This document shows, piece by piece, positions 1 through 64,000 of a stretch of DNA of 64,000 nt. The DNA comes from Marinilabiliaceae bacterium JC017. Lineage in GTDB: Bacteria > Bacteroidota > Bacteroidia > Bacteroidales > Marinilabiliaceae. The DNA is taken from the NCBI GenBank assembly GCA_004296775.1, contig RHGE01000010.1, positions 39,250 through 103,249 on the forward strand, given 5' to 3'. The position numbers were made by a program, and so were the translations under genes. Positions within the stretch are counted from its first letter, which is position 1; the number at the start of each line of letters is the position of its first letter. The notes under the pieces were generated by a model. It did no database searches. It was not told the DNA's origin and saw nothing but the letters and a program-made list of their open reading frames with translations.

Positions 1-1
1 G

Positions 2-994
2 GTGGTATTGTGGGGTGATCACGGCTGGCACCTGGGTGACCATGCCTTGTGGTGCAAGCATACCAATTTTGAGCATGCTACCCGTGTACCAATGATTATT
101 ACCACACCATCGGGTGAAAAAGGTGAATACAGTCATCCGGCTGAGTTTGTCGACGTTTTCCCTACGCTTTGTGAGCTGACAGGTATTGATACCCCCACGC
201 AGCTTCAGGGGGAAAGTTTGGTACCTGCCTTGGAAAATACGAATTACAAAGTGAAAGATTATGCGGTTAGTCAGTTTGGACGCGGCAGTAACGAAGGGTA
301 TTCCATACGCACCGATCGTTACCGGTTGACTTTGTGGTTGAAAGATAATTACCGGACTTATATGCCATTTGATGAACAGCGTATTGTAGCCGGTGAACTT
401 TACGATTACCAGGAAGATCCCCTGGAGACGGTCAATCTCTATAAGTCCGGGAAGTTTAAAAAGGTGCGTGAGCAGCTGATGCAATATTTCAAGGCGTTTG
501 TGAAAGAACAAAATCAACAGTTGAAAAATGCCGGTTGTAATCCTGATCGAACAGAGAAGAAAGGCATTAAAAAATCCAAAACAATACAGCCGGTAACCAA
601 CCTCTCTTTTGGATCTGACTGGGAGACACGTTGGGACGTGATTGCCCGTAATGGTGCAGATGCCGGGTTTAGTGTAAAGGATGGCCGATTGCTGGTTAAT
701 GTGAAAAAACCGGGTAAGAATCCCTGGGATGTGGCCATTGCCTTGAAAGGCGGTCTGGAATTACAGAAAGGACAAACGGTACAATGGAAGGTTGCTGCCA
801 AAGGCGGGGATATAAAAATGGTGCTGGGACCTGTCAACGGACAACGTTTGGGCTCTAAAATCAAGCCCCGAAAGGGAAAGAAAGCTTCTGATGTGAGTTT
901 TAAGATACCTGCGTCAGGTGTATGGAAATTAAAAGTACAATTTCTTCAGGCTGGTACCTATGAAATTGGCGCTTTACAGCCAGTGATTGAATAA
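2..994 (+). CDS. Sulfatase, 5'-truncated at the window edge. The C-terminal half of the sulfatase domain is followed by a roughly 170-aa beta-sandwich-like extension.
   Basis: The ORF runs from the window edge. The motif 'GDHGWHLGDHALWCKHTNFE' is paralogous to the C-terminal parts of the sulfatases at 4256 and 19693. A stop lies at 992-994. Confidence 0.8.
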   Translation: MVLWGDHGWHLGDHALWCKHTNFEHATRVPMIITTPSGEKGEYSHPAEFVDVFPTLCELTGIDTPTQLQGESLVPALENTNYKVKDYAVSQFGRGSNEGYSIRTDRYRLTLWLKDNYRTYMPFDEQRIVAGELYDYQEDPLETVNLYKSGKFKKVREQLMQYFKAFVKEQNQQLKNAGCNPDRTEKKGIKKSKTIQPVTNLSFGSDWETRWDVIARNGADAGFSVKDGRLLVNVKKPGKNPWDVAIALKGGLELQKGQTVQWKVAAKGGDIKMVLGPVNGQRLGSKIKPRKGKKASDVSFKIPASGVWKLKVQFLQAGTYEIGALQPVIE

Positions 995-1017
995 TCCATT
1001 CAGAAAAGAAATATAGA

Positions 1018-2523
1018 ATGAAAAATAGTTTAGCTTATCTAACTGCTTTTGCAGGGATAATCGGGGGATGTACCACTTCTCAGACCAATCAATCGGAGCA
1101 AGCGGATCTGCATTTACCTGAATTGAAAAATACCAGGAAGCGGAATGTGATTTTTATCCTTACGGATGATCACCGGTTCGATTACATGGGGTTTACCGGT
1201 AAGGTACCCTGGCTGGAGACGCCTAATATGGATAAGTTGGCACATGAAGGGGCTTACATGAAAAATGCTTTTGTGACCACCTCTTTGTGTTCCCCCAGCC
1301 GGGCCAGTATTCTTACCGGTCAGTATTCTCACGTTCATACCATTGTGGATAATGTGGCGCCCGATCCGGGTAACCTCACTTATTTCCCGGAATATTTGCA
1401 GCAAGCCGGATATCAAACAAGCTTCTTTGGAAAATGGCACATGGGAGATGAAAATGATGATCCGCGTCCAGGCTTCAATCATTGGGAAAGCTTTAAAGGA
1501 CAGGGTGAATACTATGCGCCTAACCTGAATATTGATGGAAAACGGGTGCAATACAGTGATACGACCTATATCACTGATTTGTTAACCGAGCATGCCATCG
1601 ATTGGTTGGATAACCGGGATAAAGACAAGCCTTTCTTTATGTATTTGTCGCATAAAGCCGTGCATTGCCATTTTAAACCGGCAAAACGACACGAAGGCGT
1701 TTATGATGGAAAAACCATTGAACGTCCTGCCACTTATTCACAGACAGCAACGGATGAGTATAAGGATCTGAAATGGCCCGAGTGGGTAAAACAACAACGT
1801 CACAGCTGGCATGGTGTTGATTATATGTACCATGGTCAAGGTGATTTTGATGAGAATCTGCAACGTTATTGTGAAACACTTTTGGGCGTGGATGAGAGTA
1901 TTGGTACCGTGATGGATTGGCTGAAAGCTAACGGGCTGGATGAGTCGACCCTGGTCATTTACATGGGTGATAATGGTTTCAGTTGGGGAGAGCATGGCTT
2001 AATTGACAAGCGCCATTTTTATGAAGAGTCGGTGAAAGTACCTATGTTGGTGCGATGTCCTGAAATATTTGAAGGCGGCGAAACCGTTGAACGAATGGTG
2101 CAAAATGTGGATGTAGCCCCAACCATTCTGGAATGTGCCGGATTAAAGAAGCCTGACTATATGCCTGGTAAGTCGTTTATTCAACTGTTAAAGGGTGATG
2201 AAACCGATTGGCGTACCCGTATCTATTATGAATATTTCTGGGAATACGATTTCCCGATGACACCTACCGTTTTTGGTGTTCGGACCGATGAATATAAATA
2301 CATACGCTACCAGGGTATCTGGGATCAGAATGAGTTGTATGACATCAAGAATGATCCGGATGAAATGTATAACCTGATGGGACAGGAAGAGTACCAGGAT
2401 ATAGCCAAAGATTTGGCTACCGATCTCTATGATTGGTTGGAAAGAACCCATGGAATGGAAATTCCTTTGAAAAGAACGGTGAAACATCCGTTTGGCGATT
2501 ACAGACACGCCAACCAGTATTAA
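1018..2523 (+). CDS. Cys-type sulfatase (S1 family). The formylglycine motif is CSPSR.
   Basis: A 501-aa ORF with an N-terminal signal/lipobox-like segment. It contains 'FILTDDHRFDYMGF...CSPSRASILTGQY' and 'GDNGFSWGEHG', which are typical of N-acetylglucosamine-6-sulfatase-like enzymes. Confidence 0.9.
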   Translation: MKNSLAYLTAFAGIIGGCTTSQTNQSEQADLHLPELKNTRKRNVIFILTDDHRFDYMGFTGKVPWLETPNMDKLAHEGAYMKNAFVTTSLCSPSRASILTGQYSHVHTIVDNVAPDPGNLTYFPEYLQQAGYQTSFFGKWHMGDENDDPRPGFNHWESFKGQGEYYAPNLNIDGKRVQYSDTTYITDLLTEHAIDWLDNRDKDKPFFMYLSHKAVHCHFKPAKRHEGVYDGKTIERPATYSQTATDEYKDLKWPEWVKQQRHSWHGVDYMYHGQGDFDENLQRYCETLLGVDESIGTVMDWLKANGLDESTLVIYMGDNGFSWGEHGLIDKRHFYEESVKVPMLVRCPEIFEGGETVERMVQNVDVAPTILECAGLKKPDYMPGKSFIQLLKGDETDWRTRIYYEYFWEYDFPMTPTVFGVRTDEYKYIRYQGIWDQNELYDIKNDPDEMYNLMGQEEYQDIAKDLATDLYDWLERTHGMEIPLKRTVKHPFGDYRHANQY

Positions 2524-2533
2524 TAAGCAGCAG

Positions 2534-2570
2534 AAACCACTTAAGTCACCATGCTTAAGTGGTTTTTTTT
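2534..2570 (+). terminator. Rho-independent terminator after the sulfatase at 1018-2523.
   Basis: A perfect 12-bp stem (aaaccacttaag / cttaagtggttt) with an 8-nt loop, followed by a T8 run. Confidence 0.65.
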
Positions 2571-2621
2571 CACTTATGTGTGAGATGTTTACCAGGTAAC
2601 TTTGAAACTGTAATGAATTAA

Positions 2622-4127
2622 TTGCTTATCTGCCAATTACAAATCCTTATGAAACGAAATAAAATTCAATTTAAGTTATTAATCCTTCCATTATTGATGC
2701 TGTTTGGTTGTGGAAAAGGATCTAAAAAGAGCGAAAAGCCATTCAATGTCCTCTATTTTCTGGTGGATGATATGGGATGGATGGATGCTAATTATCAGGG
2801 TTCTTCCTTTTACGAAACACCCAATATTGATCAGTTAGCCACGGAGGGTATGCGCTTCAGCAATGCTTATGCAACCCATCCCCGTTGTACGCCCTCCCGT
2901 TATTCACTCATTACCGGACGCTATCCGGCCAGGGCCCAGATGCCCGGACCGGGAGAAGGGAAACTGAAAGCTCCGGGCAATATAAAGTTGCGTCCCGGTG
3001 ATGAAGGGAAATTAAAAGCCGATGAATATACCCTGGCCAATGCTATGAAAGATGGCGGTTATGCTACTTTTTTTGCCGGGAAATGGCACCTGGCAACGGC
3101 TGGTACCTTACCCCAGGATGTGGGATTTGATGTGAATATCGCCGGTGGCCATGCCGGATCGCCGATCTCTTATTTCTATCCCTATAATGTGGGTCCTCAG
3201 GCCGGGAAGAAAAGCCCTATTGAAGGCCTGGAAAAAGGGGAAGAAGGGGAATACCTGACCGATCGTATTACCGATGAAACCATTCATTTCCTGGAGCAAC
3301 ATTGTACCGAGTATCCCGAACAACCTTTCCTGGCTTATGTGTCACATTATGCCATTCATGAACCTTTGCAGGCAAAAGAGGCTTATATTAAAAAGTTCCG
3401 GGAGAAATTAAAGACCATGAAATATGATGGTCCGGAGTTTATTCCGGAAGGGACCGGAACAACCAAAATGCGACAAGATGATCCGGTTTATGCTGCCATG
3501 ATCTACAGCATGGATGAGAGCCTGGGACGGATCACCCGGACATTAGAGAAGCTGGGGCAGCTGGACAACACCATCATCATCTTTTTCTCTGATAACGGGG
3601 GACTCTCCAACCGGGGCTTTAATCCCAGGCGAGTGGCTACCTCCAATATTCCGCTGCGGGCCGGGAAAGGACACCTCTATGACGGAGGAGTGCGGGAACC
3701 CATGATTGTTAAATGGCCGGGGGTTACCCAGCCCGGAACTAAATCCGATGCCATGGTTACCGGAACCGATTTCTTCCCCACCATACTCGAAATGGTTAAC
3801 CAGCCTTTAAAGCCAAAGGCGCATTTGGATGGGCAAAGCTTTGTCTGGGCGCTTCAGAATAAATCCAATCCCCATGAAGAGCGGGCTATCTTCTGGCATT
3901 CGCCCGTGGCGCGGCCACATGCCACCGGTGATATCAATTGTACCGCGGTGCGAAAAGGACGCTATAAGCTTATTGAGTTTTACGATGAGCACCGCGCCGA
4001 ATTATATGATCTGGAAAACGACCTGGAAGAGGCACATGATTTATCGGAGCAATTACCTGGAGTAAGGGATGAATTACTGACATTGATTCACGACTGGCGT
4101 AAGGATGTGCACGCCTGGGTGAAATAA
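2622..4127 (+). CDS. Cys-type sulfatase (arylsulfatase-A-like). The start codon is more likely the Met at 2649.
   Basis: Contains 'YFLVDDMGWMD...CTPSRYSLITGRYPAR' and 'FFSDNGG'. A signal peptide follows the Met at 2649. It is a paralog of the gene at 21526-23022. Confidence 0.9.
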   Translation: MLICQLQILMKRNKIQFKLLILPLLMLFGCGKGSKKSEKPFNVLYFLVDDMGWMDANYQGSSFYETPNIDQLATEGMRFSNAYATHPRCTPSRYSLITGRYPARAQMPGPGEGKLKAPGNIKLRPGDEGKLKADEYTLANAMKDGGYATFFAGKWHLATAGTLPQDVGFDVNIAGGHAGSPISYFYPYNVGPQAGKKSPIEGLEKGEEGEYLTDRITDETIHFLEQHCTEYPEQPFLAYVSHYAIHEPLQAKEAYIKKFREKLKTMKYDGPEFIPEGTGTTKMRQDDPVYAAMIYSMDESLGRITRTLEKLGQLDNTIIIFFSDNGGLSNRGFNPRRVATSNIPLRAGKGHLYDGGVREPMIVKWPGVTQPGTKSDAMVTGTDFFPTILEMVNQPLKPKAHLDGQSFVWALQNKSNPHEERAIFWHSPVARPHATGDINCTAVRKGRYKLIEFYDEHRAELYDLENDLEEAHDLSEQLPGVRDELLTLIHDWRKDVHAWVK

Positions 4128-4255
4128 ATAATTGCTTTAAACTTTAGTAATTGGCCGGGAATCAATTTGTGCTATTTGATAGCTGAAGATGTTATGAAGG
4201 TACAAATAAGCATGGTTTAAATCGGTCTAATATCTATTGTCTAAAACCTAATGAT

Positions 4256-5710
4256 TTGTTGAACAATTTTTTAATGAAAAGTTCCCGAAAATTTTATTTA
4301 ACACTTGCGGCAGCTTTACCAATCATGTCGGTTGCCGGGCAAAAGAATGTGCTGTTTATCGCTGTGGATGATTTAAAACCGGTGCTGGGGTGTTATGGTC
4401 ATTCCGAGGTAAAAACACCTCACATTGATCAGTTGGCACAGAAAGGTTTTGTTTTTATGAATAACCATTGTCAGCAGGCTGTATGTGCCCCAACACGGGC
4501 CAGTCTGTTGACCGGTAAACGACCCGATTACACCCGGGTTTGGGACTTGAAAACCCTGATCCGTGACAAGAATCCGCATATCCTGACCATGCCGCAATAT
4601 TTTATGGAGAAGGGATATCAGACGGCGGCAGTGGGAAAAGTATTTGATTTGCGTTCAGTGGATAAGCAGCACGATTCATTATCCTGGACCAGGCCTTATG
4701 TCAATATGCAAGGGGCAAGCGTTACCGGGGGAGGATATATCCATGAAACAAACCGGGTAGCCACCGAATGTGCCGACGTCCCCGATAGTGTTACACTGGA
4801 TGGACAGGTGGCTATCAGGGGTATGCGGCTTATGGATGAGTTGTCGGCCGATAAAAAACCGTTCTTCCTGGCGGTGGGTTTTCATAAACCGCACCTGCCG
4901 TTTGTAGCCCCTGAAAAATATTGGGATCTGTATAACCGCGACAGCATCAAGCTGGCTGCTTTTAGGGATAAACCGGCTGGTGCGCCCGATTTTGCCTTGC
5001 AACCCGGGTGGGAATTACGCAGCCTGTACAACGATATCCCTAAAGAGTATGATGTGCCCATTTCAATGGAGAAACAGAAAGAACTGATACATGGCTATTA
5101 TGCCTGTGTCTCTTTCATTGATCAGCAAATAGGGCTTTTATTGGATCATCTGGAGAAGACGGGATTAAGAGAGAATACCGTTATTGTATTGTGGGGCGAT
5201 CATGGCTGGCATCTGGGCGATCATGCCATGTGGTGCAAGCATACCAACTATGAACAGGCTACCCGGTCACCATTGATCATATCCATGGGAGATAACTTTG
5301 GGGGTAAAACAACTTCCCCCACGGAGTTCGTGGATGTTTTTCCCACCGTTTGTGATCTGGCAGGGATGCCTTCGCCCAAAACACTGGATGGTTTAAGCCT
5401 GGTTCCTTTGATGAAAGGGAAGGTGAAGACTGTCAAACCTTATGCCGTGAGCCAGTTTCACCGACGAAAGGTATTGATGGGATATGCTTTCAGAAACGAA
5501 CGTTACCGGTATGTTGTGTGGCTGAAAGATGAGTACCGATCGAATAAACCCTTTTATGAAGATTTGATTGTGGCCGAGGAGTTGTATGATTATGAATCGG
5601 ACCCTCTGGAAACGGTTAATCACGTGGCTGATCCGCAATATGAGAAGATCTTGAAAAAGATGGCAAAACAAGCACAACGATTCTTTAAACAACAACAATG
5701 CGAAGAATAA
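4256..5710 (+). CDS. Cys-type sulfatase (iduronate-2-sulfatase-like).
   Basis: Contains 'LFIAVDDLKPVLGCYGH...CAPTRASLLTGKRPD' and 'LWGDHGWHLGDH'. A signal peptide is present. It is a paralog of the gene at 19693-21258. Confidence 0.9.
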   Translation: MLNNFLMKSSRKFYLTLAAALPIMSVAGQKNVLFIAVDDLKPVLGCYGHSEVKTPHIDQLAQKGFVFMNNHCQQAVCAPTRASLLTGKRPDYTRVWDLKTLIRDKNPHILTMPQYFMEKGYQTAAVGKVFDLRSVDKQHDSLSWTRPYVNMQGASVTGGGYIHETNRVATECADVPDSVTLDGQVAIRGMRLMDELSADKKPFFLAVGFHKPHLPFVAPEKYWDLYNRDSIKLAAFRDKPAGAPDFALQPGWELRSLYNDIPKEYDVPISMEKQKELIHGYYACVSFIDQQIGLLLDHLEKTGLRENTVIVLWGDHGWHLGDHAMWCKHTNYEQATRSPLIISMGDNFGGKTTSPTEFVDVFPTVCDLAGMPSPKTLDGLSLVPLMKGKVKTVKPYAVSQFHRRKVLMGYAFRNERYRYVVWLKDEYRSNKPFYEDLIVAEELYDYESDPLETVNHVADPQYEKILKKMAKQAQRFFKQQQCEE

Positions 5711-6336
5711 AAAGTCTGTTGTTATTGGTTCTGCTGGGAGGTTGTCTCCTGGCTGGCCATGCCCAATGTAGGAAGACAAGAACGATTGCTCTTACCCTTG
5801 ACGACGGTCCCGCCGGTGAACTGACAGAGTCTTTTCTGGAGCTGTTTGAGCACTATGATGTCAAGGTGACGTTTTTTCATATCGGTAAAAAGTCGATACA
5901 ACAAACAGATCTCTGCAAAGAGATCCTGGAGCGGGGACATGAGATTGGGAATCACAGTTGGTCGCATCAGCGATTAACAACTTTAGATACGGCTGATGCA
6001 CGGATGGAAATAGAGCGGTTTCAGCAATTTTTCAGAGATTCGCTGGCATACCGGCCGGTTTCGTTCCGGCCCCCTTTTCTTAAACACAACCCATACATTG
6101 ATGCGATTAGCCAGAAGAACGGGTTGACAATCATAACCGCGGATATTTATGCCCGTGATGCTAAAATGAATGTCGACCCCGAGGTAGTTGTGGAGAACCT
6201 GAGCAGGGAGATACCCGACGGGAGTATCATATTGTGCCATGAACGGCCCTATACCTTAAAAGCGTTGAAGGTGCTTTTGCCTGTGTGGAAGAAGAAAGGT
6301 TATCGGCTGGTAACCGTTAGTCAGATTATAAGATGA
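5698..6336 (+). CDS. Polysaccharide deacetylase (NodB homology, CE4-like). It overlaps the upstream sulfatase by 13 bp.
   Basis: Contains 'TLDDGP' and 'HSWSHQ' metal and catalytic motifs. A signal peptide is present. Confidence 0.8.
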   Translation: MRRIKSLLLLVLLGGCLLAGHAQCRKTRTIALTLDDGPAGELTESFLELFEHYDVKVTFFHIGKKSIQQTDLCKEILERGHEIGNHSWSHQRLTTLDTADARMEIERFQQFFRDSLAYRPVSFRPPFLKHNPYIDAISQKNGLTIITADIYARDAKMNVDPEVVVENLSREIPDGSIILCHERPYTLKALKVLLPVWKKKGYRLVTVSQIIR

Positions 6337-6499
6337 TTAACGGTTATTGGTTATATAATTATCCGTTGTCATTACAGGTTTGGTTTATAGATAACTGCGA
6401 ATGATTTGAAAATTAGTATAGCTAAATCCAAATCAATTTATCGGTTAAAATATAGAATTCCTATTGAAGTTGAATCCATGATTTTATAATCGGGGTTTC

Positions 6500-6712
6500 T
6501 ATTGTGTAATTACATTCCGACTTCGGGAAATTCCGTTAAGAAAATTGGGGCTTGAACCGTAAAGAAATCAGGTCTGTTTGAGCGGAGCGAGTTACCTGAT
6601 TTTAGGGGCAGGGCTCAATTTTTAGGGATTTAACGTTAGCGGCGGCATTTTTTGTTTACTTTTTTTTACTGTTGAAAAAAAGTAAAAGCCTGCGCGGCTT
6701 GAGCGCAAAGAG
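6500..6712 (+). ncRNA. Candidate structured non-coding element, copy 1. It has three hairpins, including a conserved 20-nt loop 'ctgtttgagcggagcgagtt'.
   Basis: Stem 6563-6571 pairs with 6594-6602 around the conserved loop. A hairpin spans 6655-6687 (tttactttttttt / aaaaaaagtaaa). A hairpin spans 6692-6708 (tgcgc ggcttga gcgca). A second copy at about 43150-43390 has compensatory changes in these stems. Confidence 0.4.
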
Positions 6713-7007
6713 AAATAAAAAAATAAGTTAGGATAATGTGTCTTTATTAAGGATTGAAAAACAATACTATATTTTAAGGTAATCTACATGATTACAACGG
6801 ACTAACGCAGATGAGATGCAACCATTAATAATTACAAATACCCAATAACTCATCGCATATGTCACACAAAAAGGCGCCAGGTAAGGCTCCGCCAACTTAA
6901 TACGGCCTTTGCAGAAAGTTATGCGTAACACCGGATAGCTCTCTTGTAAATTATCAGGTTATCAAATGGTGACAAATTCTCATAAACACTAATTTTATTA
7001 ATCTATT

Positions 7008-8450
7008 ATGGTAAAACTAAAAGTTATAACAGCCATCATCGTCATGCAATTGCTGGTTGTCAACTTGCATGCGGCCGGCAAAAGGGATAAGCGGCCCAAT
7101 ATTGTCTTTATCGAAGTGGATGATTTGAACCACGAATACCTCAGCTGTTTTGGCAGTAATGTGGTGCAAACGCCCCATGTGGATAAGCTGGCCCAGTCGG
7201 GAGTAAGGTTTGAAAATGCCGTGTGTCAGGGGATGATGTGCGGTCCATCGCGTAACTCTACCATGACCGGTCTTTATCCCCATAACCTGGGATTTTATAA
7301 TAACGGGGAAATGCGGTCTTTGCCCAAAGATGTGTGGACGTTTCCAAAGGGATTGCAGGCATCCGGCTATTACACCGCCTGGATTGGTAAATGCCACATC
7401 CGGCCATTTCTGGAGAATAAAGATAAAACGGAAGCCATGCGTTCACAGATGGGATTTGATTTTGCCCAGGTGACCGAAGGACGTGTGGTGTTAACCCGTA
7501 AGGCCAAAAAACCGCATGCGGCCGATAAGGATTGGTACCTGAGTTTCCTGAAGGAGAAAGGATGGTTGGAACAGTTCATTAATGAATACCCGGAGATCTC
7601 CACCTTGCCGGAAGAAGCCTATCTGGATGGTTTTTTCACAAAGAATGCCGAGGAATTTCTGAACGGATACCGGGAGAAGCATCCCTTCTTCCTGTGGCTG
7701 AACTACTCGGTGCCTCATGGTCCCTATGACGTGGCAAAGCCCTATCATGAACCATTTAACACCGCCGATATGCCGGGTACTACCATCCCCGATTTCGTAG
7801 CGCCCGAAGGATTGGTGAAGAAAACCAGGTTATCCACCAATGAGGAAAAACATAAAAAGGAGCAGGCCGGCCATTGTGCAGCCGTCTCATTCATGGATCG
7901 GCAGGTGGGGAAGGTAATTGAGGCCCTTAAACAGAACGGACAATTCGAGAATACCATCATTGTGTTCTTCTCCGACCAGGGCGTGATGTTGGGTGATCAT
8001 CAACGTAACCATAAAGGAACATTGTATCGTCAGATTACCAATCCGGCCCTGATTGTTTCTTATCCACCCCGGTTTAAAAGCAATAAGGTGGTAAAGGCGC
8101 CCGTGGAACTCATTGACCTGATACAAACCACCCTGGATGTGGCCAAAGCACCAAAAGCTGAGTTAACGCATTGTAAAACCAGTAATAGCTTAGTACCAAT
8201 ATTGACCGGAAAAACAAAGAGTGTACGTGAAGTAGCCTTCGGAGAAATTGATGGATATGTAATGGCCACCGATGGTCGTTACCGGCTGATTAAAGGAGAC
8301 GACGCTTCCCTGCTGTTTGATGAGGAGAAAGATCCCAAAAACCTGCATAATATTGCCGATAAGTATCCTGAAATAACCACCCGGCTGACCAAAAGCATTG
8401 ATGACTGGCTCAGGAAAACCGGCCCTGTATTACCGAAGAAATCTTTGTAG
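7008..8450 (+). CDS. Cys-type sulfatase.
   Basis: Contains 'IVFIEVDDLNHEYL...CGPSRNSTMTGLYPH' and 'FFSDQG'. A signal peptide is present. Confidence 0.9.
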   Translation: MVKLKVITAIIVMQLLVVNLHAAGKRDKRPNIVFIEVDDLNHEYLSCFGSNVVQTPHVDKLAQSGVRFENAVCQGMMCGPSRNSTMTGLYPHNLGFYNNGEMRSLPKDVWTFPKGLQASGYYTAWIGKCHIRPFLENKDKTEAMRSQMGFDFAQVTEGRVVLTRKAKKPHAADKDWYLSFLKEKGWLEQFINEYPEISTLPEEAYLDGFFTKNAEEFLNGYREKHPFFLWLNYSVPHGPYDVAKPYHEPFNTADMPGTTIPDFVAPEGLVKKTRLSTNEEKHKKEQAGHCAAVSFMDRQVGKVIEALKQNGQFENTIIVFFSDQGVMLGDHQRNHKGTLYRQITNPALIVSYPPRFKSNKVVKAPVELIDLIQTTLDVAKAPKAELTHCKTSNSLVPILTGKTKSVREVAFGEIDGYVMATDGRYRLIKGDDASLLFDEEKDPKNLHNIADKYPEITTRLTKSIDDWLRKTGPVLPKKSL

Positions 8451-8484
8451 GGAAGAACGGAGAATATATCATTTAATTATAAAA

Positions 8485-8518
8485 AAGGGGTGCTTATTAA
8501 ATTGGGCATCCCTTTTTT
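8485..8518 (+). terminator. Rho-independent terminator.
   Basis: Stem ggggtgc / gcatccc (one G-U pair) with an 11-nt loop, followed by a T6 run immediately after the stop of the gene at 7008-8450. Confidence 0.6.
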
Positions 8519-9062
8519 GAGAGATAGGAAATTATGTAGCGGGCAAAATAGAGGATAGAAGGATCGAATAATAATAAGATTCAATCTTATAAAATAATAC
8601 AGATGCCAGCGGCATCAAAGGTTTATAGGTAGAAGATCAACAAAAAGCCGACTCCGGCGGAGTCGCATGAAGGAATGTGAACATTAATCAGGTTCGATGC
8701 GACTCTTCCAGAGTCGAAAACTTGAATTATATCGATTAGTTATAAACTTTCTATCCTTCAAGGATAGGAATGGGCACCTTAAGAAATATATATTAAAATG
8801 GATAAAAGGAGAGATACTCTTATATGGTTGTTGTCTTATTTGTAATTGGATAAAATTGAGGTTGATTGGGCATTTATTGGAAACAAGCAGAGAGGTTGAA
8901 TGGTTAAGTGGGGAATGTATTAAAGGCTCTTTGATAATTAGTCGTATGATATTGAAAAATAGTTGTCTTTGAGAGTTATCTATTTAAAATTAGGAGAGAT
9001 CCATACTCATGCTGGGAGGTGATAAGATGTAAACAGAAAATTAGTAGTTTTTTAATTATCCA

Positions 9063-9470
9063 TTATTTTCGCTCAACAATTCCTTTTCCGATCATAAAGC
9101 CAGTTAAAGCTCCTATTGGAAGTCCGATAAAGCCAAGGAATAAAAGAATAAGCCCAGAAATCATTCCGAAAATTAGAATAGGTCCAAAAAAACCAATAGC
9201 TGCTCCAATTATTGCTCCCAAGATAAGTCCATTTAGTTGATAAATATTTCTTTCCTTTTTATTGCTACACTCTTGATAGTTTGGAAAACTAAACCAAAGG
9301 AAGATGTAAATTAATGGAGGAAAGGTGAGTAGTAAAGTCGCCAATAAAAATATTAATCTAAACCAAATTGGAGCAAAATTATATCTTGATCCTAATGCTT
9401 CACAAACACCACCGAAGTATCGTTTTCTCGGTCTAACTATTTTATTGTTTGACGGATTATATTTGATCAT
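9063..9470 (-). CDS. PspC-domain membrane protein.
   Basis: 'RKRYFGGVCEALGSRYNFAPIWFRLIFLL' matches the PspC-domain signature (GVCxGLA...R). It is followed by 2-3 TM helices rich in glycine-zipper motifs. Confidence 0.6.
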   Translation of the reverse strand: MIKYNPSNNKIVRPRKRYFGGVCEALGSRYNFAPIWFRLIFLLATLLLTFPPLIYIFLWFSFPNYQECSNKKERNIYQLNGLILGAIIGAAIGFFGPILIFGMISGLILLFLGFIGLPIGALTGFMIGKGIVERK

Positions 9471-10169
9471 TTAGATTGTATTTATTAGGGAATTAGGTTT
9501 AAAAATATAAAAAAAATTACGTGTTCATGGCAGGTAGGACAAATATAAAACAAATTGAAATGTTAAGAGATAACTATTCAGAAATAAAAATAAAAAGTTA
9601 AAGGATTTAAAAAACAAAATATGAGCCGCAATAAAAAAAATGTGAAATAATATAAAAAACAAAGTTATAACGGAAAATTAATTTGCGAAATTATTAACAC
9701 TCATGACGAAGCATCATAATGGAAATGAAATAATGTGAAAGATATAAAAATACACGAAATAAGATAGTAGGAATACTAAAAAGCAGTACAGGAAACCAAG
9801 GTAGGGAGGTGAAAGAATTAGTTGGTAATAAGGTCAAGATAGAAAAATACTGTTAATAGATAAAAGTAGACCGAGAACAATAAACAGTAAACAATAAGGT
9901 AATAGCGTAAGCGAAGGTAAAGAGTGTAAGTAGTCACTGAGAGGAAAAAAGACAGGGTACATTTTTATGAATATTTCCAACAGAAACAAGTTGAAATTGG
10001 GTAGAAATAAATAGAAATAAGGGAGAGCGAAATCTTGAAAGGTAAGATCGAAAACGAGAATGATATGCGCAGAGTCGATAAGGAAAAGAACCAAGATGGA
10101 TAAGAAAAGAACGGGATAGCGAAGCTTATGACTGAACCACAGATAGGTTAGAACAAATATTAGAATGGT

Positions 10170-10526
10170 CTGAACAACCTCGAGATGTGTCTGAACGACC
10201 TTAAGATGGTTATGAACGACGTTGAGATGGCTATGATTGATCTCGAGATGGGTATGATCGATCCAGAGATGGCTATGATCGAACTCGAGATGGGTATGAT
10301 TGACCTCGAGCTGTCAATGAGTCAGGCCGACATGTCAATGATTCATGTTGACCTGACAATGATTCAGTCACACCTGACAATGATTCATGTTGAGATGGGT
10401 ATGATCGATCTTAAGATGCCAATGATTGACTCTAACATGTCAATGATTCAGGTCGACATGTCAATGATTCATGTTGAGATGGCTATGATTGACTTAAAGA
10501 TGCCCATGATCGACCTTGCGCTGGAA
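10170..10526. repeat. Tandem array of 17 x 21 bp, degenerate. On the + strand it translates to a heptad repeat (M-I-D-L-E-M-G)n.
   Basis: Directly visible periodicity: atgattgatctcgagatgggt / atgatcgatccagagatggct / and so on. It is contained in ORF 10185-10562. Confidence 0.85.
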
Positions 10527-10657
10527 ATGAAACAAATCAGAAAGGAATACATGAAAAAATAATGATCTCTGACTTCATCCAGATTAAACAGCAGCCAATA
10601 GCTAACTTAAAAAAGGAAAAAGAACAAGGGAATGAATTTTATATTACCGCAATTGCT

Positions 10658-11683
10658 TTACACCCCCTCATGTGTGCCAAAAACAGTTTCGAGTTTCTCT
10701 TTGTCATTGCCACATGAGATGAGGATGAGGTAGTGTCCTTCCCGGATAATTTGATCATCGGCGGGGTTTTTCACTACCTTATTATCGATGACCAGACCAA
10801 TGAGGATAACATTGAGTTCTTTTTTCATCTGCACAAAGGCATCGAAATAGGGCATGCCCTTATAAGGATTGCCATTAATAACCTTGAATTGCTGAATGTC
10901 CTGGTCCTCCTTGCGAATGCTGGTAGATATCAAATCCTCGGTGTATTCGGCTACATGGGGTTCGAAAAGGTAACTGGCTACCATGCGTGAGGCCACTTCA
11001 TTGCGTGAAACCACATGTTTGGTGCCGGTATTGATAAGGGTTTGCTTGAGGTCGGGGTTGCTGCAGTTGATGATGATGTTGAGGTTGGGGTATTCTTTTT
11101 TAAGATTCAGCACGAAGACCAGCGTCTCGGTATCATCCTTAAAGTTGACGAACACTGCTTTGCTTTTGGTGATGTTCACCTTCTCGTAGGCCTGAATATT
11201 ATTATAATCGGCAAACATGCCGAAGCATCTGTCATGGGGATAGAGGTTTTTTAATAACTCCAGATCATTTTTTGAGTTGGTCACAAATGCCACTTTGTGT
11301 CCGGCGGGAAATATCTGGTCAGCTACCTTGCGACCAAATTCGCTCCAGCCAATAATAACGTAATGGCCTTCGAAATGTGTACCGAAGAAACCTGTTTTTT
11401 TCTTTTCCATATAACTATTAATTCTGCTGGTTACATCTCCAATTACATAGCCGATCAATCCCAGGCTGCCAAGTATGATAAATAATCCGGTTACTTTTCC
11501 CAATGGAGTTACCGGATAAAAATCGCCATAGCCCACGGTAGTGAGGGTGACAATGGCATACCATAATGCATCGTAAACGGATTTAATATTGGCATCGGGA
11601 TGACTTTTTTCAAAGATTGATATAACATAAATGAGAATCAGATAGACTATGAATCCAAGGATTAATCCTGTCTTTTTCTTCAT
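10658..11683 (-). CDS. Potassium channel (two-TM pore) with a C-terminal RCK/TrkA-N domain.
   Basis: Selectivity filter 'TVGYGDFYP'. A Rossmann-like 'IIGWSEFGRKVA' follows the pore. Confidence 0.85.
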   Translation of the reverse strand: MKKKTGLILGFIVYLILIYVISIFEKSHPDANIKSVYDALWYAIVTLTTVGYGDFYPVTPLGKVTGLFIILGSLGLIGYVIGDVTSRINSYMEKKKTGFFGTHFEGHYVIIGWSEFGRKVADQIFPAGHKVAFVTNSKNDLELLKNLYPHDRCFGMFADYNNIQAYEKVNITKSKAVFVNFKDDTETLVFVLNLKKEYPNLNIIINCSNPDLKQTLINTGTKHVVSRNEVASRMVASYLFEPHVAEYTEDLISTSIRKEDQDIQQFKVINGNPYKGMPYFDAFVQMKKELNVILIGLVIDNKVVKNPADDQIIREGHYLILISCGNDKEKLETVFGTHEGV

Positions 11684-11738
11684 GTTGATTTGTTTTATGC
11701 ATCATCCGGGAATGAGCAAGATACTTCAAATTGATGTG

Positions 11739-12113
11739 TTATAAGTGTGATGTTTCCGTGGGTTCGCAACTGTATTCGGTAATTTCCGATACCCATCTGA
11801 TGACATATGACAGATCGGCCGCGTATGTTTTAAATCGTTCAGCTTTTGATCTGTTACAACTGGTCAGTTCCACATAGCACCAGCCACTTTGGGCAAAGGT
11901 ATGCAGGGCCAGGTGCGACTCGGCCAGCAGCCAATAGGCAGTAAAGCCATTTAGCGGGAACTGATGCGTGGAAAAGTCGAGTATCTTAAAACCGGCCTTT
12001 TGTAATAACTCGTTAAAAACCAATTGTAACTGTTTTTCATCAATAAGCTTTATCCAACCTTTAAGGTTGAACACTTGTGGCGGAAGATCTTTTGCTTCTA
12101 TATGCTTGTTCAT
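11739..12113 (-). CDS. speD: S-adenosylmethionine decarboxylase proenzyme (small bacterial type, pyruvoyl-dependent).
   Basis: 124 aa. 'LLAESHLALHTF' matches the ES|H self-cleavage site motif of class 1 AdoMetDC. Confidence 0.8.
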   Translation of the reverse strand: MNKHIEAKDLPPQVFNLKGWIKLIDEKQLQLVFNELLQKAGFKILDFSTHQFPLNGFTAYWLLAESHLALHTFAQSGWCYVELTSCNRSKAERFKTYAADLSYVIRWVSEITEYSCEPTETSHL

Positions 12114-12301
12114 TTTCCTTTTCTGGTAATCTGATTTGCTAATATATGAGTTTTGTAACTGATCATTAAACTATTTGATCATTCCCTCGGGGAGAATTGG
12201 CAAATTGTTTAAGTGGAATTTAAATATACCTGTTGCTATTCATCAGGTCAGATATAAATAAGTCTAAGGTCTATTGTCTAAAATCTAACGATCTAATGAA
12301 T

Positions 12302-13855
12302 TTAGTACAAATCCCAGTTACCTTTTAAATAGTATTTGTACAACACCGGATCGTGAATGCGATTGATTTTCACCGAATCCTTGAAGCCGGGGAAGATATC
12401 TTTCCCAAACGAGGTGATCAGTTGCATGGCCTCATTGTTGATCCATTGCGTTGAAACCTGGTCAAAAGACATGGCTCGCAGCTGCTTCTTTAAGTCAACC
12501 GGTCGATCGGTTTTTAGTCCCAGCGACCAGCCCCATTCTCCCAGCGTGATGACCTGGTTATGCAGGGGAATGGTTTTGAATCCCGCCTCTTGCATGGTTT
12601 TAACGATGCAGCTATAAGCCCGGGTGGCAAAATAGGGACTGCCTGCCTGGGTAACTATGACGCCTTCGGGACGCAGGTGTTTATAACAGGTACGATAGAA
12701 TTCAGCAGAGTAGAGGCGGCCCAGCTCTACCGTTCGCGGATCGGGGAGGTCGATGATTACCACATCGTAAAAGTCCCGGTTGTCGGCGAGATAGTGGTAA
12801 CCATCTTCATTGATGACGGTCAGTTTGGGATCGTGCATGGAGTTTTTATTCATGTTAACCAATACCGGGTGCTGTTGGCCCAGTTTGGTCATGGCCGGAT
12901 CGAGATCTACCAGCTTAATGCTTTCCACAGAGGGGTATTTCAATACTTCGCGAACGGCACAACCATCCCCGCCGCCTAATATGAGGATGTTCTTTGGATG
13001 AGGATGCAGTGTCATGGCCGGGTGCACCAGGGGCTCGTGATACATGACTTCATCCATGGAGGAGAGTTGCTGATTGCCGTTTAGGTAGAGCCAATGTTCA
13101 TCTTTCCATTGTGTTATAACAATGCGTTGGTATTTCGATTGTTCGGCATATACCACCTTGTCCTTATATTTTTGTTGTTCCCCGTACTGAATGATTGGAT
13201 CAGCCAGGTATACTCCGCCAATCAAAACAGCTGAAACTACAACAATGGATAATGTAACTGGTTTTTGAAACGATGGCGTTATCATTTTGCGCAGAAAGTA
13301 GTAAACCCCCACGGCGACTGAAAAGTTAACCACGCCGAGGAGGAAAGGCGTATAGGTTAAGCCCATTATGGGCAAGCCAATGAAGGCAAAAAAGACACCT
13401 CCGAGCAAGCTCCCGTAATAGTCGTTTTCCATTACATTGGAGATGTTTACCCTTAACTCTTCATATTCATTGTTGATACGCATTACCAAAGGAATCTCCA
13501 TGCCTATTAGTGTGCCAATGAGCAAACAGAAGAGATAAATGAGAATACCTATTGAATCGGTATAGGCAGAGGCCGTATAGACAATCAGTGGTGCAAAGGA
13601 GACCAACAGGGAGAGGCCAAACTCCAACATCAGGAATTTTCCGGTAAGGTTAACCTTCAACTGCTTACTGATACGGCTGCCGATCCCCATGGTAAAGAGC
13701 ATGGAGGAGACGATCATGGCCCATTGAAAGATGGAATCGCCCAGAAAATAGGTGGCCAGCGTTGAAAGTAGATATTCGGCCACAATGCCACTGAATCCGG
13801 TGGCAAAGATGGCGGCCTTTAAGATGGCGGAATATTTGTTTTTGATCTTAAACAT
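12302..13855 (-). CDS. speE: Polyamine aminopropyltransferase (spermidine-synthase fold) fused to an N-terminal polytopic membrane domain.
   Basis: 'ILILGGGDGCAVREV...VDLDP' is the spermidine synthase signature. The N-terminal roughly 200 aa contain 6-7 hydrophobic helices. Confidence 0.85.
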   Translation of the reverse strand: MFKIKNKYSAILKAAIFATGFSGIVAEYLLSTLATYFLGDSIFQWAMIVSSMLFTMGIGSRISKQLKVNLTGKFLMLEFGLSLLVSFAPLIVYTASAYTDSIGILIYLFCLLIGTLIGMEIPLVMRINNEYEELRVNISNVMENDYYGSLLGGVFFAFIGLPIMGLTYTPFLLGVVNFSVAVGVYYFLRKMITPSFQKPVTLSIVVVSAVLIGGVYLADPIIQYGEQQKYKDKVVYAEQSKYQRIVITQWKDEHWLYLNGNQQLSSMDEVMYHEPLVHPAMTLHPHPKNILILGGGDGCAVREVLKYPSVESIKLVDLDPAMTKLGQQHPVLVNMNKNSMHDPKLTVINEDGYHYLADNRDFYDVVIIDLPDPRTVELGRLYSAEFYRTCYKHLRPEGVIVTQAGSPYFATRAYSCIVKTMQEAGFKTIPLHNQVITLGEWGWSLGLKTDRPVDLKKQLRAMSFDQVSTQWINNEAMQLITSFGKDIFPGFKDSVKINRIHDPVLYKYYLKGNWDLY

Positions 13856-14087
13856 GAATGCAAACAGATGAATGAATTTTAGATAATAGAGGATTAGACA
13901 TTAGATGATAGACAATAGATTGTTAGATTTTCGTAACGAGGTGCTTCTGTTCTTTTAATTTCTTGTAAATACAGATTATTTGTGGTTTATACATTTATTG
14001 ATTTTGTGATTGTCATCGCGTTAAAATATCCGTATTGAATTTTTGTCTAAGATCTATTGGTCAAAGTCTGATGATCTGCTGTATAAA

Positions 14088-14116
14088 TGAAAACCCCGGT
14101 AAATCCGGGGTTTTTG
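14088..14116 (-). terminator. Bidirectional rho-independent terminator.
   Basis: aaaccccgg taaa ccggggttt with an A-run upstream and a T-run downstream. It sits directly after the stop of the minus-strand gene at 14135-15004. Confidence 0.65.
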
Positions 14117-14134
14117 GAGACGATATTATGTGTG

Positions 14135-15004
14135 CTATAAGCACCAGGTTATCAATACCGATCCACCTATATACGCAAAGGCTTCAATGATGGCTGCTCC
14201 CACATTGGGATGTTCCTGATGAACTATTTCATCGGTCAGCCGTTCGCCGGGCAATAGTATTTTGTCGGTCAAAAAGCGCATTACCGGCAATAAGATGAAA
14301 CCTAAAGCAAGCTCGAAGCCGGCTTCTGTAAAAGTGACGCCCCATCCTTCGAAATCACCCATTAAGGCGTGGCGGATGAGGTTGGCTATGGCGATGAGGG
14401 CACCGGCAAAACCTACCCCAACTGCTACATTGTCTTTTTCGATGTGTTCGTGTATATCATATGGGGTGATGAATTGGTAAACCACGGCGGTTATGAACAA
14501 GGCAACTTGTCCTGCCAGCCAAAATACAACAGCTGAGGTGAGGCCCTGGATTAAATTACCGCTTTCACCGGTTACTGCTCCAAAGATGATCAACCCGGCC
14601 GAGATGGCAATGGCGCCTTCTATCACACCGGTGCCGGAATTGCGGTCGGTAATGATCTCTTTCTTAACCGAGAACTTGCGTAAGATGATTTTGTCATTGA
14701 GCCAGATGGAGATGTTGAGCAGGACAATGGCCAAACCACCATAAATGGCAATGTCCATGATGTCGTAGAGCAATCCGCGTGAAGGTCCGACAATGGCACT
14801 GCCGATGGCCGCCAGCAAGCCGATGAAGTAGCCCACATGTGCAAAGGCAAAGGCCAGGTTATCTTTTTCTACCAGCTCCTCTTTGACATTAAAGTCTCTG
14901 TTGGCAAGCTGATAAACCAATTTGCCCAGGTAGAAAATAATAAACCCAACGGCAATGTATACCACGGCATCGTATAAGATGTTTGAAATATCTGAAAATG
15001 TCAT
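14135..15004 (-). CDS. DUF350-repeat integral membrane protein (YjfL-like).
   Basis: Repeated 'EELVEKDNLAFAFAHVGYFIGLLAAIG' / 'HEHIEKDNVAVGVGFAGALIAIANLI' DUF350-type segments across about 8 TM helices. Confidence 0.7.
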   Translation of the reverse strand: MTFSDISNILYDAVVYIAVGFIIFYLGKLVYQLANRDFNVKEELVEKDNLAFAFAHVGYFIGLLAAIGSAIVGPSRGLLYDIMDIAIYGGLAIVLLNISIWLNDKIILRKFSVKKEIITDRNSGTGVIEGAIAISAGLIIFGAVTGESGNLIQGLTSAVVFWLAGQVALFITAVVYQFITPYDIHEHIEKDNVAVGVGFAGALIAIANLIRHALMGDFEGWGVTFTEAGFELALGFILLPVMRFLTDKILLPGERLTDEIVHQEHPNVGAAIIEAFAYIGGSVLITWCL

Positions 15005-15028
15005 ATTCTCTCTTTTTTCGGGTTAAGA

Positions 15029-15841
15029 TTATTTGCCATATCCGCCGCTCCGGCTACGTGATGATGAACTGCTGTAACGCGATGAACTGCGGCTTGTCCT
15101 TGAGCTTCTGCTGCCGGATGAATATCTTCGTGAGCTGCTTTGGGTAGCTGATCGGGAAACTTTGCTGCGTACACTTTCTTTGAAAGAAGATGGTTTTGAT
15201 CCCCAGGTGCTGGTGCGTCCGGTCTTGGATGATGTATAGCTTTTCGTGCCATATATGTTTCGTCCGGAAGGGCCGTAATAGGGGCGTGAGCCATAATAAC
15301 CACCGCGGTAGTAATCATCATAATAAGAGCGACGCGCTGGATAAGCCATCATGTTGAACATGGATGACATAAAGGCATAACGGCCATAGAACTCCCAGAA
15401 TGAGCCCCCGTTGCGTTCTGTCCAGCGGCCGTATTTGGGATTACCCACATAATGGTTATAGCCGGCCGGACTGGCTTGTTTGGTCAGGGTGCCATCCTTT
15501 TTGGTGGCAATCTCCATGCCCATATTATTGACATTTGCCTGGAAAAACACATCAGATACCTCGGCCCAGTCGGTTTGTTGTGCCTGTACCGTATCCGGCT
15601 TCTCAACTATTACATTGTATTGGTGATAATACTTTCCATCACGTGCATCCATGTCAAACAGAATGATGGAGAAGTTTTTTTCATCAGCCAAGGATCGAAT
15701 TAGATTGTCTACCGGCGATTTTTCCCAGGTACTGAGTGTAGAGGAACTTTCGCTACGGCGGTCTGATCTGTTACTACAGGATTTAATGACAATAAATCCA
15801 ATAATAAAGATGATAATTGCTTTGGCAATTCCGTTGTTCAT
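15029..15841 (-). CDS. Predicted lipoprotein with a Tyr/Gly-rich segment and a C-terminal Arg/Ser-rich low-complexity tail.
   Basis: Signal plus lipobox 'FIVIKSC'. 'YYDDYYRGGYYGSRPYYGP' followed by 'SRSSRTSRSSSRYSSSSSRSRSGGYGK'. Confidence 0.6.
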   Translation of the reverse strand: MNNGIAKAIIIFIIGFIVIKSCSNRSDRRSESSSTLSTWEKSPVDNLIRSLADEKNFSIILFDMDARDGKYYHQYNVIVEKPDTVQAQQTDWAEVSDVFFQANVNNMGMEIATKKDGTLTKQASPAGYNHYVGNPKYGRWTERNGGSFWEFYGRYAFMSSMFNMMAYPARRSYYDDYYRGGYYGSRPYYGPSGRNIYGTKSYTSSKTGRTSTWGSKPSSFKESVRSKVSRSATQSSSRRYSSGSRSSRTSRSSSRYSSSSSRSRSGGYGK

Positions 15842-15996
15842 TGTATTTGATATTTAGGTAATCAATTCGGTTATACAATAGATCGTTATCTCAGGAAGTA
15901 TTTATTACACACTAACCATTTCGATGCTTGTTTCGCTACCAATTATTTGTCAGGTATTCAAAAGGATCAACGAACTATCTTAATCCTGTAAGGTTC

Positions 15997-16542
15997 TTAT
16001 TGGTCCTCGCCCGGCAATATGTTTGAGATCTCAAATTCTTTCACACGTTTACCTATGGACGCCTCAAACTCTTTTTCTTCCCACTGTTCAATACAAAGCA
16101 GATGGTTCCCATTTGCGTCTTCAAAATCCCATGAACGAAATTCTTCCCAGTCATCACCTTTGGAAATGTTATGGAAGTAACCAGGTGCTTCTTTCTCAAG
16201 GAAATAGGTGATGCCGTCATGGGTAATTTTTTTGGGCGGTTCCTGGCGATCGATAAGAATTTCGAGCAGATCCTCCTGTATGGCTCTTACTTTAATCTTC
16301 TTCATGAAGGAGATTTCCAGTTCATCGTCCTCTTCAATTCCCAGGAAACGGATCTCTGTTCCGTTGTTAATTTGAAATTCCCGGGTGAAATAATTGTCGC
16401 CCCAGTCATATTCCATCATGGCTTCAACTACCCAGGTTGAAAGGTCGTAATCAAAAACAAAACCAACATCCAGGTCATGAACACGGATGTTGGTAATGTC
16501 GTAATGCGGTTCCTTCTTTTTAAAAAAGTCGAAAAGTCCCAT
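15997..16542 (-). CDS. Hypothetical cytoplasmic protein, possibly DUF4178 family.
   Basis: A 181-aa acidic protein with no TM helices. It lies between the lipoprotein and PspA in the same orientation, separated from PspA by 13 bp. Confidence 0.5.
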   Translation of the reverse strand: MGLFDFFKKKEPHYDITNIRVHDLDVGFVFDYDLSTWVVEAMMEYDWGDNYFTREFQINNGTEIRFLGIEEDDELEISFMKKIKVRAIQEDLLEILIDRQEPPKKITHDGITYFLEKEAPGYFHNISKGDDWEEFRSWDFEDANGNHLLCIEQWEEKEFEASIGKRVKEFEISNILPGEDQ

Positions 16543-16554
16543 TTAAATTATCCT

Positions 16555-17262
16555 TTATTCGCTTTTGTTTTTCAGTTTGGCTTTGAGCTCCTCCAATGAA
16601 TTGGATGCCTTTACATTCTTATCGGATAAAACATCATCAATCTCGTCGTCGATGCTGCGATTTTCCATACTTATTTCACCATAGGCTTCGGAAAGAGCTT
16701 CTTGTTGAGCGACCTTTTCTTTCATCTTTTCAAGCATGGAAACGGTACCCGAACTATCAATGCCACTGAGTTGTTTGTTGATTTTTTGTGTGGCACTGCT
16801 TACACGTGCCCTGGCTTTAAGGGTACGTAATTCATTTTCATAACTGGTGATGGTGCTTTTCAGCTTCTTCACATTTTTATCCAACGATGCAATGTTGTTG
16901 TCGAAACGTGTCACCTCTTCCTGTGCTCTGGCAGCTGATTCCAGTGCTTCTTCCTTACGGCTTAAGGCCTCGGTGGCCAGACGCTCGGCTTCAGCTACAT
17001 CCAGCTCGCCTTTTTCTGCTTTTTGAAGCAGCAGAATGGCTTTCTGCTCATAGTTTTTCGCTTTGGCTTTATTCTCGTTTAAATCTTTTTTGCTGCGAAT
17101 GGCCAATGCTTTCACTTCGGCTAATGCCTGCAAGCTTTTATCCAAATCCTGTTTAAGATCGCGAATACCTTGCTCGGTCATTTTTATTGGATCTTCCAAT
17201 TTGTCAACAATGGCATGCGCTTCTGCTTTTCCTACACGGAATAATCTATTGAAAATACCCAT
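16555..17262 (-). CDS. pspA: PspA/IM30 (Vipp1) family protein.
   Basis: 'MGIFNRLFRVGKAEAHAIVDKLEDPIKMTEQGIRDLKQDL' is the canonical PspA N-terminus. The protein is coiled-coil throughout. Confidence 0.9.
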   Translation of the reverse strand: MGIFNRLFRVGKAEAHAIVDKLEDPIKMTEQGIRDLKQDLDKSLQALAEVKALAIRSKKDLNENKAKAKNYEQKAILLLQKAEKGELDVAEAERLATEALSRKEEALESAARAQEEVTRFDNNIASLDKNVKKLKSTITSYENELRTLKARARVSSATQKINKQLSGIDSSGTVSMLEKMKEKVAQQEALSEAYGEISMENRSIDDEIDDVLSDKNVKASNSLEELKAKLKNKSE

Positions 17263-17274
17263 TTATCTGTTTCT

Positions 17275-17670
17275 TTAAGCTTTTGAAAATTCAATTAATT
17301 CTTCGGTATGCTCTGACAATAAAAGTTTGAGCGAATTCAAACTGCCTTCCAGTTCATTCAAATCCAGGTTCTCAAGCTGAAGGGTGTCCCGGTAGATTAC
17401 TTTTTTACCCGTTTCATCCAAAACAAATGCACCGTGTACGATCTCCCGGTTTTTCATTAATAATGATTTGAAGATCGCTTCTGAGCCGGCTTTCATTTCG
17501 AATAACAAGCATTCGATGATAAGGATAGGATCTTCACAGTCAATAATCAGGTTGGTTAGGCCATCCTCTGCCTTTTCTACAATAAATAACTCTTCACCTG
17601 CCTCTTCTGATACAATTTCGTATTCCAGGTCAAGTAGGTAATCTTTAACCTTATTGAAATATTCACTCAT
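17275..17670 (-). CDS. YbjN-like small acidic protein.
   Basis: 131 aa, located 13 bp upstream of pspA in the same orientation. Composition and length are YbjN-domain-like. Confidence 0.5.
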   Translation of the reverse strand: MSEYFNKVKDYLLDLEYEIVSEEAGEELFIVEKAEDGLTNLIIDCEDPILIIECLLFEMKAGSEAIFKSLLMKNREIVHGAFVLDETGKKVIYRDTLQLENLDLNELEGSLNSLKLLLSEHTEELIEFSKA

Positions 17671-17957
17671 GTTTAAATGATTTTATTGGTTATGGAATAA
17701 GTCAAATATAGGAATAGATTGGGATGTGAAAAAAATATCAGGCATGTATTTAAACACCTGATGGCAGATATAAGCCCATTAATAAAAAGAATCGAAGTGG
17801 TTGACAGGTATTCGTTTTTAGTTGGATGTGTTTCTCGTTTTCTGTTGGCAGATGATAATAGCATTCTTCCCGTTCTATCTTTGATGCCTCAACAGGTAAA
17901 ATGGTTATTTGTCTTTATGATTGGAAACACTTTATCTATCAAAAGTTGATGGGTTAA

Positions 17958-18293
17958 TGTAATGTTCGAAGTACTCCTCCATGAAATTTGGAGCGGTCAA
18001 CACATATTATATTTGGCCTTCCATGAAAAGGAAGAGGTATTGTAATGTTTGAAGCACTCATCCATAAAATTTGCAGTGGTCACCACATGTTACATTTGGC
18101 CTTCCGTGAAAATGGAAGAGGTCATGTAATGTTCGAAGCATTCATTCATGACTTTTGGGGCGATCACCACATGTTACATTTGGTCTTCCATGAAAATGGA
18201 AGAGGTCATGTAATGTTTGAAGTACTCGTCCATGACTTTTGGAGCGATCAATACATGTTACATTTTGTCATTTTTAAATGGGATATTAATCTG
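17958..18293. repeat. Tandem repeat of 4 x 84 bp. Each unit contains the palindrome ttccatgaaaatggaa.
   Basis: Units begin 'tgtaatgtt(c/t)gaag...' and end '...ggaagaggtca'. Identity between units is 85-90 percent. In frame (28 aa per unit) it forms the His-rich ORF 18045-18296. Confidence 0.85.
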
Positions 18294-18301
18294 TGAAGGG
18301 T

Positions 18302-18336
18302 AAAAAAAGAGGATTCGTATTCAAATCCTCTTTTTG
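18302..18336 (-). terminator. Bidirectional rho-independent terminator for the gene at 18366-19706.
   Basis: aagaggatt cgtattca aatcctctt, flanked by an A7 run and a T5 run. Confidence 0.65.
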
Positions 18337-18365
18337 TGGTGTGTTCAGATGTGTGATCTATTGCT

Positions 18366-19706
18366 TCACAGTATCAATATCTTTGCTTGATGTGAAAAAT
18401 CGGCGGTGGTTACGTTTACCAGGTAAATGCCTTTGGAAGGCACGCGAAACGAGGTGGTTCTGTCGATGTTGGCAGATGCAATCCTTATTCCTTCCAGGTT
18501 GAAGATATTAACCATTTTCTGTTGGTCGTAACCCGGATTGACGTATACCTGTCCGTTTTTAGCATGGACCAATATTTTTTCGCCTTTACCGGGCAGGGAG
18601 GACTCTGATGTTGTAACGGAGGAGATAATGTGATGCAACTCTTCGGCAAACAAGGCAGCGCCTTCAATACCGAAGTGGGTCAGGTCATCGAGCTTGTCCT
18701 GTCGGAGATTGGCTTCGGTGGTAATTTTGTCACCGGCTACAAAAACCAGGTTGTTATCGCCATTTGTTTTGAATTCCTCAATGAGCGATTTCAACGCCTG
18801 CCGGTAATCATCGGGGGCAACACCGGTTGATTCATTACCCGTTGACCGGGTATGGGTAAGACTAATACAAAAAATGGTTGCCTTGGGCTGGTTCTTTCTC
18901 ACTTCAGTCAGAAAAGCACGGTAGGCGGTTGTATATTGTGGCACCGTTTTGTCGTTAAACATCATGTCGTTATACCCAATGAGTATGGTGATGATGTCAG
19001 CTTGTGGCATTTCGGCCGTTTGTCTGGCAATGGCTGGGGATATTTTAGCGCCTCCCACGGCCATGTTGTAATAGTCAGCGTCTAATTTTTCCGCCAAAAG
19101 GTAGGGATAGGTCAGGAAACTGGCCGATCCTTGTCCCACACCATGGGTGATGCTGTTACCCAGTGCCAGGTAGATGGGTTTTGCTTTAGGCGTAAAGGGC
19201 ATCAGGTCACTCTTGTCGTTAATCTCCATGTTTGTTAGTGCTACATTGGACCAACTGGGCAATACCACTTCAAAACAGGTTTCCTGTCCGGGGTAATCGT
19301 TTGTTATTTCGAGTAACATTGCTGTTTTTCCGGCATCGCCCTTGAAGGCGTATTTGCCGCTTATTTTGCCGTTTTGCAGCACGGCGAATTCGGATCCCCG
19401 ATTGTCACCTTCTTGTGGAGAAAAGGTCAGGTTTATAAACGGGCTGGCTGTTTTAAACCGCAGTTTGATACCACTGTTGGTGCGTGCCTTTTTGGGATTG
19501 AACAACATTTCATTTAAAGGTGCATTAAGGGTGGTTTCCGAAAAACGGCAGTAATGTAATTTGTCGTGTGAAGGAAATACATAGTTAGCCCCCGTGACAT
19601 GAATATTCGGGTTGTCCAGAGACACTGTTTTGGCCTGTACCTGTGGAATCGTAAACAGTAATGCGGCGATTCCAAGTATGTTAATCAATGGTTTATTTAG
19701 TTTCAT
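18366..19706 (-). CDS. SGNH/GDSL-type esterase with an N-terminal beta-sandwich domain and a T9SS C-terminal sorting domain.
   Basis: Signal peptide. The catalytic block is 'IYLALGNSITHG'. The C-terminal roughly 70 aa are 'KMVNIFNLEGIRIASANIDRTTSFRVPSKGIYLVNV', a T9SS CTD-like segment. Confidence 0.8.
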   Translation of the reverse strand: MKLNKPLINILGIAALLFTIPQVQAKTVSLDNPNIHVTGANYVFPSHDKLHYCRFSETTLNAPLNEMLFNPKKARTNSGIKLRFKTASPFINLTFSPQEGDNRGSEFAVLQNGKISGKYAFKGDAGKTAMLLEITNDYPGQETCFEVVLPSWSNVALTNMEINDKSDLMPFTPKAKPIYLALGNSITHGVGQGSASFLTYPYLLAEKLDADYYNMAVGGAKISPAIARQTAEMPQADIITILIGYNDMMFNDKTVPQYTTAYRAFLTEVRKNQPKATIFCISLTHTRSTGNESTGVAPDDYRQALKSLIEEFKTNGDNNLVFVAGDKITTEANLRQDKLDDLTHFGIEGAALFAEELHHIISSVTTSESSLPGKGEKILVHAKNGQVYVNPGYDQQKMVNIFNLEGIRIASANIDRTTSFRVPSKGIYLVNVTTADFSHQAKILIL

Positions 19707-21258
19707 ATTTAGCAGTTTGTGAATTTAAAAGTTTGAACAATTTACTTTTAAGTGTCTTTACTGTGTTTGTGTAGGCCGGATCAGTAGCCAAAGAGACCGT
19801 TTCATCGGGGTCTTTCTGGTAGTCGTAAAGTTCAATGGCTTCTACTTGTGGGTCTTGGTGAATTATTCCTTCGTGAAATTTTCCCTTCAGCCAAACGGTT
19901 AAGCGGTAACGTTCGGTTCTCAAAGAGTATCCCATCACATTTATACCCCTTGGATACTGGCTCAAAGCATAGTCTTTTACCATTGTTTCAGGTTGTTCAA
20001 GGGCGGGAACCTGGCTTTCTCCTTCCAGAACTTCCGGCGTATCCAGCCCTGATAGTTCACAGAGAGTTGGAAAGATGTCTACAAATTCGGCCATGGAAGA
20101 GGTGTGTTGCCCGTGTGCATAGCTTGGAGCAGAGATGATGAGAGGCGCTTTGGTTGCTTGCTCAAAATTGGTGTGTTTGCACCAAATACCATGATCACCC
20201 AGATGCCAGCCATGATCGCCCCAGAGCACCACAATGGTATTCTCTCTCAAGCCCAATTCATCTAGTTTAGCTAATACTTTTCCCACCTGGGCATCCATAA
20301 AGGAGACCGATGCCCAATAGCCATGAATCAGTTCTTTCTGTTTTTCCAATGGAACAGGACCTTGTTGCGGAATGTCGGAGTAATTGCGTAATTCGCCCCA
20401 GCTATGGTACGCATAGTCTGGTGAATTTTTGGCTTTTTTCGAAAAAGCGGGTAACTCAACGCTGTCACGGTCATACAGATCCCAGTATTTTTTTGGTGCC
20501 ACAAAAGGGAGGTGCGGTTTATGGAATCCTAAAGCCAGGAAAAATGGTTTGTCTCCCTGACTCAGCTGCTCCATCAAGTCCATACCGGCTTCTGCAACGG
20601 CGCCATCTTCATAAGCATTGTCGGGTATATCCATGCATTCAACTGAAGGTGATAAACCCAGACTTTTCAGGTAACGGTTGGTTTGAATCCAACTTAGTTT
20701 TTGCTTTTGGGCCTTTTTCATGGCTTCGTGAATGGCCGGTGTTTGATACTTTCCATTGGCAGGGTAGATGAATCCATCGGCATAAGTCAGTTCTCTGTCG
20801 TGCCGGTATGGAATGCTCCAGGATGTTGGATCATCATCTTTGGCGCCATGCAGTAATTTTCCCAATCCAACGCTTTCGTAACCATTGTCTTTAAAGTATT
20901 GCGGCAGGGTGACCACTTCCGGGTTCATATCGCGCATGTTGGTTTTTAAGTCCCATACTTTGGTGCGGTCGGGTCGTAAACCGGTGAAGACACTGATTCG
21001 TGATGGGGCACAAATGGCTTGCTGGCAGTAGGCATTTGAGAAGGTAACCCCTGATTTGGCCAGTTGGTCTATGTTTGGGGTTAGCACATTCTGATTGCCA
21101 TAACAACCCAGAACCGGTTTTAAATCGTCAACGGTTAGAAACAGGATGTTGGGTTTTTTATCTTCTGTTTTTTTCTTTTTCGACAGACCAGCACAGGCCG
21201 ATGTTCCCATGGCTACGGCCAATAGTGCTAATGATGTGTTTTTTATTTGTGAGTACAT
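19693..21258 (-). CDS. Cys-type sulfatase (iduronate-2-sulfatase-like). It overlaps the downstream esterase by 14 bp.
   Basis: Contains 'LFLTVDDLKPVLGCYGN...CAPSRISVFTGLRPD' and 'LWGDHGWHLGDHGIW'. A signal peptide is present. Confidence 0.9.
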   Translation of the reverse strand: MYSQIKNTSLALLAVAMGTSACAGLSKKKKTEDKKPNILFLTVDDLKPVLGCYGNQNVLTPNIDQLAKSGVTFSNAYCQQAICAPSRISVFTGLRPDRTKVWDLKTNMRDMNPEVVTLPQYFKDNGYESVGLGKLLHGAKDDDPTSWSIPYRHDRELTYADGFIYPANGKYQTPAIHEAMKKAQKQKLSWIQTNRYLKSLGLSPSVECMDIPDNAYEDGAVAEAGMDLMEQLSQGDKPFFLALGFHKPHLPFVAPKKYWDLYDRDSVELPAFSKKAKNSPDYAYHSWGELRNYSDIPQQGPVPLEKQKELIHGYWASVSFMDAQVGKVLAKLDELGLRENTIVVLWGDHGWHLGDHGIWCKHTNFEQATKAPLIISAPSYAHGQHTSSMAEFVDIFPTLCELSGLDTPEVLEGESQVPALEQPETMVKDYALSQYPRGINVMGYSLRTERYRLTVWLKGKFHEGIIHQDPQVEAIELYDYQKDPDETVSLATDPAYTNTVKTLKSKLFKLLNSQTAKYETK

Positions 21259-21525
21259 TTAATCTTAGAATTTCGTTTTTTGTGTTGAGAAAAAATATGG
21301 GGTTGCTTTTTAACTATCGATATTCAGGTCTATTATCTGTTATATAACAAGCTTTTCCTTTATTTTATCAATACGAACAGAAACATCATTTTTGCAGATT
21401 CCCTTGTTAAGAATAGTGAGTGATTTGTTTTTAATCATCCGTGTCTGTAATATTATCATGATGTCAATCTACTCAGCCACCAAGGTGAAATTATAATCCA
21501 ATGCTCTTTTATCGCCATCATTAAA

Positions 21526-23022
21526 CTAATGCCCCTTCTTTTTCCATTTGCCTTTTGACGGATCTATTTTTTCAGCATTGATCTCTTTTTTACAATCGTG
21601 CAACATTTTCAGGAGTTCCCGGGTTTTGTCAGGCATCTTGGTAGCCAGGTTGTGTTGTTCGCCAATATCTTTTTTTAAATTGAATAACTCTACCTCTCCT
21701 TTGTCATACCATTCAATCAATTTGTAATCGCCCAGTCGCACTGCACTACTGTTTTCATCACCGGTGCTGCCGGGCCGCGCTAAGGGTGAATGCCAGAACA
21801 GCGGTTGTTGGCGTTCAAATGCTTCCCCTTTAATGGCAGATAGTACATTGGTGCCATCCAGATGATCTTTTGGGCGTTGTTCCAGGCCAGCCATGGCCAA
21901 TACCGTCGGGTAGATGTCGGTGCCGTTGATGATGGCTTCGGAGGTGGTTCCGGCTGGTGTTACCCCCGGCCATTTCACGATGTATGCTTCACGGATGCCG
22001 CCTTCATACAGCCATCCTTTTCCATATCGCAAGGGATAGTTGGAAGTGGCCAGTTTACGGTTGTTACCCCTGGTGGATAGACCTCCATTATCGGCGGTAA
22101 AAATGATGATGGTGTTATCGGCAATATCCAGATCGTTTAATGTCTTTGTGATTTCTGCCATGCTCTGATCAATACTCTCGATCATGGCAGCATAAACCGG
22201 GAGATCCTGTCGTAATTTGGTGTCGCCGGTAATTGTTTTTTCGTATTCCGGCAAGTCGTATTCCATGGTCTTTAGTTTCTGCCGGTATTTTTTTACCAGT
22301 TCCTCTTTGGCTTCGAAAGGTGTGTGTACTCCGTAATGCGAAAGAAAGAGGAAGAACGGTTTGTCCGGCTGACTGGCTACGTGATTTTCCATGAAGGCCA
22401 CTGATTCATTGGTCAGCCGGTCGGTCAGGTATTCACCTTCCTGTCCGCCTTCATCCAGGCCGTGTAGTTCATTTTTCTTCATCCCTTTGGCGCCAGCGGC
22501 TGTTTTTTCTCCTTTCCGGTAGGGATAGAAATAGGTGGGGGGTGAGCCCGCTTTTCCACCGGCTACGTTGATGTCGAAGCCTTGATTTTCCGGCATATTG
22601 GCTTTCCCGTGTTTGAATATCAGGTGCCATTTGCCGGTGAAAAAAGTGGTGTAACCCCCTTGTTTCAGGGCTTCGGCGATGGTAACGTCTTCCGGGACCA
22701 AACCGCCTTTTCCCGGTACATGGGCCCGGGCCGGGTAACGACCGGTTAATAAACCATAACGGGCAGGAACACACCTGGGATGGGATGTGTACCCCTGGGT
22801 GAAACGAATGCCTTCAGTTGCCAATTGATCAATGGCCGGCGTTTCGTAAAACTGTGATCCCTGGCAGGCGAGATCCATCCAGCCCAGGTCATCCACATAA
22901 AACAGGATAATGTTGGGGGATTGCTTTTGTTTTTGGCCCTTTGCCTTTAAGGGTAATAGAAGGCAAACGAATGTTAAGATCCTGAAGATTGAAAATACGG
23001 GGACTTTATTCATATTATTCAT
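21526..23022 (-). CDS. Cys-type sulfatase (arylsulfatase-A-like).
   Basis: Contains 'ILFYVDDLGWMD...CVPARYGLLTGRYPAR' and 'FTADNGG'. A signal peptide is present. It is a paralog of the gene at 2622. Confidence 0.9.
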   Translation of the reverse strand: MNNMNKVPVFSIFRILTFVCLLLPLKAKGQKQKQSPNIILFYVDDLGWMDLACQGSQFYETPAIDQLATEGIRFTQGYTSHPRCVPARYGLLTGRYPARAHVPGKGGLVPEDVTIAEALKQGGYTTFFTGKWHLIFKHGKANMPENQGFDINVAGGKAGSPPTYFYPYRKGEKTAAGAKGMKKNELHGLDEGGQEGEYLTDRLTNESVAFMENHVASQPDKPFFLFLSHYGVHTPFEAKEELVKKYRQKLKTMEYDLPEYEKTITGDTKLRQDLPVYAAMIESIDQSMAEITKTLNDLDIADNTIIIFTADNGGLSTRGNNRKLATSNYPLRYGKGWLYEGGIREAYIVKWPGVTPAGTTSEAIINGTDIYPTVLAMAGLEQRPKDHLDGTNVLSAIKGEAFERQQPLFWHSPLARPGSTGDENSSAVRLGDYKLIEWYDKGEVELFNLKKDIGEQHNLATKMPDKTRELLKMLHDCKKEINAEKIDPSKGKWKKKGH

Positions 23023-23127
23023 GGTGTGGCTATGTGAGAAATGTTTCGTCTTATTGTTCTATTTGAAAATACCTTTGCAACCGGGTAATTGCAAAGGTAT
23101 TCTGCTATTTAATAAATATGAAAAAAG

Positions 23128-23967
23128 CTATTTCTTGGTGAATTTTTGTTGTACAGGTTTTCCGTTAACGGTAGCTGAAACAATATACATCCCTTTAAGG
23201 AGCTGACTGATGTCGAGACCTTCTGAAATATTGGTTCCATCCAATACTTTTTGGCCTGAGATGCTGTAGATCTCCACCGCCTCAATATTACCCTCTGATT
23301 GGAGGTAGAGTTGCGAGGTAGCGGGGTTGGGGTATAGGTTGAATTGATCCGTTGCATCCAAATCATTGATGGCTGTAGGGGTGTGTTTTTCAATGGTGAT
23401 GTCATCAACCAATACCTCACAATTTTGTTCCTTGCTGTCAAAGAAAAGCTGAGCCAGTTGTGTGTTCAGTCCCACGAAAGGCAATACGTATTCTTTCCAG
23501 GTGTCAGTTAAGGGTTGAAAATCGTTGTTAATACCACTGATACCTGCTTTCCCGGCTTCGTTATTTTTGTTCGTAGTTTTAGCCCAAAGACGGAGTGCAT
23601 AGTTTTCACCCGGATTGATCTGACTTAGGGTATTTGACCGTAGTTTGACTGTTGGTGTTTTTCCTTCTTTCTGTGGAATGAATGCCTCTTTGTTAATTTC
23701 AAATTTCATGCACTGTACACCTGTGCTTCCCGGGCGTTTTTGGGCTGTAATTTTGGATTTGTAGCTTTTATTGTCAGCAGTGGCGTTACTGAAAATATCC
23801 TTCCACATGGTACTGGCATTGACGTCTTTCCAGTCGTTTTGATTTTTAACCAGGAAATCAGTGGCGAAACCTTCAGATGTTTCGAAACCATTAGTGATAG
23901 GTAATTGACCAAAAGTCATTGCGCACAACAATGTCATGCTAAAGGACAAAGTAAAGATCTTCTTCAT
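23128..23967 (-). CDS. Secreted protein of unknown function with a T9SS C-terminal sorting domain.
   Basis: Signal peptide. The C-terminal 'FNLYPNPATSQLYLQSEGNIEAVEIYSISGQKVLDG...GMYIVSATVNGKPVQQKF' is CTD-like. Confidence 0.65.
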   Translation of the reverse strand: MKKIFTLSFSMTLLCAMTFGQLPITNGFETSEGFATDFLVKNQNDWKDVNASTMWKDIFSNATADNKSYKSKITAQKRPGSTGVQCMKFEINKEAFIPQKEGKTPTVKLRSNTLSQINPGENYALRLWAKTTNKNNEAGKAGISGINNDFQPLTDTWKEYVLPFVGLNTQLAQLFFDSKEQNCEVLVDDITIEKHTPTAINDLDATDQFNLYPNPATSQLYLQSEGNIEAVEIYSISGQKVLDGTNISEGLDISQLLKGMYIVSATVNGKPVQQKFTKK

Positions 23968-24228
23968 AACTTGATTTTTTAAAATTAGATTGATACTAAA
24001 GTATCGGTATGTTTATAGAGTGGGGGGTAATTAATCGTTCCAAAAGGGAGGGGGAATAGTTCAATTCACAAGTTTTGTGGTTAATTTAATGGTTGTGGTT
24101 ATGAATCAGTGAGGAAAAACGTTGGTTAGTGAACGATTTGTAATTCTTTTTAGAACGATTTCAGGCCAGAGACCGCCATGAAAGGGAAGTAGATTTACAA
24201 GGACTTATAATCAGTAATTAATTCGCAT

Positions 24229-27200
24229 ATGAGGAAAAATCTACTTTTGAGTATATGGTTACAAGTGTTGTTTATAACCAGCCTTTGGGCGCAAAGTTCG
24301 ACGGATAGACAATTTTATAAGGAGTATTGGCAATCCCGTCAATATATAGTACCTGCAACTTCGGTTATGAAAAGGTTAGAGACTGGTAGTTCGGCCGATG
24401 CTGTTATTTATGTAAAAACCAGTCAAGAGCTAGCCCGGGTTTTACCTACTCAGTTTGGGGTAAATACTCCCTTTCGAAATGGCAGTGACCAATTAGACCG
24501 GGCTGCATTATACGATCAGGCCGGGATGGGGTCGCTTCGTTATCCGGCCGGTAGCGGATCAAATAAATATTTTTGGGACGGGAAGGTTCCTGCCGATTTC
24601 AGAATTGAGTTGAATGGTATTGATGGTACAAAAAACAGTTATTTGAAGCCTGAAAGCTTTGTGCAATTTCTCCATTCCATAAACAGTGAAGCAACCATTG
24701 TGGTCAATTATTTCTATGCTCGTTATGGAGCAACCACTGAAGGAACCCGGGAAGCCCGGGTTAAACAGGCGGCTGATTATGCTGCCGGTTTTGTGCGCAA
24801 GATGAATGTGGAGTTGGGGGCTAACATTAAAAACTGGGAAATTGGTAACGAATGCTATGGAAAATGGGAAGAAGGCTATGATGTGAATGGTAGCATAGTA
24901 ACCGGAAAAGAGTACGGGGAGGATTTTCGGGTGATGGCTGAAGCGATGAAAGCTGTTGATCCAACGATAAAAGTAGGGGTGGTAGTAACTAGAGAGGATG
25001 ATGAGTGGAACAGTAGCGTGTTACCGGAGGTGAAAGATCATGCCGATTTTTTGGTGGTACACAACTATTTTACCTCTGTGAAAGATGCTACGCCTCAAAA
25101 TTTATTGAATAGTGTGGAGCAGGTAGAGGCGGTTCATACGACGCTATTAGATTGTGTGGAGCGGTATACCGGAAAGCCACGTGATTATTTTCCGGTGGCC
25201 ATGACGGAGTTTAATACCCGGGGTTCTTACAATTGTACTATGCTTAACGGCCTTTTTGTGGCTCAGGTGCTGGGGGAAGTGATTAAAACCGGTTATGGGA
25301 TGGTAAATCTGTGGGTGTCGGAATGGAACTGGAATGATGCCGATCAGGAAAGTAAAGGTTTTTTGGCCCGTAATGATCCCGATCAGGCTGATTATACCCC
25401 TCGACAGAGCTACATGCCCTATTATTTTTATGACAAGTGTTTTGGTGATCGGATGGTAGAGGCATCTTCCAATCATTCTGATGTGAAGGTATATGCCTCT
25501 ACCTTTGAAAGTGGTGAAGTGGGATTAGTGGTGATCAATACTTCTGATACCGAAAAAAGTGTTCAGTTGGATTTAGCTTCCGCTGGTGTTGGTGTCGATT
25601 ACAATAAAGCCTATTGGTATGAGTTTTATGCCAACTCTATCACACCGGGAGATAAACGGTTTTATATCAACGGGCAAACAGGTAGTACCGCTGGAGGCGG
25701 ACCTGAGCATTATGCCGGGATTGCACCTTATGAATCAACTGTTACCCGTAACACGCTTTTTAATGCGAAAAAGTACAGTGTGAATTTTATTGTGCTTGAA
25801 TCGGGTGTGAGCGTAGCCGATCCGGTTATTGAAAGCGTTGGGGTGCAGGTTTCTATTTCTACACCCACCCAAGGGGCGGCTATCTACTACTCCACAGATG
25901 GCAGTGAACCGGATGCTTCGTCTGCTTTATATACCGGAGCCTTCACTGCACCTCCGGGGGCGGTGATAAAAGCCATTGCTGTAAAGAATGATGTAAGCAG
26001 CCAGGTTGTTTCGTTGAATATTCAGTACAATGTGCTTTTTATCGCTGTGGATGACCTGAAGCCGGTCTTGAATTGTTATGGTGAGTCACAAATTGTATCG
26101 CCCAGTATTGATCGTCTGGCTGATCAGGGAATGGTCTTTACCAAAGCTTATTGTCAATGGTCGGTTTGCGGGCCATCGCGAGCCAGTGTCATGACTGGTC
26201 AAACACCTGATGGAACAGGTATCAGGAATCTGAAATCACTTTTACGGGTGGAGAATCCCCAGTTGGTTACGTTACCAGAATATTTTAAGAATAACGGTTA
26301 TGTGACTGCAGCTTGCGGTAAGGTCTTTGATCCCCGCAATGTGGATGAAGGGCATGACAGTCATTCATGGGCTATTCCCTATACTGATCCGGGCGATTAT
26401 GATTTTCCGGCGGAATATGGTGATTTTGTAAAGGGGAATACGTACCGGGTGTCTCCCAATGCAGCGACAGAATGTGGCCCTGTTGGCGTAGATGATGATG
26501 GTTACCTGGATGGGCAAATTTGTCAGGATGCCTTGGGTAAACTGGAAGCATTGGCCGGGAGAGGGGATCAGCCTTTCTTTTTGGCTGTCGGATTCAAGAA
26601 ACCGCATATTCCATTTGTTGCGCCGGAGAAATATTGGGATTTATACGATCGCAATTCCATTGAGTTGGCTGCCTATCAGAAAATGGCCGTTGGCAGTCCT
26701 GAGTATGCTTATCATACGCCTGAGCCAATGGGGTATACCGATATCCCTGATCCCTGGACCTATGATGATGTGGAGAAGGGAGACGATATATTGTCTCCTG
26801 ATGATCAGCGCCGGCTGATTCATGGGTATTATGCATGTGTGTCGTATATAGATGCCCAGATAGGTAAGTTGCTCGATAAGCTGGAGGAGAAAGGAATGAC
26901 CGGTAATACCGTTGTTATGTTGTATGGTGATCATGGTTATCACCTGGGCGATCATAACCAGTGGGGGAAGCATACCAATTTTGAGAATGCCTTGCGGGCC
27001 CCTTTGATTATATCTGCGCCGGGAGGTGTTACCGGGAAAAATAGTACTCCTGTTGAGTTTACTGATATTTATCCTACCATGTGTGAGTTAGCGGGTTTGA
27101 ATGTACCTTATTCTACCCTTCAGGGAGCAAGCCTGGCGCCCTTGTTAAGAGGCGAGGAAATGACCGGTAAAACATGTGCTGTTTCAGAATACCGGGCAGG

Positions 27201-28218
27201 TGGTGGATCGGGTTACTCCTTTCGGACAGCACGCTACCGGCTTTCATTGTGGTTTAAAAGCTCAAAAGACCGGCCCGATGTGATCGATTGGGATGAAAGC
27301 CGTATCAAGGACATGGAGTTGTACGATTATGAGAATGATCCTTTTGAAACCACTAACCTGGCTTATCTGCCGCAATATGTACAGGTGGTTACTGACCTGA
27401 AAACGATGGCCGCCGGGTGGTGGGGAAAACAGTACCAGTTTTTTGCCAATCCTGCTCAACAAGAATTGGCGTTGCCATTCATTGAACATTTCGAGAATTA
27501 TTCTTTGGGTGCTTCCATTACTGGCGATAAATGGTTATCGGAAAATTCGATGTGGGAGAGGGTTTGGCAGAGTAATAATGCCAATGCCTTTGAAGGTACG
27601 GTGGTGGATGATTCAGGAGCTGATGGGACGCAGGCGCTCAAAATCAGCATTACCAGTCGAAGCAGAGCGGATGGAGGTGATGTGATTAAATTGCAAACTG
27701 TTGATTTAACCAGATTTGAAAAGAAACAATATGTTGTTTCGTATCTGGCACGGACCAATGCTGCGGGCATAGGTAAAGCTAAGGTGGGGGTCTCTGATAA
27801 TAATGAGGATTGGCACGAACTGGGGGCGACCTATCAGGAGTATTTTGATACGGTAACATTATCTAATGGAAAACTCTATCTGCATTTCAATAATACCGAT
27901 CTGGTTTCTGGTACGAATTATAAAGTATGGATTGATAATCTGAAAATATCTGCTGCTCCTCCTACCAGTTCGGATGTGGGGATTATTGAAATGCCGCAGA
28001 ATGATTTACTGGTTTACCCGAATCCGGTTAAAAGCAGGCTCTATGTAAAGGGTAGCGATCAAATTGATGCGATTTATTTATATGACCTGAGTGGTGTGTG
28101 TCTTATAAAGAAGATGAATATCAATTATATCGATTTACAGGAAATAAATCGGGGGCTGTATCTTTTGGTCGCAGAGGTGAATGGAAACAGGATAGTAAAA
28201 AGAATCGTAAAGGAGTGA
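24229..28218 (+). CDS. Multidomain T9SS-secreted enzyme. It combines a TIM-barrel glycoside hydrolase (clan GH-A-like), a chitobiase/Big-like domain, a Cys-type sulfatase, a CBM-like beta-sandwich and a T9SS CTD.
   Basis: Signal peptide. The GH-A-like catalytic-acid motif is 'NWEIGNECYG'. The sulfatase domain starts at about aa 600 with 'VLFIAVDDLKPVLNCYG...CGPSRASVMTGQ' and 'LYGDHGYHLGDH'. The C-terminus is 'LLVYPNPVKSRLYVKG...LYLLVAEVNGNRIVKRIV'. Confidence 0.85.
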   Translation: MRKNLLLSIWLQVLFITSLWAQSSTDRQFYKEYWQSRQYIVPATSVMKRLETGSSADAVIYVKTSQELARVLPTQFGVNTPFRNGSDQLDRAALYDQAGMGSLRYPAGSGSNKYFWDGKVPADFRIELNGIDGTKNSYLKPESFVQFLHSINSEATIVVNYFYARYGATTEGTREARVKQAADYAAGFVRKMNVELGANIKNWEIGNECYGKWEEGYDVNGSIVTGKEYGEDFRVMAEAMKAVDPTIKVGVVVTREDDEWNSSVLPEVKDHADFLVVHNYFTSVKDATPQNLLNSVEQVEAVHTTLLDCVERYTGKPRDYFPVAMTEFNTRGSYNCTMLNGLFVAQVLGEVIKTGYGMVNLWVSEWNWNDADQESKGFLARNDPDQADYTPRQSYMPYYFYDKCFGDRMVEASSNHSDVKVYASTFESGEVGLVVINTSDTEKSVQLDLASAGVGVDYNKAYWYEFYANSITPGDKRFYINGQTGSTAGGGPEHYAGIAPYESTVTRNTLFNAKKYSVNFIVLESGVSVADPVIESVGVQVSISTPTQGAAIYYSTDGSEPDASSALYTGAFTAPPGAVIKAIAVKNDVSSQVVSLNIQYNVLFIAVDDLKPVLNCYGESQIVSPSIDRLADQGMVFTKAYCQWSVCGPSRASVMTGQTPDGTGIRNLKSLLRVENPQLVTLPEYFKNNGYVTAACGKVFDPRNVDEGHDSHSWAIPYTDPGDYDFPAEYGDFVKGNTYRVSPNAATECGPVGVDDDGYLDGQICQDALGKLEALAGRGDQPFFLAVGFKKPHIPFVAPEKYWDLYDRNSIELAAYQKMAVGSPEYAYHTPEPMGYTDIPDPWTYDDVEKGDDILSPDDQRRLIHGYYACVSYIDAQIGKLLDKLEEKGMTGNTVVMLYGDHGYHLGDHNQWGKHTNFENALRAPLIISAPGGVTGKNSTPVEFTDIYPTMCELAGLNVPYSTLQGASLAPLLRGEEMTGKTCAVSEYRAGGGSGYSFRTARYRLSLWFKSSKDRPDVIDWDESRIKDMELYDYENDPFETTNLAYLPQYVQVVTDLKTMAAGWWGKQYQFFANPAQQELALPFIEHFENYSLGASITGDKWLSENSMWERVWQSNNANAFEGTVVDDSGADGTQALKISITSRSRADGGDVIKLQTVDLTRFEKKQYVVSYLARTNAAGIGKAKVGVSDNNEDWHELGATYQEYFDTVTLSNGKLYLHFNNTDLVSGTNYKVWIDNLKISAAPPTSSDVGIIEMPQNDLLVYPNPVKSRLYVKGSDQIDAIYLYDLSGVCLIKKMNINYIDLQEINRGLYLLVAEVNGNRIVKRIVKE

Positions 28219-28278
28219 TCTGTATTAAAATGAAAAGATTAACGATCTATAGAATTCAGTGACTTTATATATTCTAAA

Positions 28279-29967
28279 ATGAGATATTCAAACAAAAAGG
28301 GAATCGCTAGTGTTTGTGGTTTTTCCCTGTTAATGGCAGGGAGTTCGTTGTTTGCCCAAAAACATCAGTCAAAGGAGCAATATAATATACTTTGGCTTAG
28401 TTGTGAAGACATCGGACCGGTTATGGGAACCTATGGCGCCAAGGGAATTGAGACGCCCAATATTGACCGGCTGGCAAGGGAAGGTATACAGTATAACCAT
28501 GCCTATTCCACCGTGGGAGTATGTGCTCCAAGCCGGTCTTCTATTATCACAGGGATGTATCCTGTTAGCATTGGTAGTCAGCATATGCGAACGGGCAACC
28601 ATTGGGGTTTCAGGCCTCCGGAAAAGGAAACGTACCTGAGTTATAAAAAGATAAAAGATAAAACGGGACGGAATGTGCCTGAGTATTCGGTGGTGCCGCC
28701 GTCCTATGTGAAATGTTTCCCGGAATATCTGCGGGCTGCCGGGTATTATTGCACTAATAATGCCAAATGTGATTATCAGTTTAGTTGCCCCATAACAGCT
28801 TGGGATGAGGTGGGAAATGATGCTTCTTATAAAAACAGGTCCGACGATCAGCCTTTTTTTGCTGTCTTTAACAATGGAATAACGCATGAGTCGCAGATAT
28901 GGAAGCGGAAGCAGAAACCTATGCTGGTTGATACGGCTAAGTTGGTTATTCCCCACTATTACCCCGATATACCTGTTGTGCGGCAAGATGTAGGTCGGAA
29001 ATATTCCAACATTCAGGAACTTGACCATGATATTGGCGTGTGGCTGAAAAAACTGGAAGATGAAAATCTGTTGGATAAAACTATTATTTTCTTCTGGAGT
29101 GATCATGGAGGCCCACTGTTGAGACAAAAAAGAGCTGTTGGCAATTCAGGGCTCCATGTGCCTTTGATTGTCCGGTTTCCGGATAAGCGAATGGCTGGTA
29201 CGGTGGTTGATGACATTGTGTCATTAATGGATTTAGGACCAACGGTTCTCTCGTTGGCTGATGTAGAGCCGCCTGAGTACATGCATGGTAAAGCTTTTCT
29301 GGGAGAATATAAAGTGGAAAAGGGACATCAGTATGCCTTTGGTAGTGCTGATCGATTTGATGAGCATACCGATATGAGCCGATCAGTGATTGATGGCCGT
29401 TATGTATATATCCGGAATTTCATGCCTCAGTTACCCTATGTGTATCGGTTGTTTTATCGCGAACAAATGGATATGACGCGAACCATGATTCAGATGAACA
29501 ACCGGGGCGAACTGAAAGGGGATGCTGCCTACCTGTTTATGGATTCACGCCCCGTGGAAGAGTTGTATGATTTGCAGTCTGATCCCGATGAAGTGCATAA
29601 CCTGGCTAATATCCCTGAATGCCGGGAAAAACTGGTGGAACTAAGAAAAGCATTATCACAGTGGCAGCTGGAAGTGGGTGATATGGGCTTCATACCGGAG
29701 CATGATATGGTGAACCTGATGTGGCCCGGTTTTATCCAGCCTCAAACCCAAAAGGTAGTTTTTCAACCATCAGGAAAAGGAACGGTGGTAATGAGCAGTG
29801 CTACACAGGGAGCGTCCATTGCTTATCAGACAGGTAGTGAAATAGGAACCGATCATTGGCATCTGTATGTAAAACCCTTTAAGTTAAAGCGAAGTGAGAA
29901 AATTGTGGCCCGGGCGGTTCGGATTGGTTATAAAACTTCAGAGCAAACCGAATATGAAAAGGATTAG
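28279..29967 (+). CDS. Cys-type sulfatase with a C-terminal extension.
   Basis: Contains 'ILWLSCEDIGPVMG...CAPSRSSIITGMYP' and 'FWSDHGG'. A signal peptide is present. Confidence 0.9.
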   Translation: MRYSNKKGIASVCGFSLLMAGSSLFAQKHQSKEQYNILWLSCEDIGPVMGTYGAKGIETPNIDRLAREGIQYNHAYSTVGVCAPSRSSIITGMYPVSIGSQHMRTGNHWGFRPPEKETYLSYKKIKDKTGRNVPEYSVVPPSYVKCFPEYLRAAGYYCTNNAKCDYQFSCPITAWDEVGNDASYKNRSDDQPFFAVFNNGITHESQIWKRKQKPMLVDTAKLVIPHYYPDIPVVRQDVGRKYSNIQELDHDIGVWLKKLEDENLLDKTIIFFWSDHGGPLLRQKRAVGNSGLHVPLIVRFPDKRMAGTVVDDIVSLMDLGPTVLSLADVEPPEYMHGKAFLGEYKVEKGHQYAFGSADRFDEHTDMSRSVIDGRYVYIRNFMPQLPYVYRLFYREQMDMTRTMIQMNNRGELKGDAAYLFMDSRPVEELYDLQSDPDEVHNLANIPECREKLVELRKALSQWQLEVGDMGFIPEHDMVNLMWPGFIQPQTQKVVFQPSGKGTVVMSSATQGASIAYQTGSEIGTDHWHLYVKPFKLKRSEKIVARAVRIGYKTSEQTEYEKD

Positions 29968-30282
29968 TGACTGTTTTCAAATAATTAATTCCAGTGGTAA
30001 ATAACCCAGTGGAATAGATGTAGTGGCTGGAGGGGGCTCAATGCTAGTTCTATTGAGATAGTTATGTCTGTGTGATCAGTGGTTTAGTGTATTATCATTT
30101 TCAGTATTTATATTGATGCATTTTGTTTCTCCTCCAGTCTCTTTATTAGTGATGTACCTTGCCTGTGTTTCTATAATTGGGGCAGTGAGTTTTGAAATTA
30201 TAGCTTGTGCCAAAAGATACATTGTAATGGTGTGACAAATAACCGGATTGATTACTCGTCACAACTCTCAAGATCTAAAAAA

Positions 30283-31650
30283 TTATCCAGGGATGAGTTT
30301 CATTTCCTGTTCTTCATAATTAACTTTTTTCCATTCCGGGATTAGTAGGATGACAGAGACAATGAAGGTGAGGATGTCGGCAATGACAAAGGCGTACCAA
30401 ACTCCTTCTTCCCCCATTAGGTTAGGCAGAAAGAGAATCATCGGAATCAGGAATAAAATCTGACGGCTAATGGTAAGTAAAAAAGCCGGTTTGGCCTTAC
30501 CAACAGCTTGCAGATAGCTTGAGCCTATCAGTTGAATCGGATGGGTTAACCAAGTCAGAGTAATGATGATAAGGGCCGTAGCTGCCGAATGAGCTACGGT
30601 AACATTGTTAGTGAACATCGATGACAGCTCATTACTGAATAGCCGGGCGATGGCAAAAGTTATGAAGTTGATGAGGAACCCTGCTGTGAGAGCGGTTAGG
30701 ATAACCTTTCGTACCCGGTCAAATTGGCGAGCTCCGAAGTTAAAGCCTGCAATGGGCATAAATCCTTGTACCAACCCGTTTATTGGAGCCGATAGCACCA
30801 TGTAGAGCCGATTGATGATACCATAAACTGCAACGGATTGTTCACCGCCATAGCGAAATAAGGTGTGGTTGGCAGCAATGGCAATAAAACTTGCGGCTCC
30901 TTGTCGTCCCAATGTGGATGCTCCCAGGCCGAGTGTTTCTGTTATAATTGCTTTTTGAGGGATCAAATTTGTTATTTTTAGCTTCAGGGAACTTTTTCCT
31001 CGCAGGAAGAAGGAGGTGATATATGCTAAACCTACCACGTGGGCCAGGAGTGTGGCAAAGCCTGCGCCCATTAATCCCATGTGGAGTTGAACGATAAAGA
31101 TGTAATCCAGCAGGATGTTTATCAAGGCTGAAATCAATTGTGCATACATTGGAAAACGTGCATTACCTTCAGCACGTAGTATGTTGTTTAAACACATTTT
31201 CATGGCATGAAAGGGTATTCCTGCCAAAATATAAATGTAATACGGCCATACTTCCTGTGTGATCTCCCCCCGGGCACCAAAAATAAAGAGCATGGTATCG
31301 CCAAAAATATAACCCAGGATAGCCAGTGATCCGGTTATTAAAAAGGTAAGTCCAATGGCATTACCGAATACTTGGTTGGCGCGTTGGTGATCTCCGGCAC
31401 CAAGGGCACGTGATATAATGGAACCGGCACCAATACCGATGGCTAACCCGAAAACCGGTACCAGAAACATGATGGGCAGTACTACCGACATACCTGCTAA
31501 GCCGCGGGAACCGGCGAATTGTCCCACAAAAATAGTGTCCACAATGTTGTAAGTCATTATAATAATGAGTCCGAACATAGCCGGGGTGGATAGCTTAAAT
31601 AGTAATTGGCCTATTGGAGTGGTGCCCAGGTTATTTTTATTTGTTGTCAT
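30283..31650 (-). CDS. MATE-family efflux transporter.
   Basis: 455 aa with 12 predicted TM helices. Length and topology are typical of the MATE family. Confidence 0.75.
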   Translation of the reverse strand: MTTNKNNLGTTPIGQLLFKLSTPAMFGLIIIMTYNIVDTIFVGQFAGSRGLAGMSVVLPIMFLVPVFGLAIGIGAGSIISRALGAGDHQRANQVFGNAIGLTFLITGSLAILGYIFGDTMLFIFGARGEITQEVWPYYIYILAGIPFHAMKMCLNNILRAEGNARFPMYAQLISALINILLDYIFIVQLHMGLMGAGFATLLAHVVGLAYITSFFLRGKSSLKLKITNLIPQKAIITETLGLGASTLGRQGAASFIAIAANHTLFRYGGEQSVAVYGIINRLYMVLSAPINGLVQGFMPIAGFNFGARQFDRVRKVILTALTAGFLINFITFAIARLFSNELSSMFTNNVTVAHSAATALIIITLTWLTHPIQLIGSSYLQAVGKAKPAFLLTISRQILFLIPMILFLPNLMGEEGVWYAFVIADILTFIVSVILLIPEWKKVNYEEQEMKLIPG

Positions 31651-32196
31651 GTGTATCGAAATGAATGTTCAGCTGTGAGGAGTGTCCAGGCAGCTTTTAA
31701 TAACAGATGGTCGACTAATCAAATCCTATGCCACGCTTTGCTGGAATAGTAGTTTTAACATTTATTCTATATTTCATATGCTTAGAGTATGCAGTCTTTG
31801 TTGTTTAAAATCAGAAGTAATTGCTTTCCTTTTAGGTAATGGAGATTAACGGAAAGGTAGGGCAGTGTTATTATTAACCAGCTGTCAGTGTTTAGTTCCA
31901 AATTGTCAGTAAAGCTCTCGGTAGTGTTATCTTTTTGTTAATTTTTCACTGTAGAATAAACATGCCAGGGATTAATCTTATTCTTTTGATCCTTGATTAT
32001 GATTAGATATATGCATGCCTTTGTCAGGTGGTTAGGATGGGAGTGTTGTTGTTTTGTGAAATAAATAATTCCTCCTTAGACTTGATGAAGAATCCCTTTA
32101 TTTTGTGAATATTTGTTAGAATCTTTTGGAATGTTATAAAATAAACTTCCAATTAGTTAAATTTGTTACTGGTTTCAACTAAAAAGCTTACGGAAC

Positions 32197-35100
32197 ATGA
32201 AAGATGAGAGAATAAACAATCTTAAGCCAAGCAAGCGGGACAGGAAGGATATGATTCAATATATCAACCTGCAGCTGGCAGCTTTAGGACAGCCATTATT
32301 TTATGATGATAGTGATGCTAAAACAAAGTATTCAAATGCTAAATTTTTGTCACTGACCGAAGACTTAATTAATAGTTTTAGGGAAAAGTCACGTTTGTTA
32401 TCAGATCACCTTTCACCGGTAGATACAAGAATTCAAAACTTTATTGACGACTATTTAAAAGACGTTGATATTGAAAAATCTTACCGTCTGCCTAATAATA
32501 CATTTGTGTTGAATCAAAAAGGCCTGGCCAGAGAGGTGAGTTTGCCTCCTAATGGTAAAACCTTTAAGAATGAATTGGTCAGTTCCTATCGGGTAAAGCA
32601 AGGGATATTAAATAACCCGGCTCACGATAAAAGAACGACAAAAGGAACTTTTCATATCGTAGCCGGTGGCTTACCAGTGCCCTTGGATAAGAAGGAAGTG
32701 CCTGAAGTGGCTTTTGCCCACATGCTCCATGCTGCTCTTCGTCCGTCCGACAGCATGAATATTTTACCTTTCACTTCTAATCAAAGGGAACAGGCCAGAG
32801 TGATGGTGTCACTCTTATTAAGGCCGGTGGTATGTCCCGAAGTGAAAGGCGTGATGTCGGAGAAAAGTATGGAAGTACGTTTCTTTGCACCTGGATCCCT
32901 GGTTAGTAATCTGGATTTTGTGGAATCGATTTTCGGCAATGCCGGTGATCATAACCTGGCGGTGAATGATGCTGCACTGGATGTGGAGCATTGGACGGGT
33001 CATACCGGGTGTATTATTCTGGCCCCTCAGTTAACAAAGCTTAGAAAGAAAGATGTTGGCCTGCCACATTACGATGATGCTACCGAAAGGCAGCGTGCTG
33101 ACGGTATGTGTTGGAAGGATGAAAATGAATTATATAATGAAGGCGGTGCTTTTAAGGTTACTTGCCGTGATGAGCGGGGTGTTGTGATAACGCTGATTGC
33201 GGATAACTATTTTGGTTATTCCAAGAAGGAAATTAAAACGCAGATCAGTTATTCAGCTAATCTTTATGGTTTAGTGGAAGAGGAGCATGCCGGAGGCGCC
33301 ATTGCTTACCCACGGGGCACTTTTAGTGATAAGGTCTTTGGAGAGGTGTTTTCTGCAAAGCTGGATAATGCTTACTCGTTCGAAGAGGTTAAGCAGTTGC
33401 TTGTTGATAAAATTGAAGTGAAGGCCGGGAATTATGCCGTAGATAAAAACTATCCGGATATTATATACATTCCGGAGGATGCCGACATTGATATAGATGG
33501 CAGCATAGTGAACTGGACATATAAGGGGGAGCCTCAACAGTTGAAATTATCACCTAATAAGGTGTATGTGCACCCCTCAGGTTATAAGTTTCAATTGGTG
33601 AAACATCCGACATTGCAATTGTGGCGCATTGTTAATACAAACCCGGAAGGCGTTTTTTGTCATAAACCTTGTACCGTTTCGGGTGGTGGAAAATCAGAGA
33701 TTTCCAAATCCATGCAAAATGCCATTCAGTATGGTACTTTTAATATTGTGGATATTGAGGATGATTTTAATAAGGCCGATGAAATTATTAACTATGACTA
33801 TTCACACCGGTGGAAAAACATCCGACCGGATGCTACCCCATCAAGGTCCTTTTTGAGTCCTAAAAGAACATTGGGATCAGCAGTGAAGTTGTTGACACCG
33901 TCTGATCAGTACAATGATGAATACAATGATTTCCTTAAGAGTATACCGGCACATATCAGGTCGCTGGCGCTTTTTGTGAAGCGTTTGTATCGAAACGATC
34001 GTGAAAAGGGAAATTGGAAAGAATACATGTCGGTGGAGATTGTGAATGGTCGGAAAGGAACCACCTTGCAGTATAAAAATAAAAAGGTAATCGGTAGTTA
34101 TGTCCGTATTGGTTTTAATCCGGAAGGTCACTGGTTGTTACATAAACTGAGAAGTGATTTTGTGCCCAGTCAAAAGATACAGATGGAAGATGATATCTCT
34201 GCTTCTATTACCTTGCCCACTCATCGTCTGAAGAACCTGAATTCTGAGTATTCTAATCATAGTGTTAAAATTGTAACCAATTGTGAGAGTCATCTCTTTC
34301 AGCGACCGGATGAAGCGGTTATCAGAGGGTATGACAAGGATGCTGAAGCAGACATTGTCCAAAACAATACTTTCCTGACCAATTATGAGCCGTTGACAAA
34401 GAAAGATGCCATCGATCTTTATGAAGATGCCATCAACTTTGAGCAATATACACAACCGGTTAAGGATCTTATCACAAAAGTTGTTGAAAGTGATAAGGAA
34501 GGTTATTTTGTTACACCTTCACATACCCGGATTGTAGACGGGCAACCAACCAAGAATCCACGTTATTTACAGCGTAATATTTATAAGGAAGAAACATTTG
34601 ACAGTTATCTGGGTGAGATAGGCGTTCGTTTGCATCGTAAAATAAATGCAGGGGATGCGGTGATTCATCCGGTTAATGCCGTATTGCCGGGAAGGCGTAA
34701 TAATCCTGTAGATCGAAAGGCTGGTATACGTCCGTTGAGTGTTTACAATCCTATCCATTACCAGGAGTTGCCTGAGTTATTCATGGATTTCATTTGTAGT
34801 CTGACAGGTAAATCACCTTCCACTACCGGAGCAGGTTCGGAAGGTGCCTTGACCAAAGGACCATTCAATATGTTAACGCCTACTTCTGATCTGAATAATG
34901 CTTTGTTGTCGTATATCTTAACCGAATATCAGGGTTTCAGTTCTGCGGCAGGTTACATTGGGTCTGAAAACCGTTTCGACCATGATATCAGTATTCTGAT
35001 TCCGGAAATATGGGCCCGTTTAATGCCGGAAGATCGTGATCCTAAGGTGTTGATTGAAAATGATTGTCTGGAGAAACTGGAGGATTTTGAATTTCAGGGA

Positions 35101-35673
35101 CAGAAAGTATTGGCCAGTCGTTTGGGATACCGGATCAACAGCAACTTTGCCTTCAGGTGTATGAACCGCTTGTTCGATGAGCCGTTGGCTGTTTTCGATG
35201 AACGCATGTTAAAGCCTGAATTGCAGGGAATGGAAGATTATGTGGATGGCATTAATAACATTGTGGAAGCCCAGCAAAAAGTTGGTTTGCGTTATTTTGA
35301 AGATGGAAGTGTGGAGGCAGCTATTCCTCCGTTGAAAATTTTGCTTCATGTAATGGCTTATGGTCACTATGAAGGAAAAGAGATCAGCGATCCCGAATTG
35401 CGCCGATATTTTGACCGGGATAATGTCATCAACAGCGATTGGTATAAGGAACGGTTGAAGTTAAAGCAGCAGAAGGACATTGCGTTCCATAAAAAACAAG
35501 TGGGTTACTTGCAGGAGTTCATCTCAAATCCCGAAAATGCCATTTTAATGGATGAGATGACTATTAACCAGCGTATGGATAAAGCAAAGAGGATGTTGCA
35601 ATATGCCGAATCGGATCAATACATTGCCGATTTAACCGGTACCATTGGTGCTGATCCTTTGTTTAAAAAATAG
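32197..35673 (+). CDS. Large (1158 aa) cytoplasmic protein with no recognisable domain.
   Basis: A long uninterrupted ORF with coding-like composition. No signal peptide or TM segment. A terminator follows it. Confidence 0.7.
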   Translation: MKDERINNLKPSKRDRKDMIQYINLQLAALGQPLFYDDSDAKTKYSNAKFLSLTEDLINSFREKSRLLSDHLSPVDTRIQNFIDDYLKDVDIEKSYRLPNNTFVLNQKGLAREVSLPPNGKTFKNELVSSYRVKQGILNNPAHDKRTTKGTFHIVAGGLPVPLDKKEVPEVAFAHMLHAALRPSDSMNILPFTSNQREQARVMVSLLLRPVVCPEVKGVMSEKSMEVRFFAPGSLVSNLDFVESIFGNAGDHNLAVNDAALDVEHWTGHTGCIILAPQLTKLRKKDVGLPHYDDATERQRADGMCWKDENELYNEGGAFKVTCRDERGVVITLIADNYFGYSKKEIKTQISYSANLYGLVEEEHAGGAIAYPRGTFSDKVFGEVFSAKLDNAYSFEEVKQLLVDKIEVKAGNYAVDKNYPDIIYIPEDADIDIDGSIVNWTYKGEPQQLKLSPNKVYVHPSGYKFQLVKHPTLQLWRIVNTNPEGVFCHKPCTVSGGGKSEISKSMQNAIQYGTFNIVDIEDDFNKADEIINYDYSHRWKNIRPDATPSRSFLSPKRTLGSAVKLLTPSDQYNDEYNDFLKSIPAHIRSLALFVKRLYRNDREKGNWKEYMSVEIVNGRKGTTLQYKNKKVIGSYVRIGFNPEGHWLLHKLRSDFVPSQKIQMEDDISASITLPTHRLKNLNSEYSNHSVKIVTNCESHLFQRPDEAVIRGYDKDAEADIVQNNTFLTNYEPLTKKDAIDLYEDAINFEQYTQPVKDLITKVVESDKEGYFVTPSHTRIVDGQPTKNPRYLQRNIYKEETFDSYLGEIGVRLHRKINAGDAVIHPVNAVLPGRRNNPVDRKAGIRPLSVYNPIHYQELPELFMDFICSLTGKSPSTTGAGSEGALTKGPFNMLTPTSDLNNALLSYILTEYQGFSSAAGYIGSENRFDHDISILIPEIWARLMPEDRDPKVLIENDCLEKLEDFEFQGQKVLASRLGYRINSNFAFRCMNRLFDEPLAVFDERMLKPELQGMEDYVDGINNIVEAQQKVGLRYFEDGSVEAAIPPLKILLHVMAYGHYEGKEISDPELRRYFDRDNVINSDWYKERLKLKQQKDIAFHKKQVGYLQEFISNPENAILMDEMTINQRMDKAKRMLQYAESDQYIADLTGTIGADPLFKK

Positions 35674-35699
35674 ATGACTTCTAAAGTCAGGAATTAATA

Positions 35700-35735
35700 A
35701 AAAGAGACTGTCGCTGGGCAGTCTCTTTTTTTTAG
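35700..35735 (+). terminator. Rho-independent terminator.
   Basis: agagactg...cagtctct stem followed by a T8 run. Confidence 0.7.
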
Positions 35736-36709
35736 TGTGTTTAATTACAATTACTGTATCGTTAGGTTTTTGTAAATGCTTGATAGATCACTGAATTCGT
35801 TTTCACAAAAAAATTCATCATAAATTACCCTTAATACCTTTAATTTTCCACTTAAGCCGTGGAGGCTCTTATTTTGTTCACCTTTTTTATTGTTGTTTTA
35901 AGGTATTCACGATTTTCAATTCTCCTACTTGCTGAGGTCGGAATCACAACAATATTGCTATTGTACTGCTAAAAGTGATTGCCCTGTTTGATAGATACCT
36001 TTTGAATAAATAATACCAAACCTGTTTAACTTCGGGGATTTTCAATTCAAAATGCCCCTTGTTTGATCCCGATAGACGATTAAAGACCAATGAAATTGAT
36101 GTAAAGCAGACTTACTTTCATTAATTGTCATCAGGTAAGTGCTCAAAATACCTCATTGTGTATCCAGGTAAGTGCTTTTTACAAAGCACTTATCATCCCT
36201 GTTCTGATAGTTTATTACAGGGCCAGCAAAATCATTTGTTAAAAGAATTATTTATTGGTGGGGAATCGTTCATTGTATAAAGTGTTGGGGTGTGTGATTG
36301 TTGTTTGTTTTGGGTAAATGAAAATTAGTAGTGGTGTATGATAAGCAGGAATGAGTGTATAAATGAAAAATTATAGGATTTAATAAGTAACCGAAAGACA
36401 TAAGAAAGGTATGAAAAGAAATAGTATGGTAGTTTAGGCGTGTGTTCTAAGTAAAAGAAAATAAATGAGAAGAGGGGTGTAGAGGAGGTTTGGTATTGCT
36501 TTGGAAGTATCAGTGACGCAGAATGGGTTTCTTTGAAAAAATTATTTGTAGGTGTAAAATGTTATATTTATTGAGCTTAGGTAGTGGTTGTAAAAAAGCA
36601 TGAAAAAAATCATTATACTAAAAATAGGTTGTGTGTTAAAAACGAAATACATTTATTCTTCGAAATGGGATAGTAAAATTCTATTTTGTATGTTAAACTA
36701 TAATACAGT

Positions 36710-36928
36710 TTGAAAATGAAAAAGTTTATTAGCATCGAGGCTTTTAAAGCCAACAAATTGCGTGAGAAGCAAATGAGTGCCTTAAAAGGTGGCGGGCCAA
36801 CTACTGGTCATCCAGGAACAGCAGGAGCCCCTCCGGGACCCACTGATGATGATTGGAACGGACCAACACCTCCTACAACAGGTGGCGGGCATGCGGGTGC
36901 ACCTCCTGCACCGGTAGATCCTAGATAA
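36710..36928 (+). CDS. RiPP precursor peptide candidate (GG-leader, Bacteroidetes type).
   Basis: 72 aa. The leader is 'MKMKKFISIEAFKANKLREKQMSALKGG'. The core is Pro/Gly/Thr-rich, 'GPTTGHPGTAGAPPGPTDDDWNGPTPPTTGGGHAGAPPAPVDPR'. It lies 490 bp upstream of an rSAM/SPASM gene on the same strand. Confidence 0.6.
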   Translation: MKMKKFISIEAFKANKLREKQMSALKGGGPTTGHPGTAGAPPGPTDDDWNGPTPPTTGGGHAGAPPAPVDPR

Positions 36929-36939
36929 GATCTTTGTCT

Positions 36940-36975
36940 AAGAGGGGGAAAAGGTTTTTCACCTTTTCTCCTTCC
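36940..36975 (+). terminator. Imperfect hairpin after the precursor gene, a possible attenuator or partial terminator.
   Basis: gggggaaaaggt ttttc accttttctcc. The downstream T-run is weak. Confidence 0.35.
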
Positions 36976-37415
36976 AAAATAGTTCTGTCATTTTATAATA
37001 GAGTGCAGGTTAATTGAGTGTTAAAGAATTGGGATGAATAGATTGGTTGGTTTTTGACATCAGCCCTTAGGTGTAAATAAGTATCAATTTTATATCATAT
37101 ACCAAGCTTTAACATGTTCCTCCCTTAGAGTGCTAAGATTTTCACAGAAACCGCAATAGAGAATCGTAAACACGCGTTTATCCTTTGTTTTATTTGGCGA
37201 GATAAAATTGCGTCTTCAGTGATGAATATGCAATTCTGGTTATTATGACGTTAATGTTGGTTAACACCCCTCGCAGAACTAAAATCTAACGAACTATTGT
37301 GATTATTACAGCTACTGAAAAAATGACAGGTTGCTATTGTCATTAGATTACAATCGAAAAATTGTTTTTTATTCAACCCTTCACTTTTTTAAGGAGTGAA
37401 GGGTTGCTAATATAT

Positions 37416-38516
37416 ATGAAAATGTCTCAGAATATACCTTTTACTTTCCCGGGAATGATTGTCTGGGAGCTTACTGAGCAATGCAACTTTAAGTGTTTGC
37501 ATTGCTATAATTTAGGTCAGAATTCAGGTCGAATTGAGTTTGATAAAGAGAAGGCGCTAGATATATGTGATCAGCTAATTGATTTAAAGGTCCGCTATGT
37601 TCTTTTGTCTGGCGGAGAGGTACTGATGTGTGATTTTTGGGAGGAGATAGCCAGGAAGTTGGAGGATGGCGGCGTTCGTACCGGCATAATTTCAAATGGT
37701 TGGTTGGTTGATAAAGCCATGATCGATCGAATCAAAGCGACCGGGGTGGATTGGGTCTGCTTTAGTTTAGATGGCGCTGAAGCGGTACATGATAAGGTGC
37801 GTCAGAAAGGGTCGTTTCAACGCATTATGAATGCCTTGGATCTTTTGGCTGATGAGGATGTCTACACCAGTATAAGTACGGCCATGAATAAATTGAATAT
37901 TCAGGATATGGAGCAGATGTACCAGGTTTTGTGTGCGAAAAAAGCCAATGCCTGGCAATTGCAGCTGGCTGTTCCCGAAGGCGCATCAAAGATCAATGAG
38001 AATGAGTTGATTTTGGATCCGTCCCAGATTGATACCATCATTGATTTTGTTTATGATCGATTTCGTGAATCGCCTGTAAGGCTATACCTGGGTGATTGTG
38101 TCGGATACTATAATGTGAAAGAGATCGAAGTAAGATCATCAGGCAAAGCGGAAGAGATGGGGTTGATGAATTTCGTGGATGGTTGTCAGGCTGGTATCGG
38201 TACAGCCGGCATTAAAGCAAATGGTGACTTTACCGGTTGTATCTCTTTAAGTCATCCGTTTTATGTAGCCGGCAGTGTGTATGAACGCACTTTGCTTGAT
38301 ATGTGGAATGACCCTAAGAGTTTTGCCTGGAACCGGTATTTTGACAAGGATCAGTTAAAAGGGGATTGCAAGGAGTGTGTGTATGGGGAGTATTGTTTGT
38401 CAGGGTGTCCCGGATTTAAATACGATGATGATTTCAATGTCGTGGAAAACAAACATTGTTCCTATAATTACGCCATTAAGCAAGAAAGATTGAAAAATGC
38501 CGGGATTTCATCGTAA
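37416..38516 (+). CDS. Radical SAM enzyme with a C-terminal SPASM domain, a candidate peptide maturase. The ORF opens at 37362; the Met at 37416 is the more likely start.
   Basis: 'ELTEQCNFKCLHCYN' is a CX3CX2C motif. The C-terminal Cys clusters are 'DGCQAGIGTAGIKANGDFTGC' and 'CKECVYGEYCLSGCPG', which are SPASM-type. A hairpin at 37372-37407 lies upstream of the Met at 37416. Confidence 0.85.
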   Translation: MKMSQNIPFTFPGMIVWELTEQCNFKCLHCYNLGQNSGRIEFDKEKALDICDQLIDLKVRYVLLSGGEVLMCDFWEEIARKLEDGGVRTGIISNGWLVDKAMIDRIKATGVDWVCFSLDGAEAVHDKVRQKGSFQRIMNALDLLADEDVYTSISTAMNKLNIQDMEQMYQVLCAKKANAWQLQLAVPEGASKINENELILDPSQIDTIIDFVYDRFRESPVRLYLGDCVGYYNVKEIEVRSSGKAEEMGLMNFVDGCQAGIGTAGIKANGDFTGCISLSHPFYVAGSVYERTLLDMWNDPKSFAWNRYFDKDQLKGDCKECVYGEYCLSGCPGFKYDDDFNVVENKHCSYNYAIKQERLKNAGISS

Positions 38517-38946
38517 TTGGTGAAAAGCCATAAGTCTGTGTTATTGTTTGCCGAGAATAAAGAATAGGGATAAAACTTTATAAGGAAAAATGGATGGAGA
38601 TTTAAGGGAATGTAACCCGGAAAATCTTCATCTTGTTTTTTGATTGTGTCCCATTAGATGGTGGAAGTTAAAAGAAAACTCATAACTGTTACTGGTAGGT
38701 TGTTAGTGTAGAGAATCTAATTGGTTGAGTGAATATGTTTAGGATTTGTGAGTGAGTGCAAAGTTTGTTTCATTACACATCATTGCATCAAAGGTATTTG
38801 AGAATGTATTTCCCGGGTTGTTAAGGTGATGGTTTAAATAATCACAAGGCATTTCGCTTATTCGTAGGGGGGTGAAAATCCGGTGCGATCCTGTTTTGGG
38901 AAGTGGAAAAGAGCGTCAGGTAAAAGGGGCTTCCTGAAAAAGGGTT

Positions 38947-39500
38947 CTGCACATCTGCCTGTTATCTGCATGTGTTGTTTCAAGAGCTTTGTACGTCTGT
39001 ACGATCGTTGTACTAACTGTGTCAAGGACTCTGTTCACCTGCCTGGTGTCTGCACTAACTGTGTCAAGGACTTTGCACGTCTGTATGGTGTCTGCACTAG
39101 TTGTGTCAGGGCTTTTCTTGTTAGTATGGCGTCTGCACTAACTGTATCTAGGGCTTCGTTCACCTGCATGGTGTCTGCACTGACTGTGTCAAGGACTTTG
39201 CACGTCTGTATGGAGTCTGCACTAGTTGTGTCAGGACTTTGCATGCCTGTCTGGTCGTTGTACTAATTGTGTCAAGGACTTTGCACGTCTGCATTGGCAT
39301 TTTCTTCACTGTGTTAAGGCTTTGTTCGTCTGCGAGACAATTTTTCTACACTAAAAAATGACTTTGCATGTCTGCATAGGCACTTTTTGGTGTGTGAAAA
39401 TAGGTTTGTTCACTTGCCTGGTTGATTTTTCAACAGGATCAAGGGCCTTGATTGGCTGCAAAATGATTTTTCAGCTTAAAAAATGACTTTGTTTACCGTG
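38947..39500. repeat. Degenerate tandem array of about 13 units of 41-43 bp. The core is (g)tctgcactaactgtgtcaaggactttgcacgtctg.
   Basis: Directly visible. Unit length varies between 41, 42 and 43 bp, so the reading frame is not conserved. Confidence 0.75.
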
Positions 39501-40187
39501 TAACCCTATTTTCGAAATTTAAATTCGAACCAAGCAGGTAGTGTAGTTTATTTTTCAAGCCAGCCGATGACTATTACTGGCGTTCAATATATTTTTCTTG
39601 CTGATGTTGCAAAGGTATCAGCTATGTAGCATTCAGTTCTCAACCAATTAATTCAATTGATTTATTAGTAATGCCGGTTTTCTTAGCGGGTGAATTATTT
39701 TCCCATATGGTAAACTTATGTTTTTATAACGCGATTCAATTGATGCCCTCTTTCGGAACAGGATTGTTGGAGTCAGAATGGGGTTGACTGATATAAATCG
39801 TAAATTCAAAATGTTCGAACCTTTTATATTGCTATAAATCTTATTGTCCGAAAACGTTTTCGATAAGGATGGTTTCGTTTTTTTTTAATATTCCATCTTC
39901 TTGTTGAGCTTCTTTTTTGTGTTGAGGAGTTGGTGTTAAGTGGTTGTATGGATATGAATTAGCCACTTGTATATTTTTTTTATGATTGCCTTTTTAGTGA
40001 TTGGGTGCAGGGGATGAAATTTCGTTTTTCTACTGCCTGTAGTAACTTGCTAAACCGAAAAAGGTTAGGAGTCAGCAGGAGTATCAGATTAAATCAGATC
40101 ATTGCATGTTAGGATTTTGTGAGCTGTCTATAACCTGGATAATGATTGATTTACAGGTAAGGATATAACACAGATAATTCAATTATA

Positions 40188-42629
40188 ATGAACAGAAAAC
40201 TACATCACTTAAATCATTTGGTTTGGCTTGCGTTGCTATTGGTTTCGTTTATTCCCGGAATTCATGCGCAGAATACGGAGCGAGTCTTCCTGTCTGCCGA
40301 AGAGAGCGGGCAATCGTTAAAAGTGACCACTTCAGATGGCTTCATTGTCTTCAAACCCTATTCACAAAGTGGGATGGAAGTGGAGTTTCTTCCTAAAGGC
40401 GAAGCAAATCCACCTTCTTATGCCATCGGGGTGAAGCCGGAAAAGACGAAAACTGTTTTGACACAGACCGACCATCTCTTAAAATACACTACGGGTGGTT
40501 TGGAAGTAACCATTGAGAAGGTCCCCTTTAAAGTATCGTACAGTTATAATCACCACCCTCTTTTTTCAGAGGAGCATGGCTATTTCCAAAACGACACCCT
40601 CCAGGGCTTTCGCTTTAACCTGTCGCCGGAAGAGAAGTTGATGGGTGGCGGAGAGCGTGTGTTGGGAATGGATCGACGGGGCCATCGCTTGCAACTTTAT
40701 AATAAAGCCAGTTATGGCTATGAAACCCATGCCGACCTCATGTATTATTCCATGCCAGTGGTGATTTCGTCTAAAAAATACATGGTCGTTTTTGATAATG
40801 GCGCCAGTGGTTTTATGGACCTGGGGGCTACACAAAAAGATATCCTGCAGTTTGAAGCCGTGGGCGGACGTATGAGTTACCTGGTAGTGGCCGGTGATGC
40901 TTGGGATCAGCTGGCAGAGAATTATACCGGTATCACCGGACGTCAACCCATGGTGCCACGCTGGGCGCTGGGTAATATTGCCTCACGCATGGGCTACCAC
41001 ACCCAACAGGAAGTAGAGGATGTGGTGGATAAATACATAGCGGATGATATTCCTTTGGATGGTATCGTGCTCGATCTCTATTGGTTTGGCCCGGATTTGA
41101 AAGGGCACATGGGTAACCTGGAGTGGGATCTTGACTCCTTTCCTGAGCCGGAAAAAATGATGGCCGACATCAAGAAGAAGGGAGTGAAGACAGTCTTGAT
41201 TACCGAGCCTTTCATCCTGAAAAAAAGCGGGAAGTATGCCGAGTGTGTGGAAAAGGGACTCTTAGGTACCGATACATTGGGCAATCCCTATGTGTTTGAT
41301 TTCTTTTTTGGAACCACCACGTTGTTAGACATTTTTAAGCCTTCAACCCAACGGTGGTTTTGGAATATCTATAAAAAACATACACTGTCTGGTGTAGCTG
41401 GCTGGTGGGGCGATTTGGGCGAGCCGGAAGTGCATCCCGATGATTTGATGCATGTGAATGGCCGTGGTGATGAGGTGCATAACCTGTATGGACACCAATG
41501 GGCTAAGACAGTCTATGAGGGCTTTGCGAAAGACTTCCCGGAGAGAAGGCCGGTGATATTAATGCGTGCTGGTTTTGCCGGATCACAACGTTACGGTTTG
41601 GTGCCCTGGTCGGGCGATGTGAGTCGTAGCTGGGGTGGTTTAAAACCTCAGGTGGAGATATCATTGCAGATGGGAATGCAGGGCTTGGCCTATATGCACT
41701 CTGATTTGGGAGGTTTTGCCGGTAATAATAAAGATGCCGAGCTTTATATTCGTTGGTTACAATATGGTGTTTTCCAACCGGTATACAGAACCCATGCCCA
41801 GGAGGATGTGCCACCGGAACCTGTTTTTTGGGATGAGGACACCAAAGACATCGTGCGCGAATCTATTAAGTTGCGTTATGCGTTAATGCCTTATAATTAT
41901 ACCCTGATTCATGAAAATGCTACCAAAGGATTGCCAATGATGCGGCCGCTGTTTTATGTGGATGATAATCCTGCCTTACTGGATAATACCGAGGCGTATT
42001 TATGGGGTGATAATTTCTTGGTGGCACCGGTGGTAAATAAAGGAGTGACTACAAAAAAAATGTACATACCCGATAATGGTGTTTGGATGGATTATTTCAA
42101 CAAGGAGAGATATGCCGGTGGACAGGAAGTAGAAGTGCCGGTGGATATAAATCACATTCCTGTGTTTGTGAAGGCCGGTTCATTTATTCCCATGGTACCG
42201 CCTATGCAGAGTACCGATGATTACCATTCTGAAAAGCTTTTTGTGCATTACTACAATGATAATAGTGTGGAGCAGGCAGATGGGTATATGTATGAAGATG
42301 ATGGTGCAACAAAAGGATCTTTTGAGAAGAAGGCTTATGAGATTATTCGGTTTAAATCAATAAAAAGCGATGATAAGCTGTTGTTAACCATCTCGCCGGA
42401 TGGGTATGATTACCAGGGAAAGCCCGATCAGCGCAACGTGTATATGGTGGTGGAGAATTGGAATGCCAAACCTTCAAAGGTTTATGTTGATGGTGACAAG
42501 GTGAAGGTGCAGAAGCGATCCGATAAATTGGAGAAATTGTCTGAAGGTGCGTTCTGGGATAGTGTATCCGGGCAATTGACCATTAAAGTGGAAATGGCCG
42601 ATAATGTAAAAACGATTGTGATCGAATAA
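40188..42629 (+). CDS. Glycoside hydrolase family 31 (alpha-glucosidase/alpha-xylosidase-like).
   Basis: Signal peptide. Contains 'RPVILMRAGFAGSQRYGLVPWSGDVSRSW' and 'AGWWGDLGEPE', which are GH31 catalytic-region blocks. Confidence 0.85.
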   Translation: MNRKLHHLNHLVWLALLLVSFIPGIHAQNTERVFLSAEESGQSLKVTTSDGFIVFKPYSQSGMEVEFLPKGEANPPSYAIGVKPEKTKTVLTQTDHLLKYTTGGLEVTIEKVPFKVSYSYNHHPLFSEEHGYFQNDTLQGFRFNLSPEEKLMGGGERVLGMDRRGHRLQLYNKASYGYETHADLMYYSMPVVISSKKYMVVFDNGASGFMDLGATQKDILQFEAVGGRMSYLVVAGDAWDQLAENYTGITGRQPMVPRWALGNIASRMGYHTQQEVEDVVDKYIADDIPLDGIVLDLYWFGPDLKGHMGNLEWDLDSFPEPEKMMADIKKKGVKTVLITEPFILKKSGKYAECVEKGLLGTDTLGNPYVFDFFFGTTTLLDIFKPSTQRWFWNIYKKHTLSGVAGWWGDLGEPEVHPDDLMHVNGRGDEVHNLYGHQWAKTVYEGFAKDFPERRPVILMRAGFAGSQRYGLVPWSGDVSRSWGGLKPQVEISLQMGMQGLAYMHSDLGGFAGNNKDAELYIRWLQYGVFQPVYRTHAQEDVPPEPVFWDEDTKDIVRESIKLRYALMPYNYTLIHENATKGLPMMRPLFYVDDNPALLDNTEAYLWGDNFLVAPVVNKGVTTKKMYIPDNGVWMDYFNKERYAGGQEVEVPVDINHIPVFVKAGSFIPMVPPMQSTDDYHSEKLFVHYYNDNSVEQADGYMYEDDGATKGSFEKKAYEIIRFKSIKSDDKLLLTISPDGYDYQGKPDQRNVYMVVENWNAKPSKVYVDGDKVKVQKRSDKLEKLSEGAFWDSVSGQLTIKVEMADNVKTIVIE

Positions 42630-43149
42630 TAGGGTTTAGGTGCTTAGGAAGCAGCTTTTACCAACATGTTGTTCAAATTGGATGGAAATACGTGGAGAAA
42701 GGTGGAAATAGACAGCACTTTCCATTATTAACCTCGAAGAACAATCAGCTTAAGGCAATCTCCCTAGAAAAGGTTTTTTTAGGCAGTGCTGAAAAACATA
42801 GACTTTTAGATTACAATAGTTCGTTAAACTTTTGTAAGTAATTGAAAAACTGTTTGTATTTGCTCAATAAATGAAGTTATTAATGGCTTAAGAATGAAAG
42901 TAATGTAAATCGGTCTAACGTCTATTATCTAAAATCTAACGATCTATTTTGATTATGGATTTGAGATAAATTGATAAGGAAGGTAGGGAAGCGTGGTGCT
43001 AAAACAGTAAGCACCACCTTCTGATTATTTTTTTTGATATATCTCAAATCATTAATGTCCTAAATAATTAAAGGTTCAAGCAAATAGAATTAATAGCTAC
43101 AGTGTATTAGTGATATTTTTGGAATATAGAGGCTTAACTGGATATTCCG

Positions 43150-43390
43150 CCTTCAAGAAATAACGTATAGAAATTTAACGGATTGGAGCGTTAAGAAAGA
43201 AAATCTGTTTGAGCGGAGCGAGTTATTTTCTTTCAGTGGAAAGGAGTTAAATTTTAGTTATTTATTGAGAGTCCCGAATAAGCTTTTGTTGTTTTTGCAT
43301 CAAAAGCTTACAAAGTTATAATCGGGATCGTTTTTTGTTTACTTTTTTTCGCTGTAGCAAAAAAGTAAAAGCCCGTGCGGCTTGAGCACA
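43150..43390 (+). ncRNA. Candidate structured non-coding element, copy 2.
   Basis: It has the same conserved loop 'ctgtttgagcggagcgagtt' at 43205-43224. Its flanks are different but still complementary (gaaagaaaat / attttctttc). Hairpin tttacttttttt...aaaaaagtaaa. Hairpin gtgc ggcttga gcac. An extra 9-bp stem lies at 43282-43311. Confidence 0.4.
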
Positions 43391-43513
43391 TTGGTAATAC
43401 TAATTTATTTTGGACAATACTGCATTGTTATCTTAACGTCAATATGGTCAAAGGTCATCGTGAAACTCAAATCTAAGAACTACTATCAAATTGTATCATT
43501 TAATAATAAACGG

Positions 43514-45388
43514 ATGAAGAAACAACTGATTTTAATAAGTGCCGGATTGGTGTTGCTGATTGCAGCATGTGTCTCTTCTCATAAAGGGGACAAAACGGCA
43601 CAGGCGGATGCCGGCAAAGCCCATAAAACGGTAGTTTACCAGGTTTTTCCCCGCCTTTTTGGAAACACCAACACCACGAACAAGCCCTGGGGTACCATTG
43701 AAGAAAATGGAGTAGGTAAATTCAATGATTTCACCGATACCGCCCTGGAAGAGCTAAAAGCATTGGGAGTTACCCATATGTGGTATACCGGTGTGCCGCA
43801 TCATGCCGTGATAACCGATTATACGACTTACGGTATTTCCCAGGATGATCCTGACGTGGTGAAGGGTAGGGCTGGTTCTCCCTATGCTGTGAAAGATTAC
43901 TATAATGTGAATCCGGATTTGGCAGTGGATCCGGCTAAGCGCCTGGAAGAATTTAAAGCACTGATTGATCGTACCCATAAACATGGGATGAAAGTACTGA
44001 TTGATATCATTCCCAATCACGTGGCCCGAAACTATAAAGGATTGAGCAATCCGGAAGGTGTAGCAGATTTTGGGGCATCGGATGATGTAACAGTGGCCTA
44101 CAAACGTGATAATAATTTCTATTACATACCGGGGGAATCATTTCAGGTACCTGTGGCGGAAGGGAACTATAAGCCCCTGGGGGGTGAGGCGCATCCTTTG
44201 GCTGATGGCAAGTTCGGGGAGTCACCGGCTAAATGGACTGGAAATGGATCGCGCCTGGCTCAGCCTCATTTTCATGACTGGTATGAAACAGTGAAAATCA
44301 ACTATGGTGTGAGCCCGGACGGAAAGAAAGAATTTGATCTGTTGCCCGATGGATTCGATAAAAAGTCTTACCAGGATCATTATGCTTTTGGGAAAGATAA
44401 AGATGTGCCCGATTCATGGACCAAGTTTAGTGACATTGCCCTTTATTGGTTAGATATGGGTGTTGACGGCTTTCGATATGATATGGCTGAAATGGTTCCG
44501 GTGGAATTCTGGAGTTTCATGAACTCTTCCATTAAAATGAAAAATCCCGATGCTTTTCTGTTGGCTGAGGTTTATAATCCTTCTTTATACCGTGATTACA
44601 TTCATTTGGGTAAGATGGACTATCTCTATGATAAGGTGGAATTGTATGATACATTAAAGCATATCATGCAGGGAAATGGATTAACCGATAATTTGCCTGC
44701 TATCCAGGATGGCTTGGCCGATATCGAGCATCATATGTTACACTTTCTTGAAAATCATGATGAGCAGCGTATTGCCAGTCCTGAATTTGCAGGGGATGCC
44801 CTTAAGGGTAAGCCCGCCATGGTGGCATCGGCTACTATCAGTTCGGCGCCTACCATGCTCTATTACGGTCAGGAAGTGGGAGAACCGGGAGCGGAAGATG
44901 CCGGTTTTGGAACGCATTCGCGCACCACTATTTTTGATTATTTTGGTGTCCCTCATCTTCAGCGTTGGGTAAATAATGGTCGTTTTGATGGCGGACAACT
45001 CTCAAAAGACGAGAAGGAGTTGCGTGATTTCTATAAACGCTTGCTGAATTTTACCAAAGGAAGTAGCGCGTTAATGGGAGAGTACAAGGATATTCATCAG
45101 TATAACCGGGAGCATACTAAAGGGTATAACCACCGGGTGTATTCCTTTGTGCGTTGGTCAGCCCATGAGCATCTGGTGATACTCTCTAATTTTGACGGGG
45201 AAGCCACCTATGGATTCAACCTGTCCATTCCGGCGGGGATCATCAAAGACTGGGAGTTAACCGATGGTACTTATCAGTTAATCGATCAGCTTTATGGAAG
45301 TCAGGCCGAGCTGGTGGTTGAAAACGGTATCGGTACCGTTAAAACGGAATTGCAACCTTTGCAGTCGTTTATCTATGCATTAAAATAG
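43514..45388 (+). CDS. GH13 alpha-amylase-family lipoprotein. The ORF opens at 43382, but the start is likely the Met at 43514.
   Basis: Lipobox 'LLIAACVSS'. GH13 regions are 'DIIPNHVA', 'GFRYDMAEM' and 'FLENHDEQR'. Confidence 0.85.
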   Translation: MKKQLILISAGLVLLIAACVSSHKGDKTAQADAGKAHKTVVYQVFPRLFGNTNTTNKPWGTIEENGVGKFNDFTDTALEELKALGVTHMWYTGVPHHAVITDYTTYGISQDDPDVVKGRAGSPYAVKDYYNVNPDLAVDPAKRLEEFKALIDRTHKHGMKVLIDIIPNHVARNYKGLSNPEGVADFGASDDVTVAYKRDNNFYYIPGESFQVPVAEGNYKPLGGEAHPLADGKFGESPAKWTGNGSRLAQPHFHDWYETVKINYGVSPDGKKEFDLLPDGFDKKSYQDHYAFGKDKDVPDSWTKFSDIALYWLDMGVDGFRYDMAEMVPVEFWSFMNSSIKMKNPDAFLLAEVYNPSLYRDYIHLGKMDYLYDKVELYDTLKHIMQGNGLTDNLPAIQDGLADIEHHMLHFLENHDEQRIASPEFAGDALKGKPAMVASATISSAPTMLYYGQEVGEPGAEDAGFGTHSRTTIFDYFGVPHLQRWVNNGRFDGGQLSKDEKELRDFYKRLLNFTKGSSALMGEYKDIHQYNREHTKGYNHRVYSFVRWSAHEHLVILSNFDGEATYGFNLSIPAGIIKDWELTDGTYQLIDQLYGSQAELVVENGIGTVKTELQPLQSFIYALK

Positions 45389-45409
45389 TTTTTTTACGAA
45401 GGTAAATAA

Positions 45410-45440
45410 GGAAGGCTGCTCTTGTCGGGCAGCCTTTTGT
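45410..45440 (+). terminator. Rho-independent terminator after the amylase gene.
   Basis: aaggctgc...gcagcctt stem followed by ttttg. Confidence 0.55.
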
Positions 45441-45757
45441 CATTAAAAGAGATAATTTGCTTTTATTTCTTTCGTGAAGCCGCCAAGTCGCAGGGAAGTA
45501 ATAATGTTAAGGTTATTTGTTTCTTCTTTTGGCTTTCCCTAATCTGTACAAGCCAGAAAATTACATTGATATGAGTATCAAGATACATGACCGGTATTGT
45601 AATATCCTGAAAAAAATAAACGAATGTTATTGCTGAAACACTAACGATTTGTCTAATGCCCTATCGACCTATAGGCCTATAGATCAAACAACCTAATGCC
45701 CTTTTCACCTTTTACCTTTTACCTTTCGTCTTTTACCTTGAACCTTATGTCTCAAGT

Positions 45758-46438
45758 CTATTTTTCATTTTTCCTGATCGCCTTCTGTAGCGGACAATCA
45801 TCAGCTATGGGCTTTCCTTGCCGGTATTTGGCCAAGAGGGCCACGGAACGTTCGGCCAGCATTCTTCTCACAGCTCTTCTTTCCCCTTTAATCCTGGCGA
45901 TATGCATGTTGTCATAAGCCGTTGTGTTGTGGCGCATCCAGGCAATGACGGCCCTGGCAGCCCTTTCCTCTATGGGAATCATGGATGTACGCGCAACAGT
46001 GCCGCTTCCAACGGGTATGGCGTGGGTGGTAACGGCCCTGGCAATGATCTTTTCTGTCGGTTTGTGCAACGGGTGAAAATTTAGAAAGTTTTCCACCTCT
46101 TTGCAGAAGGCTGCCTCATACTCCAGCTGCTTTTTTTGCCGCCGTTGAAGATCATACTGCCTCTTCTTTTCGTATGCTTCGGTTGAACGAATGGCTTGCA
46201 CATCTCTTTGGGCTTGTTCTATGGTAGAGGCAGGCGCCCAGATGCCCTTCGATATGGTACGTCGCCCTTTCTTTACCTGCACACGCCAAAAGGATCCCTT
46301 AGAAGTAACCTTTCGGGTGACACCGGCATCCCCGGCCGGCAAAAAAGCCCAGTCATTTGGCGGAACCAGACGCTCTCCTTTTTCTCCCAATAAACTTCCT
46401 CCCGGTCCCGGATTTACAATTCGTATATCACCCTTCAT
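45758..46438 (-). CDS. Hypothetical basic protein, possibly DUF2293-like.
   Basis: A 226-aa Arg/Lys-rich ORF with no TM helices. Confidence 0.45.
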   Translation of the reverse strand: MKGDIRIVNPGPGGSLLGEKGERLVPPNDWAFLPAGDAGVTRKVTSKGSFWRVQVKKGRRTISKGIWAPASTIEQAQRDVQAIRSTEAYEKKRQYDLQRRQKKQLEYEAAFCKEVENFLNFHPLHKPTEKIIARAVTTHAIPVGSGTVARTSMIPIEERAARAVIAWMRHNTTAYDNMHIARIKGERRAVRRMLAERSVALLAKYRQGKPIADDCPLQKAIRKNEK

Positions 46439-46519
46439 ATATAGCAGTTTTTTAGGGTTGCAAAAGTAGTGTTTTCAGGGATATTGTAGGTCAGTAACAC
46501 AATACCATTTGAAATGTAC

Positions 46520-47614
46520 CTATTCAAAGTACCTCTGTCTGGCCTTCTCCAGTAATTCTCCAATCCGTTTTCTCAATGAGGGTGGGCTTAATACTTCAAT
46601 GCCCGGGCCAAATCCCAGAATAAGGCGTTCCAATTCGTAATTGGGCACCACATTAATGGAAAGGATGGTGCCCTGGGGTGATTCGGAAATTAATTGCTGA
46701 GATGCGTGAAGGGGTTTTGTTAATACATAGGGGGCGTTGAAATGATCTACCCAGAAGGTTATAGTACGTGGCATTAAGCCAGGATTTACTGTAACGCCTA
46801 TCACATTTTTGTAATAGTCGTCGGGATGAAAAGTTGGATCATCATGAAAAGGCATGTTATCTACCTGTGTGAATGAGAGCATTCGGTCCAATGCCAGGTT
46901 CATAATCTCTTTTGCTTTGTTTTTATGGCCTGTTATAAACCAGCGATTGTTGTATTCTTTTAACAGGTATGGGTGGAAGTAGATTGGGTGGCTGCTTTTT
47001 GCCTTGAAGGAGCGGTATTCTATTTTAAGTACCTGTTTTTTTAAAATAGCCTGATAGAGGTCATTCAGGTGTTCCAGACCTTTTAGTTTTTCGTTTTTAT
47101 CAATATGGATGATGGGGCGTGACCGGGTTTGTTCTGTGTAGATTTTGTTTTCTAACTTTTGAATTAAGCTGGTCATCTCCCTAAAATGGCTGAATCCCTG
47201 GAATTGCTTCAGAATATCTACGGCATCGTTCAGTTTATTCAGGTCTTGTTCTGACAGAGGCAGTTGTGTGATCGAATAGTCAGGATCTTCATATTCATAA
47301 TACTTCCTCTGCTTTACTATTATGGGTGCATTATAGCCCAGTTTATCGCTGCGCATGGTTTGGATATCCAATTGAATGGTACGACGGCTAACTCCTTTGT
47401 CAATTCCCTCATATTCAAATAAGGCCTCAGAACAGGCTTCCGTCAGGTCATCCAGTGTCCATTTTCGGTAATGATTTCTAAGGCATTTATCAATGGTATT
47501 GTAGCGAATGAGGGCATTTCTGTTGACAGGCATAAAATTTTTTTGGGAAAAATAGAAAAAAGATCTTACTGCGCAAAAAGATTGCGCAGTAGTGGTGAAT
47601 CTTTGCAATGTCAA
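46520..47614 (-). CDS. HTH (YafY/DeoR-like) plus WYL-domain transcriptional regulator. The start is likely the Met at 47539.
   Basis: The N-terminal 'VSRRTIQLDIQTMRS' is the HTH recognition segment. 'HPYLLKEYNNRWFITGH...NLALDRM' matches the WYL-domain core (YL..Y.gRWY / FRLDRI-like). Confidence 0.7.
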   Translation of the reverse strand: MTLQRFTTTAQSFCAVRSFFYFSQKNFMPVNRNALIRYNTIDKCLRNHYRKWTLDDLTEACSEALFEYEGIDKGVSRRTIQLDIQTMRSDKLGYNAPIIVKQRKYYEYEDPDYSITQLPLSEQDLNKLNDAVDILKQFQGFSHFREMTSLIQKLENKIYTEQTRSRPIIHIDKNEKLKGLEHLNDLYQAILKKQVLKIEYRSFKAKSSHPIYFHPYLLKEYNNRWFITGHKNKAKEIMNLALDRMLSFTQVDNMPFHDDPTFHPDDYYKNVIGVTVNPGLMPRTITFWVDHFNAPYVLTKPLHASQQLISESPQGTILSINVVPNYELERLILGFGPGIEVLSPPSLRKRIGELLEKARQRYFE

Positions 47615-47811
47615 ACAAAATAAACGATCCTTGATAAGAAAATGCTTTCCGCATCAATAATATTCTCTTCCGATAATAAGGAAGAAATCAGAATGAAGAG
47701 CCCGGAGACTCAGGACCTGATGTAAGTTTCTGTATAGCTTCATAGTGTTGTACTCAGTAGGGTATAATATGCTGCCTGTTTTTTGGTGTTTTTTCATTCC
47801 AGGTTGTCTAT

Positions 47812-47912
47812 GGAGGTTCGAATCCTCCTCTCATTTAGGTATGAGATAGCTTAAATGGTTAAGCAACAATCCATCATGGTTATGTCTTTTGACACGCAGG
47901 TTCGAATCCTGC
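47812..47912 (+). other. tRNA-like fragments: two T-arm/3'-acceptor segments plus a D-arm-like segment, with no intact tRNA.
   Basis: ggagg ttcgaat cctcc tctcatt at 47812-47835. gcagg ttcgaat cctgc at 47896-47912. 'tatgaga ta gctt aaatggtt aagc' at 47840-47860, which is complementary to the first acceptor 3' strand but lies downstream of it. Confidence 0.35.
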
Positions 47913-48199
47913 CTGAAGTTCATTACTTCACTAAACAATTATGTGAAAACAGCATTAAGCGATACTCGTCTGTTTGGCTTAAAAACAGACAGTCTCGAGG
48001 TAACCTAGAAAGTATAAGAACTTCCAAGATGAAGTCTTTTACTTTTTTTAAAGTGCCGAAGGTTTATATCCGGAACTTTTCACTTTGGAAGAACTAAATG
48101 ACCAGAGTCTTGTGTACCTGTGCTTCCGTTATCGAAGGATGGTATTGTGAATGCTGTTTTTCCTTTTTAAAAAGAAGAAAAACTAAAATCTAAATAATT

Positions 48200-49300
48200 A
48201 TGAGACGAGTAAGAATTAATAAGGGAAATGTTGTATTGGTATTCCGACACGGTGATTTCAATCGGGTTCTGACGACAGGTTCCTATTGGCTGAAACCATT
48301 TGAAACGACAATGGTATGCGATATGTCCAAGCCTTTCTCGTCGTCTATTGAGCTTAATATTCTACTACAAAATGAGCAGTTGGCTAGTTTATTGGAAATA
48401 GTAGAGGTGCGAGATAATGAAATAGCTCTGCAATATGAAAATGGAAACTTTAAAAGTGTTTTAACCCCGGGGCGACATGCTTTTTGGAAAGGAGCAACTC
48501 AGATCTCTTTCGTGAAAGTGAACTTAGATAAAGTTGAGATTACCGGGGATATCAGCTTATCAGTCTTGAAACGTCCCGAGTTATATTCCTATATAAGGGT
48601 TTATACGGTGGAATCATATGAGCAGGGTTTGTTGTTTGTAGATGGTAAGTTTGAAAGACAATTGGAGAAAGGAGTGTATCACTTCTGGAAGAATGGTATT
48701 CCTGTTTCGGTTATGAAAGTGGATATGCGTCAAATGCAGCTGGAGGTGTCCGGGCAGGAGATTCTGACGAAAGATAAAGCGGCTTTAAGGGTTAATTTCT
48801 TTGCCCGATATAAGGTGGTTGATGTGATGAAAGCATTGACTGAGAACAAGGAATATGAACGTCAGTTGTACATTATATTGCAATTGGCAATACGTGAATT
48901 TATTGGCACTTTAACACTGGATGAGCTCTTGGAAAAGAAAGAGGAGGTGGCTGTGTTTGTTTTGAAGGCTATAGCGGGAAAAGTGAAGACACTGGGAGTG
49001 GAAGTCTTGGATGGAGGAGTACGTGATATTATCCTGCCGGGAGAGGTGCGGGAGATTATGAACCAGGTGTTGGTGGCTCAAAAGAAGGCGCAGGCCAATA
49101 TCATTACCCGCAGAGAAGAGACCGCTTCCACCAGAAGCTTATTAAATACTGCCAAATTAATGGAAGAGAATGAAATGTTGTTCAAGTTGAAAGAGAGGGA
49201 GTATGTGGAGAAAATTGCTGAGAAAATCAATAATATCACGGTCTCAGGTGGGAGTCAGGTGGTGGATCAGTTAAAAAATATTTTTACTCCCAATAGATAA
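48200..49300 (+). CDS. SPFH/Band-7 domain protein with an atypical N-terminus of three beta-repeats and no TM helix.
   Basis: The C-terminal half ('ILTKDKAALRVNFFARYKVVD...TLDELLEKKEEVA...GVEVLDGGVRDIILPGEVREIM...AQKKAQANII') is the SPFH core. The N-terminus repeats [VLF]..G.F...L..G.Y.FWK.G three times. Confidence 0.7.
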   Translation: MRRVRINKGNVVLVFRHGDFNRVLTTGSYWLKPFETTMVCDMSKPFSSSIELNILLQNEQLASLLEIVEVRDNEIALQYENGNFKSVLTPGRHAFWKGATQISFVKVNLDKVEITGDISLSVLKRPELYSYIRVYTVESYEQGLLFVDGKFERQLEKGVYHFWKNGIPVSVMKVDMRQMQLEVSGQEILTKDKAALRVNFFARYKVVDVMKALTENKEYERQLYIILQLAIREFIGTLTLDELLEKKEEVAVFVLKAIAGKVKTLGVEVLDGGVRDIILPGEVREIMNQVLVAQKKAQANIITRREETASTRSLLNTAKLMEENEMLFKLKEREYVEKIAEKINNITVSGGSQVVDQLKNIFTPNR

Positions 49301-49442
49301 CCTGTTACAGCTAATGATACCTCTTTAAAATATATTTTAGAAAATAAAGGAGTGAGTTTTTTATTGTTTATAAAGAAAAGATCTATAAAATCAAGTTCAG
49401 GTTGCTTATTGTTTTAAGTTATATTATAAATCGAAAAGAATA

Positions 49443-50606
49443 ATGAATCAAGTTATATCAACCGAAAACCGACCTATAAAAATGTGGTTGGATGAGATCG
49501 AAGAAAATGCTTTAACCCAGGCAAAAAATCTGGCAAATCTGCCGTTTGTCCACAGGCATGTGGCATTAATGCCTGATGCTCACTGCGGGTATGGGATGCC
49601 CATTGGCGGTGTGTTGGCTGCTAAAGGGGTGATTATTCCCAATGCCGTTGGTGTAGACATTGGGTGTGGGATGTGTGCCATGCGCACTTCCCTGGAAGAT
49701 CTGGATACAGAAACGCTGAAGCGCATCATGAGTCATGTCAGACAACGTATTCCCATGGGATTCGACTGGCATAAAGAGAAGCAGGATGAAGCGCTGATGC
49801 CCTTGCGGGATAAATTACCATTGATCACCGAACGACATTATACTAAAGCATTGTATCAGTTAGGTTCCTTAGGTGGGGGAAACCATTTTATTGAAATACA
49901 ACATGGTTCAGATGGGGCTGTTTGGATAATGATTCATTCCGGGAGCCGAAACCTGGGGAAGCAGGTGGCTGATTACTACAATAAGTTGGCGAAACGTCTG
50001 AATGCACGCTGGCATTCAAATGTGCCGGTTTCCTGGGATCTGGCTTTTCTCCCCATTGAAACCAATGAGGCGCATGCTTACTTTGATGAGATGAAATATT
50101 GTGTAGAGTTTGCTTTTGCTAATCGAAAGCTGATGATGGAGAGGGTGAAGCAGTGTTTTCTGGAAGTGTTGAGAGGTGAGGTGCAGTTTGATGAAATGAT
50201 TAATATTGCCCACAACTATGTGGCTTGGGAGAACCACTTCAACGAAAATGTGCTGGTACACCGTAAAGGTGCTACACGTGCTAAAGCAGGGGAAACGGGC
50301 ATCATTCCCGGCTCACAAGGTACTAAATCGTATATTACTGAAGGAGTAGGAGCACCTGAGAGTTTTGAATCCTGTTCCCATGGGGCTGGACGAAAAATGG
50401 GGCGTAAACAGGCACAACGTGAACTGAATTTGGAGAGTGAAATCAAACGTCTTAATGATAAAGGTATTGTACATGACATTCGTGGTGTGCATGACCTGGA
50501 TGAAGCAGCAGGAGCTTACAAAGATATTGACACTGTGATGGCTAACCAGCAGGATTTGGTGAAGGTTAAAGTGGAGCTTGAGCCGTTGGCTGTTGTGAAA
50601 GGTTGA
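49443..50606 (+). CDS. rtcB: RtcB-family RNA ligase (short form, 387 aa).
   Basis: Contains 'MPDAHCGYGMPIGGV' and 'GGGNHFIEIQ', which are RtcB metal- and GTP-binding motifs. Confidence 0.85.
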   Translation: MNQVISTENRPIKMWLDEIEENALTQAKNLANLPFVHRHVALMPDAHCGYGMPIGGVLAAKGVIIPNAVGVDIGCGMCAMRTSLEDLDTETLKRIMSHVRQRIPMGFDWHKEKQDEALMPLRDKLPLITERHYTKALYQLGSLGGGNHFIEIQHGSDGAVWIMIHSGSRNLGKQVADYYNKLAKRLNARWHSNVPVSWDLAFLPIETNEAHAYFDEMKYCVEFAFANRKLMMERVKQCFLEVLRGEVQFDEMINIAHNYVAWENHFNENVLVHRKGATRAKAGETGIIPGSQGTKSYITEGVGAPESFESCSHGAGRKMGRKQAQRELNLESEIKRLNDKGIVHDIRGVHDLDEAAGAYKDIDTVMANQQDLVKVKVELEPLAVVKG

Positions 50607-50725
50607 TGGCTATGATACTTTGTAAAAAGAAGAAACCGGACAACTCGAAATAGTTGTGCGGTTTCTTTTGAAAAAACTATTATACAAATAGTGCTTTTTT
50701 TGTGGTTATTTCATTGAAATTCTGC

Positions 50726-51124
50726 TTAAGCATGTTCAGCGGCATGCGCTTCATTAACAAATGCACACATGTTAGAGATTTCCTGTTTAAATTGTTCCAT
50801 GTCAATCTGTAAACCATTTATGTAAGCGCTCCAGCCGGCGGTGTTTTTTGCGTAATGGACAGCCTCTTCAATTTCTTCTGGGGTGGCACCAAATAGAATA
50901 GCCAATTGGGTATGGAAAAACAGACAATATTGGCATTTTGAGACGGCTGAAATACCCAGGCCAATTAGTTCTTTGTACTTATTCGGAATGGCAGTTTCTT
51001 CTACAACAACTTTTTTAAATAAGTTCCATTCTAATTCTAATGTATTATCCGGTACCTTTGTCATAAAGGTTGGAACAAGGCCAAACATTCCCTTAATTTC
51101 CTGATAAACTTCTTCCCTATTCAT
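50726..51124 (-). CDS. Carboxymuconolactone decarboxylase/AhpD-like family protein.
   Basis: 132 aa. The 'SKCQYCLFFH' CxxC segment is typical of the CMD/AhpD fold. Confidence 0.7.
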   Translation of the reverse strand: MNREEVYQEIKGMFGLVPTFMTKVPDNTLELEWNLFKKVVVEETAIPNKYKELIGLGISAVSKCQYCLFFHTQLAILFGATPEEIEEAVHYAKNTAGWSAYINGLQIDMEQFKQEISNMCAFVNEAHAAEHA

Positions 51125-51518
51125 AACGACAGATTTTAATTAGACAATAATCAAATTGTTCTTTTTGATCTAAACTATCATGCCAATATACTTCCTCAGC
51201 GATGTATTGAAAAGGGGTTTAGTGTTAAAAAAGAAAAAAAGACAAATAAATCTTTAAATCATCAATCTAATCATGTATATCTATGGTGAATAGGATAATA
51301 GATTAGAAAAAAGGCGGTTCGACAGGGATGAACGGTATCTTTTAATGTTTGTTTTTTATGCACTATTTTTATGTCTTAATGTTTACATCCATCTATTCGT
51401 TGAATTTTTGTAATTATTTGATAGATAGCTTGAGATTATTTTATAGCCATACAATAGATCTAGATGTAAATCATTCAAGGTCCATAATCTAACGATCTGT
51501 TAATCTAGTTTTAACCTA

Positions 51519-51908
51519 TTAAACAGCTGCCACATATACCCATTTACCTTTTTCACGCTCAAAGAGTGATTTTTCATGGATTTGGTCCATCTTACCATTT
51601 TCAAGAAACAGGGCACGAAATTCCACGTAGCCCTTTTTATCTGTTGCCTGGCCTGCTTTGGTGCTTAAAAGCACCAGACCCATCCATTGTACTGACTGGG
51701 CCCATTTTTGAATGTTCTTTCTTTCCTTTATGGGCCGTGTTTTAGAATGATGGCTGCGCATTAAATAGTCCACATTGGCTATCGTGAATGCAGTGTAACG
51801 TGATCGCATTAATTCTTCGGCCGTTAGGGCTTCTTTCTTTCCTGTTATAATTAACTCGCAGCAATCCTGATAATTGCAGTTTGAACCGCAAGGGCATGGT
51901 GTTGTCAT
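51519..51908 (-). CDS. ychJ: YchJ-family (UPF0225) protein with a SEC-C metal-binding motif.
   Basis: 'CPCGSNCNYQDCC...LMRSRYTAF' closely matches E. coli YchJ. Confidence 0.8.
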   Translation of the reverse strand: MTTPCPCGSNCNYQDCCELIITGKKEALTAEELMRSRYTAFTIANVDYLMRSHHSKTRPIKERKNIQKWAQSVQWMGLVLLSTKAGQATDKKGYVEFRALFLENGKMDQIHEKSLFEREKGKWVYVAAV

Positions 51909-52441
51909 CTGTTTTTTTTTGCGGAATCTAAGGTTTTTGTTTCAATTCTCAAACGCAAGGTGCCGCTTATTTGGATTATGAATCTTTATTGGTTTCGATA
52001 TCTTTAATAGTCAGTGATTATGAAAAGTTTCTAAAAAGTGAAGAATTCGTTCATAAAGTAAAAAAAGTGTACGACTTAATGTTGTTTTACCCTTTTATTA
52101 AATACTTTTGCCGTCGTTTTGGTGACCTCAGGGATATTCATTCCTGAAGTTGAAAAGGGAATACCGTGAGAACCGGTAACAGTACCCGCTGCTGTGATTC
52201 CTGTGATAGTTTTAGTTATTCTCCGCCACTGTTAGCATAAATTAGTTAATGGGAAGGCAACTAAAACCGGGATAAGTCAGAAGACCTGCCAATATAATAT
52301 AGTATATCCGTCCGCTTTCGGGATTAAATGCTGGATATTAACTGTTTGTTAGTTATCTCTGTTTCCTGTTTGATTGATAATGAGTCCGTCTATTGATGGA
52401 GTAATATCAATTGTTAGTTAAGTGCCGGGTGTATTTTATTA

Positions 52442-55400
52442 TTGATTTTTAGTTTTTTAAATCAAAATAAGATGAGGAAGGTTTACTTATTATTAATTTT
52501 TGCGTTTCTGAATATTCTATATCTGAATGCGCAGGAAATTTTCAATGAAGGATTTGAAGATTCTTTCAGCTCAAGCGGATGGCTCCACGAAAAGGATGCT
52601 GGTAATTCATATGGCTGGCGAATATTAAAGAGTAGTACGCATTGTATTAACGCTCCACATGCAGGCGAAAAGTTCGTTGAATTTGAAAGTTATTTTACAA
52701 CAGCGGGTAAAGGTGCAATGTTGATTTCTCCAACTGTTAAGGTACCGGATAAGTTATTCAGGCTTGACTTTTATTCGGTTGTAAGTGGTCGTAGTAATGG
52801 ATTACATGTGGATTTGTCAATGGACGGGGGTGCGACATGGACAGAAGATGTTTTGTCTATTGAAAAAACTGCAAAAGAGACTCAGTGGACCAGGCACAAT
52901 GTTGATATTTCCGAATATTTACCTTGTGAAAACTTAAAAATCAGGTTTCGTGCTATCTCTTCCTGTGGTTCTGGGAAGTGTAACATTGCTCTGGATGATG
53001 TGAGGATTTATAAGCCGCAGGATATGGTTTACCAATCAGGTACTACGGTTCAAAATAATACATCTGTTGTAGCCATTGGAAGCCAGGATGCTGAAGTAAT
53101 AGGTGTGAAAATTAATTGTAAGGGAGCATTGTTACCTTTATCTGTTAATGGATTAACGTTTGATCTTAGTTCATCCACGCAGATTTCTGATATCACAAAA
53201 GCAAAGGTTTATTATACTGGTAGTGCTTCTGTTTTTAAAACAGATCACCTTTACAGCGAGGTAAGTAATATTGCAACAGGTATAGCATTGAGTGGAAATC
53301 AGGAATTGGTTGAGGGAGATAACTATTTCTGGTTGGCTTTTGATATTTCTGCCGATGCTGCGGATGGTAATGTGATTGATGCCGGATGTAATAAAATAAA
53401 AATAGGCTCTGACGAAAAGGTACCTGGTATGGTTAATCCGGATGGTAACCGGGTTCTTAAAAATATGGTGTTGATGAGTAAAGGCACTAAAAACATCAAG
53501 GTTAATAAAACAGTTGTTTTTTATGATGATGGTGGACCATTAGGAAATTATTCAAAGCAATTTGATGGTGTTGTCATCTTTGAACCAATTGATGACAGTC
53601 ATAAGGTTCAAATCGATTTTAGTAAATTTAAAACTGGTTCCCTACATACACTTACCATTTATGATGGTAACAGCACGGCAGCTGAAAAAATTGATGTGTA
53701 TAGTGGATCTACTAGTCTTGGTTTGATAAAATCTACTTCAGATGATGGTTGTCTGACTGTTAAATTTCATGTTGGCTATTCTGAAGGGCAGGAAGGTTGG
53801 GAGGCTGAAGTTTCCAACTACCAGCCTCAATCGATGACTTATGTTTCCAGTAATGCTTTTCAGGATAATTTAGATGCGCTTTCGCCGGGAGATGTAAAAA
53901 ATGAGCTTATTGGTTGTTGTGTCAGTACACAAGGTCTGCTTTCTCCGCTTACAGCAAAAAGTCTTTTATTAAGCTTTTCAGGTACAACCAACTTGGCTGA
54001 TATTGAAAAAGTAACACTTTTTTACGGGAAGGAAACCAAAAATTTTAATTCTTCTGGGAATATCAAGGTTGCCGAAATCACGGATTTACAGAACGAACAA
54101 TTAACCATTGATTTCTCGCGTCCCTTGGTGACAGGTAAAAACTACTTCTGGGTGGCTGTTGATATTGCTGCATCAGCTGGGCATACCAATATTGTGGATG
54201 CCCGAATTACAAAGGTGAATATCTCACAGAGTGATTATATGCCCGAAAAAAGTAACCCTGAAGGTAGCCGACAAATCCTTCGTATCTATCAGATGGAAAA
54301 GGATAAAGAAATAATTACTTCAGGAGGATTGTTTTATGATAATGGTGGAGCCTCAGGTAATTATTCGGGCAGTTTTGATGGTTGTATGATATTTAAGCCC
54401 TTAAATCCGAAAAATAAAATACGGATGAGTTTCAGCATGCTTGACATTAAAGAAGGTTGGAATGCATCAGAGGATTATTTAATTATTTATGATGGACCTG
54501 ATAAGAATGCACCTGAATTGGGTAAGTTTTATGGACAGACTTTGCCGCCTGTTCTAACTTCAACAGCTTCGGATGGTAGTTTGTGTATTTATTTTAAAGC
54601 AAATAGTTGGTCTAATGCCAAAGGGTGGGAAGCTAAGATTAGCGAATATATTCCCAAGGATATGGAATTTATTGGTTCTGAAATAATTCCTTTTTCGGAC
54701 GAAGGTGTATGTAAAGGAGCAATGGATCAACCTATTATTGGTTTAAAACTGAATGTTGAAGGTTCTTTGAAACCATTGAGTTGTCAGCAAATTAAAATTG
54801 ATACCAAAGGCACTCAAGGCATTAATAAGATTAAGCTTTATTCCACCGGGAAAAAGGATCTTTTCAATAATGATAATCTGGTTGGAGAAAAAATAGTAGA
54901 AGGAGAAAGTGTTACGTTTGATGTTGATCAAACCTTTCTTGAAGGCATTAATTATTATTGGGTGGCTTACGATGTTTCCCCTGATGCCAATGAAGGAGAT
55001 CGTCTTAAGGCGGATTGCAGCGAATTGGTTATTTCCGGAATAAAATATAGTAACACTGATGCGCAGCTAGCCGGGCGAGAAGTAATAAATTACGTTAATA
55101 TGCCGGTGACAACCAATAATGTGGTGGTGGTTAATGATGAAATATTATTCCTTGATGATGGTGGAAAAGAGAATCCACATGGTAAGGATGTGAAGGGTTC
55201 TATTGTGTTCAAGCCTGCTGACCCCTCAAAAAAAGTAAAAGTTGAATTCAGTGAATTTGAATTGCAAAATTATGGTGTAGATTTTTATGTTTTTAATGGG
55301 CAGGAAACCAACGGTAGTAATACCATTGCTAATTTAAAAGGCAGTGATATACCTGATCCGGTAAAGTCCACTTCAGCGGATGGGGCTTTAAGATTTTATT

Positions 55401-58400
55401 TTAAATCAGCTTCAATGTTTACTCAAAAACCGGGGTGGGTCAGTAGAGTATACTGTTATGAGCCGCGTTCGTTATTTTTAGAGAGAGCAGTGGCCATACA
55501 AAAGGAGCGGAAATTTCTAAGGCCAGAAGCAAAGGATCAGGTTATTTTGGGAGTAGAGTTAAATATTGCCGGGGAGCAAGATGAGCTTAATGTTCAGAAA
55601 TTGACTTTTTCCACCGAGGGATGTACCAAATCAACAGATATTTCTTCTGCCAAATTATATTATACAAGCAATGATGAAGAATTTTCTACCGATGAAAAAA
55701 TAGGTGAAGTGAAGGCTCCTTTTGGGGATTTTACTTTTGAACTTGATAAAACGATTAAGGCGGAAGGTACTTATCATTTCTGGTTATGCTTCGATATTGC
55801 AGTGGATGCTAAGCCAGGGGATATTGTGGATGCAATATTAAAATCAATTACTGTTGATGGTCAAACAGTAACCGTTGAAAAAGGAAATCCTATTGGAAAG
55901 CGTGTTATTCGTAAGGCTCTTAATGGTGCTTATTCCATTAGTAACGATTTAAGTGTTGATGCCGACTTTATTTCATTTTCCGAAGCTGCAGAAGCGCTTA
56001 ATGTATTAGGTATTACCGGAGATGTAACTTTTAATGTTGCTGACGGTGAATATGAAGATGCTTTTGTATTGAATGAAGTAACCGGTTCGTCTGTGGACAA
56101 CCAGATCGTATTTAAATCGGTCTCAGGGAATCGAAATAAGGTGGTTGTAAAATATTTCGGGAAACCGAAAGCGCCTTCTCTGATGATTTTGGATGGTGCC
56201 GATTATGTGACATTTGAAGGAATGACATTTAAAAATACCGGTGTAACTTATGGGCGTATTGTGGAGATTTATAATGAAGCGAACTGTAATAAGTTTATTA
56301 ATAATGTATTTGAAGGAGTAGAGGCTTCAGATTACGACTCTGATCACTATAAAACCATTATATATGGAGGCGGTTATGACTGCAAATCACTTGATAATAA
56401 TAATGAATTCAGAGGAAACCACTTTAAGGAGGGGAATATTGCCGTTTATTTAAAAGGGGTTAATGCAATTTCAGAATTTGAAACAGGCTTGATTTTAGCG
56501 AATAATACTTTTGAAAATCAATACTCCAAGTCTGTTTATCTGAATTGTCAGGATCATTTGGTCATTGAAGGCAATAGCTTTATTCAATCAGATAATAAAG
56601 GAGATTTTAAAGCCATTGATGTTTTTCAAAGTCACAAAGATGTGAAGGTGGTGGCCAATAAGTTTAATCTTAATTGTGGCTCTAATAAATGTACAGGGAT
56701 TTTGCTGCGAAATTTCAACTCGGTGGACGAATCGAAAACAATCGTTTTTAACAATCTTGTATATGTTAAGTCTGGGAATTTTAGCTATGGCGTTCATCTT
56801 AGTGATATCGACTTTATTGATCTGCTTCATAATACTGTGAAAATAGATGGGAGTGGGACTTCTTCCAAAGGACTTTATATTGAAAAGGGGCGAAGTTCTG
56901 TTATTGATCATTTAAGAATCATCAACAATATCTTCTCTATCTATACGGGAGGTTATGCCATTTGGAGTAAGGCAGAAGGTACCAATACGATTATTTCAAA
57001 CAACGACTACTATTCCGATAATACGGCTGAGCATTTTATCAAATACGGCGCTATTGAGGTGAATTCACTGGAGGCTTTTCAAACTGCATTCCCGGCTGAT
57101 GCCAATTCAATTAGTGTGGATCCTGGGTTTAATTCTGAGACGGACTTACACATTTCCGGTACAAATCTTCGTTTCGGACGTCCGGTGGAAAATGTTATGG
57201 AAGACTTCGATGGTGAGCTGCGGAATGCTGCTACGCCTTATATCGGAGCCGATGAAATACCCGATGCGACCTTTGAAGGAGGATATCCTAAATTTGAGGA
57301 GGTCACCGCTGTCAGTGCTGATATGTTGGTGAAATCCAATGAAACTGGTGAGGTCTATTTCCTTCTGTTGCCCAAGGGAGCTGAGTTACCTTCCAAGGCT
57401 CAGATAAAAGCCGGTAAGGATGCCAATGACCAGGAACCTTTGAAAAAAGGAAACATAGCCATCGAAGCGAATAGGGAAGGAAAAACCAGTATTACAGGTT
57501 TAACCGAAAAGACTGCGTACGACGTGGTATTGGTGGAGGAGAAAGCCAATGGAGGCTTTTCAGGCATCCTGCGTCTTTGTTTAGCTACGCTGGATATTAC
57601 TGCGCCTGAGTTTATCAATGAAACGCCTGAGTTGGTTCAGGTATCTGATCAGGATGCTTTATTTAAGGCAGAAATTAATGAACCGGGATTTATTTACTAT
57701 GCACTTTGTGATAACAGTGTTGAAACATTGAGTGTGGAGTATGTAATGAATGGAAATAATTCCATCGCGTTTGGTAAAATCAATGCTGATAAAGAGAATG
57801 AAATTCCATGTAACCAATTAAATGCCGCAACTAATTACAATCTTTTTGTTGTTGCACAGGATGATCAGCCCAATGCGAACACACAGAGCAATGTTGCTAA
57901 AATCAGTTTTAAAACTTTAAACAGCATTGGGGTTAGTAACTTTGTGGCACAGGCAGTGCAAGGAAGCCGAATTAATCTGGCCTGGGAACAACCGTCGCAG
58001 GCGCAAAATGTGTTGGTGGTTTACTCCACCGATAACAATTTTGGCCGTCCTCAAACCGGAGAAAGTTACCAGGCAGGCGATCTTTTGGGTGATGGCGGAA
58101 CCGTGCTCTACTCCGGAAAAGGCAAGTCTTTCAATCACACCGGTATTGAATCCGGGCACACCTATTATTATCGGATTTATACATATAGTAAGGATAGAGA
58201 GTATTCGCAATATGTAGAGGATTATGCTGTATTGAAATACGATAAATGGACCGTACTGGTTTATCTGGATGGGGATAATAATTTGGAAGGCAATGCCATT
58301 AAGGATATTAACGAGATGGAGAGTGTGGATTTGCCCGAAAACGTAAATGTTATCGTTCAAATGGACAGGTCACCTTCTGAAGATTATTCAAATGGCAACT

Positions 58401-60928
58401 GGACCGAGACGCGTCGTTATAAAATTGTACACGATGATGATGTTAAAAATATAAGCTCTACCTGGCTGGACGAGGCATCGCCATTGGGTGAGTTAAACAT
58501 GGGACACCCCGAGACATTGAGTGATTTTGTGGAGTGGGGCATGAAAAGTTTTCCGTCAGAAAAAACCATGTTGATTCTTTGGGATCATGGTGGTGGTTGG
58601 AGAGCCGAACAAGAAGATAATAGCTTCACATTAACCAAAGGTGTTTGCTGGGATGATACAGATGGTGGTGATTTTCTTGAGATGCGTGAAGTGGCTTCTG
58701 CACTGGATGTGGTGAAAAACAACACCAATAAAGCGGTTAATGTATTGGGTTTCGATGTGTGTTTGGCAGGTATGGTGGAAGTAGCTTACCAGGTGAAAGA
58801 TGTGGTGGCAGATAATATGGTCTTTTCGCAAGCACTGGTTCCCGGCACCGGATGGGATTATGACGCCTGGCTCAATGTCCTTGCCGCTAATCCTGAAATT
58901 AGTTCCGAAGAGCTGTCCATGGCGGCGGTTAATACATACAGAGAAAACTATATGGGACGAAGCCATGTAACCATGTCGGCATTGGATGTGTCGAAACTGG
59001 GAGCCGTAAAAAACGCCCTTGATCAGTTTGTAATAACGTATTCAAATGCCGCGGTGGAACCTGCCATTGTGAATGCGGCTTTTAATAAAGGAGCGCTATT
59101 GGATTCACGGGAGAATTACATCGATCTGGGACTCTTTGCTGATTATTGTTCCAAATACTTGTTGAATAACCAAACAAAAGCGGCCGCTGCTGATGTGTTG
59201 GCAAAAATCAATGATGCCATTGTGGTTACCGGAAACACCGGCGTTTTTGATGAATGTAAAGGATTGAATATCTATTTCCATAAGTTTGAGGATTACGAAT
59301 GGGAAGATTACCGGGCGCCTTACTGTGATTTTGCCGATGAAAGTAACTGGAAATCTTTTGTGCAGAATTACGATAATGACGGGATGCCTCCTGTTTTCAT
59401 TGATGGTTATCCGAAAGCACAAAACATTTCATCCAATGTGTTCGATTTGGTTGTAAAAACCAGCAAAACAGGGAAAGGCTATTTTGTAGTGTTGGATAAT
59501 GAGGCTGGTATTCCTTCCGTGAACCAGGTGAAAGCGGGTAAAGATGCCCGAAATCAAATTCTGGACAACAATAAAAAAGGAGTGATTAATTTCACCCGAT
59601 ATGAAATGGCCAGTCAGGCTGTTTCGGGGCTGACTGAATCTACCGAGTACGACATCTATTTTGTGTTGGAAGATCAAATGGGGCAGACGTCAAGCGAGGT
59701 GAAGAAATTTGAGGTAACCACCTTAGACCGTAAAGTGGCCACGTTTGAAAGACTCTTGCTGCCGAATAATGCCTTCTGGAAAGGAGCGGATTATAGCGGT
59801 AGCTTTGTCGACGGCGGTTTTGTATTCCCCAATAATTATGATCCAAGTGTATGGAGTGGGTTCGGTTACTCCAATTGTACCGACAATACAGGTACGGGTA
59901 TATATGGAGAATTTACTGCCAGTGCTGGTGGTGGTGCTGAAAACTCCAAAAATTATGGGGTCTCCTATGTACGGGGAACTTTTGTCAGAGTCGCTATTGA
60001 AGATGCCGGAGAGGGCGTACCTGTTTCCGGATTGTATGTGACCAACAATGATTATGCGGTTTCGTCCATGGAGTCGTCTGATAATTTTGGTAAAAAATTT
60101 GGTGGTGACAGCGGTGATGATCCCGACTGGTTTAAACTAACCATTAAAGGGGTAGATGCCCAGGGGCATTACACCGGTGATGTGGATTTCTACCTGGCAG
60201 ATTTTCGTTTTGAGGATAATTCGAAAGATTACATCGTGAAGAGTTGGGAATGGGTAGATTTAACGGCCCTTGGAAATGTGGTGAAACTGGAGTTTAGTCT
60301 AACCTCTTCGGATAATGACCCAACGTATGGCATGAATACACCGGCCTATTTTTGCCTGGATAATCTGAATGCCAAAGCACCGCACGACCATGCCCCGATA
60401 GTGAAAAACCAGATAGCTGATATCGTGACCGGTGAAAACGCTGAAAAACGGGTGATTGATCTTTTCAGTGTCTTTGAAGATGAGGATGGTGATGATTTAT
60501 CCTTCCGGGTGGCAGCAAATACCAACCAGCAGTTAGTGGATGCAAGCATTGATAAGGGTGAATTAACCCTGTTGTTTACCCCGGCTAAACGAGGAGAAGC
60601 GACTGTAACCATCGAAGCCACTGCGAATGGCAAGACCGTGACTACCTCCTTTAAGGTAACTGTTGAGGCCGCTACGGCGATGGATGAAGCGGGTATCACA
60701 ACCATTAATGTGTATCCGAACCCATGCGGTAATCAACTGAACATCGACGGAGGCGATGAGTTGATTCAATCGGTTAAAGTGATTGACCTGGCAGGACAGG
60801 TTGTGCTGATTAAGCAACCTAATGCGGCTAAGGTGCAGCTAAATACCGGCGCTCTTAAGAGTGGTGTTTACATTGTTACCATTGAGATCAATAATAAATT
60901 CTTACACAAACGTGTAATTCGACGATAA
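52442..60928 (+). CDS. Giant (2828 aa) T9SS-secreted multidomain protein. It has a MAM-like N-terminus, repeated CUB-like domains, a right-handed beta-helix region, FN3/Ig-like domains, a clostripain-like (C11, clan CD) cysteine peptidase domain, a cadherin/Ig-like domain and a T9SS CTD. The start is probably the Met at 52472.
   Basis: Signal peptide after 'MRKVYLLLIF'. CUB-like 'FYDDGGPLGNYS', 'FYDNGGASGNYS' and 'FLDDGGKENPHG'. Beta-helix repeats lie at about aa 1230-1500. The C11 His/Cys dyad is 'LILWDHGGGW' plus 'GFDVCLAG'. The C-terminal 'INVYPNPCGNQLNI...GVYIVTIEINNKF' is a CTD. Confidence 0.85.
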   Translation: MIFSFLNQNKMRKVYLLLIFAFLNILYLNAQEIFNEGFEDSFSSSGWLHEKDAGNSYGWRILKSSTHCINAPHAGEKFVEFESYFTTAGKGAMLISPTVKVPDKLFRLDFYSVVSGRSNGLHVDLSMDGGATWTEDVLSIEKTAKETQWTRHNVDISEYLPCENLKIRFRAISSCGSGKCNIALDDVRIYKPQDMVYQSGTTVQNNTSVVAIGSQDAEVIGVKINCKGALLPLSVNGLTFDLSSSTQISDITKAKVYYTGSASVFKTDHLYSEVSNIATGIALSGNQELVEGDNYFWLAFDISADAADGNVIDAGCNKIKIGSDEKVPGMVNPDGNRVLKNMVLMSKGTKNIKVNKTVVFYDDGGPLGNYSKQFDGVVIFEPIDDSHKVQIDFSKFKTGSLHTLTIYDGNSTAAEKIDVYSGSTSLGLIKSTSDDGCLTVKFHVGYSEGQEGWEAEVSNYQPQSMTYVSSNAFQDNLDALSPGDVKNELIGCCVSTQGLLSPLTAKSLLLSFSGTTNLADIEKVTLFYGKETKNFNSSGNIKVAEITDLQNEQLTIDFSRPLVTGKNYFWVAVDIAASAGHTNIVDARITKVNISQSDYMPEKSNPEGSRQILRIYQMEKDKEIITSGGLFYDNGGASGNYSGSFDGCMIFKPLNPKNKIRMSFSMLDIKEGWNASEDYLIIYDGPDKNAPELGKFYGQTLPPVLTSTASDGSLCIYFKANSWSNAKGWEAKISEYIPKDMEFIGSEIIPFSDEGVCKGAMDQPIIGLKLNVEGSLKPLSCQQIKIDTKGTQGINKIKLYSTGKKDLFNNDNLVGEKIVEGESVTFDVDQTFLEGINYYWVAYDVSPDANEGDRLKADCSELVISGIKYSNTDAQLAGREVINYVNMPVTTNNVVVVNDEILFLDDGGKENPHGKDVKGSIVFKPADPSKKVKVEFSEFELQNYGVDFYVFNGQETNGSNTIANLKGSDIPDPVKSTSADGALRFYFKSASMFTQKPGWVSRVYCYEPRSLFLERAVAIQKERKFLRPEAKDQVILGVELNIAGEQDELNVQKLTFSTEGCTKSTDISSAKLYYTSNDEEFSTDEKIGEVKAPFGDFTFELDKTIKAEGTYHFWLCFDIAVDAKPGDIVDAILKSITVDGQTVTVEKGNPIGKRVIRKALNGAYSISNDLSVDADFISFSEAAEALNVLGITGDVTFNVADGEYEDAFVLNEVTGSSVDNQIVFKSVSGNRNKVVVKYFGKPKAPSLMILDGADYVTFEGMTFKNTGVTYGRIVEIYNEANCNKFINNVFEGVEASDYDSDHYKTIIYGGGYDCKSLDNNNEFRGNHFKEGNIAVYLKGVNAISEFETGLILANNTFENQYSKSVYLNCQDHLVIEGNSFIQSDNKGDFKAIDVFQSHKDVKVVANKFNLNCGSNKCTGILLRNFNSVDESKTIVFNNLVYVKSGNFSYGVHLSDIDFIDLLHNTVKIDGSGTSSKGLYIEKGRSSVIDHLRIINNIFSIYTGGYAIWSKAEGTNTIISNNDYYSDNTAEHFIKYGAIEVNSLEAFQTAFPADANSISVDPGFNSETDLHISGTNLRFGRPVENVMEDFDGELRNAATPYIGADEIPDATFEGGYPKFEEVTAVSADMLVKSNETGEVYFLLLPKGAELPSKAQIKAGKDANDQEPLKKGNIAIEANREGKTSITGLTEKTAYDVVLVEEKANGGFSGILRLCLATLDITAPEFINETPELVQVSDQDALFKAEINEPGFIYYALCDNSVETLSVEYVMNGNNSIAFGKINADKENEIPCNQLNAATNYNLFVVAQDDQPNANTQSNVAKISFKTLNSIGVSNFVAQAVQGSRINLAWEQPSQAQNVLVVYSTDNNFGRPQTGESYQAGDLLGDGGTVLYSGKGKSFNHTGIESGHTYYYRIYTYSKDREYSQYVEDYAVLKYDKWTVLVYLDGDNNLEGNAIKDINEMESVDLPENVNVIVQMDRSPSEDYSNGNWTETRRYKIVHDDDVKNISSTWLDEASPLGELNMGHPETLSDFVEWGMKSFPSEKTMLILWDHGGGWRAEQEDNSFTLTKGVCWDDTDGGDFLEMREVASALDVVKNNTNKAVNVLGFDVCLAGMVEVAYQVKDVVADNMVFSQALVPGTGWDYDAWLNVLAANPEISSEELSMAAVNTYRENYMGRSHVTMSALDVSKLGAVKNALDQFVITYSNAAVEPAIVNAAFNKGALLDSRENYIDLGLFADYCSKYLLNNQTKAAAADVLAKINDAIVVTGNTGVFDECKGLNIYFHKFEDYEWEDYRAPYCDFADESNWKSFVQNYDNDGMPPVFIDGYPKAQNISSNVFDLVVKTSKTGKGYFVVLDNEAGIPSVNQVKAGKDARNQILDNNKKGVINFTRYEMASQAVSGLTESTEYDIYFVLEDQMGQTSSEVKKFEVTTLDRKVATFERLLLPNNAFWKGADYSGSFVDGGFVFPNNYDPSVWSGFGYSNCTDNTGTGIYGEFTASAGGGAENSKNYGVSYVRGTFVRVAIEDAGEGVPVSGLYVTNNDYAVSSMESSDNFGKKFGGDSGDDPDWFKLTIKGVDAQGHYTGDVDFYLADFRFEDNSKDYIVKSWEWVDLTALGNVVKLEFSLTSSDNDPTYGMNTPAYFCLDNLNAKAPHDHAPIVKNQIADIVTGENAEKRVIDLFSVFEDEDGDDLSFRVAANTNQQLVDASIDKGELTLLFTPAKRGEATVTIEATANGKTVTTSFKVTVEAATAMDEAGITTINVYPNPCGNQLNIDGGDELIQSVKVIDLAGQVVLIKQPNAAKVQLNTGALKSGVYIVTIEINNKFLHKRVIRR

Positions 60929-61386
60929 CCACTGTTTGTAGATTTGGAATCCGTTGGTTGAGAGTGCCTGGCACTCTTGGCTGGCGGATTTTTTTTATGG
61001 GCAGATAAAAGCTGAATAAAGAATATCAGCACTTCGATTACTTCATGGCGTAAGACCTGTAGCCAAAAGAAGTAATTTAAGCCCCCAAAAAGCACCACAC
61101 CATCGAACCAGAATTGTCTGCCACAAAATAACAACAGCTGTATTTGTGTATGCAGGCAACCGCAAAACTTCCTTTTCTCCTCGTAGCCTTCCGTTGGGTA
61201 GGTATCCCTGCTTTATTTTATTTGAATAATGATTATGGTATCGTTTGAGGATTATTGTTTATTTTTAAGGGCAATAATTTTCGATAATGCGAGACGAATA
61301 CTTGGGGATATTGGCATTGTTGCTGTTGGGAAGTAGTTGTTTAATGGTGATAAAAGAAATAACAACAAATAGAATAATAGGAATTT

Positions 61387-61764
61387 ATGAATCAATTTAC
61401 ATCAGCTCAATTAATAATGTTAGGGATAATAATTTTTGTAATACTATGGACATTATTAATTGGACGTTTTTGGTTAAAAGCACTTTTGTCAGGAATAAGA
61501 ATTACTCCGTTGCATATTCTAATGATGAGATTAAGAGGAACACCCGTTTCATTAGTATTAAATGAATTAATAAAAGCTGTGAAATCCGGAATTGTAATTG
61601 ATATAAATGAGCTTGAGGCGTGTACTCTTGGCGGCGGAAATCTAAAGAATGTTGTAGATGGTTTAATTTATGCAAAGCATAAAGGAATTGAATTTACTAT
61701 TAAAGATGCAATGCAAATAGATATAGAAAGACGTGACGTTGTGAAATATTTAAGGAATAAATAG
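61387..61764 (+). CDS. FloA (flotillin-like, UPF0365) N-terminal fragment-like small ORF, possibly a truncated remnant.
   Basis: 'ITPLHILMMRLRGTPVSLVLNELIKAVKSGIVIDINELEACTLGGGNLKNVVDGLIYAKHKGIEFTIKDAMQIDIERRDVVKYL' matches the FloA N-terminal roughly 120 aa. The full FloA SPFH body is absent. It lies in a locally AT-rich stretch. Confidence 0.4.
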   Translation: MNQFTSAQLIMLGIIIFVILWTLLIGRFWLKALLSGIRITPLHILMMRLRGTPVSLVLNELIKAVKSGIVIDINELEACTLGGGNLKNVVDGLIYAKHKGIEFTIKDAMQIDIERRDVVKYLRNK

Positions 61765-62059
61765 AGAAACAAAGAGTATATGCCCTTAAATACCCTTTCC
61801 AGCTCCGCAGAATCAATGCTATCTGTAAAACGACACCCTGTTAAGTTTTTCGACCAACGATGGACATAAAATAAGTATATGCGCCCACAGATAGTGAAAC
61901 CTATTACCGGAGGAGCGGGATACAGGAATTAACTAAAGGAAAATCATGAACGGCTATCGTAAAAAAATAAATCAATAACAGTTTCTGCCCCCAACCCAGA
62001 ACATCCAACCCAGAACTCAACTCCCAGGATCCCCAACCCAAAACCTAAAATCCATCTCC

Positions 62060-62791
62060 CTAATCCACCTCTACCAGTTTTTTATTGGCTCTGCGGGTAG
62101 CGCGTGAACGTGCCTGTGTTTCAATGGCGGCAGCGCCTTCCTGGATGGCGTCCATGATCTCTTTATAGGCTTTGTTCCCGTCGAATTCACTTTGGTAGCT
62201 CCAGCCGGGTAGTACTTTCCAAAGAAACGAAATCGTTTCCTTACCCAATTCCGAGGCCGTTTGGCCGTTATTGGTTGCTGAATTTTCCACTTTATGGGTG
62301 AATATCTTTTCAAACTCATCCACAGCGCCGCACCATTCGTCCAGTTCCGCTGTTAGTTCCAGGTCGGTTATGATCTGTAGGTTTTCCGGTTCTTTCAATT
62401 CAGTAATCAAACTACGTGACACGGTAAGTTGCCTGTTGTAGCCAAAAGCGAATAGCGACCAGCCATGGCGACGTATGATGGATTCAATCAGGTTGGCTTT
62501 GGGGCGTAACGATTTGTCTTTAATGGTGTGCTTTTTTGCGGTGACGCTAAAACGAAAGCAGAGAAAAGCATTTTTTTGCTCTTCATCCTGTTGCTTCAGA
62601 ATAGTTGTAAACGAGTTCCCCTTTTCTTTAAAAATGGCCTGTTCCAATTTGTCGCGCAGGGCCATTAGACGGTCATAAATGGGTTGCAAAGCAGGTAATT
62701 CACTAAGTTTCTTCTCCAGGATCTTTATTATTAATTGAAGAAACAGAAACCGTTCGGATAAGTTGAACAATGATAATGGAATTTCTTTCAT
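62060..62791 (-). CDS. Hypothetical protein.
   Basis: A 243-aa ORF with coding-like composition and no recognised domain. Confidence 0.45.
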   Translation of the reverse strand: MKEIPLSLFNLSERFLFLQLIIKILEKKLSELPALQPIYDRLMALRDKLEQAIFKEKGNSFTTILKQQDEEQKNAFLCFRFSVTAKKHTIKDKSLRPKANLIESIIRRHGWSLFAFGYNRQLTVSRSLITELKEPENLQIITDLELTAELDEWCGAVDEFEKIFTHKVENSATNNGQTASELGKETISFLWKVLPGWSYQSEFDGNKAYKEIMDAIQEGAAAIETQARSRATRRANKKLVEVD

Positions 62792-63397
62792 AAGGCCGTT
62801 GTTTTGGATTAAGAGTTAATTATTTGACAGGATTACCAAGATTTACATGATAGAGAACTAATTGGTATTATTTCTGAATGGTGATGTTTTCGGAAAATTC
62901 CGGATCCTTCATGTATTCGTATTTTATTATGCATTTCTACTTATTATTTAGTTCTTCCGGTCAGAAAATCAGCCCTTCATTTACGTTATTGATTGACCGT
63001 TTGACTAATTCAATAATTATATTGATCCATTTTCTCGAATAGGAACCGGTATGGATAGTATAAATTCACCAACAATTTTATTAGTTGTAATTAGAACTAT
63101 AAAATTCAATTCGGTAATTCATTGAATGATGAAAAGCATACTCAAATTATTGAAATAGATAATAGCATGCAAATTTATTATCTGTCTTTGGCCGGGATAA
63201 AAAAGTGTTCAAAAAAGGATATTAGGCCTTTTTATTGCCATGAAAAAGTGCCCGAATAGGGCATAAAAGTGATTTAATCATAAGGACAGTCAGAATATCA
63301 ATGTCTGGAAATGGTTGGTTATTTTAAAAAGAACAGGCAGGGTATAAAAATAGATTTTTACTGATATATCGGTAACTAATTAACAACTGGAAAAAAT

Positions 63398-63745
63398 CAG
63401 GAGATCATACAGCGACCGAATAAGAGGCTGGTAAAATTCAGGACATCATTCAATGAAAAAATAAGAAGCTGGTAGAATTTAGGATATCATTCAACGACAA
63501 AATGAGAGGCTGGCAAAATTTAGGACATCATTTAATGAAAAAATGAGAAGCTGGTAGAATTTAGGAAGTCATTTAATGAAAAAATGAAAGGCTGGCTAAA
63601 TTTAGATTGTCATTTAATGAAAAAATGAAAGGCTGGCTAAATTTAGATTGTCATTTAATGAAAAAATGAGAGGCTGGTAGAATTTAGGACATCATTCAAC
63701 GACAAAATGAGAAACTGGCAAAATTTAGGATATCGTGTCCGAACA
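63398..63745. repeat. Tandem repeat of about 8 units of 41-43 bp (aaaaaatgagaggctggtagaatttaggacatcatttaatg).
   Basis: Directly visible. The unit length is not a multiple of 3. It is followed by the inverted repeat ccgggaatagc...gctattccgg at 63767-63803. Confidence 0.8.
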
Positions 63746-64000
63746 AAAATCAGGCAGTGAAAAACGCCGGGAATAGCATGTTTCACAGGCTATTCCGGTT
63801 GAATTATACTACAGACGTGGAGTCTTTTAAAACAAACCACCTCGATTTTTATTGCTTACTCAATGAAAATCACCCCTCCTAAAACTTTCCTACTCTTTAT
63901 ACTGATTATTGTTAAATATCCAATTGTATTAATTAAAGTGGATAAGTTGTTGAAAAACAGCAAAAAACAAGAGCGTAAGTTTCATAAATAATGTTATTTT

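What the first reader, a model, noticed from the sequence alone, without database searches (positions are those of the whole stretch)
6500..6712. Roughly 200-bp structured element present twice, with compensatory base changes in three hairpins (candidate novel cis-regulatory or small RNA)
Copy 1 is at 6500-6712 and copy 2 at 43150-43390. They share a 20-nt block, ctgtttgagcggagcgagtt, that sits as the loop of a 9-10-bp stem. The stem sequence is completely different between the copies but still complementary: aaatcaggt/acctgattt versus gaaagaaaat/attttctttc. A downstream hairpin (tttacttttttt..aaaaaagtaaa) is conserved with a different loop. A third hairpin shows a C:G to T:A compensatory pair (tgcgc-ggcttga-gcgca versus gtgc-ggcttga-gcac). 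Covariation of this kind indicates selection on RNA or DNA secondary structure rather than on primary sequence. Both copies lie in long 5' intergenic regions upstream of + strand polysaccharide-degrading genes (sulfatase 7008, amylase 43514).
Basis: seen in the sequence. Interest (0 to 1): 0.7.

Follow-up and report, generated by a model that had tools for sequence, protein, structure and literature searches.

The report
Cross-phylum structured intergenic repeat element
The two look-alike 200-250 bp stretches are real copies of a hairpin-forming repeat family found in many bacterial phyla; here they were inserted between neighbouring genes and are not a dedicated switch for sugar-degrading genes, and the family is not in Rfam and how it works is still unknown.

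Summary
Two copies (6514-6707 and 43144-43389, + strand) share an invariant 20-mer on top of a 10-bp stem whose sequence is entirely different but still complementary. They also share a T-run plus pyrimidine/purine hairpin and a small GC hairpin with one compensatory change.

It is multi-copy in some genomes, absent from viral contigs and from E. coli, and matches no Rfam 15 family.

Stem covariation across 97 distinct copies is very strong. The "loop" is itself structured: CUGUYUGA-[GC-GNA-GC mini-hairpin, which covaries and varies in length]-GAGUU.

In related genera the same gene pairs (deacetylase/sulfatase, GH31/amylase) are contiguous, with gaps of 34 and 9 nt and no element. Both copies are therefore lineage-specific insertions. 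Family members sit next to unrelated genes, favour gene 3' ends, have no conserved promoter and no associated protein.

Best reading: an uncatalogued REP/MITE-like structured interspersed repeat, not a regulator specific to polysaccharide genes. Whether it acts as single-stranded DNA or as RNA is unresolved.

The parts
6514..6707 (+). Copy 1 of the repeat element (whole conserved unit)
   Evidence: Extent of similarity to copy 2. Cap hairpin scores 55.7 bits with model R1.
6533..6635 (+). Copy 1, long hairpin 1. Outer stem is CGTTAA/GAAAATTG .. CAATTTTT/TTAACG, then a large internal loop, then inner stem P1 and the cap.
   Evidence: Minimum-free-energy fold. The CGTTAAGAA ... TTYAG internal-loop motif is shared with other phyla.
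6564..6603 (+). Copy 1, inner stem P1 (6564-6573 with 6594-6603) enclosing the cap
   Evidence: Inverted repeat I8. Family covariation.
6574..6593 (+). Copy 1, invariant 20-nt cap CTGTTTGA-GC-GGA-GC-GAGTT
6648..6686 (+). Copy 1, T-run (6648-6654) plus pyrimidine-arm/purine-arm hairpin S2 (6655-6666 with 6675-6686)
   Evidence: (I4). The same module occurs across phyla.
6691..6707 (+). Copy 1, third hairpin TGCGC-GGCTTGA-GCGCA. On the - strand it is followed by a T-run and so looks like a terminator.
43144..43389 (+). Copy 2 of the repeat element (whole conserved unit)
   Evidence: Cap hairpin scores 59 bits with model R1.
43171..43254 (+). Copy 2, long hairpin 1. Outer stem is AAATTTAAC/GTTAAATTT, which is compensatory relative to copy 1. 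Then an internal loop with GAGCGTTAA ... CAGTGG, then P1 and the cap.
   Evidence: (I11, I10).
43205..43224 (+). Copy 2, invariant 20-nt cap
43272..43327 (+). Copy 2 only: nested extra hairpin (TCCCGA..AAGCTTTTG..CAAAAGCTT..TCGGGA) inserted between hairpin 1 and the 3' module
   Evidence: Gap in the pairwise alignment. Inverted repeats I2 and I3.
43331..43369 (+). Copy 2, T-run plus hairpin S2 (43338-43348 with 43359-43369)
   Evidence: (I8).
43375..43389 (+). Copy 2, third hairpin GTGC-GGCTTGA-GCAC. Terminator-like on the - strand.

Best explanation
Both loci are copies of one widespread, non-coding, non-autonomous interspersed repeat family of the REP/MITE kind.

Anatomy:
- A ~10-bp stem P1 of free sequence carries an invariant purine-rich cap, CUGUYUGA-[mini-hairpin, usually GC-GNA-GC]-GAGUU.
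- Below P1 there is usually an internal loop with a conserved motif (here CGTTAAGAA / TTYAG) and an outer stem.
- Downstream lie a pyrimidine run and a pyrimidine-arm/purine-arm hairpin.
- An optional GC hairpin follows (here with loop GGCTTGA).

Shown: in this genome (Marinilabiliaceae bacterium JC017) the two copies are lineage-specific insertions that pushed apart gene pairs that are contiguous in related genera. They are old and diverged copies, not a recent duplication.

Inferred mechanism: the family spreads within and between genomes in trans. The spreading agent would be an unidentified enzyme or host process that recognises the cap displayed on a hairpin of one extruded strand, most simply single-stranded DNA, as for REP/RAYT or IS200/IS605 ends.

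Also inferred: when a copy lands inside an operon it is co-transcribed and its stable hairpins become part of the mRNA. In the sense orientation seen here, the + strand has no hairpin-plus-U-tract terminator. In the antisense orientation, the third hairpin plus T-run would look like a terminator. This would explain why copies in operons are mostly sense.

Any effect on the sulfatase and amylase genes would be a by-product of insertion, not a dedicated regulatory design.
For: Family size and spread:
They come from Bacteroidota, Nitrospirota, Nitrospinota, Bacillota, Pseudomonadota, Campylobacterota, Bdellovibrionota (Oligoflexia), Acidobacteriota, Patescibacteria, Ignavibacteriota and Fusobacteriota.
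- Several genomes hold multiple near-identical copies, and matches often lie near contig ends.
- The covariance model gives 139 hits in 100 loci.

Insertion in this lineage:
- The 78%-identical sulfatase locus L119 has a 34-nt gap after the deacetylase remnant.
- Carboxylicivirga L121 has GH31 and amylase 9 nt apart.
- Model R1 finds no cap hairpin in L119-L123.

No gene link:
- No recurrent neighbouring protein, no tRNA or tmRNA link, and no transposase between paired copies.

Placement typical of REP/MITE repeats:
- Convergent 32 versus divergent 9 intergenic regions (p = 0.0004); tandem sense 36 versus antisense 20 (p = 0.044).
- No promoter motif at a fixed offset.

Structure:
- P1 covariation score 0.743 versus 0.194 in shuffles and at most 0.244 in slid controls.
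- Mini-hairpin changes GC/GC to CC/GG, CU/GG and GU/GC. The middle base of the triloop is free (GGA, GAA, GCA, GTA). The hairpin can be lengthened.

Hints for the DNA level:
- No excess of G.T over A.C mismatches in P1 (28 versus 37; 25 versus 19 outside the Nitrospirota type).
- From prior knowledge, C(GNA)G is the classic extra-stable DNA mini-hairpin.
- In Arcicella the module is carried inside a ~250-bp element with terminal inverted repeats.
- Some copies are truncated exactly after GAGTT.

Orientation and polarity:
- Terminator-like sites occur only on the - strand of both window copies.
Against: - No mobilising enzyme, target-site duplication or defined termini were found for the window subfamily. 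The only candidate terminal inverted repeats (6445-6468/6754-6777 and 43050-43067/43405-43422) are AT-rich, imperfect and unrelated to each other.
- An invariant 20-nt core shared across phyla is unlike REPs, which are species-specific (PMC6006769).
- Orientation relative to local GC skew shows no clear bias (83 versus 97). IS200-like single-strand transposition would predict one.
- Tandem G.A pairs, GNA/GNRA-like loops, a variable-length P2 and a pseudoknot stem that covaries in a subset are equally typical of functional RNAs.
- The modest sense bias fits an RNA role.
- Zero hits in 2.9 million viral contigs leaves the route of cross-phylum spread unexplained.
Confidence: 0.55

Rival explanations
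1. The element is a co-transcribed structured RNA module. It would work in the mRNA, in a 3' UTR or between cistrons, as a barrier to exonucleases, a processing site or an insulator. Its fold would combine the cap hairpin (tandem G.A plus a GNA-capped helix) with a 3' U-rich pseudoknot or triplex. It would be spread by horizontal transfer because it is useful.
For: - De-duplicated sense bias in tandem contexts, 36 versus 20, and enrichment at gene 3' ends (32 versus 9).
- Both window copies are sense, inside former operons.
- The conserved non-Watson-Crick features are purine-rich, so they are meaningful on the + strand only.
- P2 varies in length, as in RNA families.
- A pseudoknot stem S1 covaries (CTTGAT/ATCAAG, CTTGAC/GTCAAG, GGCAG/CTGCC, TCGCC/GGCGA) in 15 of 47 modules.
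- In some asymmetric cases the upstream pyrimidine run mirrors the purine arm, as a parallel triplex requires (L021, L034, L064, L125).
Against: - The sense bias is weak (64%).
- No G.U excess over A.C.
- The triplex mirror test is inconclusive (19 versus 11, with 54 ties).
- The window copies lack S1.
- The Arcicella carrier places a bidirectional terminator upstream of the module.
- No Rfam relative.
Confidence: 0.27
2. The element is an independently transcribed small RNA gene family, that is, paralogous trans-acting sRNAs like FopS/GibS of Bacteroides.
For: - Multi-copy, intergenic and about 200 nt, with conserved single-stranded-looking motifs (GGCTTGA, the cap).
- In copy 2 a perfect TAnnTTTG box lies 24 nt upstream (43113-43120).
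- In locus L034 a genuine FopS gene lies next to an element.
Against: - No promoter motif at a fixed offset in 73 low-GC copies. Copy 1 has none.
- No terminator on the + strand.
- The FopS hit is a separate, convergent gene downstream of the element, not the element itself.
- The family extends to phyla with different promoter types.
Confidence: 0.06
3. The element is a gene-specific cis-regulatory leader (riboswitch- or attenuator-like) for the downstream polysaccharide-degrading genes.
For: - Both copies lie 124-300 nt upstream of co-oriented CAZyme or sulfatase genes.
- The structure is conserved.
Against: - It is absent upstream of the orthologous genes in relatives.
- Downstream genes across the family are unrelated and often on the opposite strand.
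- There is no expression platform such as a terminator or start-codon sequestering helix on the + strand.
Confidence: 0.03
4. The element is selfish or neutral palindromic DNA with no function of the hairpin as such. The apparent covariation would arise from mutational correction of quasi-palindromes (template switching between arms), not from selection on a folded molecule.
For: - P1 arms are mostly perfect, with symmetric G.T and A.C error rates.
- Whole elements in Bacillota are long fold-back palindromes.
Against: - It cannot explain the invariant asymmetric 20-nt cap across phyla.
- It cannot explain the conserved ~10-bp length of P1, the conserved non-Watson-Crick flanks of the GCGAGGA[cap]CCGCAGC subtype, or the covarying mini-hairpin.
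Confidence: 0.07

Closest known systems
REP / REPIN elements mobilised by RAYT (TnpA-REP, HUH Y1) enzymes
   Same: Short, non-coding, hairpin-forming and multi-copy. Extragenic with a preference for gene 3' ends, often in inverted pairs, with no terminal inverted repeats of the DDE type. Presumed to be recognised as single-stranded hairpins.
   Different: REPs are 20-65 nt with a 2-5 nt loop and a 5' GT[AG]G or CGTC guide tetranucleotide. They are species-specific (PMC6006769, PMC3733652). This family has none of those tags. It has a 20-nt structured cap that is identical across phyla and a 3' pyrimidine/purine hairpin module, and no RAYT gene was seen near any copy.
Structured bacterial MITEs (ERIC/IRU, Correia/NEMIS, BOX, RUP)
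   Same: 100-350 bp, fold into long hairpins, modular with optional internal pieces, inserted in transcribed intergenic regions, and can change mRNA processing depending on orientation.
   Different: Those families are confined to a genus or family and are defined by their termini. Here the termini differ between lineages while an internal module is constant. ERIC was compared directly and is unrelated.
IS200/IS605 subterminal hairpins and their ORF-less derivatives (PATEs)
   Same: No terminal inverted repeats and no obvious target duplication. Small hairpins lie near both ends of the unit, with possible single-strand recognition.
   Different: The left and right small hairpins of this element are not alike. 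No conserved cleavage tetranucleotides, no TnpA/TnpB nearby, and no clear orientation bias relative to GC skew.
Integron attC sites
   Same: Recognised as a folded single strand. The stems covary while the structure is kept. They lie just downstream of ORFs.
   Different: In attC the conserved parts are the stem-proximal R''/R' cores (RYYYAAC / GTTRRRY) and the apex is variable, which is the opposite of this element. Copies here occur in both orientations and not in co-oriented arrays.
d(GCGNAGC) extra-stable mini-hairpin, and tandem sheared G.A (K-turn-like) motifs
   Same: The cap core GA-GC-GNA-GC-GA has exactly this composition. The middle loop base is free and the G and A are kept.
   Different: These are generic structural motifs, not a family. 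A canonical K-turn (3-nt bulge flanked by a Watson-Crick C-stem) cannot be drawn (see the membership test).
H-type pseudoknots with a U-rich loop over an A-U helix (SAM-II/SAM-V, telomerase RNA, ENE-like triplexes)
   Same: The order of strands in the 3' module (S1a, U-run, S2a, S1b, S2b) and its composition.
   Different: No Rfam match. S1 is absent in the window copies and the triplex register test is inconclusive.

Membership tests
Any Rfam 15 family (including FopS RF04319 and GibS RF04182) | Covariance-model score at or above the gathering threshold over the element | tested here: not met
   There is no hit on either window copy, even at E up to 10, and none on 20 family loci. The FopS hit in L034 (75.9 bits) covers 4067-4139 on the - strand. 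That is an adjacent, convergent gene outside the element.
REP / REPIN | GT[AG]G or CGTC guide tetranucleotide at the foot of the hairpin | tested here: not met
   The foot of P1 is CGTTAAGAA or variable sequence, and there is no GTAG. CGTC appears only as an occasional variant of CGTTAA.
REP / REPIN | Short hairpin with a 2-5 nt loop and species-specific sequence | tested here: not met
   The apex is a 20-nt structured cap, identical in about ten phyla.
REP / REPIN | A cognate RAYT gene flanked by the repeats | tested here: inconclusive
   No recurrent protein lies within about 4 kb of 237 loci. Genes between inverted pairs are TIR-NB-ARC, Uma2, RelA_SpoT and Maf. Whole genomes could not be searched.
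MITE (DDE-type) | Terminal inverted repeats plus a target-site duplication | tested here: inconclusive
   Arcicella has clear terminal inverted repeats, AAACATGAGTCATCCCGAATTT / rc, on a ~250-bp unit. Peptococcaceae elements are fold-back with 21-bp terminal repeats. The window copies have only weak, AT-rich, mutually unrelated candidates. No duplication was established.
MITE / mobile repeat in general | Presence/absence polymorphism at orthologous sites, and several near-identical copies in one genome | tested here: met
   The element is absent from the orthologous gaps in L119 and L121. Near-identical copies occur in Arcicella, Saprospiraceae SGMAG-41, Peptococcaceae and Nitrospirales.
Integron attC | R'' RYYYAAC and R' GTTRRRY cores at the base, variable apex, co-oriented arrays | tested here: not met
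   The base is variable and the apex conserved. Paired copies are in inverted orientation.
Intrinsic (Rho-independent) terminator | GC-rich hairpin followed directly by a U-tract on the transcribed strand | tested here: not met
   There is none on the + strand of either copy. A terminator-like site exists only on the - strand (third hairpin plus T-run).
Kink-turn | 3-nt bulge, then tandem G.A/A.G, with a Watson-Crick C-stem directly 5' of the bulge | tested here: not met
   Tandem GA next to P2 is present. The positions that should form the C-stem (C1 U2 G3 versus G18 U19 U20) cannot pair in register. This comes from inspection of the invariant cap.
ERIC / IRU | Sequence similarity to the 127-bp ERIC consensus | tested here: not met
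   An E. coli ERIC copy was retrieved and read. Its apex and arms are different. No cap-bearing copy exists in 5,426 E. coli genomes.
Independently transcribed Bacteroidota sRNA | TTTG / TAnnTTTG promoter at a fixed distance, plus a terminator | tested here: not met
   Promoter motif counts are flat across 73 low-GC copies. There is no + strand terminator.
H-type pseudoknot with major-groove triplex | Covarying S1, and a loop-1 pyrimidine pattern parallel to the purine strand of S2 | tested here: inconclusive
   S1 of at least 5 bp occurs in 15 of 47 modules, with different sequences, but not in the window copies. The parallel register scores better than the antiparallel one in 19 cases, worse in 11, and ties in 54.

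The most novel reading that the evidence does not exclude
The cap hairpin plus 3' pyrimidine/purine module is a previously undescribed, cross-phylum functional nucleic-acid module. It would be either the recognition element of an unknown single-strand-acting mobilisation system shared by distant phyla, or a new class of structured RNA (a tandem-G.A junction plus pseudoknot or triplex) that rides on different lineage-specific carriers.
Probability: 0.3. Interest if true: 0.8.

Novelty: new variant of a known kind. Interest (0 to 1): 0.6.

Why it matters
For this window, the finding removes a false lead. The two elements are insertions, not a shared riboregulator of sulfatase and amylase genes. 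Their presence does mark places where former operons were split by 670-880 nt of extra DNA.

More generally, a 20-nt motif kept identical from Bacteroidota to Nitrospirota, Bacillota, Fusobacteriota and Betaproteobacteria is unusual for bacterial repeats, especially as everything around it turns over with compensation. It implies a conserved partner: an enzyme, a host factor or a tertiary fold.

The family is abundant in gut and environmental metagenomes, matches often lie near contig ends in draft assemblies (which may reflect assembly breaks), and it has no model in Rfam. A model would improve annotation and could lead to the missing partner.

Tried and rejected
- Rfam at gathering and at permissive thresholds, on the window and on 20 family loci: nothing on the element.
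- FopS/GibS lead: the hit in L034 is a neighbouring gene (PMC11697453).
- Literature searches by sequence fragments and by topic: nothing relevant. The REP/RAYT papers describe different elements.
- ERIC similarity recalled from memory: checked and rejected.
- tmRNA or tRNA association (one locus has tmRNA upstream): not general.
- Complementarity or similarity of the cap to E. coli rRNA, tRNA-Ile/Ala or 5S: nothing beyond chance.
- Viral contigs: 0 hits. Plasmid BLAST with the window copy: none. E. coli: none.
- Associated protein search by all-against-all BLAST of flanking ORFs: only locus orthology and ABC ATPases.
- RNAfold's pairing inside the cap (G3-C15 and others) is contradicted by the natural variants, while the GC-GNA-GC mini-hairpin is supported.
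- G.U versus A.C strand test: uninformative.
- Triplex mirror test: inconclusive.
- GC-skew orientation test: not significant.
- A third copy suggested by a 14-mer match at 48034: not a copy.
- My first orientation count (69% co-oriented) was misleading. Convergent and divergent contexts fix the class regardless of the element's strand. I recomputed on tandem contexts only, after de-duplication.

Full report
**Observation**

The two regions were read directly.
- The 20-mer CTGTTTGAGCGGAGCGAGTT occurs only at 6574-6593 and 43205-43224, both on the + strand. Shuffles give zero expected matches, even allowing three mismatches.
- It is flanked by perfect inverted repeats of unrelated sequence: GAAATCAGGT/ACCTGATTT and GAAAGAAAAT/ATTTTCTTTC.
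- The pairwise alignment has 78% column identity over about 6486-6712 versus 43125-43390. Copy 2 carries a 51-nt nested hairpin.
- The second hairpin with its upstream T-run is found only at 6648-6690 and 43331-43373.
- The third hairpin shows the stated C:G to T:A exchange.
- A covariance model of the stem plus 20-mer (R1) scores the two sites at 59 and 55.7 bits. Nothing else in the window scores above 19 bits.
- Pfam confirms the context: sulfatase, sulfatase, polysaccharide deacetylase, [copy 1], sulfatase; and GH31, [copy 2], GH13 amylase.

**A large family**

A metagenome scan returned another 120, again at the limit.
- The genome titles span Bacteroidota (Arcicella, Saprospiraceae, Xylanibacter, Sphingobacterium, Flavobacterium, Bacteroides, Tannerella), Nitrospirota, Nitrospinota and Bacillota (Peptococcaceae, Lachnospiraceae, Selenomonas, Tissierella).
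- They also span Beta- and Gammaproteobacteria, Campylobacterota, Oligoflexia, Thermoanaerobaculia, Saccharimonadales and Ignavibacteriales.
- BLAST against plasmids added Ralstonia megaplasmids and the Ilyobacter (Fusobacteriota) chromid.
- There were no hits in 2.9 million viral contigs and none in 5,426 E. coli genomes.
- In every locus the 20-mer sits on a stem whose sequence differs between lineages.
- Several genomes hold many near-identical copies, and many matches lie near contig ends. Model R1 finds 139 copies in 100 loci.

**Structure**

On a gapless alignment of 97 distinct 44-nt cores (A2):
- The 10-bp stem is paired in 82.9% of cells against 52.8% after shuffling.
- The covariation score is 0.743 against 0.194, and no slid control exceeds 0.244.
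- All four Watson-Crick pairs occur at nearly every position.

The 20-mer is not a loop.
- Natural variants show a two-base-pair mini-hairpin, G9-C15/C10-G14. It changes to C-G/C-G, C-G/U.G or G-C/U.G.
- Its triloop keeps G and A while the middle base is free (GGA, GAA, GCA, GTA), or it becomes GUAA/GUUA.
- In some copies the mini-hairpin is replaced by a 5-7-bp hairpin (L045, L051).
- The invariant parts are therefore CUGUYUGA on the 5' side and GAGUU on the 3' side, with GA/GA abutting the mini-helix. This arrangement suggests tandem sheared G.A pairs.
- RNAfold's alternative pairing inside the cap is contradicted by these variants.
- A canonical K-turn cannot be drawn.

Other conserved features:
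- Below P1, the window's subfamily shares CGTTAAGAA ... TTYAG(Y)GG with copies from Campylobacterota, Gammaproteobacteria, Ignavibacteriota and Clostridia.
- Another subfamily keeps the non-complementary flanks GCGAGGA[cap]CCGCAGC across Nitrospirota, gut Bacteroidales, Oligoflexia and Patescibacteria.
- Downstream, most non-Bacillota copies have a pyrimidine run, then a hairpin with a pyrimidine 5' arm and a purine 3' arm.
- In 15 of 47 distinct modules the loop of that hairpin pairs with a segment upstream of the pyrimidine run. The sequences differ (CTTGAT/ATCAAG, CTTGAC/GTCAAG, GGCAG/CTGCC, TCGCC/GGCGA), which gives an H-type pseudoknot topology. The window copies lack this stem.
- I tested whether the pyrimidine run mirrors the purine arm, as a parallel triplex would need. 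The result is inconclusive: 19 for, 11 against, 54 ties.
- The third hairpin with loop GGCTTGA recurs with four different stems (window x2, L178, L194). It is present in only 19 of 109 distinct tails.

**What it is not**

- No Rfam 15 family matches the element at any threshold tried.
- One locus gave a strong FopS hit. The alignment shows that FopS is a separate convergent gene ending where the element ends (FopS biology from PMC11697453).
- ERIC, which I recalled as possibly similar, is unrelated.
- REP/RAYT criteria (guide tetranucleotide, short loop, species specificity; PMC6006769) are not met.
- attC has the opposite pattern of conservation.
- Searches of the paper library by sequence and by topic found no description.

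**Context here and elsewhere**

The window is from Marinilabiliaceae bacterium JC017, with 100% protein matches.
- In the nearest available relative of the sulfatase locus (78% identity), the deacetylase remnant ends 34 nt before the sulfatase start.
- In Carboxylicivirga sediminis, GH31 and the amylase are 9 nt apart.
- R1 finds no cap hairpin in any of the five orthologous loci.
- Both window copies therefore lie in lineage-specific expansions of 671 and 884 nt between genes that were probably co-transcribed.

Across the family:
- No neighbouring protein recurs beyond locus orthology, and there is no tRNA or tmRNA link.
- Genes enclosed by inverted pairs in Nitrospirales are accessory or defence-type, not transposases.
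- After removing orthologous duplicates, copies lie in convergent rather than divergent intergenic regions 32 to 9 (p = 0.0004). In tandem contexts they are sense 36 to 20 (p = 0.044).
- No Bacteroidota promoter motif is positioned relative to the element.
- In both window copies a terminator-like hairpin plus T-run exists only on the minus strand. An antisense insertion in an operon would therefore probably be polar. That could by itself produce the modest sense bias.

**DNA or RNA**

The conserved non-Watson-Crick features are purine-rich, so only the + strand can form them. This holds for either nucleic acid.

For DNA:
- P1 shows no excess of G.T over A.C.
- From prior knowledge, C(GNA)G is the classic very stable DNA mini-hairpin.
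- In Arcicella the module rides inside a ~250-bp element with terminal inverted repeats. In Peptococcaceae the whole unit is a fold-back with 21-bp terminal repeats.
- A few copies end exactly after GAGTT (L071, L009, L104), as if that junction were a break or exchange point.

For RNA:
- The variable-length P2, the covarying pseudoknot stem, the sense bias, and the enrichment at gene 3' ends.

Local GC skew gives no clear orientation signal. I could not settle this.

**Verdict**

Well supported: the two elements are diverged members of a very widespread, structured, non-coding interspersed repeat family. They were inserted into two operon-like gene pairs in this lineage. They are not a regulator specific to polysaccharide genes.

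Inferred: the family is propagated in trans through recognition of the cap on an extruded single strand, and insertions in operons are tolerated mainly in the non-terminating orientation.

The family is closest in kind to REP/REPIN and structured MITEs. It differs in that its conserved part is an internal, cross-phylum-invariant cap rather than its ends. I rate it as a new variant of a known kind. About 30% probability remains that the module is something new in its own right: an unknown mobilisation system or a new RNA class.

Noticed in passing
window 52103-52307 (+): Cobalamin riboswitch aptamer (RF00174), 99.4 bits, E = 1.2e-23. It is unrelated to the finding.
   Followed up: no
window 42993-43035 (+): GC-rich hairpin GTGGTGCT..AGCACCAC followed, after about 10 nt, by a run of eight T. 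It lies about 360 nt past the GH31 stop and about 110 nt before copy 2. It looks like a terminator, but the pattern scan did not list it because the T-run is too far from the stem. The 884-nt gap therefore holds more than the element.
   Followed up: partly
window 6463-6475 (+): ATTGAAGTTGAAT, 130 nt past the deacetylase stop, matches the last codons (IEVE*) of the deacetylase remnant in relative L119. It may be a displaced remnant of the ancestral gene end, or it may be chance.
   Followed up: partly
window 43272-43327 (+): A 51-56-nt nested hairpin is present only in copy 2, between hairpin 1 and the 3' module. Similar optional GC hairpins are inserted at the equivalent place in Arcicella (GCGGTCCGCCGCGCGG in L011, L018, L023) and in Nitrospirales copies.
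   Followed up: partly
window 43113-43120 (+): A perfect Bacteroidota -7 promoter box, TATTTTTG, lies 24 nt upstream of copy 2. Copy 1 has no counterpart and the family shows no positional enrichment.
   Followed up: yes
L034 4067-4139 (-): A genuine FopS sRNA gene (RF04319, 75.9 bits) converges on the element and ends where the element ends, in a ruminant Bacteroides MAG.
   Followed up: yes
L026 3029-3426 (+): A tmRNA gene lies about 200 nt upstream of an element copy in a Porphyromonadaceae genome. The link is not general: 33 other loci have none.
   Followed up: yes
Arcicella loci, e.g. L018 3000-3260 and 4960-5215, L117, L107: A ~250-bp element with terminal inverted repeats AAACATGAGTCATCCCGAATTT / rc. 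It contains a bidirectional terminator hairpin, then the cap hairpin and pseudoknot module. It may have a TA target duplication in some copies.
   Followed up: partly
L013, L050, L073, L075 (Nitrospirales): Inverted pairs of elements bracket accessory or defence-type genes (TIR-NB-ARC-TPR, Uma2 endonuclease, RelA_SpoT small synthetase). L013 also holds a third copy whose mini-hairpin is replaced by a longer insert.
   Followed up: partly
L071 2293, L009 353, L104 5488, L037 6159: Copies keep the family-typical 5' half and the cap, but foreign sequence follows directly after GAGTT. This points to a recurrent breakpoint at the junction of the cap and the 3' arm.
   Followed up: no
Metagenome loci L131, L135, L139, L145, L151, L162, L167 and others: About 14 human-gut metagenome contigs carry the GCGAGGA[cap]CCGCAGC subtype at the same locus, next to a CoaX-like kinase and an outer-membrane protein gene. 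In that gut species the copy is fixed.
   Followed up: no
window 35696-35733 (both strands): A generic palindromic hairpin gives the third-best R1 score (18.9 bits). It is not a family member.
   Followed up: no

Follow-up and report, generated by a model that had tools for sequence, protein, structure and literature searches.

A candidate two-gene RiPP cassette in Marinilabiliaceae bacterium JC017: a double-glycine-leader peptide with a Cys-free, Pro/Gly-rich core and an adjacent radical-SAM/SPASM enzyme

Introduction

Radical-SAM/SPASM enzymes are at present the richest source of new peptide chemistry, and uncharacterised clades with distinctive substrates have tended to give new bond types. 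Among the described systems, those making spliceotides (PlpX/PlpY, RhaX) pair such an enzyme with a leader-bearing ribosomal peptide. Their hallmark is the loss of a tyramine equivalent (-135.06 Da) with formation of an alpha-ketoamide (PMC11626197), X-Y-G being the documented splice site (PMC11414181, PMC9811515), and PlpX has been assigned to IPR026482 (PMC11002830). Triceptide or 3-CyFE enzymes (ChlB, MicB) are SPASM radical-SAM enzymes that act on Cys-free cores at an Aromatic-X-X motif, whose third residue supplies the C-beta that the cyclophane bond needs; known substrates include motifs containing His and Trp (HAS, YSK) (PMC12912966). Peptide epimerases (YydG/EpeE, PoyD), whose cores are likewise Cys-free, accept a wide range of side chains and work without a partner residue. 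In Bacteroidota, the TIGR04149/TIGR04148 system combines a GG-ending leader with an adjacent radical-SAM/SPASM gene. Finally, anSME has two fully ligated auxiliary clusters and no RRE.

Here we analyse a locus within a 64-kb stretch of DNA from Marinilabiliaceae bacterium JC017 (the window), in which a sequence-only reading had noticed a GG-leader peptide next to a radical-SAM/SPASM gene. The features are collected in Table 1.

Table 1. Features of the locus and its surroundings (positions in the window)
Feature	Position	Strand	Remarks
Two Cys-type sulfatase genes	24229-28218 and 28279-29967		7-13 kb upstream of the radical-SAM gene
Precursor peptide gene	36716..36928	+	70 aa from ATG; mechanical ORF start is TTG 36710
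Leader, residues 1-26	36716..36793	+	double glycine at end, LKGG
Core, residues 27-70	36794..36925	+	44 residues; Cys-free, Tyr-free
Hairpin	36942..36974	+	14-bp stem, 5-nt loop, no U-tract; 13 nt past precursor stop codon
Hairpin	37374..37406	+	perfect 15-bp stem; ends 9 nt 5' of the radical-SAM ATG; AAGGAG enclosed
Radical-SAM/SPASM maturase (predicted)	37416..38516	+	366 aa; likely ATG 37416; mechanical ORF 37362-38516
CX3CX2C radical-SAM cluster motif	37482..37505	+	C23/C27/C30; invariant in 58 homologs
Extra cysteine C228	38097-38099		invariant only in the 11 closest relatives
SPASM region	38184..38459	+	C257-x12-G-x4-C275, C318-x2-C321-x5-C327-x3-C331, C348

The precursor peptide

The small ORF had been read as 72 aa long. 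Its existence stands, but the ATG at 36716 is the likelier start and yields 70 aa, a leader MKKFISIEAFKANKLREKQMSALKGG followed by a core GPTTGHPGTAGAPPGPTDDDWNGPTPPTTGGGHAGAPPAPVDPR, with the stop codon at 36928. NCBI holds an identical 70-aa product from the same organism, annotated as a hypothetical protein (P0126). The leader, whose LKGG end had been recognised from the start, can be aligned with the leaders of 12 other precursors (consensus MKKFVxI..EL.K.E...VKGG), and a leader profile matches this gene alone within the window (E 1.8e-14), no second precursor being found in the window or the spacer when all six frames were searched. A profile of the related peptides retrieves the family at E 1e-8 to 1e-18 from databases of 1.8 to 5.8 billion proteins, which places the ORF beyond chance.

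The composition of the core agrees with its first description as Pro/Gly-rich and free of Cys, with a single Trp and an Asp triplet: Pro makes up 27% and Gly 23% (together 50%). The core splits into imperfect halves of 22 residues, and in both of them AGAPPxPxD comes after a P-T-T-G-(G-G)-H unit; the DNA gives little evidence of an internal duplication (about 55% identity). The leader matches the N-terminal 29 positions of TIGR04149, and a comparison with this 'GG-Bacteroidales' family and its TIGR04148 partner had been proposed. The pair is not a member. At 20.3 bits the peptide stays below the cut-off of 25, with a match over residues 1-27, the leader region only; TIGR04149 is matched by just three of nine relatives' peptides (E <= 0.1), and TIGR04148 is absent among the best 25 of the 76 families matching the enzyme (weakest of the 25: 55.8 bits).

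The radical-SAM/SPASM enzyme

The enzyme lies 487 bp downstream on the same strand, in line with the roughly 490 bp first reported, and is 100% identical to an NCBI 'radical SAM protein' (P0001). The domains assigned to it are borne out by matches to Radical_SAM PF04055 (E 4e-25) and SPASM PF13186 (E 5e-8) and by the cysteine motifs of Table 1: the seven SPASM cysteines, a motif for two auxiliary 4Fe-4S clusters, are invariant in the same 58 homologs as the radical-SAM triad. C51 shares the narrower distribution of C228; at position 228, one TPR-fused relative (L039) has Asp instead. The enzyme has neither an N-terminal RRE domain nor a C-terminal TPR. Its AF2 model (pLDDT 92) shows a partial TIM barrel plus SPASM, and the nearest solved folds are PqqE, SkfB, SuiB, ChlB and anSME at 16-19% identity, generic SPASM neighbours that give no clue specific to chemistry; a PDB sequence search likewise returned weak generic matches (BlsE, SkfB, PqqE).

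Of the modelled families, TIGR04103 scores best for the enzyme, at 174 bits against a cut-off of 725 and nearly tied with TIGR03913 and AhbD; it is also the best modelled family for most relatives (166-251 bits). TIGR04103 is probably the PlpX splicease family and would then correspond to IPR026482.

One could ask whether the enzyme is instead a housekeeping SPASM protein, either an anSME serving the two upstream sulfatases or a heme-pathway AhbD/NirJ, with the small ORF next to it by accident. The enzyme is of similar size to anSME and a near structural neighbour of it, Cys-type sulfatase genes do occur in the window, and AhbD is its second-best NCBIfam match. However, the scores are far from the cut-offs (79.8 against 349 bits for anSME TIGR03942, 151 against 500 for AhbD TIGR04545 and 116 against 515 for TIGR04051), between the sulfatases and the radical-SAM gene lie unrelated genes on both strands, the leader of the small ORF is conserved, and the relatives are flanked by GG-leader peptides rather than by sulfatase or heme genes. 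The conserved genomic partner is a GG-leader peptide. Both identities were rejected on family-model scores and genomic context, and we regard the probability of a housekeeping role as negligible; the check proposed with the sequence-only reading came out against a housekeeping enzyme.

Conservation of the peptide-enzyme pair

Related short radical-SAM enzymes form a rare, monophyletic, mostly Bacteroidota clade (100% bootstrap, NJ tree): 5.8 billion proteins yielded about a dozen enzyme clusters, and 1.8 billion yielded 25 precursor representatives. A literature search found no description of it. Two further checks had been proposed, whether homologous enzymes have a GG-leader ORF beside them and whether the small ORF is conserved, and both supported the pairing. 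Adjacent GG-leader, Cys-free, Pro-rich precursors occur in all nine related short-enzyme loci with readable upstream DNA (L005/L006, L007 with three, L008, L010, L030, L031, L032 in part, and L034 with three), with one to three peptides per locus, all sharing the common leader. The peptides are conserved in the style of RiPP precursors, with a constant leader and hypervariable, Cys-free cores of similar composition (mean Pro 24%). The more distant precursor P0141 does contain Cys. Several hypervariable precursors per enzyme, as at L007 and L034, and the presence of PCAT, HlyD and OEP at L008 are typical RiPP features.

Since the pairing recurs in every related locus examined, the pair is real, and peptide and enzyme are predicted to be an uncharacterised modified-peptide (RiPP) cassette, for which the usual sulfur cross-link is impossible. 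Judged from sequence, the locus probably represents a minimal two-gene form of it, made up of the precursor and its predicted radical-SAM/SPASM maturase. The closest relative, L010 (68% identity), has an equal two-gene layout in a different neighbourhood, with a precursor of 44-residue Gly/Pro-rich core lying 44 bp upstream of the enzyme gene, which suggests that precursor and enzyme are all the functional unit needs, with protease and exporter acting in trans.

The conserved core unit

The cores of the family share a short unit, P-x-[T/S/A]-G-Φ. Of 15 cores, 13 contain its central part, [S/T/A]-G-[hydrophobic or aromatic], compared with 1.9 expected from shuffled cores, a statistic that overstates independence because the motif was set post hoc and several of the cores are close paralogs. 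In a MAFFT alignment, PTPPTTGGGHAGAPPAPVD of the window core falls onto the PPL[T/S]G[IV]IAxD unit of the relatives. The window core is an outlier, almost devoid of aliphatic residues behind the conserved Gly, and its motif assignment therefore rests on a low-complexity Gly/Pro alignment. The position ahead of the invariant Gly varies strongly (T, S, A, P, L, V, I), and in relatives it can be Y. This is the case in the TPR-fused relatives, enzymes of about 510 aa with 39-41% identity to the window enzyme: in the five such loci tested (L001, L002, L036, L039, L040), each adjacent precursor carries two to five x-Y-G motifs, with a like leader type and the like downstream context L/H/K-Y-G-[IV]-x-P-P-D-P, whereas YG is found in none of the 15 short-enzyme-clade cores. 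Because the position before Gly is Tyr in the one group and T/S/A in the other, the sites look homologous.

Candidate chemistries

Cysteine is absent from the window core and from all 15 clade cores analysed, so the product cannot be a sactipeptide or ranthipeptide thioether; the earlier expectation of a non-thioether chemistry is thereby upheld, and thioether formation was discarded as a candidate. Canonical triceptide chemistry was also rejected, because all aromatic triplets in the window core (H-P-G, H-A-G, W-N-G) have Gly in third place and so lack the C-beta. Although ChlB is one of the nearest solved folds, identity to it is 18%, and the clade unit is centred on Gly rather than on an aromatic residue.

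A working sequence of events may be outlined as follows. The 70-aa peptide would be made with a helical double-glycine leader, for which leader conservation speaks, and this leader may dock straight onto the stand-alone, RRE-less enzyme by analogy to the binary splicease systems. Reductive cleavage of SAM would then generate a 5'-deoxyadenosyl radical that takes a hydrogen from the core, most likely at the unit P-x-[T/S/A]-G-[aromatic or aliphatic], which in the window could correspond to P28-T-T-G31-H32-P and P53-T-T-G-G-G58-H59-A, each with A-G-A-P-P-x-P-x-D after it, and the two auxiliary clusters would handle the electron. As to the outcome, we tentatively put first an intramolecular C-C or C-O/N cross-link that needs no Cys, placed on the conserved unit and changing the mass by -2 Da per event, although we would not call it probable. 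The Trp- or Asp-based cross-link proposed earlier could be one of several candidate chemistries; what is family-wide is the unit P-x-[T/S/A]-G-Φ, not Trp.

Another possible, if rather unlikely, outcome is L-to-D epimerisation, either of the residue in front of the invariant Gly or of one beside it. On such a reading the enzyme would convert one or more L- to D-residues in the core with no mass change, as do YydG/EpeE and PoyD, and the Pro-rich peptide would be made protease-resistant. The variable residue before Gly fits a C-alpha chemistry indifferent to the side chain, no conserved pair of cross-link partners is evident, most family cores have beta-branched aliphatic runs (G-I-I-A, G-V-L-V-P) like those of known epimerase substrates, and the clade-invariant extra cysteines C51 and C228 could donate the H-atom. 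However, structural similarity to EpeE is remote (Foldseek rank 36, TMq about 0.54), no epimerase family model appears among the enzyme's best matches, the window core is poor in aliphatic residues, C51 sits in helix alpha-1 of the model and does not obviously face the active site, and position 228 is not cysteine in L039. We therefore hold an epimerase to be unlikely, while giving it some weight.

Less probable still is a splicease-type system acting at a non-Tyr residue before the invariant Gly (Thr30-Gly31, Ala36-Gly37 etc.). It would account for TIGR04103 being the best modelled family and for the x-Y-G-rich precursors, of common leader type and matching motif context, beside the TPR-fused relatives, and binary spliceases also do without an RRE, their contact with the leader helix being direct (PMC11414181). 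Yet the window core offers no Tyr and no X-Y-G, its leader is of the short GG type and not Nif11 or NHLP, the TIGR04103 score is low and nearly tied, the TPR-fused enzymes are themselves putative spliceases only, and splicing at a non-Tyr residue was not found described in the literature consulted. We accordingly give a low probability to a backbone rearrangement akin to tyramine splicing but independent of Tyr. Some outcome other than cross-link, epimerisation or splice-like rearrangement is conceivable, to about the degree allowed for epimerisation.

Coming back to the cassette itself, one might speculate, with rather low confidence, that the short Bacteroidota clade is a neofunctionalised offshoot of the YG-type (splicease-like) enzymes, working at a Tyr-less homologous P-x-[T/S/A]-G-Φ site and placing an undescribed modification on ribosomal peptides, for example an excision or rearrangement of the backbone that involves no Tyr, or a cross-link of Gly, Pro or His in a polyproline-like scaffold. 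The window product would then be a 44-residue Gly/Pro-rich peptide with two modified sites. For genome mining the cassette is a good lead. Substrates of its clade have no Cys, are rich in Pro and share a common short unit, the clade adjoins enzymes whose precursors carry a Tyr-Gly splice motif, and the short clade and the YG-type group together form a natural experiment on the co-evolution of substrate motif and radical chemistry. Since there are two genes only, it is directly testable by co-expression. Should the product prove to be a protease-resistant polyproline-type peptide with an electrophilic or cross-linked unit, it might be a new protease-inhibitor or signalling scaffold.

Gene neighbourhood and spacer

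The 1158-aa neighbour, earlier called an orphan, is a PPi-dependent PEPCK (E = 0 to PDB 8e1u and 6k31), and the MATE exporter, which had been named as flanking the locus, lies 5 kb away on the opposite strand past this gene; both were rejected as cluster members, the one for its housekeeping identity and the other for strand and distance. Neighbours of the radical-SAM gene also include GH31 and amylase genes, and every window ORF of at least 600 aa could be assigned to a sulfatase, PEPCK, GH31, amylase or C11 peptidase. No C39 peptidase/ABC transporter (PCAT) ORF exists anywhere in the window, so that leader removal and export must come in trans, and neither at the window locus nor at L010 is a peptidase or exporter close by.

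From the missing processing and export genes one could also conclude that the cassette is decaying or orphaned, a remnant without mature product whose spacer has expanded. Its spacer is indeed the longest (44 to 407 bp in relatives) and contains two strong hairpins, and it has one precursor where relatives have up to three. Against this, neither ORF is broken, no catalytic cysteine has been lost, and L010 has the same layout elsewhere, which makes decay very unlikely to our mind. The functional two-gene cassette is thus kept as the preferred reading, and because of the long spacer with its hairpins the precursor and enzyme genes may not be co-transcribed and could be separately transcribed.

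An Rfam scan of 35600-40200 gave nothing above noise, sigma-70 and terminator consensus scans gave counts no higher than expected from shuffles, and a search for the Bacteroidetes TAnnTTTG element upstream of the two genes gave no exact match. The imperfect hairpin reported between peptide and enzyme was found again immediately behind the precursor gene (-21.3 kcal/mol, z -3.24); it was missed by the consensus terminator scan and is a candidate attenuator or partial terminator. The perfect hairpin just before the radical-SAM gene is additional to it; it folds at -20.8 kcal/mol (z -4.96), and an equally good fold was seen in 0 of 200 shuffles.

The precursor–enzyme cassette

The small GG-leader peptide gene and the radical-SAM/SPASM (rSAM) gene downstream form a conserved cassette, with Cys-free substrates, that falls outside every curated family; on present evidence the locus represents an rSAM/SPASM RiPP whose enzyme clade and substrate motif are both uncharacterised. 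A 72-aa peptide had been proposed in the sequence-only reading; the ORF is indeed present, but its likelier product is one of 70 aa, also annotated by NCBI (P0126). The precursor reads MKKFISIEAFKANKLREKQMSALKGG, then GPTTGHPGTAGAPPGPTDDDWNGPTPPTTGGGHAGAPPAPVDPR, and its 44-residue core is Cys-free, as had been noted, and Tyr-free, with 27% Pro and 23% Gly. A leader-profile search found only one precursor in the window. The rSAM product, 100% identical to an NCBI entry, carries CX3CX2C at residues 23–30 and the full seven-cysteine SPASM motif, both invariant among 58 homologs; since the rSAM motif begins at residue 23, an N-terminal RRE domain has no room. Two strong hairpins lie in the 487-bp spacer between the genes, the second of which could control rSAM translation or transcript processing relative to the precursor.

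Close relatives of the enzyme without extra domains (with it, the short-enzyme clade) form only about a dozen clusters in a protein search, at 41–68% identity (P0002–P0010, P0012). Every fetched locus with readable upstream DNA contains one to three small ORFs that share the leader MKKFVxI..EL.K.E...VKGG and whose cores are Pro-rich and free of Cys. A nine-precursor profile recovered those peptides and relatives from 5.8 billion proteins at E 1e-8 to 1e-18, and with an enlarged, 13-precursor profile 25 representatives out of 1.84 billion proteins reached E <= 1e-3. From these matches and the recurring leader ORFs it follows that the ORF is conserved as RiPP precursors are, and the doubts raised earlier, that the ORF might not be conserved or that homologous rSAM genes might lack a GG-leader neighbour, were not borne out. 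The closest relative, L010, shares the bare arrangement of two genes, in surroundings unrelated to those in the window, and thus the pair behaves as a self-contained cassette. In several relatives an Imm33-family immunity-protein gene lies immediately 3′ of the rSAM gene on the opposite strand; it is absent from the window.

Features of the window and of the loci of rSAM relatives (L-numbers, own coordinates; identities are to the window rSAM)
Feature	Position	Strand	Details
Sulfatase 1	24229–28218	+	1329 aa, T9SS C-terminal sorting domain
Sulfatase 2	28279–29967	+	Cys-type CAPSRS motif
PPi-dependent phosphoenolpyruvate carboxykinase (PEPCK)	32197–35673	+	1158 aa; E = 0 to PDB 8e1u, 6k31
Precursor ORF	36710–36928	+	likely start ATG 36716, 70 aa
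First hairpin	36942–36974		14-bp stem, z -3.2
Second hairpin	37374–37406		perfect 15-bp stem, z -4.96; encloses AAGGAG; ends 9 nt before rSAM start codon
rSAM/SPASM gene	37416 (ATG)–38516	+	366 aa; Pfam Radical_SAM, SPASM
Repeat array	38941–39390		~9–10 imperfect 42-bp units, 71–83% matches
DUF2293 protein and WYL/WCX-domain regulator	45758–47614	-	
Multidomain protein	52442–60928	+	2828 aa; MAM, BNR-associated, CUB, clostripain (C11) peptidase, DUF4465, T9SS sorting domains
L010			68%; core YAGPQGPNTGYPQGPGGLVGPVPPPPPGPDPIYPPGAGGLKGPA, 44 bp upstream of rSAM
L007			54%; three precursors
L005/L006			52%; core GFIYPPLSGIIAMDLPE
L008			43%; one family-type precursor, PCAT, HlyD, OEP
L030			50%; one precursor
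L031			49%; one precursor
L032			52%; precursor C-terminal fragment only
L034			three precursors
L005, Imm33	6463–6795		
L032, Imm33	1415–1741		
L001	5240–7530		LYGIPP, EYGIPP, KYGIIP, KYGVTP (with L002)
L002	5261–7530		as L001
L036	3501–7601		KYGV, LYGIQPID; PCAT adjoining
L039	444–2944		LHYGIIPPDPP, LLYGILPP
L040	3680–5475		LYGIMP, LYGIRPDEP
L038	2833–4547		348-aa rSAM

Family assignment

The enzyme is not a housekeeping SPASM enzyme, scoring 80 bits against anSME (cut-off 349) and 151 against AhbD (cut-off 500; both NCBIfam), despite two sulfatase genes 7–13 kb upstream. The maturase of these sulfatases is another protein, and no anSME gene was identified for them in the 64-kb window. Nor did the ‘GG-Bacteroidales’ pair put forward for checking fit, the leader matching TIGR04149 at 20.3 bits, under the cut-off of 25, and TIGR04148 lying outside the enzyme's 25 best families. 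TIGR04103, which we take to correspond to IPR026482, is the top-scoring modelled family for the window enzyme and most relatives (166–251 bits, cut-off 725), nearly tied with TIGR03913, the top match for P0007. PlpX, the founding tyramine splicease, belongs to IPR026482 (PMC11002830), and binary spliceases, which have no RRE, bind the leader helix directly (PMC11414181). The confident AlphaFold model (pLDDT 92) predicts a generic SPASM fold devoid of chemistry-specific signal, the nearest solved folds being PqqE, SkfB, SuiB, the cyclophane synthase ChlB and anSME, all at 16–19% identity.

TPR-fused relatives and the substrate motif

The next-nearest homologs (~510 aa, 39–41% identity), from Anaerobacterium chartisolvens, Acetivibrio sp. 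and metagenomes, have a C-terminal TPR extension. At five of five loci the adjacent precursors combine a GG leader, which resembles the Bacteroidota type in L039 and L040 and reads ..ELTDEELMEMTGG in Firmicutes loci, with two to five x-Y-G motifs per core, in the form x-Y-G-[IV]-x-P, and because of these repeats the five systems are probably spliceotide-type; a C39 ABC transporter adjoins some. The homologous unit of the short clade reads P-P-L-[T/S]-G-[IV]-I-A-x-D or T-[AT]-G-[MI]-I-[VA]-P-I-D-P. Common to both groups are the Gly, the hydrophobic residues after it and a P..D-P tail, whereas Tyr before Gly occurs in the TPR group only (YG in 0 of 15 short-clade cores versus all five TPR-group cores). 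Of the 15 short-clade cores, 13 carry [S/T/A]-G-[hydrophobic or aromatic], where shuffled cores would give 1.9; the figure is indicative only, given the post hoc definition of the motif and the paralogs among the cores. The window core holds the unit twice, as P-T-T-G-H-P-G and P-P-T-T-G-G-G-H-A-G, each preceding A-G-A-P-P-x-P-x-D, and its His stands where L010, L031 and L008 have Tyr (T-G-Y-P, T-G-Y-A-P, T-G-Y-L-P). The short clade is monophyletic (100% NJ bootstrap), with the TPR-fused set paraphyletic around it, and both the clade and its motif are distinct. Neither the clade nor Pro-rich GG-leader rSAM substrates were found described in our literature search; Scott et al. 2022 may already type the clade or the TPR group.

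L038 belongs to a large group of 343–361-aa homologs (35% identity). Its rSAM gene is preceded by two paralogous 84–86-aa ORFs reading VLKYGYMP versus MMLYAVITP at the same position, which echoes the YG versus non-YG split between the groups.

Candidate chemistries

The leader may bind the enzyme directly, H-atom abstraction would take place in the conserved unit, around its invariant Gly, and the auxiliary clusters would serve electron transfer. We tentatively favour a Cys-independent cross-link on the core: when SPASM RiPP enzymes act on Cys-free cores this is what they most often produce, and the peptide offers His, Trp and Asp. A canonical triceptide would be an unlikely product of this peptide, because the bond reaches C-beta of the triplet's third residue (PMC12912966), which is Gly in each aromatic triplet (H-P-G, H-A-G, W-N-G). 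Epimerisation, ranked second and with a rather low probability, would fit the great variability of the residue before Gly, as expected of side-chain-independent C-alpha chemistry, and the extra cysteines C51 and C228, invariant in the short-enzyme clade. A splice-like rearrangement without tyrosine is appealing in that the site corresponds, as a homolog, to the YG of the TPR-fused relatives, but no tyrosine-free precedent appeared in the literature found, and we regard it as improbable. Some other chemistry, listed after these three, has about the same chance as epimerisation. Descent from splicease-like ancestors, with a new chemistry independent of Tyr, is conceivable, if doubtful. As a lead for genome mining the cassette is good and cheap to test, but in itself it is not surprising.

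Neighbourhood

The 1158-aa protein previously called an orphan is a PPi-dependent PEPCK, albeit one with no Pfam or NCBIfam match, and the MATE gene, taken for a flank of the locus, sits past it on the other strand. Of the remaining large ORFs, one encodes a T9SS-secreted C11 peptidase (the multidomain protein) and the others are carbohydrate or sulfatase genes; with all of them accounted for, the window contains no leader peptidase or exporter. The tandem-repeat array (consensus TGTGTCAAGGACTTTGCACGCCTGTATGGTGTCTGCACTAAC; no Rfam match) occupies the 1.7-kb non-coding gap from the rSAM gene to a GH31 gene and explains the odd repetitive ‘ORFs’ there. Downstream of an amylase gene, the DUF2293 protein gene adjoins that of a WYL/WCX-domain regulator.
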